NCBI GenBank assembly: GCA_031556475.1
Contig: JAVBSY010000004.1
Location: forward strand, 380 to 64,379
Source: Azoarcus sp.
GTDB lineage: Bacteria; Pseudomonadota; Gammaproteobacteria; Burkholderiales; Rhodocyclaceae
Direction: 5' to 3'
Length of the DNA stretch: 64,000 bases
Program-made: the position numbers and the translations under genes
The notes under the pieces: model-generated
Database searches by the model: none
What the model saw: only the letters and a program-made list of their open reading frames with translations
Told to the model about the DNA's origin: nothing
Shown: positions 1 through 64,000 of the stretch, piece by piece
Layout: each line of letters opens with the position of its first letter
Position numbering within the stretch: the stretch's first letter is position 1

Positions 1-168
1 TGTTCTATCAAACAGTTGCGTCTTCAGATCCCGTTCAAGCTCTAACATCTTGCGGCTAACGGTGGGAAGAGGAATTCCAAGACTCTTGGCTGCCAATGTA
101 AAACTGCCATTGTGGGCAGATGCAACGAAAATTCTAAGGGAATTGTAGTCAAGGTTGGATGCTCTCAT
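1..168 (-). CDS. LysR-family regulator, N-terminal HTH (runs off the window edge)
   Basis: Manual translation from ATG at 168: MRASNLDYNSLRIFVASAHNGSFTLAAKSLGIPLPTVSRKMLELERDLKTQLFDRT, a typical LTTR HTH. Divergent from the 428 ORF. Confidence 0.85.
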   Translation of the reverse strand, partial: MRASNLDYNSLRIFVASAHNGSFTLAAKSLGIPLPTVSRKMLELERDLKTQLFDRT

Positions 169-232
169 TGGTGAGAGTCTCTCTCTCATATTTGTGCCTA
201 CTTATTGCGACCGTGGTTGGTCATAATACCAC

Positions 233-247
233 CTTGCATGGTGCAAG
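233..247. promoter_or_regulatory. Putative LysR recognition site (T-N11-A palindrome)
   Basis: CTTGCATGGTGCAAG dyad between the divergent LysR and hydrolase genes. Confidence 0.5.
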
Positions 248-427
248 TTCTTGATATATAGAGCAACACGAACTGCGGGACCACGCTGGAAATCCAAAAA
301 GGATGGGAGGGGGTCTCTCGTTTTTGTTAGGGGATGGTCAGCAGGAGGCGCCGAGTGCATCAATATCATTGATCTGCCGAATAGAACTCAGAACATCACA
401 TTGTCGTGAAAAGGATAGTTAACAGTT

Positions 428-1426
428 ATGTGTAAAATTGCAGCTCAAATCCTCTGCAGCCTATCGCTGGCATTGTTACCCACTAGCATGGTCTTGGCCG
501 CACCTGCACTGGAGGTGCTTGGGAAAGACTATGTTTTCCCCAATAAGATTGCTGGTCTTCCAGAAAAGTTATCTGATTTTAGGGATTTGCAGATAAATTC
601 TTTTAAAACCAATGATGGTGTAAAACTCACCTATTGGGAAGCAGGTTCTGGAAAGCCCTTGATTTTTATTCCGGGTGCCAGTGCCAATGGTGCCGAGTAT
701 ATCAATGTGATGTATTTGCTTAGCAAGAATTATCACGTCTACGTGCTCGACCCACGCAATCATGGGCTGTCGCAAAAAGTTGACTATGGCATGAGAATTT
801 CTCGCTTTGCCATGGACCTGAAAGAACTGAACACTCACCTTGATATAAAGTCTGCCGACTATTGCGGCTGGTCGATGGGGGCTTCTGTTCTTTGGAGCTA
901 TATCGATCTGTTTGGCACTGGCGGAATCAATAAGGTTGTTTTTATTGATGAACCCATTTCAATCTATTCCCATTCGGACTGGTCAGAGAAGGAACGACTT
1001 GATGCTGGTGGCATTACGTCTTCGGCAGAAGATTTTCTTTCTGGATTCACAGGCAGTACACCAATCACCAACCCTATTCTTATTAGGCTAATGGACCGTT
1101 TCAATGCAAAAGACTCACCTTACTATGTGAACTCTGAAAGCTTTGCGAACGAATTCATAAAAACAGATTTTAAATATATTTCGCTGTTCATGTTTGATCA
1201 TATTACGAATGATTGGCGTGATGTTATTCGCTCCAAAATCAACGTTCCGACTGCAATTTTTACGGGGGAATACACCGATAACGTGCCGGGGCAGCGATGG
1301 ATGAAGTCAGTCATTCCGGACTCCAAGCTCTATATTTATAGCAAGGCAGAACAAGGCGATCATTTCCTTCATTTCAAAAACCCCATAAAGTTCACACAAG
1401 ACCTTCGGGAATTTCTTGAGAAGTAA
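428..1426 (+). CDS. Secreted alpha/beta hydrolase (non-heme chloroperoxidase/YdjP-like)
   Basis: 332 aa; N-terminal signal peptide, oxyanion region FIPG, nucleophile elbow GWSMG, C-terminal His (GDHFLH). AT-rich compared with the flanks. Confidence 0.85.
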   Translation: MCKIAAQILCSLSLALLPTSMVLAAPALEVLGKDYVFPNKIAGLPEKLSDFRDLQINSFKTNDGVKLTYWEAGSGKPLIFIPGASANGAEYINVMYLLSKNYHVYVLDPRNHGLSQKVDYGMRISRFAMDLKELNTHLDIKSADYCGWSMGASVLWSYIDLFGTGGINKVVFIDEPISIYSHSDWSEKERLDAGGITSSAEDFLSGFTGSTPITNPILIRLMDRFNAKDSPYYVNSESFANEFIKTDFKYISLFMFDHITNDWRDVIRSKINVPTAIFTGEYTDNVPGQRWMKSVIPDSKLYIYSKAEQGDHFLHFKNPIKFTQDLREFLEK

Positions 1427-1719
1427 ACGGATTGAGGGCTGTTATAGCAACTGCCTTTAGTATCGCAAAATGAGCAAATAGCCCTTGGCTTTGCCCTGAT
1501 CATTACCCACATCTATTCGTTGTGTCGCATGGTTAAAAAATATGTCGATGATGTAGTGTAAATGCTGAAAGCCACGCCCCAATACGTGGGAGCCTGACGG
1601 GCGAGAAAGCCGCCAAGTTTGGCAGTCCACAGTAACAACCTCTGTCAGCGTGGGTGGTGTTGAGGCTGGTTCCGGTACTCGCTTCATGTGGCATCCAATG
1701 CCTGCCTTCGTTCTGGGTA

Positions 1720-2115
1720 GAAGAGCGCGAGGTGGAGAAGGCCTATGCGCGAGCGGTCTTCAACGTGTTGTTCCATAACCGTGATGACCACCCGAAGAAC
1801 TTCGCTTGGCGCCTCGGGCGGGATCGGCGCTGGCGGTTGGCCCCGGCCTTCGACCTGACCTTCAGCGAAGGCCCGATGGGCCAGCATCACATGGACGTCT
1901 GCGGCGAAGGCGATGCCGTGATGCGAGGCCACCTGCTGCGCCTGGCCTCGGAGGGTGGCGTGCCACCGAAGGCAGCCGAGGCCATCATCGACCGGATGTT
2001 GGCGCAGGCGACGACCTTCACCCAGCGCGCAGCGACGGTTCCGATTCGCCGGGCGACGGCGCGGCAGATGAATGCGGCGATCGACGCGTGCCGTCAGCGG
2101 CTCGCAAGCGCCTGA
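1720..2115 (+). pseudogene. hipA: HipA-family kinase toxin, C-terminal fragment only
   Basis: Motifs HNRDDHPKNF and WRLAPAFDL. No N-terminal half; AT-rich DNA abuts at ~1720. Confidence 0.8.
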
Positions 2116-2216
2116 GTCCTGCGCCACGCCTTGAGCACACGGTCTGTTGGTGGCTCTCCCCCCGCTTCCTGCTGTCCCAGTTCACGTAACTGCGCTACGT
2201 TCTAGCAGCGGCAGGC

Positions 2217-3530
2217 TCAGGCCTGCGGCTCGGAGACGACTTGGGCCATCTCCTGCCGGCCGTGCGTTCGGCCCAGCCAGAAGCTCAATGCCAGCCAGAT
2301 CAGTGACAGCGGCACGCCGATGACGGCGATCTGGCTGATGCCCAGTCCAAGCCCCATGAGGCCCGCATAGCTCCAGCTTCCAACCTGATCGCCTCCGCGA
2401 TAGATCACCGTATCGATGAAGTTCTTTGCCTTGTAGCGATCTTCCCGCTTGCTGGACGTAAACAGGACTTCGCGTGCCGGGCGTGCCAGTGCAAAGTTGG
2501 CAACCCTGCGCGCAACCTGCGCCGCGACGAGTACGCCAACCATCGGGTACGCCGCAAGACTGGCAAAGCCGATAACGCTGACCAGCGGCAAGACGCACAG
2601 TGTCGGCAGAACGCCAAACCCGGTCATCAATCGTCCCGTGAGAAAAATCTGTATGAAAAGCGTGATCGCATTCACCCACAGATCGATATTGGCGAAGAAC
2701 GCCGTCCGCGCTTCACGGTTGGGAAAATTTGCCTCGGCAATGCTGGCTTGTTGAAAGTACAGGAAGGTGGATGTGACCGAGTAGATCAAGACAAAACACG
2801 CGATGCCGAGCAGATAAGGGGATCGGAAGGTGTGGGTCATTCCGGCGAGAATGCCGCCGCCCACGGGTTTGTCTGCATCGTCTTTGCGCTCCGACCCCAA
2901 AAATCTGCTGCTGGAGCGTGACAGCCGGCCAGACGCGAGTACCGCCACCTCGATCAGCACGATGGAAATGACGATGAGCCCGATGCGCCCAATGTGCTCG
3001 ACAAGGCCGCTCGTCAGGGCCGAGCCGATCAGACCACCAAGGCTCGCCCCGGCAGCAAGAAGACCAAAGAGCCGCTTTCCCTGGCCGCTGTCGAAAATGT
3101 CCTCGATGAATGACCAGAAGACGGAGACGACGAACAGATTGAAAACCGACACCCAGATGAAGAAGGCCCGGCCAATCCAAACCTGATGCGCATCGGCGCT
3201 TGTCGCCAGAAGGATGGCGAAGACGATGAGATTCACCGCAAAGAACCGGTAGGAAATCGCGATGAAACGTGCTCTGGTGAAGCGCCGCACGGCATATCCA
3301 AACAGCGGGGTCACCAGCAGCATGGCGAGCAAGGTGCCGGTGAACAACCAAGGCAGATTCTTTACGCCGCCGGCGACACCAAGTTCATCCCGGATGGGAC
3401 GCAAAACATAGTAGGCCAGGAACAACGCAACGATGTAGGCAAGCGACCAGGCAACCGCAGGCGCTTCTTCTGGCCGAATGCCAGTGATGCGCTGGATGAT
3501 ATTCGCCTCGGCATCTCCTTCCTCGCGCAT
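2217..3530 (-). CDS. MFS-fold transporter, ATP:ADP antiporter (NTT/TLC)-like
   Basis: 437 aa, about 12 hydrophobic segments; YYVLRPIRDELG, FNLFVVSVFWSF and RYKAKNFIDTVIYRGGD motifs. Confidence 0.75.
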   Translation of the reverse strand: MREEGDAEANIIQRITGIRPEEAPAVAWSLAYIVALFLAYYVLRPIRDELGVAGGVKNLPWLFTGTLLAMLLVTPLFGYAVRRFTRARFIAISYRFFAVNLIVFAILLATSADAHQVWIGRAFFIWVSVFNLFVVSVFWSFIEDIFDSGQGKRLFGLLAAGASLGGLIGSALTSGLVEHIGRIGLIVISIVLIEVAVLASGRLSRSSSRFLGSERKDDADKPVGGGILAGMTHTFRSPYLLGIACFVLIYSVTSTFLYFQQASIAEANFPNREARTAFFANIDLWVNAITLFIQIFLTGRLMTGFGVLPTLCVLPLVSVIGFASLAAYPMVGVLVAAQVARRVANFALARPAREVLFTSSKREDRYKAKNFIDTVIYRGGDQVGSWSYAGLMGLGLGISQIAVIGVPLSLIWLALSFWLGRTHGRQEMAQVVSEPQA

Positions 3531-3533
3531 GTC

Positions 3534-4418
3534 TCACACCAGCGGTGTTCCCGTTGCTCGTGCCAGTTCGCTGAGCAACTGGTCTTGAAACTGCGTATCG
3601 AGGACTGCGGGATGCGGCTCCAAACGCTGTTGATGGTGCCAATACCCGCCGCTGGTCAGTGCCTGCGGGTCGTTGCTGGTAGCAAGCCACTCCTGGGTGA
3701 GGTGCCCCAGCCGCAGATCATCCGGTGCATTCGCGCCCCCCATCTTGGTAGGAACCCAGCCCGGATCGACCGCGTTGCTCAGAACATCGGGCCACAGCCG
3801 TGCCACGGCTGCGGCAAGGGTGGTGACGAACAGTTTGCTGTCCGAGTAGGAGCCTGTGGAAGTGCGGCCTGACCAATCCAGCCCGGCAAGACTTGCGCGC
3901 CCGCCTTTGTGCATGCTGCTGCTCAGGTAGATCAGGCGCCTGGGGCGCTGGATGAGCGCCGTGAGCAAATAGGGGGCGACAACGTTGACGGCAAGAACCT
4001 GTGAACCGGACATGGTGCCCGCGTTATGAATCACGGCGTCCATCTTGCCGATCTCATTGACCTGACGGGCGAGCGCCCGCGTTTGCTCGAAGTCCGAAAG
4101 ATCGCCGATCGTCGCGATGGCGCCTTGGTTCACGAGATCCTTCACGGCAGACAGTCGAGCCTGAGATCGAACGTGAACGACGACATCGCATCCGCTGGCC
4201 AGCAGCGTCTTCGCCGCGGCAAGTCCCAGACCATCCGAGGAGCCGGTAATGAAGATGCGGGCTTTCCGATCCGCGTCTCGCGGAGTGCGGGCCATGGCGG
4301 CCTCCTGTCGATGATCCGAGGGAGTCTGCGCCATGGATGCTGTGGTGGGCACGAGAGATCCCGCAGCCAGGCCCAGACCGATTTCGACGCCTATGGTGAG
4401 GAGTTTTCGGCGATCCAT
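3534..4418 (-). CDS. Short-chain dehydrogenase/reductase with Tat-like leader
   Basis: TGSSDGLG Rossmann motif, HNAG, YSDSK catalytic motif; leader MDRRKLL followed by a hydrophobic stretch. Confidence 0.85.
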   Translation of the reverse strand: MDRRKLLTIGVEIGLGLAAGSLVPTTASMAQTPSDHRQEAAMARTPRDADRKARIFITGSSDGLGLAAAKTLLASGCDVVVHVRSQARLSAVKDLVNQGAIATIGDLSDFEQTRALARQVNEIGKMDAVIHNAGTMSGSQVLAVNVVAPYLLTALIQRPRRLIYLSSSMHKGGRASLAGLDWSGRTSTGSYSDSKLFVTTLAAAVARLWPDVLSNAVDPGWVPTKMGGANAPDDLRLGHLTQEWLATSNDPQALTSGGYWHHQQRLEPHPAVLDTQFQDQLLSELARATGTPLV

Positions 4419-4433
4419 CGGTATCTCCTCCCG

Positions 4434-5483
4434 TCAATTGCCCAAGCTGGCACTGTCGATGACGAAGCGGTATTTCACATCGCCCTTGAGCATGCGTTCG
4501 TAGGCGGCGTTGATCTGATCGGCGCGGATCATCTCGATGTCCGCGACGATGCCGTGCTCAGCGCAGAAATCCAGCATCTCCTGAGTTTCGGGAATACCGC
4601 CGATCATCGAACCCGCCAGACTGCGGCGCTTCGTGATCAGACCGAACACCCCGGGCGAGGGGTGCGGCGTGGCGGGCGCGCCCACCAGCGTCATCGTGCC
4701 GTCGCGCTTGAGCAATTTGAAAAATGGGTCCAGGTCGTGCGGCATGGCCACGGTGTTGAGAATGAAGTCGAGGCTCTTGGCATGCGCGGCCATCTCGCCG
4801 GCATTGCGCGAGACGACGACCTCATCCGCGCCCAGTGCCCTGGCCGCCTCGCGCTTGGACTCGGACGTGGTGAAGGCCACCACGTGCGCACCCATGGCAT
4901 GGGCGAGCTTGATACCCATGTGGCCCAGGCCGCCGATCCCGACCACCCCCACCTTCTGACCCGGTCCCACCTTCCAGTGGCGCAGCGGCGAATACGTGGT
5001 GATGCCGGCGCACAGCAGCGGCGCCACGGCGGCCAACTGCGCCTCGGGATGGCGGATGCGCAGCACGTAACGCTCGTGCACGACGATCCGCTGGGAATAG
5101 CCTCCCAGCGTATGGCCGGGCGCGTCAGGCGTCGGGCCGTTGTAGGTGCCGACCATGTGATCGCAGTAATTTTCCAGCCCCGCGCCGCAGTCATCGCAGT
5201 CTTTGCAGCTATCGACGATGCAGCCGATGCCGACCAGATCGCCTGGCTTGAAGCCCGAGACGTGCGCGCCGACCGCGGAAACGCGGCCGACGATTTCATG
5301 CCCTGGCACGCAGGGATAGAGCGTGCCCGCCCATTCGGAGCGTACCTGGTGGATGTCAGAGTGGCACACACCGCAATAGGCGATTTCGATCTGCACGTCA
5401 TGTGCACCCGGTGCGCGGCGAGTGATGTCCAGCGGTTCGAGGGGGCGGTCACCTGCATGGGCGCCATAGGCTTTTGTAGTCAT
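4434..5483 (-). CDS. Zn-dependent NAD(P)H alcohol/aldehyde dehydrogenase (cinnamyl ADH/YahK-like)
   Basis: CGVCHSD, GHEIVG, structural Zn Cys cluster CxxCxxC, APLLCAGITTYSPL, GxGGLG. Confidence 0.92.
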   Translation of the reverse strand: MTTKAYGAHAGDRPLEPLDITRRAPGAHDVQIEIAYCGVCHSDIHQVRSEWAGTLYPCVPGHEIVGRVSAVGAHVSGFKPGDLVGIGCIVDSCKDCDDCGAGLENYCDHMVGTYNGPTPDAPGHTLGGYSQRIVVHERYVLRIRHPEAQLAAVAPLLCAGITTYSPLRHWKVGPGQKVGVVGIGGLGHMGIKLAHAMGAHVVAFTTSESKREAARALGADEVVVSRNAGEMAAHAKSLDFILNTVAMPHDLDPFFKLLKRDGTMTLVGAPATPHPSPGVFGLITKRRSLAGSMIGGIPETQEMLDFCAEHGIVADIEMIRADQINAAYERMLKGDVKYRFVIDSASLGN

Positions 5484-5498
5484 GATGAATGCTCCTGT

Positions 5499-5990
5499 TC
5501 AATCCTTGGAAAACACGATACGTACATCACCCCGGCCGAGCGCCTGCGCCAAACCGGTGGGGTCGTTCACGCGACCGAGGCGCGTATACGTGTACATTGA
5601 CTCGAACGTCAGATAGAACACAACCAGGGTGTTCGATCCATACAGCATGAGATCGCCATCGCGGACCGTTCCGGGCCGGCTGGCGTTCGCGGGCAGGGCT
5701 TGGGACAGCTTGCCGTGCTTTTCGTTGCCGTTGAGTTCCGTCATGTCCAGTGTCAGCGGCAATTGCGCGGCGAACGCGCGAGCAGTGGCGCTGTCGGCCA
5801 GGGTCATGGCGAAGCGATGTTCGCCGACAGCCATCCACATGCGTCGATCCTCCGGTGTCACGGATGCCACGGCAGCGACAGCGGGCGCACCCGATGCCTG
5901 CTGCTCGTGAGCTTCACCGATACCAAGCGCCATCAGCCCAAGCAGCAGGCCCACTGCGCGCATGGCGCGGTGCACCGTCTCTGTCGTCAT
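5499..5990 (-). CDS. Cyclophilin-like fold protein with signal peptide
   Basis: TARAFAAQLPLTLDMTELNGNEK and GDLMLYGSNTLVVFY motifs typical of the family. Confidence 0.75.
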   Translation of the reverse strand: MTTETVHRAMRAVGLLLGLMALGIGEAHEQQASGAPAVAAVASVTPEDRRMWMAVGEHRFAMTLADSATARAFAAQLPLTLDMTELNGNEKHGKLSQALPANASRPGTVRDGDLMLYGSNTLVVFYLTFESMYTYTRLGRVNDPTGLAQALGRGDVRIVFSKD

Positions 5991-6043
5991 CGTGTGGCTC
6001 CTTGCGCTTCATGGGTCTCAAAGCGTGGCTTCTTTCAGTCCTT

Positions 6044-7177
6044 TCATGCCGACAGATGCTCGGCGAAAAACGACGTGAGCTTGTCCCAGGGAATCAGGCT
6101 CACGCGGTCATACAGATCGACGTGGTTGGCACCCTTGACCCAATGCAGTTCCTTGGGTTCTGCAGCGCGCTGGTAGGCGTCTTCGCTGAACTCCCGGGAG
6201 TGCGCCTGGTCGCCCACGACAAAGAGCAGCGGACGCGGCGAGATCGTCTCGATGTCGTTGAACGGATAGAAGTTCATGAACTTCACTTCGCCCGCGAGCG
6301 TGCGGTTCTGCGTCAGTTCCAGCGTCCGGCCTGCCGGAATAGCCATGCCTCGCTTCGTCCGGTAGAAGTCGTGGTACATCGCGGTCACGGGATCGGCATT
6401 CGCCGGCAGTTCGACCGGCAAGTAATTCTGGAAAATCTGCTTGCCAGTGGTGAATTCCTGGTAGCGCAGTTCAGCGGCTTGGGCCAGCTTTTCCTTTCGC
6501 TGCTGGCGCGTTTGCGACTTGCCATAGCCGTTGCGGGTCACGGCTCCCATGTCGTACATGCTCACGGTGGCGATGGCCTTCATGCGCGGGTCGATCTTGG
6601 CGGCGCTGATGATGAAGCCGCCACTGCCGCAGATGCCGATGCCGCCGATACGCGCCCGATCCACCCCTTCGTGCGCACCGAGGAAGTCCACCGCTGCGCT
6701 GAATGCATCCGAATACATGTCCGGCAGCACCGCGTTGCGTGCGGCACCTTCGCTTTCTCCCCAGAACGGCAGGTCGATCGATAGGGCGGCAAAGCCCTGT
6801 TCGGCCATCCTGGTGGCGTACAGGTTTGCGCTCTGTTCCTTGACGGCCCCCATCGGGTGGCCGACGACGAGGGCGGGCAAGCGCGCGGCGGAACGCTCCT
6901 TCGGCATGAACAGATTGCCGACGACCTGCATGCCGTACTGGTTCTTGAAGGCCACCTTCTGCACCGTCACCTTGTCGCTCATGTAGAAGTTGTCGGCACC
7001 CTCCGGCATGCCCGACGTCTTCCACGTGTCCGCCGCGAATGCTGAAGTCCCTGCGACGGAGAGGATGCCCAACGCGGCGACACTGACGCCAGCAGCCTTC
7101 ACAAACTCACGGCGACCAACTGCCCCTGCGGCCAGGGCTTCCACGGTTTCATGGTCGGTAGTCGATTTCGTGTTCAT
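6044..7177 (-). CDS. Tat-exported alpha/beta hydrolase (YcjY-like)
   Basis: Likely start ATG at 7177 (GGAG RBS). GRREFVKAAG Tat motif, HPMGAVKEQ, GICGSGG elbow, HVDLYD. Confidence 0.85.
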   Translation of the reverse strand: MNTKSTTDHETVEALAAGAVGRREFVKAAGVSVAALGILSVAGTSAFAADTWKTSGMPEGADNFYMSDKVTVQKVAFKNQYGMQVVGNLFMPKERSAARLPALVVGHPMGAVKEQSANLYATRMAEQGFAALSIDLPFWGESEGAARNAVLPDMYSDAFSAAVDFLGAHEGVDRARIGGIGICGSGGFIISAAKIDPRMKAIATVSMYDMGAVTRNGYGKSQTRQQRKEKLAQAAELRYQEFTTGKQIFQNYLPVELPANADPVTAMYHDFYRTKRGMAIPAGRTLELTQNRTLAGEVKFMNFYPFNDIETISPRPLLFVVGDQAHSREFSEDAYQRAAEPKELHWVKGANHVDLYDRVSLIPWDKLTSFFAEHLSA

Positions 7178-7390
7178 TACCGATACTCCCTTGAAGATCG
7201 AAACGGGTCGGTTGGAGAGCGCGAATCGGCGCTCGGTGCGCAGCGGCCATGCGCTGCCGGCATGCCCTGGCACGCCCCAAAAAAGCTGCACTGACTCGAG
7301 GGCGACGGTTTCTCGTCCTGAATATTGACTGACGCGTGGGAATTTGATTAGTGGGTGTAATCTTCATGTTCTTGTGAGAAATTTTCAGGA

Positions 7391-8284
7391 ATGGCGCGAA
7401 AAAAGATCAACGATCTGCAGGCTTTCGTGGCCGTGGCGCGGGATCAGAGCTTCACCAAAGCCGCCGCCAGGCTGGGCATCACGCCGTCCGCCCTGAGTCA
7501 TGCGATGAGAGTGCTCGAGGAGAGGCTCGGCGTGCGCTTGCTCGCGCGCACGACGCGCAACGTGGCGCCAACGGACGCCGGCGAGCGATTGCTGCGTTCG
7601 ATCGCGCCCCTCTTCGATCAGATCGCGGCTGAAGTCGAAGCGCTCGGAGAATTGCGGGAAAAGCCGGCGGGAACGATCCGCATAACCTGTACCGACGATT
7701 CAATCGAGCTGTACCTGAGACCGATGCTGGTGGAATTCCTGAAGAATTACCCCGACATCACCTTGGAACTCTTCGTTGACTACGGATTTACCAATGTCGT
7801 CGAAGAGCGGTTTGACGCGGGGATACGGCTGGGCGAAGCAATCAGCAAAGACATGATCGCGGTGCGCATCAGCCCTGATTGGCGCTTGATAGTAGTAGGG
7901 GCTCCGGCTTATTTCGAGCGGTTTTCTCCTCCCGAGACACCTTATGAATTGACCAAACACACTTGTGTCAACATTCGGCATCGACCGTCCGGCACGATCT
8001 ACGCGTGGGAATTCGAGAAGGATGGCAAAGCCTTTACCGTCAAGGGCGAAGGCCAACTCGTGTTCAATAGCATCATGCACGTCCTCAATGCTGCTGTAGA
8101 CGGAATCGGCCTCAGTTACGTCCCCGAAGAACTGGCTGCGCCTTATTTGGCCGACGGTCGGCTGAAACAAGTTCTGGCAGAGTGGTGCCCCTATTTCCAG
8201 GGCTTTCATCTGTACTACCCCAACAGACGGCAGGCTTCCCCTGCGTTCACGGCGTTCGTCGAAGCATTCAGGTATCGCGGCTAG
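7391..8284 (+). CDS. LysR-family transcriptional regulator
   Basis: 297 aa; N-terminal HTH SFTKAAARLGITPSALSH, LLARTTR, substrate-binding domain. Divergent from the 7177-2217 operon. Confidence 0.95.
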   Translation: MARKKINDLQAFVAVARDQSFTKAAARLGITPSALSHAMRVLEERLGVRLLARTTRNVAPTDAGERLLRSIAPLFDQIAAEVEALGELREKPAGTIRITCTDDSIELYLRPMLVEFLKNYPDITLELFVDYGFTNVVEERFDAGIRLGEAISKDMIAVRISPDWRLIVVGAPAYFERFSPPETPYELTKHTCVNIRHRPSGTIYAWEFEKDGKAFTVKGEGQLVFNSIMHVLNAAVDGIGLSYVPEELAAPYLADGRLKQVLAEWCPYFQGFHLYYPNRRQASPAFTAFVEAFRYRG

Positions 8285-8361
8285 CGTTGTTGCCAGCGTA
8301 TGCGGATGTTTCACCGTCAACGCCTCGGACCAAATCATGGAGCATTGAGCACGGTGCGGTG

Positions 8362-8514
8362 TCAGGCCCCATCCGGACCGCGCAGCCGCAATGCCCCGAC
8401 GCGGCTGAAGTCGTCGACCGCCAGCAGGTAGTCCCGTTCGATAAGGGCCGGCAATTGCGGATCGGCCTTGCGGCGCTTGGCATGGTCGCTGGCGATGACG
8501 CGCCGGCCCCAGGC
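8362..8514 (-). pseudogene. Internal fragment of a second, different HipA-family gene
   Basis: Manual translation AWGRRVIASDHAKRRKADPQLPALIERDYLLAVDDFSRVGALRL resembles the PDxWGR...DYLLxVxD..RxGALR N-terminal region of HipA-domain proteins. Confidence 0.6.
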
Positions 8515-8668
8515 ATGGTGGACGTGAAGACGGCGCAGATTTATGCATGAGCCAACCTGGAGATGAAACGCCGCGCGCTGGAGAAGGTGGCGGGAGAGAC
8601 ACCTTCTCCGGCACTGCCGTCATTGGTAGCAGAGCAAGTCGCTGTTGGACCGGCTGCGGTTGCTGTAA
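8515..8668 (+). pseudogene. C-terminal remnant of a tyrosine recombinase (RIT-element-like)
   Basis: VDVKTAQIYA*ANLEMKRRALEKV, then (frameshifted) W*QSKSLLDRLRLL*. Includes the catalytic Tyr region; internal stops. Confidence 0.55.
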
Positions 8669-8719
8669 GGGCCGTGAGAGCGTACTGACGGCCCCGGATT
8701 CGCCGGGGCTGTCGAGATG

Positions 8720-9907
8720 TTATGCGGAACCCGCGCCATCGGGATCTTCAGGTGGTGGCGAGCCACGGGCCTTGCTGCGCATGACAGCGGACTGGCCTAA
8801 ATAAGCCCCCGACGCACGCAGGCGATGGTGCCCGGCCAGACGCGCCGTCGACAGCCGTGCAGCCGCATCCAGTTCCGGCGTGACCTCACCCCCTCGCACG
8901 GGCGGCGCAACCCCACCGGTCCGCTCCATGTAGTGATCGATCAAAGCCTCGTGGCGCAGACCGTGTGCCGTCACTCCCAGGCCTTTGCTCGTGATGCCGA
9001 AGCGCGCCAGCACATAGTCGAAGCGCCGCAGATTTTCCTTGAGGCGGCGGTGCGGATCGCCCAGGTGGGCGTCCGGTCCCTGTGCCACTGCACAGGCGAA
9101 CTGCATCGCCTCGATGCGCTGCGGCGAATCCAGCGGCACGAAGCGCGGCCTGCCGCCCTTGGCGCCGGCCTTGATCCAGACGTACTCGTCGGCTTGCCGC
9201 AGTTCGTCTGGCAGGTGCGTGGCTTCGAAAGCGACGACGCAGCAGTGGGGACGGAACATCACCGCTTCCTTGCGCCGCAGCCCCATCGCCCGGATCAGCC
9301 GCAGTGATGCACCCACGTAGCGGTCATATGCGCAGACCCGCTCGATCAAGGCGTCGATGTCGACGCCAGCGGCTGTCCAACTCTTGTCACGCTGTGCGTA
9401 CTCATGACGCTGATACTCGGCGGGTGACAACCCATAGTGATCTGGCTTGCGGATGAAGCCCGGCTTGCCCAGCCACAGTGCGAGCCCGCGCAGGAAGCTC
9501 AGGTAGGTCTGAATCGTCCCAGGCGCCAGCCGTTCCTTTTGCCACACCGCGACCATCGCCCGGACATGCCGATCACCCAGGTTGCGCGGGTCCGGCAGCG
9601 TCTTGAAGCCGGCCTTGAGACGCAGGTCACGAAAGAAGCGCCGCAGGAAGTGGGCGCGCTCGTGCCGCGTCTTGTGGGAGACGGTTTTCTCCAGCGCCGT
9701 GTGCTGGGCGTTGAACAGGCTGATCAGCAGATCTAGCACGCGCATGGGGTCGGCATGGCCGGGCCGAAGGCGCTCGAGAGCCTCGGCGGGCGACAGGGTT
9801 GCACGGTCCTGCTGTCGACGGGGTTGATGGTGGGCATCGCGCCGTGCGCCGAAGGAACCCTGGACGCGGCGGGGGGCGTGGTGTGTGTTGGAACTGGACA
9901 TGACCAT
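8720..9907 (-). CDS. Tyrosine recombinase, Integrase_1/Integrase_l_N-like family
   Basis: Catalytic R (MGLRRKEA), K (GAKGGRPR), HxLR (HGLRH), H (AGH) and Y (GAYLG) all present. The start may be 9901 (better RBS spacing). Confidence 0.88.
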   Translation of the reverse strand: MVMSSSNTHHAPRRVQGSFGARRDAHHQPRRQQDRATLSPAEALERLRPGHADPMRVLDLLISLFNAQHTALEKTVSHKTRHERAHFLRRFFRDLRLKAGFKTLPDPRNLGDRHVRAMVAVWQKERLAPGTIQTYLSFLRGLALWLGKPGFIRKPDHYGLSPAEYQRHEYAQRDKSWTAAGVDIDALIERVCAYDRYVGASLRLIRAMGLRRKEAVMFRPHCCVVAFEATHLPDELRQADEYVWIKAGAKGGRPRFVPLDSPQRIEAMQFACAVAQGPDAHLGDPHRRLKENLRRFDYVLARFGITSKGLGVTAHGLRHEALIDHYMERTGGVAPPVRGGEVTPELDAAARLSTARLAGHHRLRASGAYLGQSAVMRSKARGSPPPEDPDGAGSA

Positions 9908-11149
9908 TCTCCGGTGAAGGAGCCGTGTGCCGTCCCGGCGGCGCGCAGCACAGATGGGGTGGAATCCGTTGGCTCATCGCCGACGTGGATTCCGTTGCGC
10001 CGGCGATGCGTGGTCGAGTGCTTCGGCAAGACGCGCGACCACAAGCGCGCCTCGCCTACCCAGGGGTTTGCCGGCGTTGCGTGGGATGCACGTCTGCCGG
10101 CTCGGTCCGTCTTAAAAATGAATGTATTGATCCGTCCCGCTCTCGCATTTCGGCGTTCGTCGGGCGTTGGGACGCCACCCAGCCTCAAGGGACAGGGGCA
10201 GCATCGGCGCGAAGGTCGAGCCTTGCGCGCTTCTGGGGGATCAGTCCTCGATACGTAGCGTCATCCCCCTGCATGGGGCCGCCCCTTGACCGAAAAGTCC
10301 AGGGCAGTGCCAGGTCGCAAGCAATGGGTACACGGGGAGTCCAACGGGGGACCAGCACAGCCGTGTGTTGCGCGAGGTGCGCGTGCTCGCAAGGATGACG
10401 GGAACAGTGGCGCGGCATCGGGTGCCGGCCGCTTGAACAGCTCGAATACAGGGCGCGTTCTCGGGGAACGTCTGGCAGGAGACTGCCAGCAAGGCCATGC
10501 GTTGCTCTACGGGTTGAACTGCTTCGGGCACGGACTCAAGGAACCATGCCGAACCCGACTCACAGGTCGGGACTTGAAAATGCGGGTAACGACCGCTACG
10601 CCTTTTGCTCCGCGATGGAGCAGGCCAGGAGGCCTCGGGAGACTGTAGTTCACACCCACGGCGCGATGCCGTCAATGGCAAAGCGGCTGATGCCATCGCA
10701 TTGATGCCGAAAAGGCGGAGTTTGCGGATGGCGTTCGAAATCGCAACGCGGGTGACGAAAATCTCTCGAACGCACATGCCATCGAGGCGGCATGCGGGCT
10801 TGACAGCAATTTTCTTGGCCTCAGGTTTCCACCGTCAGGGTTTCGAGGCCCCTGGGCATGGCGCAGCCGCCTCGCCTCCGAATATGAGGTCTTGACCCGG
10901 GCAGATCCAGTGAGAGCGTAGTGCAACACGGAAACGCGTGGCGCCATGGGACTCGGCGTACTCGACCTGTACTGCGATTCAGCCCGCCTCGGGAGCGACC
11001 ACAGTGTGAGCAGATCGCGAGAACGAGGCTTTCCCGCGCGATTTCCGTGCGGAACTGGCCAAGGCAACTGTATGCATATGTGCTGCAGCTCCTCGTGCCG
11101 CTGGCACCATCGCCGGGGGACTCCAGCTTATTCGAACAGGAGGGTTTTT

Positions 11150-11635
11150 ATGAAAGACAGTCACTATCTGATCCATCACGGCTGGGTGGATGATGCCACG
11201 CACGACACGGCAGGCGGCCATCGGCTGCGCATCAGGCTGGCCGATGCACGCTTGATCGAAGTTGGGGTGGCGTCACCCATCGCCGCTCTGAAGCTCGCCG
11301 ACGAAGTGGGCTTGGTGGTAGCGAAAGACAATCCCGGGCATGCGCTGGTCCTGGTGGACTACACCACGTGCGAGGGACACAACTTCTTGAGCCCGCCAGA
11401 TCATTTCTGGCCGAATGCGGTCGACGCCGGGATCATCGTGCTGACGACGGCCCTGTTCGCCTGGACCCTGCATGACATAGCGCTGGTCGCCGTGCTGGCA
11501 TTCATCAGCCTCTATTGGCTTCTCACGCGCTGGCTGCCCGAGCGCAGGCAACGTCGCCGCGCAACGCACCTCGACTTGCTGCTTGACAGTGCCTATGCGA
11601 ACTGGCGCGTGCAGCGCCGTGAACTGCAGGGGTGA
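11150..11635 (+). CDS. Hypothetical membrane protein (beta-rich N-domain + 2 TM)
   Basis: GGAGG RBS before ATG 11150; two hydrophobic helices followed by a basic amphipathic tail. Confidence 0.7.
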   Translation: MKDSHYLIHHGWVDDATHDTAGGHRLRIRLADARLIEVGVASPIAALKLADEVGLVVAKDNPGHALVLVDYTTCEGHNFLSPPDHFWPNAVDAGIIVLTTALFAWTLHDIALVAVLAFISLYWLLTRWLPERRQRRRATHLDLLLDSAYANWRVQRRELQG

Positions 11636-11641
11636 ATCGAC

Positions 11642-11863
11642 ATGCTCAGGACAACTGAAGGTGCATTGCGCTTCACGGCACAGGAAATTGAGGAGTTCCG
11701 CTCGCTCGGCATCGATGTGACCCAGGTGCGGACTGAGGATGGATTTGCCCGCGCCCTCGGCGAGTGGCTCGAGATCCTGGCCGACGAGCGACCGGACCTG
11801 TTCGACAAGATTACCCAGGCCATGGTGGCGGATGACAGGGGGGCCGATGTCTCATCGTCATAG
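11642..11863 (+). CDS. Small acidic helical hypothetical protein
   Basis: 73 aa, tightly spaced in the operon, protein-like composition. Confidence 0.65.
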   Translation: MLRTTEGALRFTAQEIEEFRSLGIDVTQVRTEDGFARALGEWLEILADERPDLFDKITQAMVADDRGADVSSS

Positions 11864-11946
11864 CGATGGGCGACCGAGGCACGGGCTTGACTGGCAGGTC
11901 TCTTGTCCGACTCTGTCAGTACATCCCGTGCCCTGGAGCCTTGCCA

Positions 11947-12447
11947 ATGCCGAAGCTGCATGTCGTCCGCGGACGCCTCGTCGACCTGCGCCGTCACGTC
12001 AACGTCCATCTTGATCGCCGGAGTTCCTTCGCCCCGAGCGAGCGCTACGAACTGTGGATTCGTCCTGAGGATGGAAAAGAGCGGCAGTTCATCATCCATA
12101 CACGCACCATGCCGGTACGGCGCAGGCACCAAGTCAGCCTGATCGTCACCGAAGATGAGTCGCCGCAAGTCTGGGGATTGGTCAACCGGTCCGCCCACGG
12201 TGGCACCAACTACCTGCGCACCGATCCTCCGCCACTGCTCAGGCTGAAGGACGCCTTGGTCGTATCAGCGATAGGAGGGATGCTGATCTGGCGCTGGGGC
12301 TCCGTTGGAGCCGCGCTGTCCATCCCAGCAGCCCTGACCTATCTGTTGATGGCCGGACTCTGGCGTGCGCTAGTCCGGGCGCGTCGGGCTGCCACGGTAG
12401 ACGCTCAGATGGCGAAGGAAAAGCTGCAATCGGGGGTGGGAGAATGA
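11947..12447 (+). CDS. Hypothetical membrane protein, apparent paralog of 11150-11635
   Basis: Likely start ATG 11947 (MPKLHVVRG); same architecture of beta-rich domain, GxNY/FL motif, 2 TM and basic tail. Confidence 0.7.
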   Translation: MPKLHVVRGRLVDLRRHVNVHLDRRSSFAPSERYELWIRPEDGKERQFIIHTRTMPVRRRHQVSLIVTEDESPQVWGLVNRSAHGGTNYLRTDPPPLLRLKDALVVSAIGGMLIWRWGSVGAALSIPAALTYLLMAGLWRALVRARRAATVDAQMAKEKLQSGVGE

Positions 12448-12659
12448 TGAAGCCGATGCGCTGACAGTTGCCGATCAGCCAGGGACTGACAGGAAGTCCG
12501 ATGGTGGGCACGCCATCGGCTTGGCGCACTCGCCCGCATGACCTGACGCCTCGACTTCTTCGGCATGCAATCGTCGATGCTGCTGCACCACTGCGATCCG
12601 CCGGCGATCTCTGGCAATTGAGGGTCATGGGCGCGGAGCCACCTCGTGCCGCGCCCCAT

Positions 12660-12737
12660 TTCACCGCAAAAATCGCGGCGATTGGCTTGCTGATGCGGCG
12701 AATCAGATGTCTAATCTCCGCATGGATAGCGGAGAAA
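12660..12737. promoter_or_regulatory. Array of five GCGGNGA half-sites over the Fic gene start (putative autoregulatory operators)
   Basis: TTCACCGCA 12660, CGCGGCGATT 12674, TGCGGCGAAT 12694, AATCTCCGCA 12713, AGCGGAGAAA 12728. Confidence 0.5.
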
Positions 12738-13849
12738 ACCTCTACATCTGGCAGTCTGACGATTGGCCGCAGTGGCGTTATGACCTGCCAGCGCTGGCCC
12801 AGGCCCTGGCTGAGGTCAGTCGCGCCCAAGGCATGCTGCTGGGTCGTCTGGCCGACGTCGGACTAACGCTGCGTGACCAAGCCAGCCTCGCTACGCTGAC
12901 CGACGACGTGCTCAAGACCAGTGAAATCGAGGGTGAGGTGCTGAATGTGGCCTCGGTTCGCTCATCGATTGCTCGCCGCCTGGGCATGGACATCGGCGCA
13001 CTCGCGCCGGTGGACCGGCATGTCGAAGGTGTGGTCGAGATGGTGCTCGATGCCACCTCACGCAGCCGCGCCATTTTGACCATTGATCGGCTGTTCGGCT
13101 GGCACGCTGCACTGTTCCCGACAGGCTATTCCGGCTTATCCAGGATCACCGTGGGCCAGTGGCGCGACGATGCGACCGGCCCGATGCAAGTCGTTTCTGG
13201 CCCAGTGAACCGTCGCAAAGTGCACTTCCAGGCACCACCTGCAAACACACTGCCCGCCGAGATGGCGCGCTTCCTGGCATGGGCCAATCGAGACACAGGC
13301 GAGCCTGCACTCATCAAGGCTGGTCTGGCACACCTGTGGTTCGTGACCCTGCACCCGTTCGACGACGGCAACGGCCGCATCGCGCGTGCTGTGGGCGATC
13401 TGTTCCTTGCTCGCGCCGATGGTGCCGAGCAACGCTTCTACAGCCTGTCGGCGCAGATCCAACGCGAGCGCAAGAACTACTACGACATTCTCGAATGCAC
13501 GCAAAAAGGTTCTTTGGATGTCACGGATTGGCTGACCTGGTTCCTCGGTACGTTGGCCCGGGCCGTCGCCAGTTCGCAGGCCACGCTCGACGGCGTACTG
13601 GCCAAGGCGCGGTTCTGGCAGCGCTGGGCCGGTACGCCGATGAATGAGCGCCAGGTGAAACTGCTCAATCGCCTGCTCGATGGATTCGACGGCAAGCTCA
13701 CCAGCAGCAAGTGGGCGGCCATCGGCAAGTGCTCGCCGGATACCGCGCTGCGCGACATCAACCAGTTACTGGCGTTGGGGGTGTTGCAGAAGTCGCCTGG
13801 GGGGGGACGCAGTACGGGCTATGAACTAGAACTAGAAGAAAAGCCGTGA
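12707..13849 (+). CDS. Fic-family protein (DUF4172-Fic-HTH type)
   Basis: Canonical HPFDDGNGRIAR motif, N-terminal YIWQSDDWPQWRYD, C-terminal HTH CSPDTALRDI. The start could be 12722. Confidence 0.92.
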   Translation: MSNLRMDSGENLYIWQSDDWPQWRYDLPALAQALAEVSRAQGMLLGRLADVGLTLRDQASLATLTDDVLKTSEIEGEVLNVASVRSSIARRLGMDIGALAPVDRHVEGVVEMVLDATSRSRAILTIDRLFGWHAALFPTGYSGLSRITVGQWRDDATGPMQVVSGPVNRRKVHFQAPPANTLPAEMARFLAWANRDTGEPALIKAGLAHLWFVTLHPFDDGNGRIARAVGDLFLARADGAEQRFYSLSAQIQRERKNYYDILECTQKGSLDVTDWLTWFLGTLARAVASSQATLDGVLAKARFWQRWAGTPMNERQVKLLNRLLDGFDGKLTSSKWAAIGKCSPDTALRDINQLLALGVLQKSPGGGRSTGYELELEEKP

Positions 13850-14189
13850 ACTCTCCACTCTGGCTGGCGGAAAACACCACCAGCAGATCGGAGCGGGAAA
13901 GGGGTTTTCATGCCATAGCAACTCCGGCACGTTATCTGTCAGGACAGCAACAGCAGACACAACTCTTTCCGGAAGGTGCTGTGCTTGTCCTTCGCCTTGG
14001 CTATTTCCTTTTCGATATCGGCCAACCGCTGGTGCGCCTCACCACAAGATGCCACTCGACAAGAGTTTTTCCCGGTGAATCTGGCATGCTTATGCCTGTC
14101 CGCTCTATAGAATGCTGGGAAATTTCAATGCAATAACATCGGTTCCCGCAATGGGTACCCAATAGAAATAGGACATCCAGGGAGAAGGG

Positions 14190-15164
14190 ATGTACTGTCA
14201 CACAGGCTATCAGCAGTCACTGCCACTGACATGGTTGCAGGCCCCGTCTGAGCAGGATCGGATGGCGCTGCTGGAGTTCCTGCGAGGCGTTCTGTACGGT
14301 CTTTCAGCTTCCACCAAGGAGCATGGTACAGAGGTTCATGCCTCACGGGTCCGACATGCATTCGACAGACTCGGGGCACCTGCTTTGTACCGAGTGGGGT
14401 TGAAGTTGCTCAGTCTGTTGCGCGAGGCTGAAGCTCTATCAGGCGGCTATTGGGTGTCTGCCCCGTTCCGAGTGATTGAGATCGAAGGCCACGCGGTGTT
14501 CATCGGTGCGCTTCCCTCGGCATTTGGCTTCCTGGGCGATGTCACGAATGATGGCCTTTGTCGGTTACTCACCCCGGAGGTCGCCGCACGGTTTCCGCGT
14601 CAGGATATGGAAGCATGGATGGGTGTTCCGCCAGTCCCTGTCGGCTCACATGTCACCGCCTTTTTTCAACATCATCAACGTCAAGCGAGCCCTACGATTA
14701 GCCAAGCCGAGATCGAGTACCTGAGTTTTACGGGAGGTGCCGCTGTGCGTTCCGCGACGAGGCGGCGATTCCTCTGGGACTCTCATCCGGTGTCGCTTGC
14801 TGGCGAACCAATTGCGCTATGCAGGCAGAAACATTTCGGCATTTACCGCTACTTTTCCGCTGAACTCCGTTCAGGTCGGGTGATTTCCGAAGCCGCTATT
14901 GAGCAATCGATTCCACGGCTGCTGTTTGCGTTGGCCCATGATGCGGGCATGCCTGTGGTGATCGATATCCGCCATGGATCCGAAAGCGTCGAGGTGAGCA
15001 TCGCGGAACATCTGCCGATCGAAGAATACCGCCTCGCGCTACTGCTCTCTCGACGCATCGTCCGTCAAAGCAGTCGCCGGACCTTTCACCTTGCGCCACA
15101 ACTCGCGCCTGCGCTCATCGGGCGCCTGATGGAACTGGGATGTATCTTGGAAACTGACAAATGA
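14190..15164 (+). CDS. druD: Hypothetical protein, probable Druantia DruD
   Basis: 324 aa; stop overlaps the start of the DruE-like helicase (ATGA). Assigned by position and size. Confidence 0.55.
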   Translation: MYCHTGYQQSLPLTWLQAPSEQDRMALLEFLRGVLYGLSASTKEHGTEVHASRVRHAFDRLGAPALYRVGLKLLSLLREAEALSGGYWVSAPFRVIEIEGHAVFIGALPSAFGFLGDVTNDGLCRLLTPEVAARFPRQDMEAWMGVPPVPVGSHVTAFFQHHQRQASPTISQAEIEYLSFTGGAAVRSATRRRFLWDSHPVSLAGEPIALCRQKHFGIYRYFSAELRSGRVISEAAIEQSIPRLLFALAHDAGMPVVIDIRHGSESVEVSIAEHLPIEEYRLALLLSRRIVRQSSRRTFHLAPQLAPALIGRLMELGCILETDK

Positions 15165-18100
15165 TCCACCAAAGCTACTCGGTGCAGTCTGTTCACGAGG
15201 CACTGCTAGACACCTTCCATCAATACCTCAGAGCCCAGTACCACATCTGGGACGAGTGGCTGATCAGCGAACGCGACCACATCCTGAAAGAAGTCGGCAA
15301 CACGTATCAGGAGCCGCGGCTCGAAGCAACACCGCAATACGCCCAGGGTCTGGACTACTCGAAGCTAGATATTCCCGGCGAAGCCCAAGCGATCTTGGAG
15401 TACGCGGCGAAGGACTCGCGTACGGGGATTCCCAAAAGGGCATACGCCCACCAGTGCAAAGCGGTTGAGCATTTCCTGCGCGGGAAAGACTTGATCGTTG
15501 CCACGGGTACTGGCTCGGGCAAGACCGAGAGTTTTTTGATGCCGATTCTGTCCCGCTTGGCGATCGAGTCCGCCCAACGGCCAGCAAGTTGGAAGATGCC
15601 AGGGATACGTGCCCTACTGTTGTACCCCATGAATGCCTTGGTTAATGACCAGTTGGGGCGCCTGCGGCGGCTGTTTGGCAGCAATGTGGTCAAGCAAGCG
15701 CTACGGGGCGACAACGAGCGCCATGCGCGTTTCGGCATGTACACAAGCCGCTCGCCCTATCCAGGCAGTCGTAGCACGAAGAAAGACAAGGAGCGCGTGG
15801 AAGCAGAACTGACCCAACTCTACTTCGATGGTATGGCGGAAGAATATCGTGAGCGCCTACAAGTGGAAGGGAAGTGGCCTGCCAAAGACCTGGAGCGCTT
15901 CCTTACGAATCAGTTGAGAACCGATGCATCAGACGTCGAACTGATCACACGCCATGAGATGCAGGAAACCGCACCGGATCTGCTGGTCACCAACTACTCG
16001 ATGCTCGAATACATGATGCTTCGCCCGATCGAAGCACCCATTTTCGAGAAAACAGCCCAGTGGCTGATGGCGGATCCGACCAATGTCTTGACCGTCGTTC
16101 TTGACGAGGCGCACATGTATCGAGGCTCCGGCGGTGCGGAGGTGGCTTATTTGCTGCGCCGCCTTCAGTCACGCCTGGGTATCTCCCGCGAGCGCATTCG
16201 CTTCATTCTCACCAGCGCGAGCCTAGGTGCCTCGGAGCAGGCAAAAGCGGAGGTTAAGGAGTTTGCCGCAAAGCTGACTGGGGGAACTTCGGTCCAGTTT
16301 GAGTTGATTACTGGGGAACGCGATCCTCGGCCCGCAGGCGCCAAGGCGGATGCGAAGACTCAAAGAGCCCTCGCGCAATTCGATTACGCGCCATTGGTGG
16401 ATCTGACGGGCGATGTCACCAAGGCGAAGACCGCGCTCACGACGCTTGCGCAGACCTTGCAGGTCCGACTGGATGCTCCTCGCCCTCAGCGCGAGGATTT
16501 GCAGCAATTCGTATTCGATCTTCTTGAGAAACTTCCCGTCGCCTCTCTAGTTGCACAACGACTTACTGAATCGCCCGCCACGCTGAAGGCTTGCGGCGAG
16601 TTGGCGTTCCTCAACACAGAAGGCCGAGAAACAGCCTTGGAGGCTCTTCTGGCCCTTATGGCTTTCGCGAAAGATCAACAAAAAGGCCGCCCCTTCTGTC
16701 CGATTCGTTCGCACCTGTTCTTTCGCGGCCTGCCCGGACTGTATGTCTGCACCAATATCGAGTGCGGAACCCATGACCCGGCAAAGCCCAAACTACTCGG
16801 GCGGATGCATCCCACGGAGCGCTTGCAATGCGACTGTGGTGCGCGGGTCTATGAACTACTGACGCATCGGTCGTGCGGTGCCGCTTATTTGCGTGCTTAC
16901 ATGCGGCCAGGGGACGAGTTTCTTTGGCACCAACCTTCTAATGGTGCCTGGACGGATACCCAATTGCTAGAGGCGCAGTTCTATGTGCTTCCGGAATCCG
17001 AGATCGAATCGACATCGGGCTGCGTGGTTTGGTTGCATACGCGAACAGGTCGGTTGGTGGCACAGAAACCGGCAGGCGCTGAAAGAGGCGATTACCTCGC
17101 CCTCTTGCGTCCGGATACACCCACACGGGAACGTGGCAGAACCGTCATGAGTCTGGGAGGCGACTGTCCGGCCTGTGGCCAACGGACCAGACCGGAAGCA
17201 CCGCTGGCCATGGACTTGGCGACCAAGGGCGAAGCACCATTCGCTCACCTCATCAGGGCGCAGATCGCCAACCAGCCTGTCACCAAGATGCCTACCGCAC
17301 AGGCACCCAATGGAGGACGCAAAACCATCGTGTTCTCGGACGGTCGTCAGAAGGCAGCGCGCTTGGCGCGGGATATTCCCAGAGAGATCGAACTCGATGT
17401 ATTTCGGCAGACCTTGTTCATGGCGGCCCAGGCGCTCCAGGACATTGGCAAAGAGCCGCGCTTGAACGAACACCTGTATGTGGCGTTCTTGAAATGTCTG
17501 GACGAGCACCATCTGCGCTTTTTCGATGGAGACGACCGCCACCGTGTCGAAGAGCATCTACGGGACTTTCAGAATTTCCACACCAGCGACTTAGCGTCTG
17601 CACTGGATGATCCGCAAAGCCCACCACCGAGTTTCTGGGCCATCCTCCTCAAACAGTTGGGTACGCCTTTCTATTCGATCAGTGCGCTGAGCTTGGGTTA
17701 TGCCGCTCCCAGCAAAAACGCTCGTGCCAGGCTTCATGCAGAGTTCAAGGCCTTGCCACCCGAGGCCGTCGATGCAATGGCCGTGGCTTGGATTCAGCGG
17801 CTCTTGGCACGCTTCGCCTTTGGTAGAGACCTTGCTGAAGGGGTGCGGGCACAGGCTTCGCGCTATCCCCTGAGGCCAATGGCGGCCAAGGATGGGTTTT
17901 CCAAGGAGCAACGGACCTTCCTCGCCACCCAAGGCGTCAATGTCGATGCCTTGACCGAATGCCTGGCACACAATCTCTGCGAGGTGAAGCCAGATGGTTC
18001 GGTGTATTTGCGACCATCGCATGTGATTCTGCGTGCCGCTTTGAACGCACGCTGGGTTCAATGCGAGCATTGCAAGACCATTTCTGCGCTGCCGATCCTC

Positions 18101-20362
18101 GGTCATTGCCCGAACTGCACACGGCCGGACATCACCTTAGTCGATCCCGACGCGACCCATTACTTGCGCGCGCGCAAAGGCTTCTGGCGCGATCCGGTAG
18201 CTCGTGCGCTTTCCGGTAGTCAGCCGCCGATGAGTGTGGATGTGCAAGAACACAGCGCCCAACTTTCCTATAAGGACGCCAATACGCCGTCGCCCACCAC
18301 CGAAGTGTTCGAACGCCAGTTCCGCGACATCTTGCGCATTGGCGAACGGGCCGTCGATGTACTAAGTTGCACCACGACCATGGAGGTTGGCATCGATATC
18401 GGCTCCTTGATCGCAGTGTCGATGCGAAACGTACCGCCCATGCGACAGAACTACCAGCAGCGCGCGGGGCGTGCGGGCCGGCGCGGATCGGCGGTTTCTA
18501 CTGTCGTAACTTACGCGCAATCAGGGGCGCACGATTCGTTCTATTTTCTCAATCCCGACAGGATGCTGGCGGGAGATCCGCCTCGCCCAGTTCTGGACAC
18601 GAACAATGCCCGTATCGCGGATCGGCATGTGCTCGCGCAGTTGTTGCAAGATTTCTTTCGGCCTCTGGCGGGTGGTTCGGGAACAGCGGACATCTTTACG
18701 GTGTTGGGTGACACTTGGACCTTCTTCAAGACGGCCACGGCGCCCACCAGCTTCACGGCCTTCCAACACTGGGTACGCACGTCCGAGGCCGGGCGACAGT
18801 CGCTTAAGCGGGCTCAAGCATGGCTACCCCCAGGACAGGATGCGGCCACCGTGGCCGAGGCCATGATCGCAGCACTCGAAGCACGTGAACCGAACACGCA
18901 GGAAGGCTTGGAGGCGAGCTTGATCGAGTTTCTGTTCGCGCATGGGCTACTGCCGTCCTACGCTTTTCCGACCGACCTTTGCTCACTCCAGATTCAAGAA
19001 TGGGCACCTAGTGGGCGGAAAGGTTTTCGCATCGCCGAACAGGCACAGCAAAGCTTGAACATCGCACTCTCCGAATACGCTCCGGGCCGGCTTGTGGTCC
19101 TGAACAAGAAGACCTATCGCATCGGCACCGTCACAGCCTCCGGCCCGAATACGGAAATCAATAAAGCGACTGCGCTGTTCGATCGGGCACGGGTCTATCG
19201 CCATTGCACGCAGTGCTCCTTCACCGCCGGGTTCATTGCGGGTGACGATGGTGCCACCACTTGCCCTCAATGCGGTGCCGAGTCGCTGCGCACCATGACT
19301 GTGATCCGGCCGGAAACCGTTTTCCCTCGGGGCAAGTGTGAAATCAATGAGTTTGACGATGAGCAGGTCTTTAGCCAGGTCACCCAAGCGCAACTGCCGT
19401 TGCCCGATGAGGACCTACGCTTGCAGACCGTGCCATTTGGGCGGAAAGCAGGATTGGTGCCGCGCCGCCAACAGAAACTGATCGTCGTCAATGAAGGTGA
19501 TCCAGACTCGGATGAGGTTGGTTTCCGTGTCTGTTGCCAGTGCGGCAAAGTCCTCGCTGAAGGGGAACAGGAAGGGCCGCATGCTCGGGATTACTACATC
19601 CAAGCCAGTGGGCAACCCCTGCCACAGCGTTGCGAGGGAGCATTCCAGCGTGTCTTCCTAGGCTATGCCTTCACCTCGGACATCTTGCTGCTACGTATCA
19701 AGCTGGCATCGCCATTGAGATTCGATTTGCTCTCCAGACGGCAGCGCAAACCCATGGAAGATGCCTTGCAGACACTATGCGAGGCGCTGACCCTGTCCAT
19801 TGGTCGCGTGCTCGATATCGATCCGCACGAAGTCAGCGCAGGGTATCGCTTCGGAAATGATGGTGCCTCCGACTTCGCGGACATCTTCATTTACGACATT
19901 CTGTCCGGCGGTGCCGGCTATGCCTTGCAAGCAGGACAGTCCTTCAGCGAAATCTTCGCGCAAGCCAAGCAATTGTTGTCCCAGTGTAGTTGCGCCACTT
20001 CCTGCGAAAACTGCCTGCGGCACTACGGCAACCGCTTCAAGCATGCCAACCTGGATCGCCAACTTGGGCTGGAACTGGCGCAATACATTGAGTTCGGAGA
20101 GGTCCCTGCGGACTTTCCCTTCGAACAGCAGATACGGGTGTTGGCGCCGCTGGCCGAAATGGTCAAACTGGCGGGTTGGGAGCCTCAGATCGACGACCAA
20201 CAGTTTTTACTGACCCACCAGGGAAAGCGCTTCCGAATCGCTGCGTGTCCTTCCCTGCGCGCGTGCATGCCGAAAACTCAGCACGACGGCATGACCGTCT
20301 TGACCTTCACCCCCTATGAACTAGCCAGGGACCTACCGAGTGCCTTCGCAGAATTGAATTGA
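15161..20362 (+). CDS. druE: Large DEAH helicase with DUF1998 (Druantia DruE)
   Basis: 1733 aa; ATGTGSGKT, YPMNALVNDQ, DEAH, TSAS, CTTTMEVGIDIG, QRAGRAGR, multiple CxxC clusters, C-terminal CSCATSCENCL. Adjacent to DruA. Confidence 0.88.
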   Translation: MIHQSYSVQSVHEALLDTFHQYLRAQYHIWDEWLISERDHILKEVGNTYQEPRLEATPQYAQGLDYSKLDIPGEAQAILEYAAKDSRTGIPKRAYAHQCKAVEHFLRGKDLIVATGTGSGKTESFLMPILSRLAIESAQRPASWKMPGIRALLLYPMNALVNDQLGRLRRLFGSNVVKQALRGDNERHARFGMYTSRSPYPGSRSTKKDKERVEAELTQLYFDGMAEEYRERLQVEGKWPAKDLERFLTNQLRTDASDVELITRHEMQETAPDLLVTNYSMLEYMMLRPIEAPIFEKTAQWLMADPTNVLTVVLDEAHMYRGSGGAEVAYLLRRLQSRLGISRERIRFILTSASLGASEQAKAEVKEFAAKLTGGTSVQFELITGERDPRPAGAKADAKTQRALAQFDYAPLVDLTGDVTKAKTALTTLAQTLQVRLDAPRPQREDLQQFVFDLLEKLPVASLVAQRLTESPATLKACGELAFLNTEGRETALEALLALMAFAKDQQKGRPFCPIRSHLFFRGLPGLYVCTNIECGTHDPAKPKLLGRMHPTERLQCDCGARVYELLTHRSCGAAYLRAYMRPGDEFLWHQPSNGAWTDTQLLEAQFYVLPESEIESTSGCVVWLHTRTGRLVAQKPAGAERGDYLALLRPDTPTRERGRTVMSLGGDCPACGQRTRPEAPLAMDLATKGEAPFAHLIRAQIANQPVTKMPTAQAPNGGRKTIVFSDGRQKAARLARDIPREIELDVFRQTLFMAAQALQDIGKEPRLNEHLYVAFLKCLDEHHLRFFDGDDRHRVEEHLRDFQNFHTSDLASALDDPQSPPPSFWAILLKQLGTPFYSISALSLGYAAPSKNARARLHAEFKALPPEAVDAMAVAWIQRLLARFAFGRDLAEGVRAQASRYPLRPMAAKDGFSKEQRTFLATQGVNVDALTECLAHNLCEVKPDGSVYLRPSHVILRAALNARWVQCEHCKTISALPILGHCPNCTRPDITLVDPDATHYLRARKGFWRDPVARALSGSQPPMSVDVQEHSAQLSYKDANTPSPTTEVFERQFRDILRIGERAVDVLSCTTTMEVGIDIGSLIAVSMRNVPPMRQNYQQRAGRAGRRGSAVSTVVTYAQSGAHDSFYFLNPDRMLAGDPPRPVLDTNNARIADRHVLAQLLQDFFRPLAGGSGTADIFTVLGDTWTFFKTATAPTSFTAFQHWVRTSEAGRQSLKRAQAWLPPGQDAATVAEAMIAALEAREPNTQEGLEASLIEFLFAHGLLPSYAFPTDLCSLQIQEWAPSGRKGFRIAEQAQQSLNIALSEYAPGRLVVLNKKTYRIGTVTASGPNTEINKATALFDRARVYRHCTQCSFTAGFIAGDDGATTCPQCGAESLRTMTVIRPETVFPRGKCEINEFDDEQVFSQVTQAQLPLPDEDLRLQTVPFGRKAGLVPRRQQKLIVVNEGDPDSDEVGFRVCCQCGKVLAEGEQEGPHARDYYIQASGQPLPQRCEGAFQRVFLGYAFTSDILLLRIKLASPLRFDLLSRRQRKPMEDALQTLCEALTLSIGRVLDIDPHEVSAGYRFGNDGASDFADIFIYDILSGGAGYALQAGQSFSEIFAQAKQLLSQCSCATSCENCLRHYGNRFKHANLDRQLGLELAQYIEFGEVPADFPFEQQIRVLAPLAEMVKLAGWEPQIDDQQFLLTHQGKRFRIAACPSLRACMPKTQHDGMTVLTFTPYELARDLPSAFAELN

Positions 20363-20363
20363 T

Positions 20364-21575
20364 ATGAAAAAGGGAAAGGTCATCCCTCTTGCCGTCAGGG
20401 AAGCTCGTTTGAAACGCCTGGTGCGAAGGCATCTCAAGAGCTTGGGGTTCGATCGTGATGAGCAGGGGCGCTTGCAGCCACCAAGTTTGGATAAGGAGGC
20501 TTACCGCCGGTTTCATCAAGGGCAGCGTGAGCAGAAACTGGCGGCGAACCGTGCTTGGCTAAGCAAGCACGAAGCCAAGTTGGTGAAATGGTTTGCGGAT
20601 GGGGCATCTATCGTGCCATCGGCCATCGTCCCTGAGTTGGAACTGGTCAAAGGGGGGACATGGCAATCAGACTTGTTCCGCATGGCCACGCTTTATTGGC
20701 AAATCCCTGTCTCGGAGGGCTACGGACGTCGATTGAGATTTCTGGTCTGGGACCGAGGTCATCAAAAGCTGATGGGCATTTTTGCCTTGGGGGACGCGGT
20801 CTTCAATCAGGCCGCGCGCGATGCCTTTATCGGCTGGGACCATCATCGACGCTCCGAGTCGCTGGTGAATCTGATGGATGCCTACGTGCTAGGCGCGCTG
20901 CCCCCCTACAGTCATTTACTGGGCGGCAAATTGGTGGCCTCCTTGGTCCGCACACGCGAGGTGGTCGATGCCTTCCATGCGCGTTATGGCGATTCGGTCG
21001 GTCTCATTTCTCAAAAGAAGAAAAAGCCCCGTTTGCTCGCGGTGACAACCACCTCAGCTTTCGGGCGATCCTCCCTGTACAACCGTCTGCAATTGTCTGG
21101 ACGCAAGATTTTCGAACCCATCGGCTACACCTCCGGCTGGGGGCACTTCCATTTTTCCGGGAAGCTCTTCGATGAATTGCGCCAGTACCTCGAACATCTG
21201 AATGATGGTTATGCCCGCGCATTCAGTTTTGGTTCTGGACCAAACTGGCGCCTGCGCGTCATCCGCCGAGCTCTGGATCGACTCGGCATGGACCCCAACC
21301 TAGTTCGCCATGGACTCGTTCGGGAGGTATTCATCGCCAAGATCGCCCAGAACGCCGAGGCGGTGCTGCGCGGCGACAACACGCGGGTTCTCTACGGCGG
21401 GCTGCCAACAGTCCGCGAGGTGGGGGCCGCAGCGCGAGAGCGCTGGCTCGTTCCGCGGTCTGAACGAGATCAGCGTTATTTGGATTGGCGCGTAGCCGAT
21501 CTTCTGGCCGCCATTCACGACAAGCCTGTGACCGTCCAACCCTTGAGAGTGCTGGCACATGGACTGGGCCATTGA
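20364..21575 (+). CDS. druA: Druantia DruA (DUF4338)
   Basis: 403 aa; YGRRLRFLVWD, GALPPYSHLLGGKLVA, TTTSAFGRSSLYNRL, GYTSGWGHFH motifs. Confidence 0.85.
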   Translation: MKKGKVIPLAVREARLKRLVRRHLKSLGFDRDEQGRLQPPSLDKEAYRRFHQGQREQKLAANRAWLSKHEAKLVKWFADGASIVPSAIVPELELVKGGTWQSDLFRMATLYWQIPVSEGYGRRLRFLVWDRGHQKLMGIFALGDAVFNQAARDAFIGWDHHRRSESLVNLMDAYVLGALPPYSHLLGGKLVASLVRTREVVDAFHARYGDSVGLISQKKKKPRLLAVTTTSAFGRSSLYNRLQLSGRKIFEPIGYTSGWGHFHFSGKLFDELRQYLEHLNDGYARAFSFGSGPNWRLRVIRRALDRLGMDPNLVRHGLVREVFIAKIAQNAEAVLRGDNTRVLYGGLPTVREVGAAARERWLVPRSERDQRYLDWRVADLLAAIHDKPVTVQPLRVLAHGLGH

Positions 21576-23058
21576 TTCCAGTGGTGAACACATCAGGGCA
21601 GGAAGCCAGCACGCCGAGCGAGATGGACTTCGTTGCCCCGTTTGCAAAGCACGGGTTCATCACCGTAACGGCCACGTGCGGCGAGCGTATTTCGCACATT
21701 TCAGCGGCAACTCGAACCAAGCCTGTGAGTTGTACCACCCAAGTGTGGGAGCCGCTTCGGTCGGCATAACAGGGAACGCAAGCACTGGGTTCCATTTCGC
21801 TACCGCAGTTTCTTATTTGGAGGCGCCGGCACTGATATGGCGGGATGACAGGCCCATCCCCGTCAGCCTGTGGCTACGCTTGCCACGGTTGCCGGTGGGT
21901 TACGCATCGACGCTGCGCCTCCATTCTCCGTTGGGACAGCAGCGCTTTCCTGGCGAACTCCTCGCCAAAGCCTACTTTGCCCAAGTGGCGTTACAAGAGC
22001 CTCCAGCCAGCGTCGAAGCCTCTCCACGAGACCCGGCGATCGAAATTCGGCTGAAAGATGTGCTTCAGCAATTTCGCCTAACGGGGAATTTCTTCCGGGC
22101 ACATGTCGATGGTGGGGTGCTCGAAGCGCGCGTTGTGCCTCTGGAGTTGGGTGAGACTTATGTCCTCGTGACGCAGCGATGTTTGCCGCTTCCCCACCCA
22201 GATGCGTTGGAGATCCTCCAGACGCGCACGGAGCGCAATTGGACGGCCTATCGGCTTCGGCTCCGTGATGTTGCAGAGACACGTACGCACGACGTTGCCG
22301 AACTGCGTGCCTATCTGGAACGAGAGATCGTACCCGCGCGGCCCAAGATCGATTTGCTCTGGCCACCACCAAATCGACTCGATCCCGATGGTACGCGCAT
22401 TCACGCAACAACGGTATGCCAATTGATTGTTCGCTCCAATGCTGGACCGCCGATATACAGAGCACTGGAAACCGGTGGCGCGGAGGTAACGACGCTGGGG
22501 AAAGACCTCTACGCCATTAACCTGGCATCGCAAAAGGGCGAGGCCTTAGTTGGGCTGCCAGGGAGCGCTTATCAACAATTGCGGTTCGAGGATACCGAAC
22601 TTATCGAGCCGAAAGGCGTGGTCTTGTCGTCGGATCAAGAGTTCGCTGGTTTGCATACCACGCAAGCCAATGAACTTGCGCATCACACGGGGAGAATAGC
22701 AATACAGGTACCTACAGAGCGCCTATGGCAACGCGTGAGGATCAATCTATTGCCCTTGCGGCCATGCTCCGAACATCGTGAGCATGCACTCGACGGTCCT
22801 TTGCTGAGCTTGGATTGCGGCGCCTTTGGCCGAGTTTTCACGAGCGTTTGCATCACGGAAGAAAAACACCGTCTGCTGTGGTATGCCCGTTTCGAAAATC
22901 TGGTCGTCGGCATGGCCGGACCACTCGCTTGGAGGCGTTTGGATTCGGTGCGTACCAAGGAGCAACTGCTCCACTGGGCTGCCGGAAATGGCGTGCAAGC
23001 CCTTCTCCCCCTCATGTTGTCCGCATTTCTCATTGAGGTAGATCGTGGCCTTTCTTGA
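21559..23058 (+). CDS. druB: Probable Druantia DruB (CoiA-like N-terminal Zn finger)
   Basis: 499 aa; CPVC...RRAYFAH...C N-terminus typical of CoiA-like domains; overlaps the DruA stop. Confidence 0.65.
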   Translation: MDWAIDSSGEHIRAGSQHAERDGLRCPVCKARVHHRNGHVRRAYFAHFSGNSNQACELYHPSVGAASVGITGNASTGFHFATAVSYLEAPALIWRDDRPIPVSLWLRLPRLPVGYASTLRLHSPLGQQRFPGELLAKAYFAQVALQEPPASVEASPRDPAIEIRLKDVLQQFRLTGNFFRAHVDGGVLEARVVPLELGETYVLVTQRCLPLPHPDALEILQTRTERNWTAYRLRLRDVAETRTHDVAELRAYLEREIVPARPKIDLLWPPPNRLDPDGTRIHATTVCQLIVRSNAGPPIYRALETGGAEVTTLGKDLYAINLASQKGEALVGLPGSAYQQLRFEDTELIEPKGVVLSSDQEFAGLHTTQANELAHHTGRIAIQVPTERLWQRVRINLLPLRPCSEHREHALDGPLLSLDCGAFGRVFTSVCITEEKHRLLWYARFENLVVGMAGPLAWRRLDSVRTKEQLLHWAAGNGVQALLPLMLSAFLIEVDRGLS

Positions 23059-25591
23059 TGTGAATAGGAAAAAGCTGGCGTTCCTGCTGAATCGAGGGAC
23101 TCATACAGGCGAACTCAGGAAATTCTTTGTAGAGTCAAGAGTGCCATTGATTCACAAGGGCGCGCGTGGTGTGCAAAACCTTCCCCAAGGAAACACGGAG
23201 AGGATTCGCGCCATTTGCGAACGGCTTCCGCCCAAAACCAACGACACGCTGCGCGACTGGTTCCAGAAGAACATCACCTTGAGCGATCCAATGCCTCCGG
23301 CCGATGTCTTGACCTATCTGGAACTCTACGATCAAAACGAAAGCCTCTCCGCAACCGAAATGCAATTGGTTGCGCGTTCCGCCCTTATCTATTTATTCGA
23401 AGAGACACCCGATCGGGAACTGCTTTCTTTCCTTCGGCGTGCACCGGGTGCACCACCAACGCCCCATGACAGCGTAGCATCCAATTTGGTACCGGTTGAT
23501 ACTGAGCCTCAACAGAATGAAATGGTCTCTCAAGAGGATGAGCCCATTTCGGAGACCTTAACCCCTCAGAGCTATCAACTATCGGAATTGATCGCAGCGC
23601 TCATTGCCAACGATAAGAGCGCTATCGACAACGCCCTAGAGGCTTTTTCGACAGCCACGCAAACACTGGTAGAGGCATTGTTGTACATACGAGGCGGTAA
23701 CATTGAGGCCGCTGGCAAGCAATTGGAACTATTGGATCCTAGTGGTCCAGAAGTGGAGCTTATCAGGAACGCATTGGGCCGCGTCCGTCACCAGCGTGGC
23801 GCTCCATCTTCTTCAAGTGGGATTCAACTGTACATTCCTCAGCAGTTGATGGAGCATCCCAAGGCCGACAGTCACACGATCATTGGTATCTGTACCAATA
23901 TATCAGAAGCGGGAGCCGTCTTCGTGCGGCCTTTGGCGTTGAAATTGGACAAACAATTTCATCTGCTGGGCCAGGACGATCGGGCTGCTTTGTTCCCCGA
24001 GAGTGGTGATGTCATGACGTATCGTTCGGAATTGCGTCTCCCTCTCAAGCCCCGAGATCTCATCCATTGGCGGGTTGCAGAAAAGGAAAATACCTCGGGA
24101 AAAATTCGTTTCCACATGGAGTCCGAACTCGGCCCTGTTTTTGAAACTCGCCGCATCTCTGTCCCCAGCACCGATCCCGATAAAGTGCGCGAACGCATCA
24201 AGACGTTGGCTGCTTCGGAACATCTATCGACAAATCAGCAGATGATTTTTCTGTTATCGGATGGTATTGCCGTGGCATCATTCAAAGCGGTTGACCTCAG
24301 TCGAGATGAGGCCTATGACCAAGCTTGGCAGGCCTGGAGTTCGCTAGAAACCTGGCTGATCGAAGGGCGTGAGTGTTGTCTTGATTTGTCCAAGCATCCG
24401 GCCTCGCATCTGGATCTTTCCACACTGGATACCGCGTTCAAAAAGATCCTGAAAAACTTGGAGGCGGAGCAGAAAGTAACGCTCAGCAAGGCACAGAAAC
24501 GAGAGTTAATCGACCTGCTGCGGGACGCTTCGACGGGGGAACATGGATTTCGTGTCCAACGCGCGGTTTCCGTACTGGAGCACGTCGTGCTCGACGGTGA
24601 CGACCTCGAAACCGTTTTGGACTTGCTCAAGGCACGAGAAGAGGTTCGGCTTCGCGTACAGCAGTTGATCGACGCGGAGCACGCGCAGTGGCGAAGCGAG
24701 CACTCGGGACTCCAAGCCGAAATCGAGGTCTTGAAGCACAAAAAGACGGAACTCGTAAAAGAAGGCAAAGAACAGGAACGTCAGAACAAGAAACTGGCCG
24801 ATGCCGCTGCATCCATGGTCAAAGACGCTTTTTCCAAAGCGATTCATGATGGCATGACGACGTTGGCCAATGCCGAGATATTCCGAATGCTGACGGATAA
24901 CCATACCCATCGAGTGGTGGAGCCCTCAGTGCCTGTTCCGGCGGTCACCACCCTCATCGAGTCGTGGGCCATCAAGGAAACGTTGCCACCCTCCGAAGTA
25001 AAGACCCGTTTGATGGCGCTGGGCTTGAACGCTCGCCAGGCGATTGTCCTGGCCGAATTGTGTGCCCTGACCCTGGACTCAGGGGCGCTCTTGATCTTGA
25101 AAGGGAACTGTGCTCGACAGTATGCGCAGGTTCTGATTCGCATGAACTGCGAAACCAGTGGAATGCTTGCCATCCCGATGGGGTTGACCTCAGGTGCACC
25201 CATTCGTCATGCATTGGACGCTCTGCCCGACGTTCAAAACCTAGCAATCCTGGATGCGGACCTTTCCCCCCTGGAAGTCTATGGCGCACGCCTGCTCGAT
25301 TCTGTCTTTGAAGCGGCCCAGGAGAAGGAAAATAACCCACCACCATTGCTGCTCTCCTGCCTCGGAGGAGACATGTCTCTGCCCTTGCCAGAGGTGGTGC
25401 GACAAATCGCTGTCGTCGTCGATATGGATCTGTCATGGGATAATGGGCTGCACTCGCTGGCAGAGGTCGAGATCGAATCTTCTTCTCTGTTGCCATCATT
25501 TCGCTCAAAGCTCTTGCAACGACTCGCCGAAGTACAGGGAGAATATCAAGACCACGTTGAGCGGGCATTGGTCAAGGCACTCATTCCGTAG
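23045..25591 (+). CDS. druC: Probable Druantia DruC (coiled-coil protein with degenerate AAA-like C-terminus)
   Basis: 848 aa, GTG start overlapping DruB; central heptad-rich segment (LQAEIEVLKHKKTELVKEGKEQERQNKKL). Confidence 0.6.
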   Translation: MAFLDVNRKKLAFLLNRGTHTGELRKFFVESRVPLIHKGARGVQNLPQGNTERIRAICERLPPKTNDTLRDWFQKNITLSDPMPPADVLTYLELYDQNESLSATEMQLVARSALIYLFEETPDRELLSFLRRAPGAPPTPHDSVASNLVPVDTEPQQNEMVSQEDEPISETLTPQSYQLSELIAALIANDKSAIDNALEAFSTATQTLVEALLYIRGGNIEAAGKQLELLDPSGPEVELIRNALGRVRHQRGAPSSSSGIQLYIPQQLMEHPKADSHTIIGICTNISEAGAVFVRPLALKLDKQFHLLGQDDRAALFPESGDVMTYRSELRLPLKPRDLIHWRVAEKENTSGKIRFHMESELGPVFETRRISVPSTDPDKVRERIKTLAASEHLSTNQQMIFLLSDGIAVASFKAVDLSRDEAYDQAWQAWSSLETWLIEGRECCLDLSKHPASHLDLSTLDTAFKKILKNLEAEQKVTLSKAQKRELIDLLRDASTGEHGFRVQRAVSVLEHVVLDGDDLETVLDLLKAREEVRLRVQQLIDAEHAQWRSEHSGLQAEIEVLKHKKTELVKEGKEQERQNKKLADAAASMVKDAFSKAIHDGMTTLANAEIFRMLTDNHTHRVVEPSVPVPAVTTLIESWAIKETLPPSEVKTRLMALGLNARQAIVLAELCALTLDSGALLILKGNCARQYAQVLIRMNCETSGMLAIPMGLTSGAPIRHALDALPDVQNLAILDADLSPLEVYGARLLDSVFEAAQEKENNPPPLLLSCLGGDMSLPLPEVVRQIAVVVDMDLSWDNGLHSLAEVEIESSSLLPSFRSKLLQRLAEVQGEYQDHVERALVKALIP

Positions 25592-25647
25592 AAGAAATCG
25601 CCCGTGTGCGGACCAGTCAGGTTCCACCCAAAGCTGCCGCACCTATA

Positions 25648-25826
25648 CGCATCCAGGGTGCGCTGCTCGGCGCTCAATTCACGCGTAGACGGCCCGCTGT
25701 CGGTACCTTCCTTTCCGTCAATGCCTCGTAGCGCATCTGTGCATAACGATGCCGCAGTCCGTGCATGCTGCTCAGGTCTGCCACTTTGCACTGGCCGTCG
25801 TAAGTGTGCCGTTGCTGGATGAACAT
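25648..25826 (-). pseudogene. Frameshifted remnant of an Integrase_1-family recombinase
   Basis: QQRHTYDGQCKVADLSSMHGLRHRYAQMRYEALT, then after a frameshift GPSTRELSAEQRTLDA. Confidence 0.75.
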
Positions 25827-25968
25827 CTTGTGCGTGGAAATCCAAGCCACAACCAACCGTATCGCTAGCTGCGTGACTGTTTCTTTGCACAGACTGACTG
25901 CTAAACTTCTCCCGATCATGCGTACGCCACCCGCCTGTCACCGTGTCACGCCATCTCCTACCAGCCCA

Positions 25969-25997
25969 GGTATCGTGTGGGGTAAATCGTGGGGGAA
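25969..25997 (+). repeat. Arm-type integrase binding repeats (ATCGTG[T]GGGG x2)
   Basis: GGTATCGTGTGGGGTAAATCGTGGGGGAA, about 60-90 bp inside the att core. Confidence 0.5.
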
Positions 25998-26028
25998 GTG
26001 CAGGCCGGCACCCCATATAGATCATGAA

Positions 26029-26041
26029 AATCAACCGCTTG
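26029..26041 (+). promoter_or_regulatory. IHF binding site in the att arm
   Basis: AATCAACCGCTTG matches WATCAANNNNTTR exactly. Confidence 0.65.
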
Positions 26042-26058
26042 CAGCGCGTTTCGCGCTT

Positions 26059-26079
26059 CAGGTGCAGAACATCGAGTGA
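26059..26079 (+). repeat. att core = 3' end of yicC (attR)
   Basis: CAG GTG CAG AAC ATC GAG TGA = QVQNIE*, the conserved YicC C-terminus, 8 bp before gmk as in the yicC-gmk-rpoZ-spoT synteny. Confidence 0.8.
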
Positions 26080-26087
26080 AATTCGAT

Positions 26088-26702
26088 ATGCCAGGAACGC
26101 TCATTATTGTTACCGCGCCTTCCGGTGCGGGTAAAACCACCTTGGTTCGCGGTCTGCTCGAGCGCGATCCGCAGGTACAGTTGTCTGTGTCCTACACCAC
26201 GCGTGAGCCGCGCTCCGGCGAAAAGAATGGGCGTGAATACAATTTCGTCGACGTTTATACCTTCCGCTCCTTGCGCGACCGTGGCGAATTTCTCGAATGG
26301 GCGGAAGTTCATGGCAACTATTACGCTACTTCCAAGGTCTGGTTGAAAGAGCAGGTCGCGGCTGGCCGCGATACTCTGCTGGAAATCGATTGGCAGGGTG
26401 CGCAGCAGGTGCGCAAGCTTTTTCCCGAGGCGATGTCCGTTTTCATTTTGCCGCCGTCGCTCGAGGAACTGGAAAGCCGCCTGCGCAAACGCGGTACAGA
26501 CAGCGACGATGTCATCGATCGCCGGCTGCTGGCGGCACGCGGCGAGATGCGTCATGTGGGCGAGTTCGACTACGTTATACTGAACGACGAACTACCTGCC
26601 GCGCTCGAAGACCTTGTCGGTGTCGTGCGCGCGGTTCGTCTGCGCTACAAGAATCAGCGTTCGCGGCGGCCGCAGTATTTTGCTTTTCTTGAACAGGATT
26701 GA
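26088..26702 (+). CDS. gmk: Guanylate kinase
   Basis: APSGAGKT P-loop, SYTTREPR, EWAEVHGNYY, LEIDWQG. Confidence 0.97.
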   Translation: MPGTLIIVTAPSGAGKTTLVRGLLERDPQVQLSVSYTTREPRSGEKNGREYNFVDVYTFRSLRDRGEFLEWAEVHGNYYATSKVWLKEQVAAGRDTLLEIDWQGAQQVRKLFPEAMSVFILPPSLEELESRLRKRGTDSDDVIDRRLLAARGEMRHVGEFDYVILNDELPAALEDLVGVVRAVRLRYKNQRSRRPQYFAFLEQD

Positions 26703-26705
26703 CCC

Positions 26706-26921
26706 ATGGCCCGTATTACCGTTGAAGATTGTCTCAAGAGGATTCCGAACCGCTTCCAGCTCACCCTGGCGGCGACCTACCGCGCGCGCCAGTTGACTGC
26801 TGGTGGTACCCCGCAGATCGAACTCGATCCTCACGACCGCGACAAGCCCACGGTGATCGCGTTGCGCGAAGTTGCCGCCGGCAAGGTGGGGCTTGAGATG
26901 CTCAACCGCGGGCAGGCCTGA
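26706..26921 (+). CDS. rpoZ: RNA polymerase omega subunit
   Basis: [10 protein letters not shown]...NRFQL...RARQL...[13 protein letters not shown]. Confidence 0.97.
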
Positions 26922-26947
26922 TCGGCCGCGGGGGAGAGGTTCGCGCG

Positions 26948-29164
26948 ATGCACGCCGCTTCAGCCTCTCCATTGCCCTCCGATCCTTTTTCTGCGGGCAG
27001 TCTGCAAGTCAGCGATGCTCAGAGTGGTTTCGAGCGGCTGAAAAACAAGCTTGCCGCTTATATGCGGCCGGAAGACCTCAGCCGCGTCGAGATCGCCTAC
27101 CGTTTTTCGGCCGCTGCCCACGAGGGCCAGCTTCGCATCAGCGGCGAGCCTTACATCACGCACCCGGTCGCGGTGGCCGATATCATCGCCGACTGGAATC
27201 TCGACGCACAGGCGCTGATCGCCGCGCTCCTCCACGATGTGATGGAGGACACCCATATTTCCAAGCAGGAACTTGCCGAACGTTTCGGCAAGGCGGCGGC
27301 GGAACTGGTCGATGGCTTGTCCAAGCTCGACAAGATCGAATTCCGTTCCCACGCCGAGGCGCAGGCGGAGAATTTCCGCAAAATGCTGCTGGCGATGGCG
27401 AGCGATCTGCGGGTCATCCTGGTCAAGCTTGCCGATCGTCTGCACAACATGCGTACGCTCGACTGCGTGCGCCCGGCCAAGCGCCGCCGCATCGCCAGCG
27501 AAACGCTGGAAATCTACGCTCCGATCGCCAACCGCCTTGGTCTCAACAACCTGTACCGGGAGTTGCAGGAGCTCTCCTTCGAGCACAAGTACCCGTTGCG
27601 TTATCGCGTGCTGTCGAAGGCCATCAAGGCTGCACGAGGCAACCGCCGCGAAGTGGTGGGGCGGGTGCTGGCGGCGCTTGAAGAACGCCTGCCGCAATGG
27701 GGCATCCTGGCCGAAGTGCAGGGGCGTGAAAAACACCTGTACGGCATCTACCGCAAGATGGTGGATAAGCACCTCACTTTTTCACAGGTGCTGGATATCT
27801 ACGGTTTCCGCGTCATTGTGCGCGACGTGCAAGGCTGCTATCTGGCCCTGGGTGCCTTGCATTCGATGTACAAGCCCGTGCCGGGCAAGTTCAAGGATTA
27901 TCTGGCGATTCCGAAGGGCAACGGCTATCAGTCGCTGCACACCACGCTGATCGGGCCGTTCGGCACGCCCGTCGAGGTACAGATCCGTACGCGTGAGATG
28001 CACCACATCGCCGAAGCCGGCGTGGCATCGCACTGGCTGTATAAAGAAGACGAAAAGACGCTCACCGAACTCCAGCAAAAGACCCATTCGTGGTTGCAAT
28101 CCTTGCTGGAACTACAATCCACCTCGGGCGAGGCCACGGAGTTTCTCGAACACGTCAAAATCGACCTCTTTCCCAGCGAGGTTTACGTGTTCTCGCCCAA
28201 GGGCAAGATTTTCTCCATGCCCAAAGGTTCGACGCCGGTCGATTTCGCTTACGCCGTGCATACCGATATCGGCAACCGTTGCGTGGCCTGCCGCGTCAAT
28301 GGCGATCTCATGCCGCTGCGCACCGAGTTGCAGAATGGCGATCAGGTCGAGATCATCACTGCCGCTCACGCCAACCCGAACCCGGCTTGGTTGTCCTACG
28401 CACGCACTGGTAAGGCACGGTCGCAGATCCGCCATTTTCTCAAGACCGCGCAGCAGGACGAAGCGGTTGCGTTGGGCGAGCGCCTGCTCAACCAGGCATT
28501 GCGTCCGCACGGTCTGACCCTGGGGCAGTTGTCGGCCTTCGCCTGGGAGCGTTTCCTGCGTGACCGCGGCGTACGTGGCAAGCGCGATATTTTCGCCGAT
28601 ATCGGTTTGGGCAAACGTTTGCCGGTGATCGTCGCGCGGCGCCTGTCACAGGCGCAGGATCAGGAGTCGGGCCGGCCGGACGTGGTCAAGCCCAAGTCCG
28701 CCGGTGCCATCATGATTCGCGGCAGCGAAGGTATCGCGGTTCAACTCGCGCGTTGTTGCCATCCGATTCCGGGCGATCCGATCATCGGCACGATCCGCAA
28801 GGGACAAGGCCTGGAAGTGCATTTGCACGACTGCCCGGTGGTCGTGGCCAAGCTGCGCGGCGATCGTGGGCGCTGGGTCGACGTCGAGTGGGAGCCGGGC
28901 GACGATCGTCTGTTCGACGTTACCGTTCGCGTGCTGACCCAGAATGTTCGCGGTGTGCTTGCCAAGGTTGCCAGTGCGATTTCCGAGGAAGAGTGCAACA
29001 TTCAAAACGTCGGCATGGACAACGAACAGGGCGCCTACACCGGACTTACATTGACGCTGCAAGTGCGCGACCGCATGCATCTTGCGCGGGTCATGCGCGG
29101 TGTGCGTCGCGTGCCCGAAGTCGTGCGCATCGGCCGGGTCAAGGCCGACGGTCGTGCCAGTTGA
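26948..29164 (+). CDS. spoT: Bifunctional (p)ppGpp synthetase/hydrolase
   Basis: HD hydrolase (LLHDVMED), synthetase, TGS (TPVDFAYAVHT) and ACT domains. Confidence 0.96.
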   Translation: MHAASASPLPSDPFSAGSLQVSDAQSGFERLKNKLAAYMRPEDLSRVEIAYRFSAAAHEGQLRISGEPYITHPVAVADIIADWNLDAQALIAALLHDVMEDTHISKQELAERFGKAAAELVDGLSKLDKIEFRSHAEAQAENFRKMLLAMASDLRVILVKLADRLHNMRTLDCVRPAKRRRIASETLEIYAPIANRLGLNNLYRELQELSFEHKYPLRYRVLSKAIKAARGNRREVVGRVLAALEERLPQWGILAEVQGREKHLYGIYRKMVDKHLTFSQVLDIYGFRVIVRDVQGCYLALGALHSMYKPVPGKFKDYLAIPKGNGYQSLHTTLIGPFGTPVEVQIRTREMHHIAEAGVASHWLYKEDEKTLTELQQKTHSWLQSLLELQSTSGEATEFLEHVKIDLFPSEVYVFSPKGKIFSMPKGSTPVDFAYAVHTDIGNRCVACRVNGDLMPLRTELQNGDQVEIITAAHANPNPAWLSYARTGKARSQIRHFLKTAQQDEAVALGERLLNQALRPHGLTLGQLSAFAWERFLRDRGVRGKRDIFADIGLGKRLPVIVARRLSQAQDQESGRPDVVKPKSAGAIMIRGSEGIAVQLARCCHPIPGDPIIGTIRKGQGLEVHLHDCPVVVAKLRGDRGRWVDVEWEPGDDRLFDVTVRVLTQNVRGVLAKVASAISEEECNIQNVGMDNEQGAYTGLTLTLQVRDRMHLARVMRGVRRVPEVVRIGRVKADGRAS

Positions 29165-29238
29165 GTGGCGCATTGCCCGCACCGCTTCGCTCATGCTGCT
29201 AGAATCGCGCGTGTTTCCCGCACGAGGCCTCTATAACC

Positions 29239-29418
29239 ATGGCGATGTACGAATCCGAACACACCCGATTCATGCGCGAATGGCTGCAAAAGCATCCGCA
29301 AGAAATCACCGAGCAGCAAAAAGGCCGCGCCCTGTGGTGGGATAAGCCGCAGGATCTGCAAACGCAGCAGCGCCATCAAGAAGCCAAAGTGCCGGTTAAG
29401 CCCTATTACTACGGGTAA
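29239..29418 (+). CDS. Small DUF3460-like protein (59 aa; not in the ORF track)
   Basis: Manual translation MAMYESEHTRFMREWLQKHPQEITEQQKGRALWWDKPQ...VPVKPYYYG. Confidence 0.75.
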   Translation: MAMYESEHTRFMREWLQKHPQEITEQQKGRALWWDKPQDLQTQQRHQEAKVPVKPYYYG

Positions 29419-29521
29419 TCGCTTCCTCCGAACCGAACCGTCGCGAACAGGCGATGCGCCTGTCGCGGTTTCCGCGCGGTCTGCTTCCTGTAGCCCGCTT
29501 CGGCTGTTTCCGCCTGTTCCA

Positions 29522-30289
29522 ATGACCGATTCCGTTCGCGACGCCCGTCCACTCCAAGCCGACGCTCAGTTACAGCGCTATTTCGCCACCGAAGAAGAAC
29601 GCCGGCAGGTCACGCGCACGTTGTTCGACCGCGCTGCAGCCGGCTATGAGCGTGCCGAGGCGATTACCGCGCTTGGCACCGGTCCGTGGTACCGGCGCTG
29701 GGTGTTGAAACGCAGCGGACTCGCAGCGGGCATGACGGTGCTCGACGTGGCTGCCGGTACCGGGCTGGTGGCGCGCGAGGCCGCGCGCATCGTCGGTTCC
29801 GATGGACGGCTGATTGCACTCGACCCTTCACCGGGCATGCTGGCCGAGCTGCAGAAAAAGCTCGATGTCGAAACCATCGAGGCTTACGCCGAGTCGATCC
29901 CGTTGCCGGATGCGCACGTCGATTTCGTTTCCATGGGTTATGCGCTGCGCCACGTGGCCGATCTCGATCGTACCTTTGGCGAATACCTGCGTGTGTTGCG
30001 ACCCGGCGGCCGGGTTTGCGTGATGGAGATTTCTCGTCCGCACGGTGCGTTGGGCCAGTTCCTGCTGCGCTGTTATTTGCGTACCGTGGTACCTCTGCTG
30101 GCGCGTTTGGCGCGCTGCAGTCCGGATGTGTCGCTGCTGTGGCGTTATTACGGAGATACGATCCAGGCCGCGGTGCAGCCGGAACGGGTGCAGGAGGCGA
30201 TGCGCCGCGCGGGTTTCGAAGAGGTTCGCTGCGTTGTCACCTTCGGTACGTTTCGCGAATACCTTGGGCGCAAACCACGGGCAGATTGA
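29522..30289 (+). CDS. UbiE/MenG-like class I SAM methyltransferase
   Basis: VLDVAAGTG motif I, DPSPGML, GYALRHV, LRPGG. Confidence 0.88.
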   Translation: MTDSVRDARPLQADAQLQRYFATEEERRQVTRTLFDRAAAGYERAEAITALGTGPWYRRWVLKRSGLAAGMTVLDVAAGTGLVAREAARIVGSDGRLIALDPSPGMLAELQKKLDVETIEAYAESIPLPDAHVDFVSMGYALRHVADLDRTFGEYLRVLRPGGRVCVMEISRPHGALGQFLLRCYLRTVVPLLARLARCSPDVSLLWRYYGDTIQAAVQPERVQEAMRRAGFEEVRCVVTFGTFREYLGRKPRAD

Positions 30290-30301
30290 CCATTCATAGT
30301 C

Positions 30302-31720
30302 ATGTTCCTGCCTGAGCGGCTCGCGTTCATCGACGTTGAAAGCACCGGCGCGCATCCGGCGCGTGACCGCCTCACCGAAATTGCCATCGTGCGCGTCGAA
30401 CATGGTTCCGTGGTGGCGCGTTGGGAAAGCCTGATTGCGCCGGGCGTATCGATTCCGCCATTGATTCAGAATCTTGTGGGCATTACCGATGAGATGGTCG
30501 CCGACGCGCCGTCTTTCGCCGACATTGCAGACACGGTGGCGACGCTGCTCGACGATTGCGTTTTTGTGGCTCACAACGCGCGTTTCGACTACGGTTTCAT
30601 CAAGAACGCCTTTGCCCGCATGGGCCGCGATTTTGACGCGCCCGTGTTATGCACGGTGAAGCTGTCGCGGGCGCTGTATCCCGAGCACCACCGTCATGGC
30701 CTCGATGCGCTGATCGAACGTCATGGCCTGACCTGTACCGCGCGCCACCGTGCCATGGGCGATGTCGACGCGGTGCTGCAATTCATCGGTCTCGCCGGGG
30801 ATACCTTCGCGCCTGATGTGCTGACGCGCGCCGTCAAGCGGGCGATGAAGGTGCCGCCGCAGCCGTCCGGTTTGCCGGAAGGCGTGCTCGAAGGCGTGCC
30901 GGATGCGCCCGGGGTTTACCTTTTTTTCGCCACCGACGAACCGCCGCAGAACGACCGCACGGATATACCACTCCATATTGGCAGCAGCGCCAGCCTGCGC
31001 AGCCGCGTCAAGGCGTATTTTTCCACGGCCCACGGCAAGGATGCCGAACTGGCGCGCAAAGTGCGGCGCCTGGATTGGATCGAAACCGCTGGCGAACTGG
31101 GTGCGTTGCTGCTGGAAATGGAATTGGTCAATACCGTGCAACCATCGGGTAAGCGCGTGCCGCATGGCGGTAACGCATTCGCGCTGCGCTTATTGCCCAA
31201 CCGCCGGCGACCACCCATTTTTGAGCGTGTTCCGCTCGCCGGCACCGATCCGCTTGCCTGGGACGAAAACGTGTACGGCGTGTTCCGCAGCGGCGACGAG
31301 GCGAACGCTTTGCTGCGCGAATTGGCCCTCGTTTATCGCTTGTGTCCACGTCGCTTGGGCCTGGAGGGCGGGAGCGGGCCTTGCTCCGCGCATCTGGCCG
31401 GTCGTTGCGCGGGCGTTTGTGCCGGCAGCGAAACACTGGCGCAGCACGATACCCGGCTCCTTGGCGCGCTCGGTGCCGCGCGGCTCAAACCCTGGCCGTG
31501 GCCTGGTGCGGTTGTGGTGAAGGAGCGCAACGAGGCGTCCGGGCGCGAGGCCTTCCATCTTTTCGACCATTGGTGCCATCTTGCCTCGGTGGATCAGGCC
31601 GCCGCTGTCGAAGTCCAGCTACGTCAAAGCCGGCGTATTTTCGATGCCGATCTGTATCGTTTGCTGAGCCGTTGGCTGGCGTCGCCGGCTCATCGCGCGC
31701 TGGTATATAAAATCGAATGA
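30302..31720 (+). CDS. DEDDh 3'-5' exonuclease fused to a Cho/UvrC-like GIY-YIG domain
   Basis: IDVESTG, AHNARFD, HRAMGD; GVYLF...HIGSSASLRSRV. Confidence 0.85.
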   Translation: MFLPERLAFIDVESTGAHPARDRLTEIAIVRVEHGSVVARWESLIAPGVSIPPLIQNLVGITDEMVADAPSFADIADTVATLLDDCVFVAHNARFDYGFIKNAFARMGRDFDAPVLCTVKLSRALYPEHHRHGLDALIERHGLTCTARHRAMGDVDAVLQFIGLAGDTFAPDVLTRAVKRAMKVPPQPSGLPEGVLEGVPDAPGVYLFFATDEPPQNDRTDIPLHIGSSASLRSRVKAYFSTAHGKDAELARKVRRLDWIETAGELGALLLEMELVNTVQPSGKRVPHGGNAFALRLLPNRRRPPIFERVPLAGTDPLAWDENVYGVFRSGDEANALLRELALVYRLCPRRLGLEGGSGPCSAHLAGRCAGVCAGSETLAQHDTRLLGALGAARLKPWPWPGAVVVKERNEASGREAFHLFDHWCHLASVDQAAAVEVQLRQSRRIFDADLYRLLSRWLASPAHRALVYKIE

Positions 31721-31781
31721 TTGGACTATTATTAATTCGTATTGCTATGTCCTGCTCATTTCGCTCAAATCTGGCCTCACC

Positions 31782-31795
31782 TTGATGAGAATCAA
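31782..31795 (+). promoter_or_regulatory. FNR/DNR box upstream of napF
   Basis: Perfect TTGAT-GAGA-ATCAA, about 60 bp upstream of the napF ATG. Confidence 0.85.
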
Positions 31796-31854
31796 TGCCG
31801 GCAATCGGGTTATAGCCCCAATATGACGCAGGGTACTATTTGCGGGGAAAGTTA

Positions 31855-32352
31855 ATGGAATCGGTGTCGTTGCAGCGCCGTGGTTTTTTGTCCGGCCGCG
31901 CTCGTTCGACGACGTTCATCCCGCGACCGCCCTGGGCTGTGCCCGAGGCGTTGTTCATAGAGCGCTGCACGCGCTGTGGCGACTGTATCGACGCCTGTCC
32001 CACCCGCATCCTGACGAAAGTAGGCGGTGGTTATCCCGCGGTGGATTTCACCCGCGGCGAATGTACCTTCTGTGGCGAATGTGCCTCCTGTTGCCAACCT
32101 CACGCATTGTGGCGGGAAGAGGCCGACGCACCGGCTTGGACGCTGGTCGCGCGGATTGGCGAAGCCTGCCTGGCGCCGCGTGGCGTCGAATGCCGGATAT
32201 GCGGCGAAGCCTGTCCCTCCGGCGCCATCCGTTTCCGCCCTCGGCCGGGCGGTGTCGCGCAGCCGTCTTTCGATGCCGCGCGCTGCACCGGTTGCGGCGC
32301 CTGTTTCGCCCCTTGCCCGGTACGGGCGATTGTCCTGGAGGTAGATGCATGA
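31855..32352 (+). CDS. napF: Ferredoxin-type protein NapF
   Basis: RRGFL, RPPWA, four CxxCxxCxxxC clusters. Confidence 0.93.
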   Translation: MESVSLQRRGFLSGRARSTTFIPRPPWAVPEALFIERCTRCGDCIDACPTRILTKVGGGYPAVDFTRGECTFCGECASCCQPHALWREEADAPAWTLVARIGEACLAPRGVECRICGEACPSGAIRFRPRPGGVAQPSFDAARCTGCGACFAPCPVRAIVLEVDA

Positions 32353-32603
32353 AAATCGCCAGTCTGGTGGTGCAAGCCAAGCCTGAGCATTTTGCCGAGC
32401 TGCGCGACACGTTCGGTGTGATTCCCGGTGTCGAAGTACACGGGGAATCGGTCGACACGGGCCGCATGATCGTTTTGATCGAGGACGGTGACGGTTACTC
32501 GGTGATGGATTCGATGTTGGCGGTGAGTTTGACCAAGAATGTGCTTGGCACCACGCTCGCCTATGAATACACAGACGAAGGTCTCGAATTACTGGAGGCA
32601 TGA
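32349..32603 (+). CDS. napD: NapA chaperone NapD
   Basis: [13 protein letters not shown]...GRMIVLIE; lies between napF and napA. Confidence 0.9.
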
Positions 32604-32604
32604 A

Positions 32605-35151
32605 ATGAGCATGAATCGACGCGAATTCATCAAAGCCAATGCGGTCAGTGCCGCGGCGGCGACCGCCGGCATCGGTATTCCGGTGGTAGTGCAGGCACAG
32701 AATGGGGACGACGGACCCACCAAGGTGCGTTGGGACAAGGCCGCCTGTCGGTTCTGCGGCACCGGCTGTTCGGTGCTCGTGGGCGTACAGGGCGGGCGTG
32801 TCGTCGCCACCCAAGGCGACCCGGATGCGCCGGTGAACCGGGGCCTGAACTGTATCAAGGGCTATTTCCTGTCGAAGATCATGTACGGCAACGACCGTTT
32901 GACCCGTCCGTTGCTGCGGATGAAGAACGGCAAGTACGACAAGAACGGCGAGTTCACCCCGATATCGTGGGATCAGGCCTACGACATCATGGCGGAGAAA
33001 TGGAAAGCCGCGATGAAGAAGGACGGGCCCAACGCCGTTGCCATGTTCGGCTCCGGCCAATGGACGATCTGGGAAGGCTACGCTGCCGTCAAATTGTTCA
33101 AGGCGGGCTTCCGTACCAACAACATCGACCCCAATGCCCGTCACTGCATGGCTTCCGCCGTGGTCGGCTTCATGCGTACCTTCGGTATCGACGAGCCGAT
33201 GGGCTGCTACGACGACATCGAGAACGCGGATGCCTTCGTGCTGTGGGGCTCAAACATGGCCGAGATGCACCCCGTGCTGTGGAGCCGCATCACCGACCGC
33301 CGCCTGTCGCATCCGCAGTGCGAAGTGCAGGTGCTGTCCACCTTCGAACACCGCTGCTACGAATTGGCCGACAGCGGCATGGTGTTCGTGCCGCAGACCG
33401 ATCTGGCGATCCTGAACTACATCTGCAACCACATCATCCAGACCAAACGGGTGAATCAGGACTTCGTCAGCAAGCACGTGAACTTCAAGCGCGGCGAAAC
33501 CGATATCGGATTCGGCCTGCGCCCCAATCACCCGTTGGAAAAAGAGGCTACGTTCAACGGTTACCCCGGCGCCGACGGCAAGCCCAAGGGCAATCCCAAC
33601 GATGCCACGCCGATCACCTTTGATGAATTCGCCAAGTTCGTTTCCGAATACACCCTGGAGAAGACGGCCAAGCTCTCCGGGGTGCCGGCCGAGCAATTGC
33701 AGCGTCTGGCCGAACTGTATGCTGATCCGAACAAGAAGGTCGTCTCCTACTGGACCATGGGGTTCAACCAGCACACGCGTGGCTCCTGGGTGAACAACAT
33801 GATCTACAACGTTCACCTCCTGACCGGAAAGATCAGCGAGCCAGGCAACGGCCCGTTCTCGCTCACCGGCCAGCCGTCGGCGTGTGGCACCGCGCGTGAA
33901 GTGGGTACGTTCGCTCACCGTCTGCCCGCCGACATGGTTGTGACCAATCCGGCGCACCGTGCCGCCAGCGAAGAACTGTGGCAACTGCCCGAAGGTACGC
34001 TGCCGGACAAGATCGGTCTGCACGCCGTGGCGCAAAGCCGTGCGTTGAAGGACGGCAAGCTCAAATGTTATTGGACCAGCACCACCAACAACATGCAGGC
34101 CGGCCCCAACATCAACGACGAGATTTACCCGGGCTGGCGCAATCCGGAAGCCTTCGTGGTCGTCTCCGACGCCTACCCGACGGTATCCGCGCTGTCGGCC
34201 GACCTTATCCTGCCGACGGCGATGTGGACCGAAAAGGAAGGCGCCTACGGTAACGCGGAGCGTCGCACCCAATTCTGGCGCCAGCAGGTGAGCGCGCCGG
34301 GCGAATCCAAGAGCGACCTGTTGCAGTACGTCGAGTTTGCCAAGCGCTTCAAGATCGAGGAAGTGTGGCCGGCCGAGCTGATCGCGAAGAAACCGGAGGT
34401 GAAAGGCAAGACGCTGTACGACGTGCTTTTTGCCAACGGAGCGGTCAACAAGTTCCCACTTTCCGACCTCGAGACGGCCAACGGCCACGCCTGGAAAGGC
34501 TACACGAACGATGAGTCGAAGCTGCTCGGCTTTTATCTGCAAAAGGGGCTGTTCGAGGAATACGCCCGCTTTGGCCGCGGACACGCTCACGATCTGACCG
34601 ACTTCGATGTCTATCACAAGGCCCGTGGCCTGCGTTGGCCGGTTGTCGACGGCAAGGAAACGCTGTGGCGTTTCCGCGAAGGCTACGATCCCTATGTGAA
34701 GGTCGGCGAAGGGGTGAAGTTCTACGGTCACAAGGATGGGCGCGCGGTGATCTTCGCGCTGCCCTACCAGGATCCGCCGGAAATGCCGGACAAGGAATAC
34801 GACATGTGGCTGTGCACGGGCCGTGTGCTGGAACACTGGCATACCGGTTCGATGACGCGCCGGGTGGCCGAACTGCACCGCTCTGTGCCTGAGGCGCAGG
34901 TCTTCATGCATCCGGACGACGCTACTCAGCGCGGCTTGCAGCGCGGTATGGCGGTCAAGGTTATATCGCGGCGTGGCGAAATCGTTGCCCGGATTGAAAC
35001 CCGCGGCCGTAACAAACCACCCAAGGGCTTGATTTTCGTTCCTTTCTTCGATGAAAGCCGGCTCATCAACAAGCTCACGCTGGATGCGACCTGCCCGATT
35101 TCGAAAGAAACCGACTTCAAGAAGTGCGCGGTAAAGGTCGTGAAAGCCTGA
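32605..35151 (+). CDS. napA: Periplasmic nitrate reductase catalytic subunit
   Basis: Tat leader [14 protein letters not shown] [4Fe-4S] motif, [19 protein letters not shown]. Confidence 0.97.
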
Positions 35152-35218
35152 TCGAACAGAGGGAGAAACAAAGCGCAACCGGGCGGCCTAGGCGGCCCGG
35201 CTGGGCGGGCAGTTGGAT

Positions 35219-36088
35219 ATGAGCACAATCAAGCAGAGCGACAACAAGCCAGCCGCGTCGGCATCGCGTCGCCGTTTCTTCAAGGATGCGGCGAGTGCGG
35301 CCGGTTGCGCGGGTTTGTTCGCGTTGGGCGCAGGACTCTACGCCCGGCAGGCGAAAGCCTTGCCGGCTACGGCCTTGCGTCCGCCCGGTGCGTTGGCGGA
35401 GGCGGATTTTCTTGCCGCTTGCGTGCGTTGTGGTTTGTGCGTGCGCGACTGCCCCTATGACACGCTGAAACTGGGTGAGTTTGGTGATTCGGTAGTGGCC
35501 GGTACGCCGTATTTCGAGGCACGCAATATCCCGTGCGAAATGTGCGAGGATATTCCGTGCGTCGTCGCCTGTCCCACCGGCGCGCTCGACCACAGCCTGA
35601 CCGACATCGGTAAGTCGCGCATGGGTTTGGCGGTACTGATCGACGAGGAAACCTGTCTCAACTTCCTCGGTTTGCGCTGTGACGTGTGTTACCGCGTATG
35701 CCCGGTCATCGACAAAGCGATCACGCTGGAAAAGATTCACAACCCGCGTTCCGACCGCCACGCCATGCTGTTGCCGACGGTGCATTCCGAGCACTGTACC
35801 GGTTGCGGAAAGTGCGAAAAATCCTGTGTGCTGCCTGGCGAGGCGGCGATCAAGGTCATTCCGATCAAACTCGCCCAAGGTTCGCGCGCCGATTACTACC
35901 TGCGCGGTTGGGAGGAAAAGAAGGCTGCAGGTGGCTCGCTGATCGGCGATCAAGTGGAATTGCCCGTGCGCGGATTGGAAGGCAAGGCCTATGGCGACAC
36001 ACGCGTGGCGCCGGATGCGGCGCCTCCGGTGGCGCCATCGCCAACGCAGCAGCAGCCCAGCGGTCTTGATTCGGGGTGGAAGCCATGA
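35219..36088 (+). CDS. napG: Ferredoxin-type protein NapG
   Basis: RRRFF leader, [28 protein letters not shown]. Confidence 0.95.
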
Positions 36089-37020
36089 GTACGCCTGTGG
36101 CAACCGATCAAATGGCCGATCAAGCCGGTGGTGACAACGGCGGTAAGCGCACCCCGCGCAGCAACGTCATCGCTTGGCCCGGTGCCGATGCCGTGGCGGA
36201 AAAAGGCTGGTGGCGCGCGCATCGCTGGCTGGTGGCGCGGCGTATCTCGCAATTCGGCATTTTGGTCCTGTTCCTGATCGGCCCGTGGCTGGGGATTTGG
36301 ATCGCCAAAGGCAACCTCAGTTCCAGCTTGATTCTGGGCGTGTTGCCGCTCACCGATCCGTTTTTGCTGCTTCAGTCGATCGCAACGGGGCACTGGCCGT
36401 ACCGCGAGGCGTTGATCGGCGGTGGCATTGTGCTCGCGTTTTATTTGCTACTTGGCGGGCGCTTGTTTTGTGCCTGGGTCTGTCCAATCAATCTCGTCAC
36501 CGACGCCGCTTCCTGGCTGCGCAGGCGCTTGGGGTTGAAGGGCGGACGCGCGCCGGCGAGCAGCACCCGCTACTGGCTGCTTGGCTTCGTCGTCGTGGCC
36601 GCGGCGCTTTCTGGCAGTCTGGCGTGGGAATGGGTCAATCCGGTGTCGATGTTCCATCGCGGGCTGATCTTCGGTTTCGGCTTGTCGTGGGGCATCGTGC
36701 TGGGTGTGTTTCTCTACGATCTGCTGATCGCGCCGCGCGGCTGGTGTGGTCACCTGTGCCCACAAGGCGCTTTTTATGCCCTGCTCGGGCGTAGCGCACT
36801 ACTGCGCGTTTCCGCTCATCGGCGCAACGCGTGCAACGATTGCATGGACTGCTTTGCCATATGCCCTGAACCCCAAGTTATCCGCCCGGCGTTGAAAGCA
36901 GTCGGGCAATCACATCCTTTGATCATCGATGCCGACTGCACGACCTGCGGCCGTTGCATCGATGTGTGCAGTAAAGACGTTTTCCGTATTTCGACCCGAT
37001 TCGACAGGAGCGAGTCATGA
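36085..37020 (+). CDS. napH: Quinol dehydrogenase membrane subunit NapH
   Basis: TM helices, CAWVCP, WCGHLCP, two C-terminal 4Fe-4S motifs. Confidence 0.95.
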
Positions 37021-37457
37021 CCAAGAAAGCCCTCTGTTTTGCCGTTGCATTGCTTACCGCGCTGGGCTCGGCCCCGCTTGCCAGCGCCCAGCAGCCAATC
37101 GGTTTGCGCGGCACCGACGTATCCAGCCCCGAAGCCAGTCCCGGCAGCTACAAGTTGATGCCCGACAGCGCGCCGATTCAGCGCGATTACGTGCAGCAGC
37201 CGCCGCTGATTCCGCACAAGGTGGAAGGTTATGAAATATCGAAGAATTTCAACCGCTGCATGGACTGTCATTCCTGGAGTCGCTACCAGGAAACCAAGGC
37301 GACCAAGGTGAGCCTGACGCACTTCAAGGACCGGGACGGTGGCGAGCTTTCCAACATTTCGCCACGCCGCTACTTCTGCACGCAGTGTCATGTGTCGCAA
37401 ACGGATGCCCCGCCGCTGGTGGCAAATACGTTCCGGCGTGCCGATGGTTTGCGTTAG
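37017..37457 (+). CDS. napB: Diheme cytochrome c NapB
   Basis: QQPPLIPH, CMDCH, SPRRYFCTQCH. Confidence 0.95.
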   Translation: MTKKALCFAVALLTALGSAPLASAQQPIGLRGTDVSSPEASPGSYKLMPDSAPIQRDYVQQPPLIPHKVEGYEISKNFNRCMDCHSWSRYQETKATKVSLTHFKDRDGGELSNISPRRYFCTQCHVSQTDAPPLVANTFRRADGLR

Positions 37458-37479
37458 GATCAACTGAACGGGGAACGTC

Positions 37480-38100
37480 ATGACCGATAACAAGAAGGGC
37501 CTGCGGTCTTTGCCGCAGCGCGCCAGCTGGGCGACATTGATATTGTTTTTCGTCGCCGGCATCGTGGTTTGGGGGGGGTTCAACTGGGCTTTGGAACTCA
37601 CCAATACCGAACAGTTCTGCATCTCGTGCCATGAGATGAAGGACAACGTCTACAAGGAGTACCGCAACACCATCCACTACCAGAACCGTACCGGGGTGCG
37701 CGCGACCTGTCCGGATTGCCACGTGCCGAAGGAATGGGGGCCGAAGATGATCCGCAAGATCAAGGCCTCGAACGAGTTGTGGCACAAGATGCTCGGTTCG
37801 ATCGACACGCCGGAAAAATTCGGCGCCAAACGACTCGAACTCGCGCAGAACGAATGGCGGCGGATGAAGGCCAACGATTCGCGGGAATGCCGCAACTGCC
37901 ATAATTACGAGTACTTCGATTACTCGGTTCAAGGGCGGCGTTCAAATCGCATGCACCAGACCGGTTTCGAGGAAGGCCAGACCTGCATCGACTGCCATAA
38001 AGGCATTGCGCACTCGTTGCCGCCAATCGAGCAGGATATCGGTGCCGAGCATGGCGGCGCTGCACCCGGGGTGTTCCACCCCACGCCGAAAAAGGAATAA
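37480..38100 (+). CDS. napC: Tetraheme cytochrome c NapC
   Basis: TM anchor and four CxxCH motifs. Confidence 0.95.
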   Translation: MTDNKKGLRSLPQRASWATLILFFVAGIVVWGGFNWALELTNTEQFCISCHEMKDNVYKEYRNTIHYQNRTGVRATCPDCHVPKEWGPKMIRKIKASNELWHKMLGSIDTPEKFGAKRLELAQNEWRRMKANDSRECRNCHNYEYFDYSVQGRRSNRMHQTGFEEGQTCIDCHKGIAHSLPPIEQDIGAEHGGAAPGVFHPTPKKE

Positions 38101-38119
38101 GCGGTAGGCTATACAGGGC

Positions 38120-38153
38120 GCGGCGGGCGTGTGAATGCCTGCCGCTTTTTTTT
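38120..38153 (+). terminator. Rho-independent terminator of the nap operon
   Basis: GCGGCGGGC-loop-GCCTGCCGC followed by T8. Confidence 0.8.
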
Positions 38154-38271
38154 GCCGCTGGCGCGGGCCGACGAGTTGTTTCGCTGAATCGCAGGGCCTA
38201 TTCGCTTCTTGCTTTTTCCGCCCCTTGTTTTGGGTTTCGTTTCGGCGCCATCCGTTTACAATCGCGCCGCT

Positions 38272-39087
38272 ATGGATGTACCGCTTTCTCCTCGCCGCTG
38301 GTTCCCCACGCCGTTGATCCTGGCTGCCTGCGCGACGCATGTGGGTGCCGTGGGTGCGTTGGCTTTATGGCCGCATGTGTGGCCAGTGGCATTGGGTGCC
38401 GTCGCCTTGAGCCATGTCGCCTTGACTGCCGCCGGTTTGTGGCCGCGCAGCCGCCTGCTTGGCCCTAACTGGGTGTGCTTGCCGCAAGCGGCCGCACGGC
38501 GTGGTGAAATCGCCCTCACTATCGACGATGGCCCTGATCCCGACATTACGCCGGCTGTGCTCGATTTGCTCGACGCCGCCGGCGCGCGTGCGACTTTCTT
38601 CTGCATCGGCGAACGTGCCGTAGCTGAACCGGCGCTCGTTGCCGAAATCGTTCGCCGGGGACATGCGGTGGAAAACCATTCGCACCATCACCGCCACCAC
38701 TTTTCTCTGTTTGGCCCGCGTCGCCTAGCCACCGACGTGGCGGCCGCACAGCGTGCGCTTGCCGAACTTGCAGGTAGCGCCCCCCGGTTTTTTCGCCCAC
38801 CGGCCGGATTGCGCAATCCTTTCCTGGAGCCTGTACTGGCGCGGCAGGGTTTGCTGCTGGCGAGCTGGACCCGGCGCGCCTTCGATACCCGTGAAGGCGA
38901 TGCCGCCACCGTGCTGCGGCGCCTCACGCATCGTCTAACCGCCGGCGACATTCTGCTGTTGCATGATGGCCATGCCGCGCGCACCGGAGCTGGGCGGGCG
39001 GTTATCCTCGATGTGCTGCCGGCCTTGCTCGAACACGTGCATAGCGCCGGCCTTCATCCCGTCACCTTGCGCAGCGCCCTGCAATGA
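38272..39087 (+). CDS. Polysaccharide deacetylase family protein
   Basis: ALTIDDGP, ENHSHHH, FFRPPAG, ILLLHDG; N-terminal TM. Confidence 0.88.
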   Translation: MDVPLSPRRWFPTPLILAACATHVGAVGALALWPHVWPVALGAVALSHVALTAAGLWPRSRLLGPNWVCLPQAAARRGEIALTIDDGPDPDITPAVLDLLDAAGARATFFCIGERAVAEPALVAEIVRRGHAVENHSHHHRHHFSLFGPRRLATDVAAAQRALAELAGSAPRFFRPPAGLRNPFLEPVLARQGLLLASWTRRAFDTREGDAATVLRRLTHRLTAGDILLLHDGHAARTGAGRAVILDVLPALLEHVHSAGLHPVTLRSALQ

Positions 39088-39857
39088 CCCGATCCTTCCG
39101 CCGCCGCCTGGTCGACGCCGCCACCGTCCCCTATCGTCCTGCCGGCCACTTCGCCTGGCATTTCGCGCGCGGCAAGCTTGGGCGTGACCCGGTATTCGCC
39201 GGCATCCTCGCTCACGGCCTGCTGCCGCCACAGGCGTCCGTTCTCGATCTCGGCTGCGGTCAAGGGCTGTTGTCGAACTGGTTGACAGCCGCCGCACGCT
39301 TGTATGCCGCTGGCGATTGGCCCGCCGGTTGGCCGCCGCCGCCCGGGCTCGCGTCCTATCGCGGCATCGAGCTGATGCAACGCGACGTGGATCGCGCCCG
39401 TCCGGCGCTGCCGCCCGGCGCGACGGTGGAGCAGGGCGATATCCGCGATACCGTGTTCGGCCGCGTCGATGCGGTGGTGATCCTCGATTCGCTGCATTAC
39501 ATCGACCCCGACGCCCAGCGCGTCGTGCTCGTGCGCGTGCGTAATGCCTTGATGCCACAGGGCACGCTGGTGATGCGCGTTGGCGACGCTGCCGGCGGCC
39601 TGCCGTTCAGGCTCAGCAATTGGGTAGACCGGCTGGTTACTTTCGTACGCGGCCATCGCCTTGGCACCTTGTACTGCCGACCGGCAACTGAATGGCGGGC
39701 GATGCTGGAAGAACTCGGATTTCGCGTCCGCATGCTGCCGATGGATGATGGCACGCCGTTTTCCAACACGATGCTGGTCGGTCGGCTTGACGACGGCGGC
39801 GCGGATTCCGATCTTTCCGCTGAAAGACGAAGCGAATCCGGCAGGCATCCGGGTTAG
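39084..39857 (+). CDS. Class I SAM methyltransferase (pigment cluster)
   Basis: VLDLGCGQG motif I, DSLHYID. Confidence 0.85.
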   Translation: MTRSFRRRLVDAATVPYRPAGHFAWHFARGKLGRDPVFAGILAHGLLPPQASVLDLGCGQGLLSNWLTAAARLYAAGDWPAGWPPPPGLASYRGIELMQRDVDRARPALPPGATVEQGDIRDTVFGRVDAVVILDSLHYIDPDAQRVVLVRVRNALMPQGTLVMRVGDAAGGLPFRLSNWVDRLVTFVRGHRLGTLYCRPATEWRAMLEELGFRVRMLPMDDGTPFSNTMLVGRLDDGGADSDLSAERRSESGRHPG

Positions 39858-39887
39858 AATCCCTTGATATTCCACCGGATTTGCCCG

Positions 39888-41081
39888 TTGAGCCCACTTC
39901 TTCTTTCCCGCTACACCGCGACCAGTTGCCTCGGTGCCGGCTTGACGGCCACCCGCGTAGCGCTCGCCGAATGCCGTGGCGGGCTGGCGCCGTGCGACTT
40001 TGAAACCGCCTGGCTGGAAACCTGGATCGGCCGTGTGCCGGAGGTGGAAGAGGTCGTTCTGCCGTCGTCGCTGGCCGCTTACGATTGCCGTAACAATCGC
40101 CTGGCTTTGCTTGGCTTGCGCCAGGATGGCTTTATCGATGCGGCGGCGGCGGCGATCGCACGTTACGGCGCCCACCGTGTCGGCGTACTGCTCGGTACCA
40201 GTACGTCGGGCATTCTGCAAACCGAACTGGCCTACCGCCAGCGCGATCCGGCAAGCGGTGCGTTGCCGGCTGGTTTCAGTTACCGTGGCACGCACAGCAT
40301 TTACGCACTGGCCGAATTTGTCCGCGCCATGCTCGGTGTTCGCGGTCCGGCCTGGGTAACGTCCACCGCCTGCTCGTCCGGTGCCAAGGTGTTCGCCAGC
40401 GCGGCGCGCCTGATCGAAGCCGGCGTGATCGACGCCGCAGTGGTCGGTGGCGTCGATTCGCTGTGCCTGACCACGCTGTATGGCTTCAATGCGCTCGAAC
40501 TGGCGGCGCCGACGCCGTGCCGGCCTTTCGATATCGAGAGAAACGGCATTTCCATCGGCGAAGCGGCTGCTTTCGCGCTGCTCGAACGTCCCGACGGCGA
40601 TTGCGACGACGATGATGTGCTGCTTGTCGGTGCTGGTGAGTCGAGCGACGCGCACCACATGTCGTCGCCCCATCCGGAAGGGCTGGGTGCGCGTCTGGCG
40701 ATGGCCGAGGCGCTTGCCAGCGCCGGCCTGGAGCCGGAGCAGATCGATTACATCAACCTTCACGGCACGGCCACGCCGAGCAACGATGCCGCCGAGGGGC
40801 TGGCTGTACATGCGTTGTTCGGCCGCGATACGCCAGTCAGCTCGACCAAGGGTGCTACCGGCCACGCATTGGGTGCGGCCGGCGCGCTCGAAGCGGTGTT
40901 CTGCGCTATCGCGCTCGCCGATGGGTTGATTCCAGGCAGTCCCGGCACCGAGCAGCTCGATCCGGCCATCGATCTCCACTACGAATTCACGCCGCGCCAT
41001 GCGCCTTTGCGTCATGTGCTCAGCAATTCGCTCGGTTTCGGCGGCACCAACAGCAGCCTGGTTTTTGCCCGTGCGGGATGA
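39888..41081 (+). CDS. Beta-ketoacyl-ACP synthase (aryl-polyene/xanthomonadin KS)
   Basis: Cys-His-His triad: TACSS, HGTAT, GHALGAAG; SNSLGFGG. TTG start chosen at 39888. Confidence 0.9.
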   Translation: MSPLLLSRYTATSCLGAGLTATRVALAECRGGLAPCDFETAWLETWIGRVPEVEEVVLPSSLAAYDCRNNRLALLGLRQDGFIDAAAAAIARYGAHRVGVLLGTSTSGILQTELAYRQRDPASGALPAGFSYRGTHSIYALAEFVRAMLGVRGPAWVTSTACSSGAKVFASAARLIEAGVIDAAVVGGVDSLCLTTLYGFNALELAAPTPCRPFDIERNGISIGEAAAFALLERPDGDCDDDDVLLVGAGESSDAHHMSSPHPEGLGARLAMAEALASAGLEPEQIDYINLHGTATPSNDAAEGLAVHALFGRDTPVSSTKGATGHALGAAGALEAVFCAIALADGLIPGSPGTEQLDPAIDLHYEFTPRHAPLRHVLSNSLGFGGTNSSLVFARAG

Positions 41082-41091
41082 ACATCGAATC

Positions 41092-41895
41092 ATGACGCTG
41101 ACTCATCCTCTTTCCGCTTGTATTGCCGGCATCGGCGTCATCGGCCCTGGTTTCGACGATTGGGCGGGTGCCCGTGACGTCCTTGCCGGTACCGTGCCGT
41201 TCGTGTCCACCGCTCCCCGCATCCCTGTGCCGATGCTGCTGCCGAGCGTCGAGCGCCGCCGTGTCGGCGCGGTCGTGAAGCTCGCGCTGGGCGTGGGGAT
41301 GCAAGCCGTCGAGGCGGCCGGTGCGGATGCTGCGCAATTGGTGACCGTGTTCGCTTCCTCGGGCGGTGACGGTGACAACTGCCATGCCATTTGCGAATCC
41401 CTGGCGGGCGATGACCGGCTGCTTTCGCCGACTCGCTTCCATAACTCGGTCAATAACGCTGCTTCCGGCTATTGGAGCATCGCCACCGGCGCGCATGCGG
41501 CGTCGACCATCGTTTCGGCCTACGACGGCAGCTTTGCCGCCGGCTTGCTCGAAGCACTGTCTCAACTGCGCGCGAGTGGTGCGCCGGTATTGCTGGTGGC
41601 CTACGAGCATCCCTATCCGGCACCGCTGGCGGCGACGCGTCCGATGGCCGAGGCTTTCGCCACCGCACTGTTGCTGGCGCCGGAGAACGACGCAAACAGA
41701 CCGCGCATCGCCCTGGCCGGTTTTACCGCAAGCGCGGCCGATACGTTGCCGGATCCGAACCTTGAGAGACTGCGCCTGGGGATTCCCGCCGCTCGCAGCC
41801 TGCCGCTGCTGGCGCGGATCGCGCGTTGCGAAGCGGCGACCACGGTGATCGAATATCTCGACGGTTCGAACATGGCGGTTGATCTGACGCCGTGA
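41092..41895 (+). CDS. KS chain-length factor
   Basis: KS-like fold without the catalytic Cys; SPTRFHNSVNN motif; directly follows the KS. Confidence 0.85.
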   Translation: MTLTHPLSACIAGIGVIGPGFDDWAGARDVLAGTVPFVSTAPRIPVPMLLPSVERRRVGAVVKLALGVGMQAVEAAGADAAQLVTVFASSGGDGDNCHAICESLAGDDRLLSPTRFHNSVNNAASGYWSIATGAHAASTIVSAYDGSFAAGLLEALSQLRASGAPVLLVAYEHPYPAPLAATRPMAEAFATALLLAPENDANRPRIALAGFTASAADTLPDPNLERLRLGIPAARSLPLLARIARCEAATTVIEYLDGSNMAVDLTP

Positions 41896-42356
41896 GCGAC
41901 GCCGTGCTCGATCGTGCGTGGATCGCCGCGCATATTCCGCATCAGGGCAACATGTGTCTGCTCGATGCGGTGGAATCCTGGAGTGCGGAACGCATTTGCT
42001 GTCGCAGCGCCACACACCGCGACCCGGCCAACCCCCTGCGTGCCGGTGGCCGCCTCGGCGCACTTACCGGTATCGAATACGCCGCGCAAGCGATGGCGAT
42101 ACACGGCGCACTTGCCAGCGGTGGTACGCCGGCAGGCGTCGGCATGCTCGGCAGCGCGCGCGGTGTCGAATGCCTGGTGGCGCGGTTGGACGATATTGCC
42201 ACCGATCTGCTGGTCGACGCTGAATGCCTGTCCGCCGACGAACGCGCCCTTCTCTATGCCTTCACCGTATCCGCAGCCGGGCGGCCGTTGCTGCGTGGAC
42301 GGGCGTCGGTCGTGCTCGGCGCGCTTCCCATTCCCTCCACTGATTCACGATCATGA
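41892..42356 (+). CDS. Hotdog-fold 3-hydroxyacyl-ACP dehydratase
   Basis: IPHQGNMCLLD, IEYAAQAMAIH. Confidence 0.85.
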   Translation: MSDAVLDRAWIAAHIPHQGNMCLLDAVESWSAERICCRSATHRDPANPLRAGGRLGALTGIEYAAQAMAIHGALASGGTPAGVGMLGSARGVECLVARLDDIATDLLVDAECLSADERALLYAFTVSAAGRPLLRGRASVVLGALPIPSTDSRS

Positions 42357-43075
42357 GTAAACGCGCTTTGGTCACGGGTGGCAGCGGCGGTATCGGCCGC
42401 GCGATCTGCCTGCGGCTTGCTGCCGATGGTTACGACGTGTTGGTGCACGCCAATCGCAATCTGGCCGCCGCAGAAGAGGTTGCTGGCGCGATTCGTTCCA
42501 CTGGCGGCACGGCCCAGGCCGTTGCTTTCGATGTGACCGATGCCGCCGCCACCGCAGCCGCTCTAGACGTGGCGCTGGCCGGCGGCGCGGTGCAGGTGTT
42601 GGTGAACAACGCCGGCATTCATGACGATGCTGTGTTCCCTGGCATGTCGGCGGCACAGTGGCATGGGGTGATCGACGTCAGCCTGCACGGTTTTTTCAAC
42701 GTCACGCAACCGCTGACGCTGCCGATGATCCGCACGCGCTGGGGGCGCATCATCAACATCACCTCGGTGGCCGCGCTCGCCGGCAATCGTGGCCAGGTCA
42801 ATTACGCCGCGGCCAAGGGTGCGTTGCACGCGGCAACCAAATCGCTGGCCCTGGAACTGGCGAGCCGCGGCATCACGGTCAACGCCGTCGCCCCCGGCAT
42901 CATCGATACGGCAATGAGCGAAAACGCCTTCGATGCCGACGCCATCGCCCGGTTGGTGCCGATGAAGCGTGCCGGTACGGCGGAGGAAGTGGCCGATCTG
43001 GTTGCCTTTCTTGCCTCGCCGGGTGCGGCCTACATTACCGGGCAAATCATTTCCATCAACGGCGGTTTGATCTGA
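42353..43075 (+). CDS. fabG: 3-oxoacyl-ACP reductase
   Basis: TGGSGGIG, NNAG, YAAAK, NAVAPG. Confidence 0.9.
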   Translation: MSKRALVTGGSGGIGRAICLRLAADGYDVLVHANRNLAAAEEVAGAIRSTGGTAQAVAFDVTDAAATAAALDVALAGGAVQVLVNNAGIHDDAVFPGMSAAQWHGVIDVSLHGFFNVTQPLTLPMIRTRWGRIINITSVAALAGNRGQVNYAAAKGALHAATKSLALELASRGITVNAVAPGIIDTAMSENAFDADAIARLVPMKRAGTAEEVADLVAFLASPGAAYITGQIISINGGLI

Positions 43076-43102
43076 AAAAACAGTTTCGAGGAGAAAAGCG
43101 CA

Positions 43103-44410
43103 ATGAGTGACGCCGCCAGTTCGCTACATGCGGCCAGTGTTCATCGCAGCGAGGCGCTGCTGTTTTTCACCCTGTTGCAATTGGCGATCATCATTCTCGC
43201 CGCCCGTGCTGGCGGAGCCATTTCCGCGCGCATGGGGCAATCGCCGGCGGTGGGCGAAATCGTCACCGGCATTTTGCTCGGTCCTTCGCTGTTCGGCTGG
43301 CTGGCGCCGGGGCTGTTCGATCTTGTGTTTCGCAGCGCGCCCGGCGAACCGATGCAGATTCTGTCGCAGATCGGTTTGCTGCTGCTGATGTTCCAGATCG
43401 GTCTGGAATTCGATTTTGGCCACCTCACGGAGCGTAAGCACCGCCGTACCGTGCTGTGGGTGGCGAGCGCCGGATTGGCGCTGCCTTTCGCTCTCGGTCT
43501 CGGCTTCGGCGTATTCTCCGCGCCGCTGCTGGCGCCGCCCGGTGTGGAGCCGATGGCGGCGGGGCTGTTCATTGCCACCGCGTTTTCGATTACCGCGTTG
43601 CCGATTCTCGGCCGCATCATGATCGAGTTCCAGCTCACCCGTACCGCCATCGGCGTCATCGCCATCAGTGCGGCGGCGCTCAACGACGTCATCGGCTGGC
43701 TGCTTCTGGCCTTGGTATCGACGCTGGCGGTGTCGCATTTCGAGCCGCTCGCGTTCGCCGTCAAGGTGGCGCTGGTGTTCGCCTTTTTCGTCTTCAGTTG
43801 GTTTGTGGTGCGGCCATTGGCCAAGCGTGTGGTACAGCGTGCCCAGCCGGGCCGTGGGCGTTTTTCACCCAATCTGATGGGTGCTGTGCTGGCGTTGGTG
43901 TTCCTTGCCGGCATGACGACCTATCAACTCGGTATCTTCGCCATCTTTGGCGGTTTTCTGATGGGCGTGATCCTGCACGACGAGCACGGTTTGCGCGAGG
44001 CCTGGAGTACCCGTGTCGGTTACTTCGTCACGGTGTTCTTCCTGCCGATCTTTTTCACCTACACGGGTTTGCGTACCGACATCGGCAGTCTCGATTCGCT
44101 TGCCGATTGGGGGTGGTGCGCGTTGGTCATTGTGTTGGCCACCGTCGGTAAATTCGGCGGTTCGTATTTTGCCGCGCGCCGTTGCGGCCTGGCGCGCCAT
44201 GAGGCCAGCCTGCTCGGGATCATGATGAACACCCGCGCGCTGATGGAGCTGATCGTCATCAACGTCGGCTACGACCTGGGGGTGATTTCACGCCAAATGT
44301 TCACCATGCTGGTCATCATGGCGATTGTCAGCACCGTCGTTACCGCGCCTTGCCTGCGTCGCTGGCTGCCGAAAATCGGCCATACACTTCCTAACGCAGT
44401 GCGCGAATAA
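43103..44410 (+). CDS. Cation:proton antiporter (CPA2/Kef-like, no TrkA domain)
   Basis: About 12 TM; FSITALPIL, DVIGW, MNTRALMEL motifs. Confidence 0.88.
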   Translation: MSDAASSLHAASVHRSEALLFFTLLQLAIIILAARAGGAISARMGQSPAVGEIVTGILLGPSLFGWLAPGLFDLVFRSAPGEPMQILSQIGLLLLMFQIGLEFDFGHLTERKHRRTVLWVASAGLALPFALGLGFGVFSAPLLAPPGVEPMAAGLFIATAFSITALPILGRIMIEFQLTRTAIGVIAISAAALNDVIGWLLLALVSTLAVSHFEPLAFAVKVALVFAFFVFSWFVVRPLAKRVVQRAQPGRGRFSPNLMGAVLALVFLAGMTTYQLGIFAIFGGFLMGVILHDEHGLREAWSTRVGYFVTVFFLPIFFTYTGLRTDIGSLDSLADWGWCALVIVLATVGKFGGSYFAARRCGLARHEASLLGIMMNTRALMELIVINVGYDLGVISRQMFTMLVIMAIVSTVVTAPCLRRWLPKIGHTLPNAVRE

Positions 44411-44473
44411 CGCGGCTCCGCAGCGTGTTATCGTAAGCGTGTCGTAGCGTTTCCGGCATGTCCGCGTTTTTCG

Positions 44474-46165
44474 GTGAATCTCAAGATCCGTTTCCTGATT
44501 CTGGCCGCGGCCCTGATGGTCGTCTCTTCGGTGACGACATGGTTGGTTTTTCGCCATATCGCCCAGGGCGTCATCGAGCAGTGGGGCGTGCGTCTGGCGG
44601 AAAAACAGGCGCTCTACGACAAGTCGCGCCTGCTTCAGCCGTTGATGCGCGAAATCGCGCTGGTCAGCCAACTGGCGAATTCACCGCAAGTCAAGCACTG
44701 GGCGCGCAATTCGGGTGATGAAGCGTCGAAGCGCGACGCCATCGCCGAAATGGAAAGCTTTCGCCCCAATTTCCAGGAAGGCAACTATTTTGTCGCGTTC
44801 CTGGATTCCGGTGCCTACTACTTCAACAACGCCGACAACGAATTCGCCGGGCGCCAACTGCGCTACCACCTGAACCCGGACAAGGCGAAGGACCGCTGGT
44901 TTTACCAACTCGTCGGCGAGAAAATCGACACTCATGTCAACGTCAATCCAGATCAGCATCTGGGTATCACCAAGCTGTGGATCGATGTATTGATCCGCGA
45001 TGGCGACAGGGTTCTCGGCGTTGTCGGCACCGGCCTGAATCTGGACATTTTCATGCGCAATGTGGCCGACTCCGAGCAGCCGGGCGTTCTTTCCATGTTC
45101 CTGAAGCGCGACGGCACCATTCAGTTCTCACACGAATCGCGCCATATCGACTTCGCCCGCATTAAACCCGCCGAGGAGCGCGAAACGCTGGATTCGCTGC
45201 TGAAACAGCCCGCCGAGCGCGATGCCTTGAAGCGCTCGATGCAGGAACTCGCGGATGGCGACGGCAAGCGCGTTGCCAGCCATTTCGTCCATATCGGTGG
45301 TAAACGTTATCTTGCCGGTGTTGCGTATATACCGGAGATCGAGTGGTACGAGCTGACTTTGCTTGATCTGAGGGCGCTCATGCCGCTAGGCGGCTTCAGC
45401 GGCATCGCGTTTGCGTTTCTCGCCATGCTGCTGGTGTCGCTGATGTTGTTCCATGTCGTGCTCAGCCGTCTTGTGATTACTCCCCTGGGTGCCCTGGAAA
45501 AAGCCATGACGCGGGTGCGCGACAACGATTTTTCCGGCTATTCCCTGCCGGTCGGGCATGGTGAAATTCGCCGGCTCATCGCCCATTTCGACGCCATGGC
45601 CGCAGCCATCCGTACCACCACCCATACCCTCGAAGCCAAGGTGCGGGAACGTACCGAAGAACTCAACCAGCTCGCCTGTCTCGACCCGCTTACCAAGTTG
45701 CTCAACCGCCGTGGTATGCACCAGCGGATCAAGCATGCGATCCACCGTATCGAACGCGAAGGCGGCCAGTTCGGTTTGTTGTGGGTCGATATCGATACGT
45801 TCAAGGGCATCAACGACCGTTTCGGCCATGCCGTCGGCGATCAGGCGCTGGTGGATGTAGCCACGCTGCTGCAACGCAATCTTCGCCCCTACGACAGCGC
45901 GGCCCGTTGGGGTGGCGACGAATTTCTCGTTCTGCTGCTGCCTTGCGATGCCGATACGCTACCCGGACTGGGCGAGCGCATCCGTGCCGGTGTCGAGGCC
46001 AAAGTCTGGCTTCCCGGCGGCAGCAACGCGACTGTCAGTGTTGGTGCCTATCTGGCTTCCACTGGTGAATCGATGGAAAGCATCCTGCGCCGTGCGGATG
46101 AAGCGCTCTACGCTGCCAAAGCCGCCGGGCGGAACTGTCTGCGTATCGCGCCGCCACCGGATTGA
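44474..46165 (+). CDS. Sensor diguanylate cyclase (periplasmic Cache-like, HAMP, GGDEF)
   Basis: Two TM, DPLTKLLNRR, intact RWGGDEF. Confidence 0.9.
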   Translation: MNLKIRFLILAAALMVVSSVTTWLVFRHIAQGVIEQWGVRLAEKQALYDKSRLLQPLMREIALVSQLANSPQVKHWARNSGDEASKRDAIAEMESFRPNFQEGNYFVAFLDSGAYYFNNADNEFAGRQLRYHLNPDKAKDRWFYQLVGEKIDTHVNVNPDQHLGITKLWIDVLIRDGDRVLGVVGTGLNLDIFMRNVADSEQPGVLSMFLKRDGTIQFSHESRHIDFARIKPAEERETLDSLLKQPAERDALKRSMQELADGDGKRVASHFVHIGGKRYLAGVAYIPEIEWYELTLLDLRALMPLGGFSGIAFAFLAMLLVSLMLFHVVLSRLVITPLGALEKAMTRVRDNDFSGYSLPVGHGEIRRLIAHFDAMAAAIRTTTHTLEAKVRERTEELNQLACLDPLTKLLNRRGMHQRIKHAIHRIEREGGQFGLLWVDIDTFKGINDRFGHAVGDQALVDVATLLQRNLRPYDSAARWGGDEFLVLLLPCDADTLPGLGERIRAGVEAKVWLPGGSNATVSVGAYLASTGESMESILRRADEALYAAKAAGRNCLRIAPPPD

Positions 46166-46166
46166 T

Positions 46167-46964
46167 TCAAGTCCGCAGCCGACGCCACAGCAACAACGGC
46201 AGGCGCAGCAAAAAACCGAAAAACAGCCGGCTGTGCATCCAGGTGAGCAGCGTGTTGTCGCGCCAATAGCGGAAGTGGGAGACGCCGCCCTCGTCGGTGC
46301 GGAAATATTTTACCGGGGCGTCCAGATTGATCGGCGGCACGCCGCGCCAAGCCAGCCGCACGGCGGCCTCGGGGTCGAAGTCGAAACGGCGCATCCAGCG
46401 CTGGGTACGCATCACCGCACGCAGCGGTTCGATCGGATAAACGCGAAAACCATACAGCGAATCGTCGATGCCGGCCCACAGGGTTTCCAGGTTGGCCCAG
46501 GCGTTCGATACCTTGCGCCCGCGCACACGCAGGAGCGGTGCGCTGGCGTCGAACACCGGGCGGCCGAGGATCATTGCTTGCGGGTGGGCGGCGGATTCGG
46601 CCATGAAGCGTGGAATCAGCGTGGCAGGGTGCTGGCCGTCGGAATCCATCGTCAGTACATGAGTGAAACCGGCTTGTGCCGCTTCGTCCAGACCGTGCAG
46701 CACGGCCGCGCCCTTGCCGCCGTTTTTCTCCAGCACGAAGACGCGCAGGCCGTCGTCGCACACAGCCAGGTCACGCAGTTGTTCCGCGCTGCCGTCGGTA
46801 CTGCCGTCGACCACGACCCACACCGGGTTCCACTGAGCGCAGGCGGCGGCAATGGTGTCGAGAACCCTGGCGCCGGGGTTGTAGCTGGGAATCAGCACCA
46901 GGTGCGTGGTTGAGGCTCGGGTGGAAGACGGCGGAAGAGTCATGACTGGGGTGGTGGCGTCCAT
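46167..46964 (-). CDS. Glycosyltransferase family 2
   Basis: LIPSYN, VVDGSTDGS, NGGKGAA, MDSDGQH. Confidence 0.88.
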   Translation of the reverse strand: MDATTPVMTLPPSSTRASTTHLVLIPSYNPGARVLDTIAAACAQWNPVWVVVDGSTDGSAEQLRDLAVCDDGLRVFVLEKNGGKGAAVLHGLDEAAQAGFTHVLTMDSDGQHPATLIPRFMAESAAHPQAMILGRPVFDASAPLLRVRGRKVSNAWANLETLWAGIDDSLYGFRVYPIEPLRAVMRTQRWMRRFDFDPEAAVRLAWRGVPPINLDAPVKYFRTDEGGVSHFRYWRDNTLLTWMHSRLFFGFLLRLPLLLWRRLRT

Positions 46965-47701
46965 TCCGCGCGGGCGAGCTCAGTGGAGAAATAGGCCTCG
47001 AGCTCAGCGATGAAGCCGGCAGTGTTTTTCGCCGGTTCGAACCTGCGGCCAAGACGGACACGGTAACGGATCGGCATGGGCGGGCAGCGGAACAGCGGCC
47101 AACCCTTGGTCAGGTAGGCGGAGTCGGTTTCGATGATCAAGGTTTGCACGGGCACCCGTGCGCGGCGCGAGATCAGCGCCACGCTGGGCAGCAGGGGATT
47201 GAGTGGCTGGCGCACGGTGCGCGTGCCTTCGGGAAAGAGCAACAATTGGCCGCCGCGCTTGAGGTCGTCGCAAGCCGCCATCACCATCGTCAATGGTTGG
47301 GCGTTGGGAATATAGCGCGCCAAGCGGGCGCCAGCGCCGAGAAAGAGGTTTTTCATCAACGTGGCTTTCATCACGCAGGCGACGTTGGGCAGGCGTGAGA
47401 CGACCATGACGGCGTCGAGCAGGCAGGGGTGGTTGGGTGCCAACACCAAGGGGCCTGCGTCGCGTAGTGCGTCCAGTTCGGACAGGTCGAAGCGGCAGGC
47501 GCCGAGCAAGGACAACAATTGGAGATAGAAGCGGAACACACCGGTGATGACGTGCCGACCGAGCGGGCGGCCGGTTTGCGCGGGAAGAATCACGTTCAGC
47601 ACGACGGCGAAAGGCAGCCATGCGAGGCATAACAGGCCCAGGCTGCCAAGCCCTGCGTAAAGGCAGAAACCAGCGTAAATCCGGGGGAACTGGCGTGCCA
47701 T
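46940..47701 (-). CDS. Lysophospholipid acyltransferase family protein
   Basis: NHPCLLD (HX4D) and FPEGTR. Confidence 0.88.
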   Translation of the reverse strand: MARQFPRIYAGFCLYAGLGSLGLLCLAWLPFAVVLNVILPAQTGRPLGRHVITGVFRFYLQLLSLLGACRFDLSELDALRDAGPLVLAPNHPCLLDAVMVVSRLPNVACVMKATLMKNLFLGAGARLARYIPNAQPLTMVMAACDDLKRGGQLLLFPEGTRTVRQPLNPLLPSVALISRRARVPVQTLIIETDSAYLTKGWPLFRCPPMPIRYRVRLGRRFEPAKNTAGFIAELEAYFSTELARAEWTPPPQS

Positions 47702-47748
47702 GATAAGGGAGGGGCAAAAAGAGAGAATGTATGGAAGTGCGTGCGGGA

Positions 47749-48585
47749 TCAGCGGTCGTCCTGAACGCGCTCGGACGATTCGCCGATGATCCAGGATATG
47801 GCGACGCCGGCGGCCCAGGCGTGATCGCTGCGCACCAACGGGCTGTCGTCGAAGACGGCGCCGCGCAAGGTGTCGTAACGGACGAAGGAGCCGACCCAGT
47901 AGCGTTCGAAACGTTTGGACAGCGCGGCGATGAACTGCGTGCCGCCATAACCGCCCGATGCTTTGTAGGTTTGGCGTTCAGGCGTGGCATAGCGGGGATC
48001 GACGCTGTAGAAGTAGTCGTGCTGGCGGCGGTTGCCGAAAACCGGGCCGACGAGGGTGCCGAGATTCCAGCCGGTATGGCCGAAGGGGTCTTCCACGTCG
48101 ATGTTGAAGAACGGCGTAAACACCACGCCGACAGGCCGTACCGGCCCGACGACGGTGTAGGCGACGCGTACCGGCAGGCGCAGGTCGAACTTGGCGCGGC
48201 GGTCGTGCGAGCGCCACATGGTGAAATCCAGCGAGGGGCCGACTTCGATTGTCGGCTTGATGTCCGGCATGCCGCGGCGGGCGTCGTTGCCGTCGCTATC
48301 GACGGGAATCGATGCGGCCAGGCTGAGGTTCAGCTCGACGTTTTCATTCTCGAAGAAAACGCCGCGCACGCCGTCGCGGTCGGCCTTGAGGAATTCGCCG
48401 CGGTAAACGAAATAAGGCACGGGAAAGGCGTGGACGCTTTGTTCATCCGAACCGCGATAGTCGGGAAAGGAAACGACGCCGATACCGGCCCCCACTTCCC
48501 ACAACGGCTTTTCTTCCGCCTGTGTGGCGGTGACGACGGTACTGAGTATGACGGCCGCCACTACGGCAGCGAAACGGCGGATCAT
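47749..48585 (-). CDS. MipA/OmpV-family outer membrane protein
   Basis: Signal peptide, PDYRGSD, alternating beta pattern. Confidence 0.8.
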   Translation of the reverse strand: MIRRFAAVVAAVILSTVVTATQAEEKPLWEVGAGIGVVSFPDYRGSDEQSVHAFPVPYFVYRGEFLKADRDGVRGVFFENENVELNLSLAASIPVDSDGNDARRGMPDIKPTIEVGPSLDFTMWRSHDRRAKFDLRLPVRVAYTVVGPVRPVGVVFTPFFNIDVEDPFGHTGWNLGTLVGPVFGNRRQHDYFYSVDPRYATPERQTYKASGGYGGTQFIAALSKRFERYWVGSFVRYDTLRGAVFDDSPLVRSDHAWAAGVAISWIIGESSERVQDDR

Positions 48586-49619
48586 GGGCCGACCTCGATC
48601 GAATGGCCGCCGCTTGCCTCGATTTCTACAAGCAGGTCGGCCCGGCAGACATCCGCCTGCACATAAGTCACATGGGTGCTGTCGCCAAGGTGGGCGCGCA
48701 CGATGTCGCGTACCGTCGGCAGGTCCGAGCGGTTGCGCACGTAGGCGATGTAGGCGAAGGTTTCGGCGCGAAAACGCACACCGGCCACTTTCCCCGCTTC
48801 ATCGAATACCGCGTCGATATTCGCCAGGGCTTCGCGTGTCTGCGCGGCCACGTCACCGACGTGGCGAGTGGTATGGCCGACGATGCTGGCAGTGCCGGAA
48901 ATGAACAGCAGGATACCGTCGCTGTTTTCATTGCCGCAGCGTGCGAAGGCCGCGCGGGAAAACAGAGGGCTGCGCGTGCCGTATTCCGCCGGGTAACGCC
49001 AGGCACTGAGTTGGCGCGGATTTTCCACCCCTTGCGGGCATTGGCGGCCGGCGAGAAAGGCGAGCGTCAGCGGGCCGTGGGTGGAGCCGAGCACACAGGC
49101 GGCCGGCATGTCGCGGTCGAGCGCGCGGCCGGCGGCGGTAAAGCCTTTCTGGCGGCCGGCGTTGAATTGGCGGTAGCGTTCGGTGCCGCCCTCGATGGCG
49201 TTGATTCTCGGCAGGTAAGTCCATACCCGCAGCAGGCCGGGGTAGCCGAGCGTATCGAGCGCTTCGAAAACAGTGTGGTAAGCCGTTTCGGCGGCATTCT
49301 GCAGCGCCGTGGTTTCGCCCTGCGCGGTGAAATCGGCTTCGTCGAGGTTCAAGACGCCGAACAGCCATTCGTCCGTATGGCGGTAAGCGAGTGCGCCGCG
49401 ACGCCCCGAGCGCACGTCGCCGCCGCTCAGCCAGGCCATGCAAGAGGGCTGTGCCGGGTCGAGCGGCTGCATCGCCACCCGTTGTACTCCTGAATCGTCG
49501 CCGGCCACTGCCGGCAATCCGAAAACCAGCCCTCCCAGCAAGCGCGGATCGGGTATTGCCCTTTCTTCCGATGCCTGCGGTAAGGGCCAGGCAAGGTTCA
49601 ACGCCAGCACAGCCGTCAT
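48582..49619 (-). CDS. FkbO/Hyg5/XanB2-type chorismatase (hydroxybenzoate-forming)
   Basis: True start ATG 49619; RVWTYLPRIN, ERYRQFNAGR, ENPRQLSAW, FISGTASIVGH, CRADLLVEIE. Confidence 0.85.
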   Translation of the reverse strand: MTAVLALNLAWPLPQASEERAIPDPRLLGGLVFGLPAVAGDDSGVQRVAMQPLDPAQPSCMAWLSGGDVRSGRRGALAYRHTDEWLFGVLNLDEADFTAQGETTALQNAAETAYHTVFEALDTLGYPGLLRVWTYLPRINAIEGGTERYRQFNAGRQKGFTAAGRALDRDMPAACVLGSTHGPLTLAFLAGRQCPQGVENPRQLSAWRYPAEYGTRSPLFSRAAFARCGNENSDGILLFISGTASIVGHTTRHVGDVAAQTREALANIDAVFDEAGKVAGVRFRAETFAYIAYVRNRSDLPTVRDIVRAHLGDSTHVTYVQADVCRADLLVEIEASGGHSIEVGP

Positions 49620-50992
49620 GCGTTTGCTGCCATCTCGCCGTCGTCGACCGGTTGAATGTTCTGCTTGCGCCGCCGCCAGGCTGTCAGGGTACGGCGCCAG
49701 TTGCGTGCCGCGGCGATGTAGTAGATGCACTTGAAAACCGTGAGCGAGAACCAGATTGGCGTACGGCCGTAAATATCGCCGGCCAGCAGCGAGATCAGCG
49801 CATCCTTGACCCGCAGCGGGTTGCGCGGTCCCATGAAAAGATCGCGCATGGTCGGGTCGGTCATGCGGTAGATGAACCATGAGAATTCGCGTGGGCCGTG
49901 GCGCATGCCTTTGTCGAAACGCACCATGGCCGCCTGCGTCTGCTCGGGGTGGCGCAGACAGGTATCGACCGCGTCGGCGCCGAAGAACGCGCCCTGCATC
50001 GCCAGCATGACGCCGGAGGAGAACACCGGATCGATGAACGCGTAAGCGTCGCCGAGCAAAATGTAGTTGTGGCCGTATGTGTGCGTGGTGGTGTAGGAAA
50101 AATTGCCTGTCGCCTCCACCGGCGAAACCATCTTGGCTTGCGCCAGGCGCTCGGTCAGCGGCTTGCACAGCGCGATGGTATCGAGCAGAAAGGCTTCCCT
50201 GCTGCGTCCGTTGCGCTGTTTCATGTAGTACGGCCACGTGACCGCGCCGACGCTGGTGGCGCCATCGGCCAGCGGGATGAACCAGAACCAGCCATGCTCG
50301 AACCAGTAGATGCTGATGTTGCCTTCGGCATCGCCGCAATGGCGCGTGGCGCCGGCGAAGTGGGCATACAGCGCGGAACTGTTGTGCTTCGGGTTGCGGT
50401 GCTTGGCGCGCATGCGGTTGGCGATGAAGGTATCGCGCCCGGAGGCGTCGACGACGAAGCGTGCCTGCCAGCGTTCGCGCCGGCCGTCATCGTGCTCCGC
50501 CTCGATGGTCGCGCCGGTGGGGAGAAACTCGACTTCCTTGACCCGGCAGCCTTCGATGACCGTGCTTCCCTTTTTCGTCGCGTTGCGGATCAGTGCAAGG
50601 TCGAATTCGGAGCGGCGTATCTGGTAGGCGTAGGGCAGGTCCTTGTTCCAGCCTTCGGCGAAGTTGAAGACCTGCGAGTTGTCGTGATGCGGCGAAATGA
50701 ATTCGGCACTGTTCTTGCGGATGCCCATGGCGCGTATTTCGTCGGCTACGCCAAGCTTTTCGAACAAGGGCAGATTGGCCGGCAGCAGGGATTCGCCAAT
50801 GTGGAAACGTGGGTGGCGGTCCTTTTCCAACACCGTCACGGCATGTCCGCGCTCGGCGAGCAAGGCGGCAATGGTGGAGCCGGCGGGGCCGCCGCCGATG
50901 ACCAGCACGTCGCAATGCGATTCGGTGATCGGCAGGGGGGATTCGGCGGCCGAGGGGCGCGAGAAAGTCGGCTGGGTAGTGGTGGTATTCAT
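49616..50992 (-). CDS. Flavin-dependent halogenase-like oxidoreductase
   Basis: GGGPAG, HIGESL, WFWFIP (WxWxIP), GDAYAFIDPVFSSG. Confidence 0.82.
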   Translation of the reverse strand: MNTTTTQPTFSRPSAAESPLPITESHCDVLVIGGGPAGSTIAALLAERGHAVTVLEKDRHPRFHIGESLLPANLPLFEKLGVADEIRAMGIRKNSAEFISPHHDNSQVFNFAEGWNKDLPYAYQIRRSEFDLALIRNATKKGSTVIEGCRVKEVEFLPTGATIEAEHDDGRRERWQARFVVDASGRDTFIANRMRAKHRNPKHNSSALYAHFAGATRHCGDAEGNISIYWFEHGWFWFIPLADGATSVGAVTWPYYMKQRNGRSREAFLLDTIALCKPLTERLAQAKMVSPVEATGNFSYTTTHTYGHNYILLGDAYAFIDPVFSSGVMLAMQGAFFGADAVDTCLRHPEQTQAAMVRFDKGMRHGPREFSWFIYRMTDPTMRDLFMGPRNPLRVKDALISLLAGDIYGRTPIWFSLTVFKCIYYIAAARNWRRTLTAWRRRKQNIQPVDDGEMAANA

Positions 50993-51624
50993 GGTTTATG
51001 GATCATCAAACGCAGTGTATCGGGATGGCCGGAAATGTCCTTGACGCGGCCCTGCTTGTCCCACTCGACCTGGTACTCGCCGAAGCTCGACCACCAGTAA
51101 CGCCATACCGGTTCGTCGAGCGAGCGGTTTTCGTTGGTGAGCGGGTAGCCCACGGCCATCAGCACCTGTTCCTTGGTCATGCCCTTCGTCAGGCGGCCTG
51201 CCTTGATCGCGTCCTGCGTCTGTTTCGGGAACGTGGCCAGTCGGGTGCGGGGATCGCTCGGCACAACAAGCTTCTTCACCCATTGCTCCAGGCTTTCCTG
51301 CTCGCGGCCGTAGTCGTGGCCCAGGCGGTACGGCTTGCCATTCATATCCACATGGGCGCGCTCCCTCCCGTAGGACAGGACCTTTACCGGTGTGCCGGCG
51401 GGAATCATCGGCAAGTTGGCGTAATTGGAATCGCTGATCCAATCGCCTTCGTAATGGAGGTTGCAGCATGTATAGCCTTGGAACAATTCCGGAGCCGGTT
51501 TCGTTTCCAGCGTTTTACAGCCGCTCAAAACCAGTAGCGCGGCAGCCGTCGCGGCTCCCAGTTTCATGCCTTGCCGGAAGAAGGGGGGGACACCTTCATC
51601 CTTGTGCATTCTGTCTTTCGCCAT
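50989..51624 (-). CDS. Lipoprotein with SmpA/OmlA(BamE)-like C-terminal motif (paralog A)
   Basis: Lipobox LSGC; GMTKEQVLMAVGYP. The start may be 51567. Confidence 0.75.
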   Translation of the reverse strand: MAKDRMHKDEGVPPFFRQGMKLGAATAAALLVLSGCKTLETKPAPELFQGYTCCNLHYEGDWISDSNYANLPMIPAGTPVKVLSYGRERAHVDMNGKPYRLGHDYGREQESLEQWVKKLVVPSDPRTRLATFPKQTQDAIKAGRLTKGMTKEQVLMAVGYPLTNENRSLDEPVWRYWWSSFGEYQVEWDKQGRVKDISGHPDTLRLMIHKP

Positions 51625-51704
51625 GATTCACCTCGGATTTACCCTTATCACGCGCGGACTATACCCTACGCACATTGACAGCGGAACCGCTCCGTTTCAT
51701 CCTG

Positions 51705-51756
51705 CCGCATCGGGACATCCTTCGTCCTTGCCGCCGCCGCGGCCGTCCCGATGCGG
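51705..51756. repeat. Perfect 12-bp inverted repeat
   Basis: CCGCATCGGGAC (51705-51716) / GTCCCGATGCGG (51745-51756). Confidence 0.7.
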
Positions 51757-51777
51757 TGTGGAAAGCGGTGTGGAAAA
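51753..51777 (+). promoter_or_regulatory. Tandem GCGGTGTGGAAA repeat containing DnaA-box-like 9-mers
   Basis: TGTGGAAAA (51769-51777) is the reverse complement of TTTTCCACA, a TTWTNCACA match; the first copy matches 8/9. Confidence 0.4.
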
Positions 51778-51855
51778 TCCCGCTTCGGCAGGCTTATTCG
51801 GGCGCATTTTTAACTGATAATGTCACCATCGAAGTTGTCGAGTCTTGCCCGTCCC

Positions 51856-52593
51856 ATGCCGATTCTCAGCCTGTCCGACTGGTTGGAAACGCCTCAGGGG
51901 CATTACCTGCTCGAATGGGAGCAGGCCAAATTCGACCTCATGGTGGCCGATCTTTTCGGCTATCACGCTGTTCAGATCGGATTGCCCGAAGTCGATTTCC
52001 TGCGCGCCAACCGCATGCCTTATCGCTTTGCCTGCGCCAGCGCGGGGGAAGTCGATGTGGTCGCACGCGAATGCGAACTGCCCTTCGCCACTGCCAGTCT
52101 CGACCTCGTGGTGTTGCCGCATGTGCTCGAATTCGCGCAGAGTCCGCACCAGGTACTGCGCGAAGTGGAACGCGTTCTCGTGCCCGAAGGCAGCGTCATC
52201 CTGTCCGGCTTCAATCCCTTCAGCCTGTGGGGTGTGCGCCGCTTTGCCGCGCGTGGAAATGGAACCTATCCGTGGCGGGGGCAGTACCTTTCACTGCTGC
52301 GCGTAAAGGACTGGCTGACGCTGCTCAGCTTCGAAACGCAGGCTGGCAGCTTCGGCTGCTACGCACCGGCGGTGACCACCCACCGCTGGCTCGAACGCTG
52401 GCGCTTCATGGACAAGGCGGGAGACCGCTGGTGGCCCGTATGTGGTGGCACCTACATCCTGCAGGGCGTCAAGCGTGTGCAGGGAATGCGGATGATCATG
52501 CCCAACTGGCGGGAGAAAGGCGCCGCTGCCAAACGACTGTCGGTCGTCGCCCGGCGCGATGGCGAAACCCGCGGTGTAGCGAAGAACCGCTGA
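51856..52593 (+). CDS. YafS-like SAM-dependent methyltransferase
   Basis: WLETPQGHYLL, LPHVLEF, LREVERVLVPEG, GFNPFSLWG; conserved neighbour of rnhA-dnaQ. Confidence 0.88.
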   Translation: MPILSLSDWLETPQGHYLLEWEQAKFDLMVADLFGYHAVQIGLPEVDFLRANRMPYRFACASAGEVDVVARECELPFATASLDLVVLPHVLEFAQSPHQVLREVERVLVPEGSVILSGFNPFSLWGVRRFAARGNGTYPWRGQYLSLLRVKDWLTLLSFETQAGSFGCYAPAVTTHRWLERWRFMDKAGDRWWPVCGGTYILQGVKRVQGMRMIMPNWREKGAAAKRLSVVARRDGETRGVAKNR

Positions 52594-52768
52594 TCGGTTT
52601 GCGTGGCTTTTGTCGCTCGGATGATTCTGGTGTCCGACGCGTGGGGGAGTGGTATCGGTTGCATCCGTGGTCATTCCGCGAACAATCCATATGTGGTCGC
52701 CCAGGGTGCGATCAGCATGCTCGTGATGAGACAATCGCCGTTTATGCGGGGCGCAATAGAGACAAGGA

Positions 52769-53218
52769 ATGGAAGAAGTCGATATCTATACCGATGGGGC
52801 GTGCAGCGGCAATCCTGGCCCCGGAGGCTGGGGGGCGATATTGCGCGCGGGAACACACGAGAAAGAAATCTGGGGTGGTGAGCCGCAGACGACCAATAAC
52901 CGCATGGAGTTGACCGCCGTCATCCGCGCATTGACGGAGCTCAAGCGGCCGGTGTCGGTGCGCGTGCATACCGACAGCCAGTATGTGCAGAAAGGAATCT
53001 CCGAGTGGATTCATGGCTGGAAGGCGCGCGGCTGGAAAACGGCGTCGAAAGAGCCGGTGAAGAACGCCGATCTGTGGCGCGCGCTCGACGAAGCGGCCAG
53101 CGTCCATCAGGTGAAATGGCTGTGGGTCAAAGGCCACGCGGGCCACCCTGAAAACGAACGGGCGGACGCGCTTGCCCGGCGCGGCGTCGAGGCATGCCGC
53201 GAGGGCGGCAAAGGCTGA
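52769..53218 (+). CDS. rnhA: Ribonuclease HI
   Basis: [42 protein letters not shown]. Confidence 0.97.
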
Positions 53219-53242
53219 ACCAAGAGGACTGAAAGAATCGCC

Positions 53243-53962
53243 ATGCGACAAATTGTGCTCGATACCGAAACGACCGGCCTGGATTGGCGCAGCGGCCACC
53301 GCGTGATCGAGATCGGTTGCGTCGAACTACTCAACCGCACGCTGACGGGGCGCCACTTCCACGTCTACATCAATCCGGAGCGGCGGATCGACGCCGAGGC
53401 GGTGGAAGTGCACGGCATCACCGAGGATTTTCTCGCCGACAAGCCAAAATTTGCGGGCATTGCGGTGGATTTCGAGGATTTCGTCCGCGACGCTGAACTC
53501 ATCATCCACAACGCCGCCTTCGACGTCGGTTTTCTCAATCACGAACTGGGCCGGCTGGAACGTCCCGTGATCGCCGCGCTATGCGCCGACGTGATCGATA
53601 CCCTGCGCATGGCGAAGGAGCAAAACCCGGGCAAGAAAGCGTCGCTCGACGCCTTGTGCGAGCGTTACGGCATCGACAATGGCCATCGCACGCGCCACGG
53701 CGCCTTGCTCGACGCGGAGTTGTTGGCCGAAGTCTACCTTGCCATGACGCGCGGCCAGGAAAGCCTGATGATGGCGCTGGAAGAGCCAGCGCCGAGCGCG
53801 GTGGCGGAAGAAATCAGCAGGCCGGTCGAGCGCTTGTCACTGCGCGTGCTGCGCGCGAGCGACGACGAAGTGGCGGAGCACGATCGAGCGCTGAAAGAGA
53901 TTGCCAAGGCGAGCAAGGGGCGGTGTCTGTGGCTGCCGCCCGAATCCGCGGCGACATCCTGA
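53243..53962 (+). CDS. dnaQ: DNA polymerase III epsilon subunit
   Basis: LDTETTG, HNAAFDVGF, HGALLDAELLAEVYLAMT. Confidence 0.97.
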   Translation: MRQIVLDTETTGLDWRSGHRVIEIGCVELLNRTLTGRHFHVYINPERRIDAEAVEVHGITEDFLADKPKFAGIAVDFEDFVRDAELIIHNAAFDVGFLNHELGRLERPVIAALCADVIDTLRMAKEQNPGKKASLDALCERYGIDNGHRTRHGALLDAELLAEVYLAMTRGQESLMMALEEPAPSAVAEEISRPVERLSLRVLRASDDEVAEHDRALKEIAKASKGRCLWLPPESAATS

Positions 53963-53968
53963 AGCAGG

Positions 53969-54646
53969 GTGTCAGCCGAGCGAGTAATCGATAACCGGGA
54001 GAAATGTGTGAAAAGAACAAACGTGGGCACAGGGCGGATCGACATTTCCCGCGCGCAGCGGCGCAGGCGGTTGGGCATTACGGGCACTGCCGCCGTGGCG
54101 CTGCTGGTATTGGGCGGTTGCAGAACCTTGGAAAAGCCGATTCCGGATCCGGTTCAGGGCTATACATGCTGCAACCTGCACTACGAGGGCAATTGGATCA
54201 GCGATTCCAACTACACCTCGCTGCCGATGGTTCCGGCAGGCACCCTGACGAAAGTCTCGTTCCATGCGCGCTATCGCGCTTTCGCGGACATAAACGGCCA
54301 GCCTTTCCGCCTTGGCCTGGATTACGGGCGAGAACAGGAAAACATGGCGCAGTGGGTGGCGAAGATCATCGTGCCGAACGACCCCCGCGTGCGATTGGCC
54401 ACGTATCCGCAACCGATACAGGATGCGATCAAGGCGGGCCGCATCATGAAAGGGATGAACAAGGAACAGGTGGTGATGGCCCTCGGTTACCCGCTCACCA
54501 GCGAAAACAAGTCGCTCGACGAGCCGACCTGGCGTTATTGGGCGAACAGTTTCGACGAATACCAGGTTTCATGGGATGAGCAGGGGTTGGTAATGGCTAT
54601 TTACGGTCTGCCGGAGATCCTCGAGATGGTCGTCTTCAAGCCATAG
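53969..54646 (+). CDS. Lipoprotein with SmpA/OmlA-like motif (paralog B)
   Basis: Lipobox LGGC; QGYTCCNLHYEG and GMNKEQVVMALGYP shared with 50989-51624. Start uncertain. Confidence 0.75.
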   Translation: MSAERVIDNREKCVKRTNVGTGRIDISRAQRRRRLGITGTAAVALLVLGGCRTLEKPIPDPVQGYTCCNLHYEGNWISDSNYTSLPMVPAGTLTKVSFHARYRAFADINGQPFRLGLDYGREQENMAQWVAKIIVPNDPRVRLATYPQPIQDAIKAGRIMKGMNKEQVVMALGYPLTSENKSLDEPTWRYWANSFDEYQVSWDEQGLVMAIYGLPEILEMVVFKP

Positions 54647-54814
54647 GTATATCCCGAAACCGGTTTCCTGCCGGAGGGTTTGTACCGCGGGCCGCCTTTC
54701 TGCTTTCCATAGTGATGGCTCGAAAGGCGGGGCTACCCACAAAGGCAGCATGAGGATGGTCTGTTGGACGGCGGAAAACCGGGAGCCTCGGTTTGGAGCA
54801 AGGCTTGAAAAAGA

Positions 54815-54845
54815 AACAAAAAAACCAACCGCATCGGGTTGGTTT
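54815..54845 (-). terminator. Rho-independent terminator downstream of the tRNA
   Basis: AAACCAACC-GCATCG-GGTTGGTTT hairpin with an A-tract on + (U-tract on -). Confidence 0.75.
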
Positions 54846-54852
54846 GGGAGGG

Positions 54853-54929
54853 TGGTGGTGATGGGCAGAATCGAACTGCCGACCTATGGGTTATGAATCC
54901 ATCGCTCTAACCGTCTGAGCTACATCACC
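54853..54929 (-). tRNA. tRNA with CAT anticodon (elongator Met; Ile2 not excluded)
   Basis: GGTGATG acceptor stem, TAGCTCAG D-arm, TTCATAA loop, GTTCGATTC T-loop, encoded CCA. G1:C72 pair and no GGG/CCC run, so not an initiator. Confidence 0.93.
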
Positions 54930-55069
54930 AGCCAAGCGAAGGAATATAGCGGCCGAGCTTGGGAGCGTCAATATCCGGGGGATTCCGCCGTGCTGGTGGG
55001 TGCCGCGCGAAAGCGAAAGAAGGCTTGATTTATAAGGGTTTTGGATTGACAGAGGGTGCAGGATCGGTG

Positions 55070-55456
55070 ATGATCCCACACCATCCTTTTTTGTCTGGTC
55101 TGCTCTTGCGCATCCTGAAATTTTTTGCTGCATTGCTCTGTCTGGTGGCCATATTGGGCCAACCTGTGTTCGCATCGTCCACGCAGAGGCCGATTCCGCC
55201 GGCAGCGAAATGGGTGGAGGCAGAGTTCATCGGCGTGGACCGCGTGAAGGTGGATGACTACATTTATACGCTTTCCGCAGGGACGCAGATCCGCGACCAG
55301 AACAATCTCATCGTGCCGTTTTCCCATGTGCGCGGAAAATTCGACGTACGCGTGCTGTTCGATATCAATGGCCAGATGCACCGGATCTGGTTGATGACCC
55401 CGGAAGAGATCGCGGAAGCCAAGGCCAAGGCCAAGAAGTGGTGGCATCTTTTCTGA
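55070..55456 (+). CDS. Conserved exported hypothetical protein upstream of miaB
   Basis: Signal peptide; [15 protein letters not shown]...IWLMTPEE; stop overlaps the miaB ATG. Confidence 0.7.
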
Positions 55457-56805
55457 TGAAGAAGCTTTACATCCGTACTTTCGGGTGCCAGATGAACGAG
55501 TACGACTCCGACAAGATGGCGGACGTACTCGGTGCGGTGGAAAACCTGGCCAAGACCGACGATCCGGCCGAAGCCGACGTCATTCTGTTCAACACTTGTT
55601 CGGTGCGCGAGAAGGCGCAGGAGCGGGTGTTTCACGACCTGGGCCGGGTGCGGCATCTGAAGAAGCACAAGCCTGATCTGATCATCGGCGTCGGTGGCTG
55701 CGTGGCGAGCCAGGAAGGGGCGTCCATCGTCGCCCGTGCGCCTTACGTTGATGTGGTGTTCGGCCCGCAGACCTTGCACCGCCTGCCGGATCTGATCGAA
55801 GCGCGCAGGCGCAGCGGACGCTCGCAGGTCGATGTGTCCTTTCCCGAGATCGAGAAATTCGATGCACTGCCGCCGGCGCGCGTCGAGGGTGGCAGCGCCT
55901 TCGTGTCGGTCATGGAGGGCTGCTCCAAATACTGCACGTTCTGCATCGTGCCCTACACCCGTGGCGAGGAAGTGTCCCGCCCGCTGGACGATGTGCTGAC
56001 CGAGATAGCGGGTCTGGCCGAGCAGGGGGTGAAAGAGGTCACGCTGCTGGGGCAGAACGTCAACGCCTGGCGCGGCAGCTTGAGCCGGGACGGCGGCGAG
56101 CGCGGCGATTTCGCTTTCCTGCTCGAATGCGTGGCGGACATTCCCGGCATCGAGCGCCTGCGCTACACCACTTCGCATCCGCGCGAGATGAGCCAGAGCG
56201 TGTTCGATGCCTACGAGAAGCTGCCCAAGCTGGTATCGCACCTGCACCTGCCGGTGCAGTCCGGTTCCGACCGCGTTTTGGCGGCGATGAAGCGCGGCTA
56301 TACCGTGCTCGAGTACAAATCGGTGGTGCGCAAGCTGCGTGCGGCGCGGCCAGATTTGTCCTTGTCGTCCGATTTCATCGTCGGCTTTCCCGGTGAGACG
56401 GAAGAGGATTTCGAACGCACGATGCGTTTGATCGACGAGCTTGGGTTCGATACCTCGTTCAGCTTCATCTATAGCGCTCGGCCCGGCACGCCCGCTGCCG
56501 AGCTGGACGACCCCGTGCCGCAGGACACCAAGCTGCGCTGGCTAGCGCGCCTGCAAAAGCGCGTTGAGGAGCAGGCGCAGGCGATCAGCGAATCGATGGT
56601 CGGCACGGTCCAGCGAATCCTCGTCGAAGGCCCGGCGAAAAAGAATCCGGACGAACTCGCGGGGCGGACCGACAACAACCGCGTGGTCAATTTCTCCACC
56701 TCGTCGCCCAACCGCGCACGGCTCGTCGGCCAGTTCGTCGATGTGCGCATCAGCGCCGCGCTGCCTCACAGTTTGCGCGGCGAGATCGTCGTGCGGGAAT
56801 CCTGA
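55456..56805 (+). CDS. miaB: tRNA-i6A37 methylthiotransferase
   Basis: [26 protein letters not shown] radical-SAM motif, TRAM domain. Confidence 0.97.
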
Positions 56806-57851
56806 TGGGGCGCAGTCTGGAGTTGTCGCTGTCGCCGGCGGACAATGTCCGGCTGGCCAATCTGTGCGGTACCTTGGACGAGAACCTGCGCCAGATCGAA
56901 CGCGCTTTCGATGTGACCATCGCACGCCGTGGCGAGCACTTCAGCGTCGGCGGCAACGCCGCGCAATCGCAGCTTGCGGTGCAGGCACTCAGACAGTTCT
57001 ATGCGCGTGCCGAGACACACCTGTCGCTGGAAGATGTCCAGCTCGGCCTGGTCGAAATCGCCAACCGCAGCGAAGCAGTGGCGCCGCTTGCGCCCACGCT
57101 GCTCACCCGCCGGGGCGATCTGCATGGCCGTACGCCGCGTCAGGTGGACTATCTGCGCAACATTCAGGAACACGACATCACCTTCGGTATCGGTCCCGCC
57201 GGTACCGGCAAGACCTATCTCGCGGTGGCGAGCGCGGTCGACGCGCTCGAGCGCGATCTGGTGGAGCGCATCATCCTCACCCGGCCGGCGGTGGAGGCGG
57301 GCGAGCGGCTCGGTTTCCTGCCCGGCGACCTGGCGCAGAAGGTCGACCCTTACCTGCGGCCGTTGTACGACGCGCTCTACGATCTGATGGGCTTCGATCG
57401 CGTGGGCAAGCTGTTCGAGCGCGGAAGCATCGAAGTCGCGCCGCTCGCATTCATGCGCGGGCGCACGCTGAACAACGCCTTCATTATTCTCGACGAGGCG
57501 CAGAACACCACGCCGGAGCAGATGAAGATGTTCCTCACCCGCATCGGTTTCGGCGCCAAGGCGGTGGTCACGGGCGATCTCACGCAGGTCGATCTGCCGC
57601 GTGACAAACGCAGCGGGCTGCTGGTGGCGCGCCGGATACTTGCCAAGGTGCGCGGGCTGGCATTTACCGAATTCCAGAAGGAAGACGTGGTGCGCCACCC
57701 GTTGGTGGCGCGCATCGTCGAGGCATACGACGAGGATGCCGCCCGCGAAAGCGCGCGGACCGCAGCCGAAGCCGCGCGGAGTGGCCGCGATGCCATGACG
57801 GACGACCGTGCCGCAGTGGAGAGTGAACGCGATGTCGAAACCGGCGGCTGA
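56805..57851 (+). CDS. ybeZ: PhoH-family ATPase (YbeZ)
   Basis: GPAGTGKT, LTRPAVEAGE, AFMRGRTL, DEAQN, VVRHPLV. Confidence 0.93.
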   Translation: MGRSLELSLSPADNVRLANLCGTLDENLRQIERAFDVTIARRGEHFSVGGNAAQSQLAVQALRQFYARAETHLSLEDVQLGLVEIANRSEAVAPLAPTLLTRRGDLHGRTPRQVDYLRNIQEHDITFGIGPAGTGKTYLAVASAVDALERDLVERIILTRPAVEAGERLGFLPGDLAQKVDPYLRPLYDALYDLMGFDRVGKLFERGSIEVAPLAFMRGRTLNNAFIILDEAQNTTPEQMKMFLTRIGFGAKAVVTGDLTQVDLPRDKRSGLLVARRILAKVRGLAFTEFQKEDVVRHPLVARIVEAYDEDAARESARTAAEAARSGRDAMTDDRAAVESERDVETGG

Positions 57852-58560
57852 CCCGAAGCGCCCGAAGATTTTTGCCGTTGCCGCCGACGGCACGCGCACA
57901 CCGATCGATGCCGCGCGGATCGAGATCGGCACCGGCCGCCGCCGACTGTCGCTTGCCTTTGCCCCGGGCGTGGCCGTCATCGAAGCCGTGACCACGGGCA
58001 AGGCCGCGGTTCCGGCCTTGAGCGTGCAGGCCGACGCCCATAGCCGTCTCGTCGTGCGCATGACTGCGCGCCGCGCCGCTTTGCCCTCTGCGTTGCCACC
58101 ATCGCTCGCGCTGACCGTGCAGAAAGCGGTGGAAGGCGAGGATCGCGAAAATGCGCCGAAAAAACGCCAGATCCGCCGTTGGGCGCAGGCTGCGCTGCGC
58201 CGTGATGCTGACGTGACGGTGCGACTTGTGGGTGAGGACGAAGGGAGCGAACTCAACCACGGCTTTCGCGGCAAGGACGGCCCGACCAACGTACTCACTT
58301 TCGTCTATGACGGCGCTGGTGATAGCGGTGGCACGCACGCGCCGCTGCAGGGCGATCTGGTGTTGTGCGTGCCGGTCGTCATGCGTGAAGCGGCGGCGCA
58401 GCGCAAAACGGCCGAGGCGCATTTCGCCCATCTGATCGTACACGGCATGCTCCACCTGCAAGGCTATGGCCACGACGACGATGCCGAGGCCACGGTGATG
58501 GAAGGGCTGGAAAGAGAAATCCTGCACCGGCTGGGTTATGCCGACCCTTACGCGTCGTAA
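57832..58560 (+). CDS. ybeY: rRNA maturation endoribonuclease YbeY with N-terminal extension
   Basis: LNHGFRGKDGPTNVLTF, GDLVLC, HGMLHLQGYGH (H3XH5XH). Confidence 0.92.
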   Translation: MSKPAADPKRPKIFAVAADGTRTPIDAARIEIGTGRRRLSLAFAPGVAVIEAVTTGKAAVPALSVQADAHSRLVVRMTARRAALPSALPPSLALTVQKAVEGEDRENAPKKRQIRRWAQAALRRDADVTVRLVGEDEGSELNHGFRGKDGPTNVLTFVYDGAGDSGGTHAPLQGDLVLCVPVVMREAAAQRKTAEAHFAHLIVHGMLHLQGYGHDDDAEATVMEGLEREILHRLGYADPYAS

Positions 58561-58602
58561 GACGGCTACGCTACCACTTTCGCACGTGGTGGTTTTGGCG
58601 CG

Positions 58603-59067
58603 CTAAACCGGCTTGAGCACCATCAGGAAGTAAACCACCACCATCGCGATAAAGGCTGGATAGCCCAGTGCTTCCCAACGCCGGGCGTAGCGCCAATACA
58701 GATCGGGCAGGCCGGTCTTCGCTTCATGCGCGGTCAGGGCCAATCTGCCCATCCTGATCTGATACCACACCACCGGCAGCCAGCAGATACCCGCCAGCGC
58801 GTACAGGCCGAGCGATGCGACGAGCCATGTCGAAGACAACGGATAGCCGGCAAGGTGGGCCAGGTAGAAGCCGGAGAGTGGTTGAACGATGACGGCCGGT
58901 GTGGTGAACCACCAATCCGCCCGTACGACCAGGCGCGACACGGTGGCAATGGTTTCGACGGAGCGCGAGCGGTTGGTGAAGAACAGGTAGAACGCCGTGC
59001 CGAAGCCGGTACCGACCATGAGAACGGACGAGAGGATGTGGAGCGTTTTGACGAGCAGGTAGTCCAT
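58603..59067 (-). CDS. DUF2269-family integral membrane protein
   Basis: KTLHILSS...GTGFGTA, DWWFT, WLPVVWYQ, LMVLKP. Confidence 0.85.
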   Translation of the reverse strand: MDYLLVKTLHILSSVLMVGTGFGTAFYLFFTNRSRSVETIATVSRLVVRADWWFTTPAVIVQPLSGFYLAHLAGYPLSSTWLVASLGLYALAGICWLPVVWYQIRMGRLALTAHEAKTGLPDLYWRYARRWEALGYPAFIAMVVVYFLMVLKPV

Positions 59068-59068
59068 G

Positions 59069-60319
59069 TCATTTCTCCTCGGCGAACAGGATGGTGAGGA
59101 CGGCGAGAAGTGGAAGGTTCTTGAGCACCGGTCCGAACGGGTGAAGCAGAAAATCGGGTATCCGCAGCGCGATGATCGCGGTGTAGCCGAGTACCAGGGC
59201 GGCTTGCGCCAGCCACAAGCGTTTCGACGGATAGCACAGCGTGGCGATGCCCATGACGAAGTCGAGCAGGGCGGCGCCATAAAGCGCGGCGAGGGCTGGG
59301 AAGCCCGTCAAGCCCGTGCGCGCCAGCAGTTCGAGGCTGGAAGCAATCGGGTAGGCAAACAGGCTGACGTAAGCCGTGGTAAACCACACGATGGCCAGTG
59401 CGATGCGTAGCAGCCACGTTCGCCAGGCCGCCAGCGCCCGATGGCGCAGAAGCTCCGCACGGCCGGGGGTGATGAAGCTTTCCACACCGCCGGGTGGGCG
59501 CCCCAGCAGGCGAGTGATGCCGTCCGCATCGGCGGAGTTGCCCGCGCGCAGCATGCACCAGGTGTCGGCGGTGAGCGGCGCACCGGGAATCAGCCCGGTA
59601 ATGCGCGCGGCGCAAGCCATCAGCGGGCGGGGAATGGAAACGATGGGTCCGCCACCGAACCCCATTGCGCGCCGGTAGGTTTCGATCATCTCCCGGTAAG
59701 TGACGCTGGTTTCGCCAACGACATCGACGCATTGCCCCGGCGCCGTCGCGGGATCGAGTGCGATACGGACGGCTTCCACCAGGTCGTCGATGTGCACAGG
59801 CCGGAACATCGCCCCGTCGAGGCGTGGAAGCGGGATGACCGGCAGGCTGGCAAGCGCGCGGAACATGGCGGCGGACGTTCCGTCGTCACCGTAAACCAAC
59901 GCGGGGCGCAGAATCTGCCATCCTACCGGCAGCTTCATAAGCGCTTGGTCGGCCGCCAGCTTGGTTCTGAAGTAAGCCGTTGTGCCGGTTTTGGCTCCCA
60001 GCGCGGAAATCTGCACGACCCGCTTGACCTTGGCCTGGGCGCATGCGGCAAACAGGGCGGCCGGGGCGCGGTAGTGGATGTCGTCGAAGCGATTTCCCCT
60101 GGTTTCGACGATGATGCCGACCGCGTTGACGACCGCATCGATGCCGGCGAGGCGTGGAAGCCATGCCGCAACGGAAAAATCCGCGCTGAAATCCATGCCC
60201 AGGTCGTTCGCCGCCAGTGGATGGCGAACGCCGTGCACAATGTCGTGGCCTTCACTGGCAAGGCGCTGGCAGATTGCCTTGCCGATGAAACCCGACGCGC
60301 CGCAAACGAGGATTTTCAT
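59069..60319 (-). CDS. NAD-dependent epimerase/SDR fused to a DoxX-like membrane domain
   Basis: Start 60319 MKILVCGASGFIG; SALGA, YFRTK; C-terminal 4 TM ending HPFGPVLKNLP. Confidence 0.85.
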   Translation of the reverse strand: MKILVCGASGFIGKAICQRLASEGHDIVHGVRHPLAANDLGMDFSADFSVAAWLPRLAGIDAVVNAVGIIVETRGNRFDDIHYRAPAALFAACAQAKVKRVVQISALGAKTGTTAYFRTKLAADQALMKLPVGWQILRPALVYGDDGTSAAMFRALASLPVIPLPRLDGAMFRPVHIDDLVEAVRIALDPATAPGQCVDVVGETSVTYREMIETYRRAMGFGGGPIVSIPRPLMACAARITGLIPGAPLTADTWCMLRAGNSADADGITRLLGRPPGGVESFITPGRAELLRHRALAAWRTWLLRIALAIVWFTTAYVSLFAYPIASSLELLARTGLTGFPALAALYGAALLDFVMGIATLCYPSKRLWLAQAALVLGYTAIIALRIPDFLLHPFGPVLKNLPLLAVLTILFAEEK

Positions 60320-60684
60320 TGCGGTACACCCTTGGCGTTGATTTGCACGACTGTTTGCGTAGGCGGTTTCGGTATTCCCTTGAAAACCGCGCGGGCCAGG
60401 AAACCCACCGAAACGACGATGCCGACCAGGGTCAGCGTCAGCGCATGCCGGGCGACATCCCCTGCCGCAGCCGTGGGATCGCCGCTGCGGCCGAAGATCA
60501 GGACGAACATCAGCGGAACGGCGACGATGAGGATGTTTGTGATCCGCACCCAGAATTCGGAGCGATCCTGCGTGCCGCACAGGTCCGCCAGCAGGCGCGT
60601 GGTCACGCTCTTCAAATACAGGCTGGCCAGCAGGCCGACGATCAGCGGGATGGAGATTTCGACTGCAAAGTTTCCGATGGACAT
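60316..60684 (-). CDS. Hypothetical membrane protein
   Basis: Start 60684 MSIGNF; three hydrophobic segments; LADLCGTQDRSEFW; coupled to the next gene. Confidence 0.7.
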   Translation of the reverse strand: MSIGNFAVEISIPLIVGLLASLYLKSVTTRLLADLCGTQDRSEFWVRITNILIVAVPLMFVLIFGRSGDPTAAAGDVARHALTLTLVGIVVSVGFLARAVFKGIPKPPTQTVVQINAKGVPQ

Positions 60685-61145
60685 GATTGTTCGCTCCTGC
60701 CTTGTGTGTTGATGGAACAAGCCCCGTTTTCGCATTGCCGCGCCGCCCGTTTTTTTACTTGCCTGGCAACCAGAGAGTCGAACAGCCAGCCGAAATGGCG
60801 GCCGAGCCAGTGCCGGTTGCGGGCGAACGCTTTGTACAGGGTGTCGGCCGGCCGGCGTAGAACCCCCCATGCGCTTGGTGCAACGAGCCAGCTCAGACCT
60901 GCCGCCTGACAGGCAAGCCTGACTGTTTCCATGCCGGAGACCATGCGGCCATCGGCGCATTGGGCGCGAACCTCGGCTTCGAAATCGCGCAGGGTCAGTC
61001 CGTAGCGGGAGGGATCGAAATCCGCCGCCGTGATATCGACAAAACGCAGCAGATCGGCTTGGTTACGCACTTGCAGGCTGTCGATGTCGAAACGGCAGAT
61101 CGGACAATTGCTGTCGTAAAAGAGGGTCAGTGGGTAGATATTCAT
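60642..61145 (-). CDS. DCC1-like thiol-disulfide oxidoreductase (DUF393)
   Basis: Start 61145; LFYDSNCPIC (DxxCxxC), YKAFARNRHWL. Confidence 0.85.
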   Translation of the reverse strand: MNIYPLTLFYDSNCPICRFDIDSLQVRNQADLLRFVDITAADFDPSRYGLTLRDFEAEVRAQCADGRMVSGMETVRLACQAAGLSWLVAPSAWGVLRRPADTLYKAFARNRHWLGRHFGWLFDSLVARQVKKRAARQCENGACSINTQGRSEQSCPSETLQSKSPSR

Positions 61146-61164
61146 GGTCTTTGTCTTGACGGAA

Positions 61165-61184
61165 ATTTCTGTATTGACAGAAAT
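61165..61184. promoter_or_regulatory. Palindromic operator 1
   Basis: ATTTCTGT-ATTG-ACAGAAAT, about 20 bp upstream of the DCC1 ATG. Confidence 0.8.
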
Positions 61185-61318
61185 ATGTATCTTGAAAAAA
61201 CGGGCGTTTTGCCCGATTACATTACAAACTTCCACCGCTTCCGAATGGCTTCACTCCAGCGCATTGTGGGGTGAGGCGTTCGGCGACAAGCTTGAGTCCC
61301 GTAGGCAAGACTCTATAC

Positions 61319-61354
61319 TTTTCTTAATTTCTGTCAATACAGAAATTAAGAAAA
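61319..61354. promoter_or_regulatory. Palindromic operator 2 (extended)
   Basis: TTTTCTTAATTTCTGT-CAAT-ACAGAAATTAAGAAAA; its core 20-mer is the exact reverse complement of operator 1. Confidence 0.8.
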
Positions 61355-61569
61355 TATGCACCTGAGTCGAAATCCATTGGATGTTGCGGTACCGTAGGAA
61401 ATCGGGAGGCAAGAAAGCGTGATGGGGAATGAACTGCCAGGAATCGTGTGTGGCTATGGGCAAACGACAGCCCGCTTCATGACGTCGACAGAAAAGGTGG
61501 TGGTCCGGGGTTGGGCTCCCCGGCATGTACAGCACAACCCAAAGTCCGTCGCAGGTGCCGGAAGTTGTG

Positions 61570-61929
61570 ATGCCGCGTAATTGCTCTCGGTGTGGTACGG
61601 ATGTTTCCGCCACGATGGTTGGTCGCGCGGTTGCCGGTTTACCCGTGTCCTGCCGGAATTGTGGTGCGAAACTGACCGTCTCGGACCTGTGGAAGCTTTC
61701 TTATGCGCTCGTGGCCGTGCTTCTCTTCGTGTTTGTCGTTGCGTGGAGTGTGCGCTTGCGCTCTTTCGCACCTTACGCGCTTCTGCCGGTCGTCATGGCG
61801 CCTATTACGATGCTGGTCGCCCGGATCGCCACTCCGCGTGTGCAGCATTACCCTCCCCTGCGGGCCTTGATCGCATGGCTTGGGTTCGTGCTTTTCATGG
61901 TGGCGTTGCTTTGGCTGTCCAGGATATGA
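61570..61929 (+). CDS. Small Zn-ribbon + 3 TM hypothetical protein
   Basis: CSRC...CRNC followed by three hydrophobic helices. Confidence 0.55.
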   Translation: MPRNCSRCGTDVSATMVGRAVAGLPVSCRNCGAKLTVSDLWKLSYALVAVLLFVFVVAWSVRLRSFAPYALLPVVMAPITMLVARIATPRVQHYPPLRALIAWLGFVLFMVALLWLSRI

Positions 61930-61972
61930 GCGTGGATCGGATCGCCAGCGGCCATGCGCGCCGTGGCCAGGC

Positions 61973-62698
61973 TCAGTTCGGAATCATCATCAGGAAAGGC
62001 GCGACGTTGCCCGTCAGCCAGCCTTGGCCGAAATCGATCGCCGCACGGCGGTATTTCTCGTCGGCCTGCGCGGCGAGCAGGTCCAGCCGGGCGACAATTT
62101 TGGAAAGCTCCCGGTCGACGACGAGGTTGCGTTCGTGTGTGCCGATTTCGCTCGCCCGTAGCAGCGGCTGGCCGTCGATGCCGGTTTTCGAGCCGAGCAG
62201 CCACAGCGAGATTTCGAAGTTGCGCGCGGCACGGTAGCTGTTTTCTGCGTCGACGCCGTCCAGTATGGTCTGCTGCCAGGTGTTGCCGTTGGTTTGCTTG
62301 AGCAACGCGGCCCAGCCGGCAACGAGGGCCGCCACGCGGTCGCCCTGGAAGCCTTGGGGCTTGGTGTCGAAGGCCATGCGGATCGCGTCGATGCCGGTGG
62401 CACCGCCCAGTTCCGGCAGCGGCGGGCCCTGCATGATGGCGCTCCAGGTGCGCTCGATGGCTTCGTCCATGCTCGCACAGCATTTGCGCCATTCGCGCGG
62501 ATTGCGCCGATAGAGCGTGAACTGCACCTTGCGCACGGATTCGAGGTTGTCGCGCAGGCTCAGGTTGGCAATGCGGTTGGCGCCCGATTGCAGCCATTCG
62601 CGGTTCTCGTAATCCTGCGCGCGTTCCGTGGAGTGCAGGGAACTGCAACCACCAAGGCCAAGCAGACCGATGCCGAGTATCCAGATGCAATGTCGCAT
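61973..62698 (-). CDS. Conserved hypothetical lipoprotein
   Basis: Lipobox LGGC after a hydrophobic leader; LYRRNPREWRK motif. Confidence 0.75.
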   Translation of the reverse strand: MRHCIWILGIGLLGLGGCSSLHSTERAQDYENREWLQSGANRIANLSLRDNLESVRKVQFTLYRRNPREWRKCCASMDEAIERTWSAIMQGPPLPELGGATGIDAIRMAFDTKPQGFQGDRVAALVAGWAALLKQTNGNTWQQTILDGVDAENSYRAARNFEISLWLLGSKTGIDGQPLLRASEIGTHERNLVVDRELSKIVARLDLLAAQADEKYRRAAIDFGQGWLTGNVAPFLMMIPN

Positions 62699-63077
62699 GC
62701 GGGAGGGACGTGGGAAATGACACATGGTTCGTACCTCATTATCGTTCAGCTTGCGACCTGCCGGCTATGAATGTTTTGCCGTGACGATAGACATACGCCG
62801 CCGTTCATCGTTGCCGGGGACGGTGGCTTTCGAGCCAGAGCCGCCGAGGAAACGGGCCTGCTGTGCCGTGCCGGTCCTTGTCCGGCGCAGCTACCGCGTC
62901 GAGAATCGCCCGTCGGGGCATAATAGGCGTTGTTTCATGGCATGCGCTTGATCGGATGCCCCTGCGGGTGTTGTGTTTGCAGTTTCGTTTTCGTGTCCGT
63001 ACGGCGGTTCGGTGCGGATAAGCGCCGAATGGCCGCCGCCCGGAATTCCGCTCCTCACATTGTTGTCGACTGATGAA

Positions 63078-63956
63078 ATGGACTCTTCCCCCGGTAAGTC
63101 GCCCCCGTCGTTGATCGACCGGCTATCGACGTTGCTGTCGCGTGAGCCGGAAGATCGCGACGAATTGCTCGAGCTTCTGCGTTCGGCGTGCGAGCGCAGT
63201 CTGCTAGACGCCGATGCCCTGTCGATCATCGAAGGCGCGCTGCAGATTTCCGAACTGCAGGCACGCGATGTGATGGTGCCACGTGCGCGCATGGATGCGA
63301 TCCACCTGAGCGATTCGCTCGACCGTATCGTCGCTTTCGTCGTCGAAACCGGGCATTCCCGCTTTCCGGCGATAGGCGAGGACAAGGACGACATTGCCGG
63401 TATTCTGCTCACCAAGGATTTGCTGCGCTACTTTGCCGGGGAGGCATTCGCGCCGGGCGACCTGCGCGCCATGTTGCGCCCGGCGGTGTTCGTGCCTGAA
63501 TCGAAGCGCCTCAACATGCTGCTGCGCGATTTCCGCGTCAGTCACAATCACATGGCGATCGTCGTCGATGAATACGGCGGCGTTGCCGGCCTCGTCACCA
63601 TCGAAGACGTGCTTGAACAGATCGTCGGCGACATAGAGGACGAATACGACCACACCGACGTCGACGACAGCATCCGCCTCACCGGCGACGGCCGTTACCG
63701 GGTCAAGGCGTCGGTTGCGGTGGGCGCTTTCAATACCGCCTTCGCAACCACCTTCAGCGCGGCGGATGCCGATACCCTCGGCGGTCTCGTCATCCGTGAG
63801 CTTGGCCGCCTGCCGCAGCACGGCGAAATCGTACACCTGGGCGGGTTCGAGATGCGCGTGTTGCGCGCCGATGCGCGGCGCATTCATATGCTGCTGATCG
63901 AACGCCTGCCGGATGTAACCGCCGTGGTGGCCGAATCCGATAGCGCCGCCTTTTGA
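63078..63956 (+). CDS. corC: CBS/CorC_HlyC transporter-associated protein
   Basis: RDVMVPR, GHSRFP, VVDEYGGVAGLVTIEDVLEQIVGDIEDE, DTLGG. Confidence 0.93.
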   Translation: MDSSPGKSPPSLIDRLSTLLSREPEDRDELLELLRSACERSLLDADALSIIEGALQISELQARDVMVPRARMDAIHLSDSLDRIVAFVVETGHSRFPAIGEDKDDIAGILLTKDLLRYFAGEAFAPGDLRAMLRPAVFVPESKRLNMLLRDFRVSHNHMAIVVDEYGGVAGLVTIEDVLEQIVGDIEDEYDHTDVDDSIRLTGDGRYRVKASVAVGAFNTAFATTFSAADADTLGGLVIRELGRLPQHGEIVHLGGFEMRVLRADARRIHMLLIERLPDVTAVVAESDSAAF

Positions 63957-64000
63957 TGAAGTTGCGCCTGCTGTTCGCGCTGTTTGCCGGCGGCGCGTCG
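63956..64000 (+). CDS. lnt: Probable start of apolipoprotein N-acyltransferase (truncated by the window)
   Basis: ATG overlaps the corC stop; hydrophobic MKLRLLFALFAGGAS; conserved corC-lnt synteny. Only 15 codons visible. Confidence 0.55.
   Translation, partial: MKLRLLFALFAGGAS

Follow-up and report, generated by a model that had tools for sequence, protein, structure and literature searches.

The last codons of yicC as the probable attR junction of a defence-carrying genomic island in a betaproteobacterium

A 64,000-nucleotide stretch of betaproteobacterial DNA (the window, part of contig C71) carries the final codons of yicC, encoding QVQNIE and a stop, just ahead of gmk and detached from the rest of the gene, with G-rich direct repeats and a DNA-bending motif a short distance upstream. 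How these codons came to be separated from yicC, where the intact gene lies and whether the DNA between the two can still move are the questions raised by this locus. A first-pass annotation, made from the letters of the window, had read the arrangement as a complete attR and had expected a full-length yicC, a duplicated core and a P4-like integrase further upstream. Very probably, the segment 25962-26079 is the attR, or distal junction, of a genomic island that measures at least 40.4 kb and was inserted into the last codons of yicC by a P4-type tyrosine integrase. The features on which this reading is built are collected in Table 1.

Table 1. Features of the island and of its two junctions (window positions unless prefixed with C111, a second contig of the same assembly)
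Feature	Position	Strand	Basis or remark
Island part in the window	1-26058	+	remainder: C111:10323-24307 and the interior of an ISAs1 copy, missing from the assembly
3′ fragment of backbone toxin gene hipA	1720-2103	+	Pfam HipA_C; tblastn
Integrase_1-type tyrosine recombinase, backbone, distinct from the island integrase	8720-9907	-	Pfam Integrase_1 and Phage_int_SAM_2
Fic/DUF4172 backbone gene, SoFic-like	12707-13849	+	Pfam DUF4172 and Fic
Type I Druantia, order druD-E-A-B-C, adjoins attR	14190-25591	+	Pfam and PADLOC
Island-derived P arm of attR	25962-26058	+	blastn and MAFFT alignment, 18 attR sequences
Two direct arm-type repeats, TGTGGGGTAAA and TCGTGGGGGAA	25975-25997	+	GTGGGG words at 25977 and 25989, spacing 12 bp
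IHF-type bending site AATCAACCGCTTG, predicted	26029-26041	+	perfect WATCAANNNNTTR match
Imperfect inverted repeat TGCAGCGCG / CGCGCTTCA (AGCGCG ttt CGCGCT), abuts the core	26040-26060	+	weak evidence
Core CAGGTGCAGAAC, 12 bp, same in attL and attR	26059-26070	+	ungapped attL/attR comparison and 18 family attR sequences
Displaced native yicC 3′ end, QVQNIE-stop (CAG GTG CAG AAC ATC GAG TGA)	26059-26079	+	detached from the gene
gmk (guanylate kinase), first host gene past the island	26088-26702	+	Pfam Guanylate_kin, E = 2.5e-46; yicC-gmk adjacency in empty-site relatives
Intact yicC, 288 aa	C111:9456-10322		both YicC Pfam domains (N and C)
P4-type integrase, 441 aa	C111:10532-11857		Pfam Arm-DNA-bind_3, Phage_int_M and Phage_integrase

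Read from 25969 to 26079, the junction runs ...GTGTGGGGTAAATCGTGGGGGAAGTGCAGG...CATGAAAATCAACCGCTTGCAGCGCGTTTCGCGCTTCAGGTGCAGAACATCGAGTGA, and the three elements announced by the first-pass annotation, namely the yicC codons, the perfect IHF match and the G-rich direct repeats, are all present in it. The IHF-type site ends 17 nt before the first codon of the remnant, and is one of four matches to its consensus observed in the window, where 0.73 would be expected. The two arm-type repeats, presumed to be binding sites for the N-terminal arm-binding domain of the integrase, contain the only two GTGGGGKAA matches in the window (GTGGGGTAA at 25977 and GTGGGGGAA at 25989). Genome-wide, the spaced pair GTGGGG-N6-GTGGGG occurs four times, once in each att arm, and four of the five GTGGGGTAAA words of the genome fall in the two att arms. 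The imperfect inverted repeat beside the core may represent a core-type integrase site or another protein-binding dyad. To the left, conservation of the P arm reaches back to approximately 25840 in the nearest relative (G006); to the right, gmk starts 8 nt past the remnant and is followed by rpoZ and spoT (spoT-sized ORFs). An Rfam scan of positions 1-30000 gave no match at E ≤ 0.1, and a sigma-70 promoter scan of 25400-26300 gave no candidate promoter for gmk. An ORF on the minus strand (25674-25919), considered as the remnant of a second integrase for its HGLRHRYAQMRYEALT motif, was dropped, having no Pfam hit and no significant blastp match to the Integrase_1 protein.

The partner junction was located by searching the window's own assembly for the C-terminal YicC family, which returned a single match, on contig C111. 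The full-length yicC, the duplicated core and the P4-like integrase foreseen by the first-pass annotation were thus all recovered, albeit on this second contig rather than in the window. The gene on C111 ends in ...GAACAGGTGCAGAACCTAGAGTGA, encoding QVQNLE and a stop, a 3′ end supplied by the island that keeps the reading frame. Approximately 110 bp past yicC lie two successive direct copies, TGTGGGGTAAAT TGTGGGGTAAAT, in which the arm word and the 12-bp spacing of the attR repeats recur, followed by inverted copies (TTCCCCACAG and TTTACCCCACAGA) and then by int, whose product bears only generic ‘tyrosine-type recombinase/integrase’ labels in protein databases. Ungapped comparison of attL (C111:10302) with attR gives 12 exact bases, CAGGTGCAGAAC, with mismatches on either side, 18 of 21 identical positions over the remnant and 22 of 25 over the extended segment. 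Because identity between attL and attR stops on both sides of CAGGTGCAGAAC, strand exchange is confined to at most 12 bp, and the 21 bp previously proposed as the core correspond to the yicC remnant. This 21-mer is unique in the window (0 expected) and its only relative in the genome stands at the yicC end; since the genome holds no third copy, there is no tandem array, and an internal att site was rejected on the same ground.

Occupied and empty versions of the site were sought by joining the two host flanks and searching 40 relatives. In the same-genus genomes G002 and G004 and in at least 11 other relatives, yicC and gmk are contiguous; in G002 and G004, yicC ends in CAGGTGCAGAACATCGAGTAG, the same sequence as the remnant, with the gmk ATG 13 nt on, and the empty-site comparison envisaged by the first-pass annotation thereby finds its counterpart within the genus. 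Two further same-genus genomes hold reduced versions of the insertion. G006 carries a decayed island of the same type, 11 kb long, with attL and attR arms 85-86% identical to those of the present island, the Fic gene kept and int deleted, while in G005 int is cut after approximately 25 codons, an IS3-type element abuts attR and the stranded yicC remnant has mutated to CGGGCGCAAAACATCGAGTAA. The yicC-gmk interval of G001 and G003, also of the same genus, is occupied by dnaE2-like, isochorismatase and CMD genes and contains no integrase; a split yicC-gmk site therefore does not always denote a member of the island family. Among named yicC proteins, those of Pseudothauera and Thauera come closest (77-79%), and the host is betaproteobacterial, as had been claimed.

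The whole attR block (25962-26079) was found in 14 of 15 genomes carrying a related integrase, which excludes a chance origin of its motifs; it lies 5-31 kb from int in eight genomes, and approximately 200 kb away on the same contig in two others. An alignment of 18 attR sequences, from Zoogloea, Ottowia, Thauera, Pseudothauera, Piscinibacter, Hydrogenophaga, Methylibium, Rhodoferax and others, resolves the conservation element by element. The arm sequence GTGGGGTAAATCGTGGGG is identical in 15 of the 18 and one base off in two more, being missing only from a decayed second copy in Methylibium, and TTCAGGTGCAGAAC is nearly invariant. The sequence to the left of the core is of island type and conserved, whereas to the right it varies with the host (ATCGAGTAG, CTGGAGTAG, TATTGAGTAG and others), a change immediately beyond TTCAGGTGCAGAAC that places the crossover in the core. 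Among the same 18 sequences, the columns of the IHF consensus are occupied by A16, A18, T18, C17, A18 and A17 and by T16, T18 and G17, while the central N positions are free (C8/A7/G2/T1 and G7/A6/T3/C2), the pattern that would be expected of a functional IHF site. The AGCG/CGCT dyad of 4-6 bp beside the core is kept in most family members and reads AGCT/AGCT in the Methylibium/Rhodoferax group, which amounts to one compensatory change. On the P′ side, the GTGGGG word appears in direct orientation at +129 and +141 and inverted at approximately +189, a layout that family members retain until integrase identity falls to roughly 55-60%. More distant gammaproteobacterial members retain the layout with a different arm word (TGGTGACAG, TGATGGCAG or GGTGGGCAG), so that the word appears to co-vary with the integrase, as expected for arm-type integrase sites.

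The integrase itself belongs to a widespread group. A single scan of species-representative genomes returned 79 loci with homologues at 47-87% identity, in Ottowia, Comamonas, Hydrogenophaga, Xenophilus, Piscinibacter, Methylibium, Rubrivivax, Roseateles, Aquabacterium, Rhodoferax, Thauera, Pseudothauera, Zoogloea and a few gammaproteobacterial MAGs, and a 400-genome sample of the GTDB class added 13 more homologues. In 74 of the 79 loci, yicC ends approximately 210 bp upstream of int, and four of the other five have too little upstream flank. Association with yicC extends to other Gammaproteobacteria, where it lies directly upstream of five of seven homologues at roughly 36-46% identity, and of none at 32% identity or less. 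Integrases from Ottowia, Hydrogenophaga and Piscinibacter are 85-86% identical to the one described here, although the yicC proteins of these bacteria are only 42-44% identical to that of the host, a disparity indicating recent horizontal movement of the int-att module. The island is a member of a large and apparently undescribed family of yicC islands in betaproteobacteria (Burkholderiales and Rhodocyclales).

Assigning both junctions to one island requires C111 to be joined to C71. The end of C111 consists of the first codons of an ISAs1-type transposase and the start of C71 of its last codons, and each of these contig ends is common to one other contig, which indicates that the assembly was broken by a two-copy IS. 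The pairing of the two contigs follows from hipA, which is split across both ends: with the intact hipA of an Ottowia island as the tblastn query, residues 1-63 match C111:23155-23342, and residues 278-405 match a segment near the start of the window (C71:2099-2482) in the same orientation. The split gene and the IS ends support the view that C111 and C71 probably form a single island, and the resulting backbone order (hipB, hipA, Integrase_1, Fic) agrees with that of related islands. The two parts measure 13,985 bp and 26,437 bp, which together with the IS interior give a size of at least 40.4 kb (roughly 41 kb).

Related islands have a common backbone comprising int, hipB (HTH_3), hipA, an Integrase_1-type recombinase on the opposite strand, a conserved non-coding stretch of approximately 0.9 kb, genes for small membrane proteins, and Fic, followed by variable cargo up to attR. 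The Fic gene has 82-85% DNA identity in five related islands, and the Integrase_1 protein, encoded no more than 3 kb from int in related islands, has approximately 75% amino-acid identity. In the present island, several inserts are additional to this scheme. Inside hipA lie the ISAs1 copy and a low-G+C hydrolase gene; further inserts bring a Phd/VapC pair, a 384-aa protein, a TOTE-type AEP helicase, aldo-keto reductases, hydrolases, LysR regulators and an MFS/SDR/ADH block, and approximately 20 kb of metabolic-looking inserts are absent from the related backbones.

The cargo adjoining attR is a type I Druantia system, recognized by Pfam (DruA, E = 4.5e-86; DEAD and MZB domains in a 1733-aa protein) and by PADLOC (DruE1, 1829.7 bits; DruA1, E = 1.9e-173; weaker DruB, DruC/G and DruD hits), with a G+C content of 52-59% against 60-62% in the host flank. 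Elsewhere in the island, the TOTE-type AEP helicase, the SoFic-like Fic and toxin-antitoxin pairs complete the set of defence-type genes. PADLOC applied to the pooled ORFs of six related islands identified Hma A/B/C, DISARM DrmMI/DrmD/DrmA, TIR-Argonaute-associated, type IIG restriction-modification (R-M), BrxH, MADS, PbeA and SoFic proteins, the last matched by 5 of the 82 pooled proteins. These contents support the defence hotspot suggested by the first-pass annotation, the attR end of the family's islands serving as a swap point for anti-phage cargo.

Taken together, the two junctions suggest how the insertion could have arisen. The circular island would have carried an attP of approximately 290 bp, which would have recombined with the yicC end (predicted attB, ...GCGCGAACAGGTGCAGAACATCGAGTGA...) by an exchange within CAGGTGCAGAAC, where the exact cleavage positions would also lie. 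Integration would leave yicC in frame with the island-supplied QVQNLE and stop, and the native QVQNIE and stop stranded at attR before gmk. The N-terminal arm-binding domain of the integrase is predicted to contact GTGGGG(T/G)AA words, two of them direct in the P arm and, in the P′ arm, two direct and one to two inverted, while IHF would bend the P arm at AATCAACCGCTTG and bring the arm-bound integrase to the core. Excision would be the reversal of this reaction. Of its requirements, attL, attR and the integrase are present intact, and a directionality factor would probably be needed as well. The mechanism is a conventional one, with nothing unexpected in it.

Other explanations of the junction differ widely in probability. 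That the QVQNIE codons and the surrounding motifs are chance features upstream of gmk, marking no island boundary, has a negligible chance of being right: short cores can recur, and one other exact copy of the 14-mer TTCAGGTGCAGAAC, attributable to chance, does occur at C64:6810 inside an RND pump gene, but the coincidence is already refuted by the core shared between attL and attR, the empty-site genomes, the 18-sequence alignment and the retention of the block in related genomes, as well as by the singularity of the 21-mer. A real junction could also belong to an island that is now a fixed, decaying remnant, incapable of excision or transfer, its attR a fossil. Scans for Pfam domains of excisionases or recombination directionality factors (RDFs) of the AlpA, Xis or RdfM type found none among 49 small island ORFs or the selected ORFs, although a novel type of RDF could escape them; inspection of the ORF lists of nine related islands found no shared small ORF upstream of attR, and the interval from the druC end (25591) to attR contains nothing but unsupported ORFs without a Pfam hit, none of them an rdfM-type gene. 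The destruction of hipA by an IS-linked insertion and the large secondary inserts point in the same direction, as do the int-less remnants of the same island in G005 and G006, one of them with a mutated yicC end, from which it follows that loss of mobility is common. Set against this, int encodes a full-length integrase that can be aligned throughout with homologues at 85-87% identity; in its translation, candidate residues for the catalytic Arg, His-x-x-Arg, His and Tyr can be picked out by eye; and neither att arm departs from the family consensus at any conserved element. Moreover, a dedicated RDF is dispensable for some P4-type islands, which excise without one at a low rate. The fossil is accordingly a possibility to be taken seriously, though we somewhat doubt it, and we give the island about an even chance of still being able to excise.

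How the island might pass between cells, if it does, invites two further proposals. Tyrosine-recombinase-like relaxases, namely MpsA, MobK and TcpM, are known (PMC6414798, PMC8152469), and the Integrase_1 recombinase might, together with the non-coding block that abuts its gene (9908-10840, 0.93 kb), constitute a relaxase/oriT module of this type, like MpsA/oriT of SGI1 or MobK of pIGRK, which would make the islands an undescribed mobilizable family. The block is as conserved as the gene itself and contains small indels; its variable sites (112/110/117, compared with 223/73/88 for the gene) show no codon periodicity. It may represent an oriT or some other cis element. The Integrase_1 protein differs from MpsA, MobK and TcpM in possessing an N-terminal SAM-like domain of its own; its homologues on large Burkholderia and Cupriavidus plasmids, at 31-39% identity, are uninformative as to relaxase function. 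We consider such a module unlikely; if it exists, it would allow the islands to travel with resident conjugative elements, spreading defence systems among Comamonadaceae, Sphaerotilaceae and Rhodocyclales. Less probable still, to the point of being very hard to credit, is that the island is a true Vibrio mobilizable genomic island (MGI) or SGI1-like yicC element, mobilized by an SXT/R391 or IncA/C helper through an oriT mimic or an MpsA/MobI module. The target at the yicC 3′ end and the position of int beside attL are the same (PMC8409611), and integrases of other Gammaproteobacteria, at 37-46% identity, have this site and arm layout in common with it. However, Pfam scans of the main island ORFs (approximately 150 aa or more) and selected smaller ones found no TraG, TraN, relaxase, MobI or FlhC-type protein, an rdfM-like small gene is lacking beside attR, the backbone of hipBA, Integrase_1 and Fic differs, and the hosts are betaproteobacterial, whereas the SXT/R391 and IncA/C helpers are described as gammaproteobacterial elements (PMC8409611). 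The equivalence to Vibrio islands drawn by the first-pass annotation therefore holds for the integration module only; the features recognized in the island include no oriT mimic, rdfM, mobI, mpsA or tra gene.

On the preferred reading, that of an integrase-inserted island with attR at the yicC remnant, the analysis defines the exact ends, the core and the att layout of an island which, at 40.4 kb or more, had been split over two contigs. Its int-att module marks a large family (79 loci in one scan), whose attR end swaps Druantia, DISARM, Hma, TIR-Argonaute-associated and type IIG R-M systems. The conserved arm (GTGGGGTAAATCGTGGGG ... AATCAAC..CTTG ... TTCAGGTGCAGAAC) offers a search handle for delimiting further islands of wastewater and soil betaproteobacteria and for screening the variable cargo they carry for new defence genes.

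At the level of the attachment site, the closest parallel is with the attP of phage lambda and of P4-type elements, in which arm-type sites, IHF sites and a core are combined with an integrase that has a separate arm-binding domain. The resemblance includes arm words that recur to the left and right of the core, an IHF consensus separating arm sites from core, and a short segment of identity at the point of strand exchange. In contrast, the words (GTGGGGTAA) and their arrangement are specific to this clade, the pairs standing at -82/-70 and +129/+141, each with a 12-bp spacing, and the inverted copy at approximately +189; the sites are putative.

At the level of the whole element, known yicC-specific islands comprise the Vibrio MGIs, with MGIVmi1, and SGI1-like elements of E. 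coli, Salmonella, Aeromonas, Proteus and Pokkaliibacter (PMC8409611), to which are added islands of Shewanella and Pseudoalteromonas with 21-bp att sites, an Int, an AlpA-type Xis and a stabilizing HipAB pair (PMC8978831). The literature searched reports such islands in Gammaproteobacteria in the classical sense, no paper on betaproteobacterial ones having been found, and the family described here extends them to betaproteobacteria. Among the Shewanella and Pseudoalteromonas islands, GISpuPO1, GISspANA3 and GI21 (Zhao et al. 2022, PMC8978831) share with ours the yicC target, a phage-type integrase beside attL, a short duplicated core, a hipAB pair, which stabilizes those islands, and restriction or defence cargo; their excision has been shown by experiment. 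In the GISpuPO1/GI21 type, an AlpA-family Xis lies beside int, hipAB at the attR end and the att sites measure 21 bp (PMC8978831), whereas here no AlpA/Xis was found in the ORFs scanned, hipBA directly follows int with its hipA disrupted, the exact core measures 12 bp and the host is betaproteobacterial.

The Vibrio MGIs fall into an MGIVflInd1 type, mobilized by SXT/R391, and MGIVmi1, mobilized by IncA/C, according to the summaries in PMC8409611 and PMC5704250. As these sources summarize them, they resemble the present island in their yicC 3′ end target, their attL-int orientation and their nature as small cargo islands relying on other elements to move, and are defined by a helper-mimicking oriT, rdfM beside attR, MobI in some and SetCD- or AcaCD-responsive promoters (PMC8409611, PMC5704250). 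Hosts and backbone differ from theirs, and none of these defining features was recognized in the island, the ORFs upstream of attR including no rdfM-type gene. The SGI1-like IEEcoMOD1, IESenUSA1 and IEPplInd1 (Durand et al. 2021, PMC8409611), likewise yicC-specific, 23-26 kb long, devoid of xis downstream of int and provided with variable cargo including anti-phage genes, are defined by mpsA/mpsB, traG, traN, sgaC and an rdfM homologue before attR (PMC8409611). In the island described here, the only tyrosine-recombinase-like gene of the backbone encodes the two-domain Integrase_1 protein, which is set apart from MpsA by description. The element is a yicC-specific integrase island with a backbone of its own, to be filed apart from both the MGIs and the SGI1-like elements.

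The longer member of the two-gene module that the island carries (Table), an 810-aa protein, is an AEP-TOTE primase joined to an SF2 helicase (Pfam AEP-TOTE, E = 2.3e-100), and a helicase 69% identical to it adjoins attR in a Pseudothauera island. The 384-aa protein encoded ahead of it returned no family matches. The two genes together form a predicted mobile two-gene conflict module. The island toxin gene hipA is split: ISAs1 ends sit between its two parts, at the 3' end of contig C111, which holds intact yicC and attL, and at the 5' end of C71, the contig of the window. Residues 64-277 are gone, and in their place lies an insertion that includes one copy of ISAs1 as well as an alpha/beta-hydrolase gene of low G+C (window 428-1426); hipB is still intact.

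Features of the island and their coordinates (L002, locus extracted from C111)
Feature	Position	Description
Two-gene module	L002:3722-7315 = C111:12721-16314	384-aa protein, then 810-aa protein
hipA parts	C111:23155-23342 and window 1720-2103	Island toxin gene, split
Conserved backbone block	window 9908-10840	~0.93 kb, upstream of the Integrase_1-type gene

The backbone block is conserved at ~74% identity in islands of the same kind, one each from Piscinibacter and Zoogloea and a pair from Ottowia. Because its variable sites lack codon periodicity, being spread over the three codon positions as 112/110/117 versus 223/73/88 in the Integrase_1-type gene, and because small indels are present, it is a conserved non-coding element and might be an oriT, an origin or an RNA; Rfam gave no matches for it. 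At the attR side, a simple sigma-70 scan of the stretch separating the druC end from gmk (window 25592-26090) detected nothing that resembles a promoter, nor was a terminator-like site found on the + strand of that interval. After insertion, gmk-rpoZ-spoT may rely for expression on read-through from the island or on a promoter within the attR arm that departs from consensus.

A genome of the same family as the window's genome (G018, locus L021) carries a separate 8.3-kb yicC island at 762-9099, whose integrase is just 41.6% identical to the present one and which encodes a PrimPol-PriCT-DUF927 primase-helicase (P4 alpha-like), suggesting that a satellite-like element exploits this insertion site too. 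Two genomes of the same genus also have an occupied yicC-gmk interval. In G001 (locus L017) it measures 7.4 kb, contains genes for a dnaE2-like polymerase, isochorismatase and carboxymuconolactone decarboxylase, and lacks any homologue of the present integrase; in G003 (locus L018) it measures 6.6 kb and its ORFs are close in size to those of G001. An interrupted yicC-gmk site does not always mean an island of the present family. In Methylibium (G053, locus L113), an attR-type core near 142072-142189 is directly followed by a second same-family integrase (65% identity), an arrangement compatible with two islands having accreted in tandem at yicC.

Five loci from other Gammaproteobacteria (L135 and L137-L140; genomes G132, G330, G064, G143 and G216) encode yicC-linked integrases of 37-46% identity. 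Their P' arm layout is unchanged, with a direct pair of arm words at 12-bp spacing plus a single inverted copy ahead of int, and the words themselves (TGGTGACAG, TGATGGCAG, GGTGGGCAG) are not those of the window's family, a clean case of co-variation between integrase and putative arm site.
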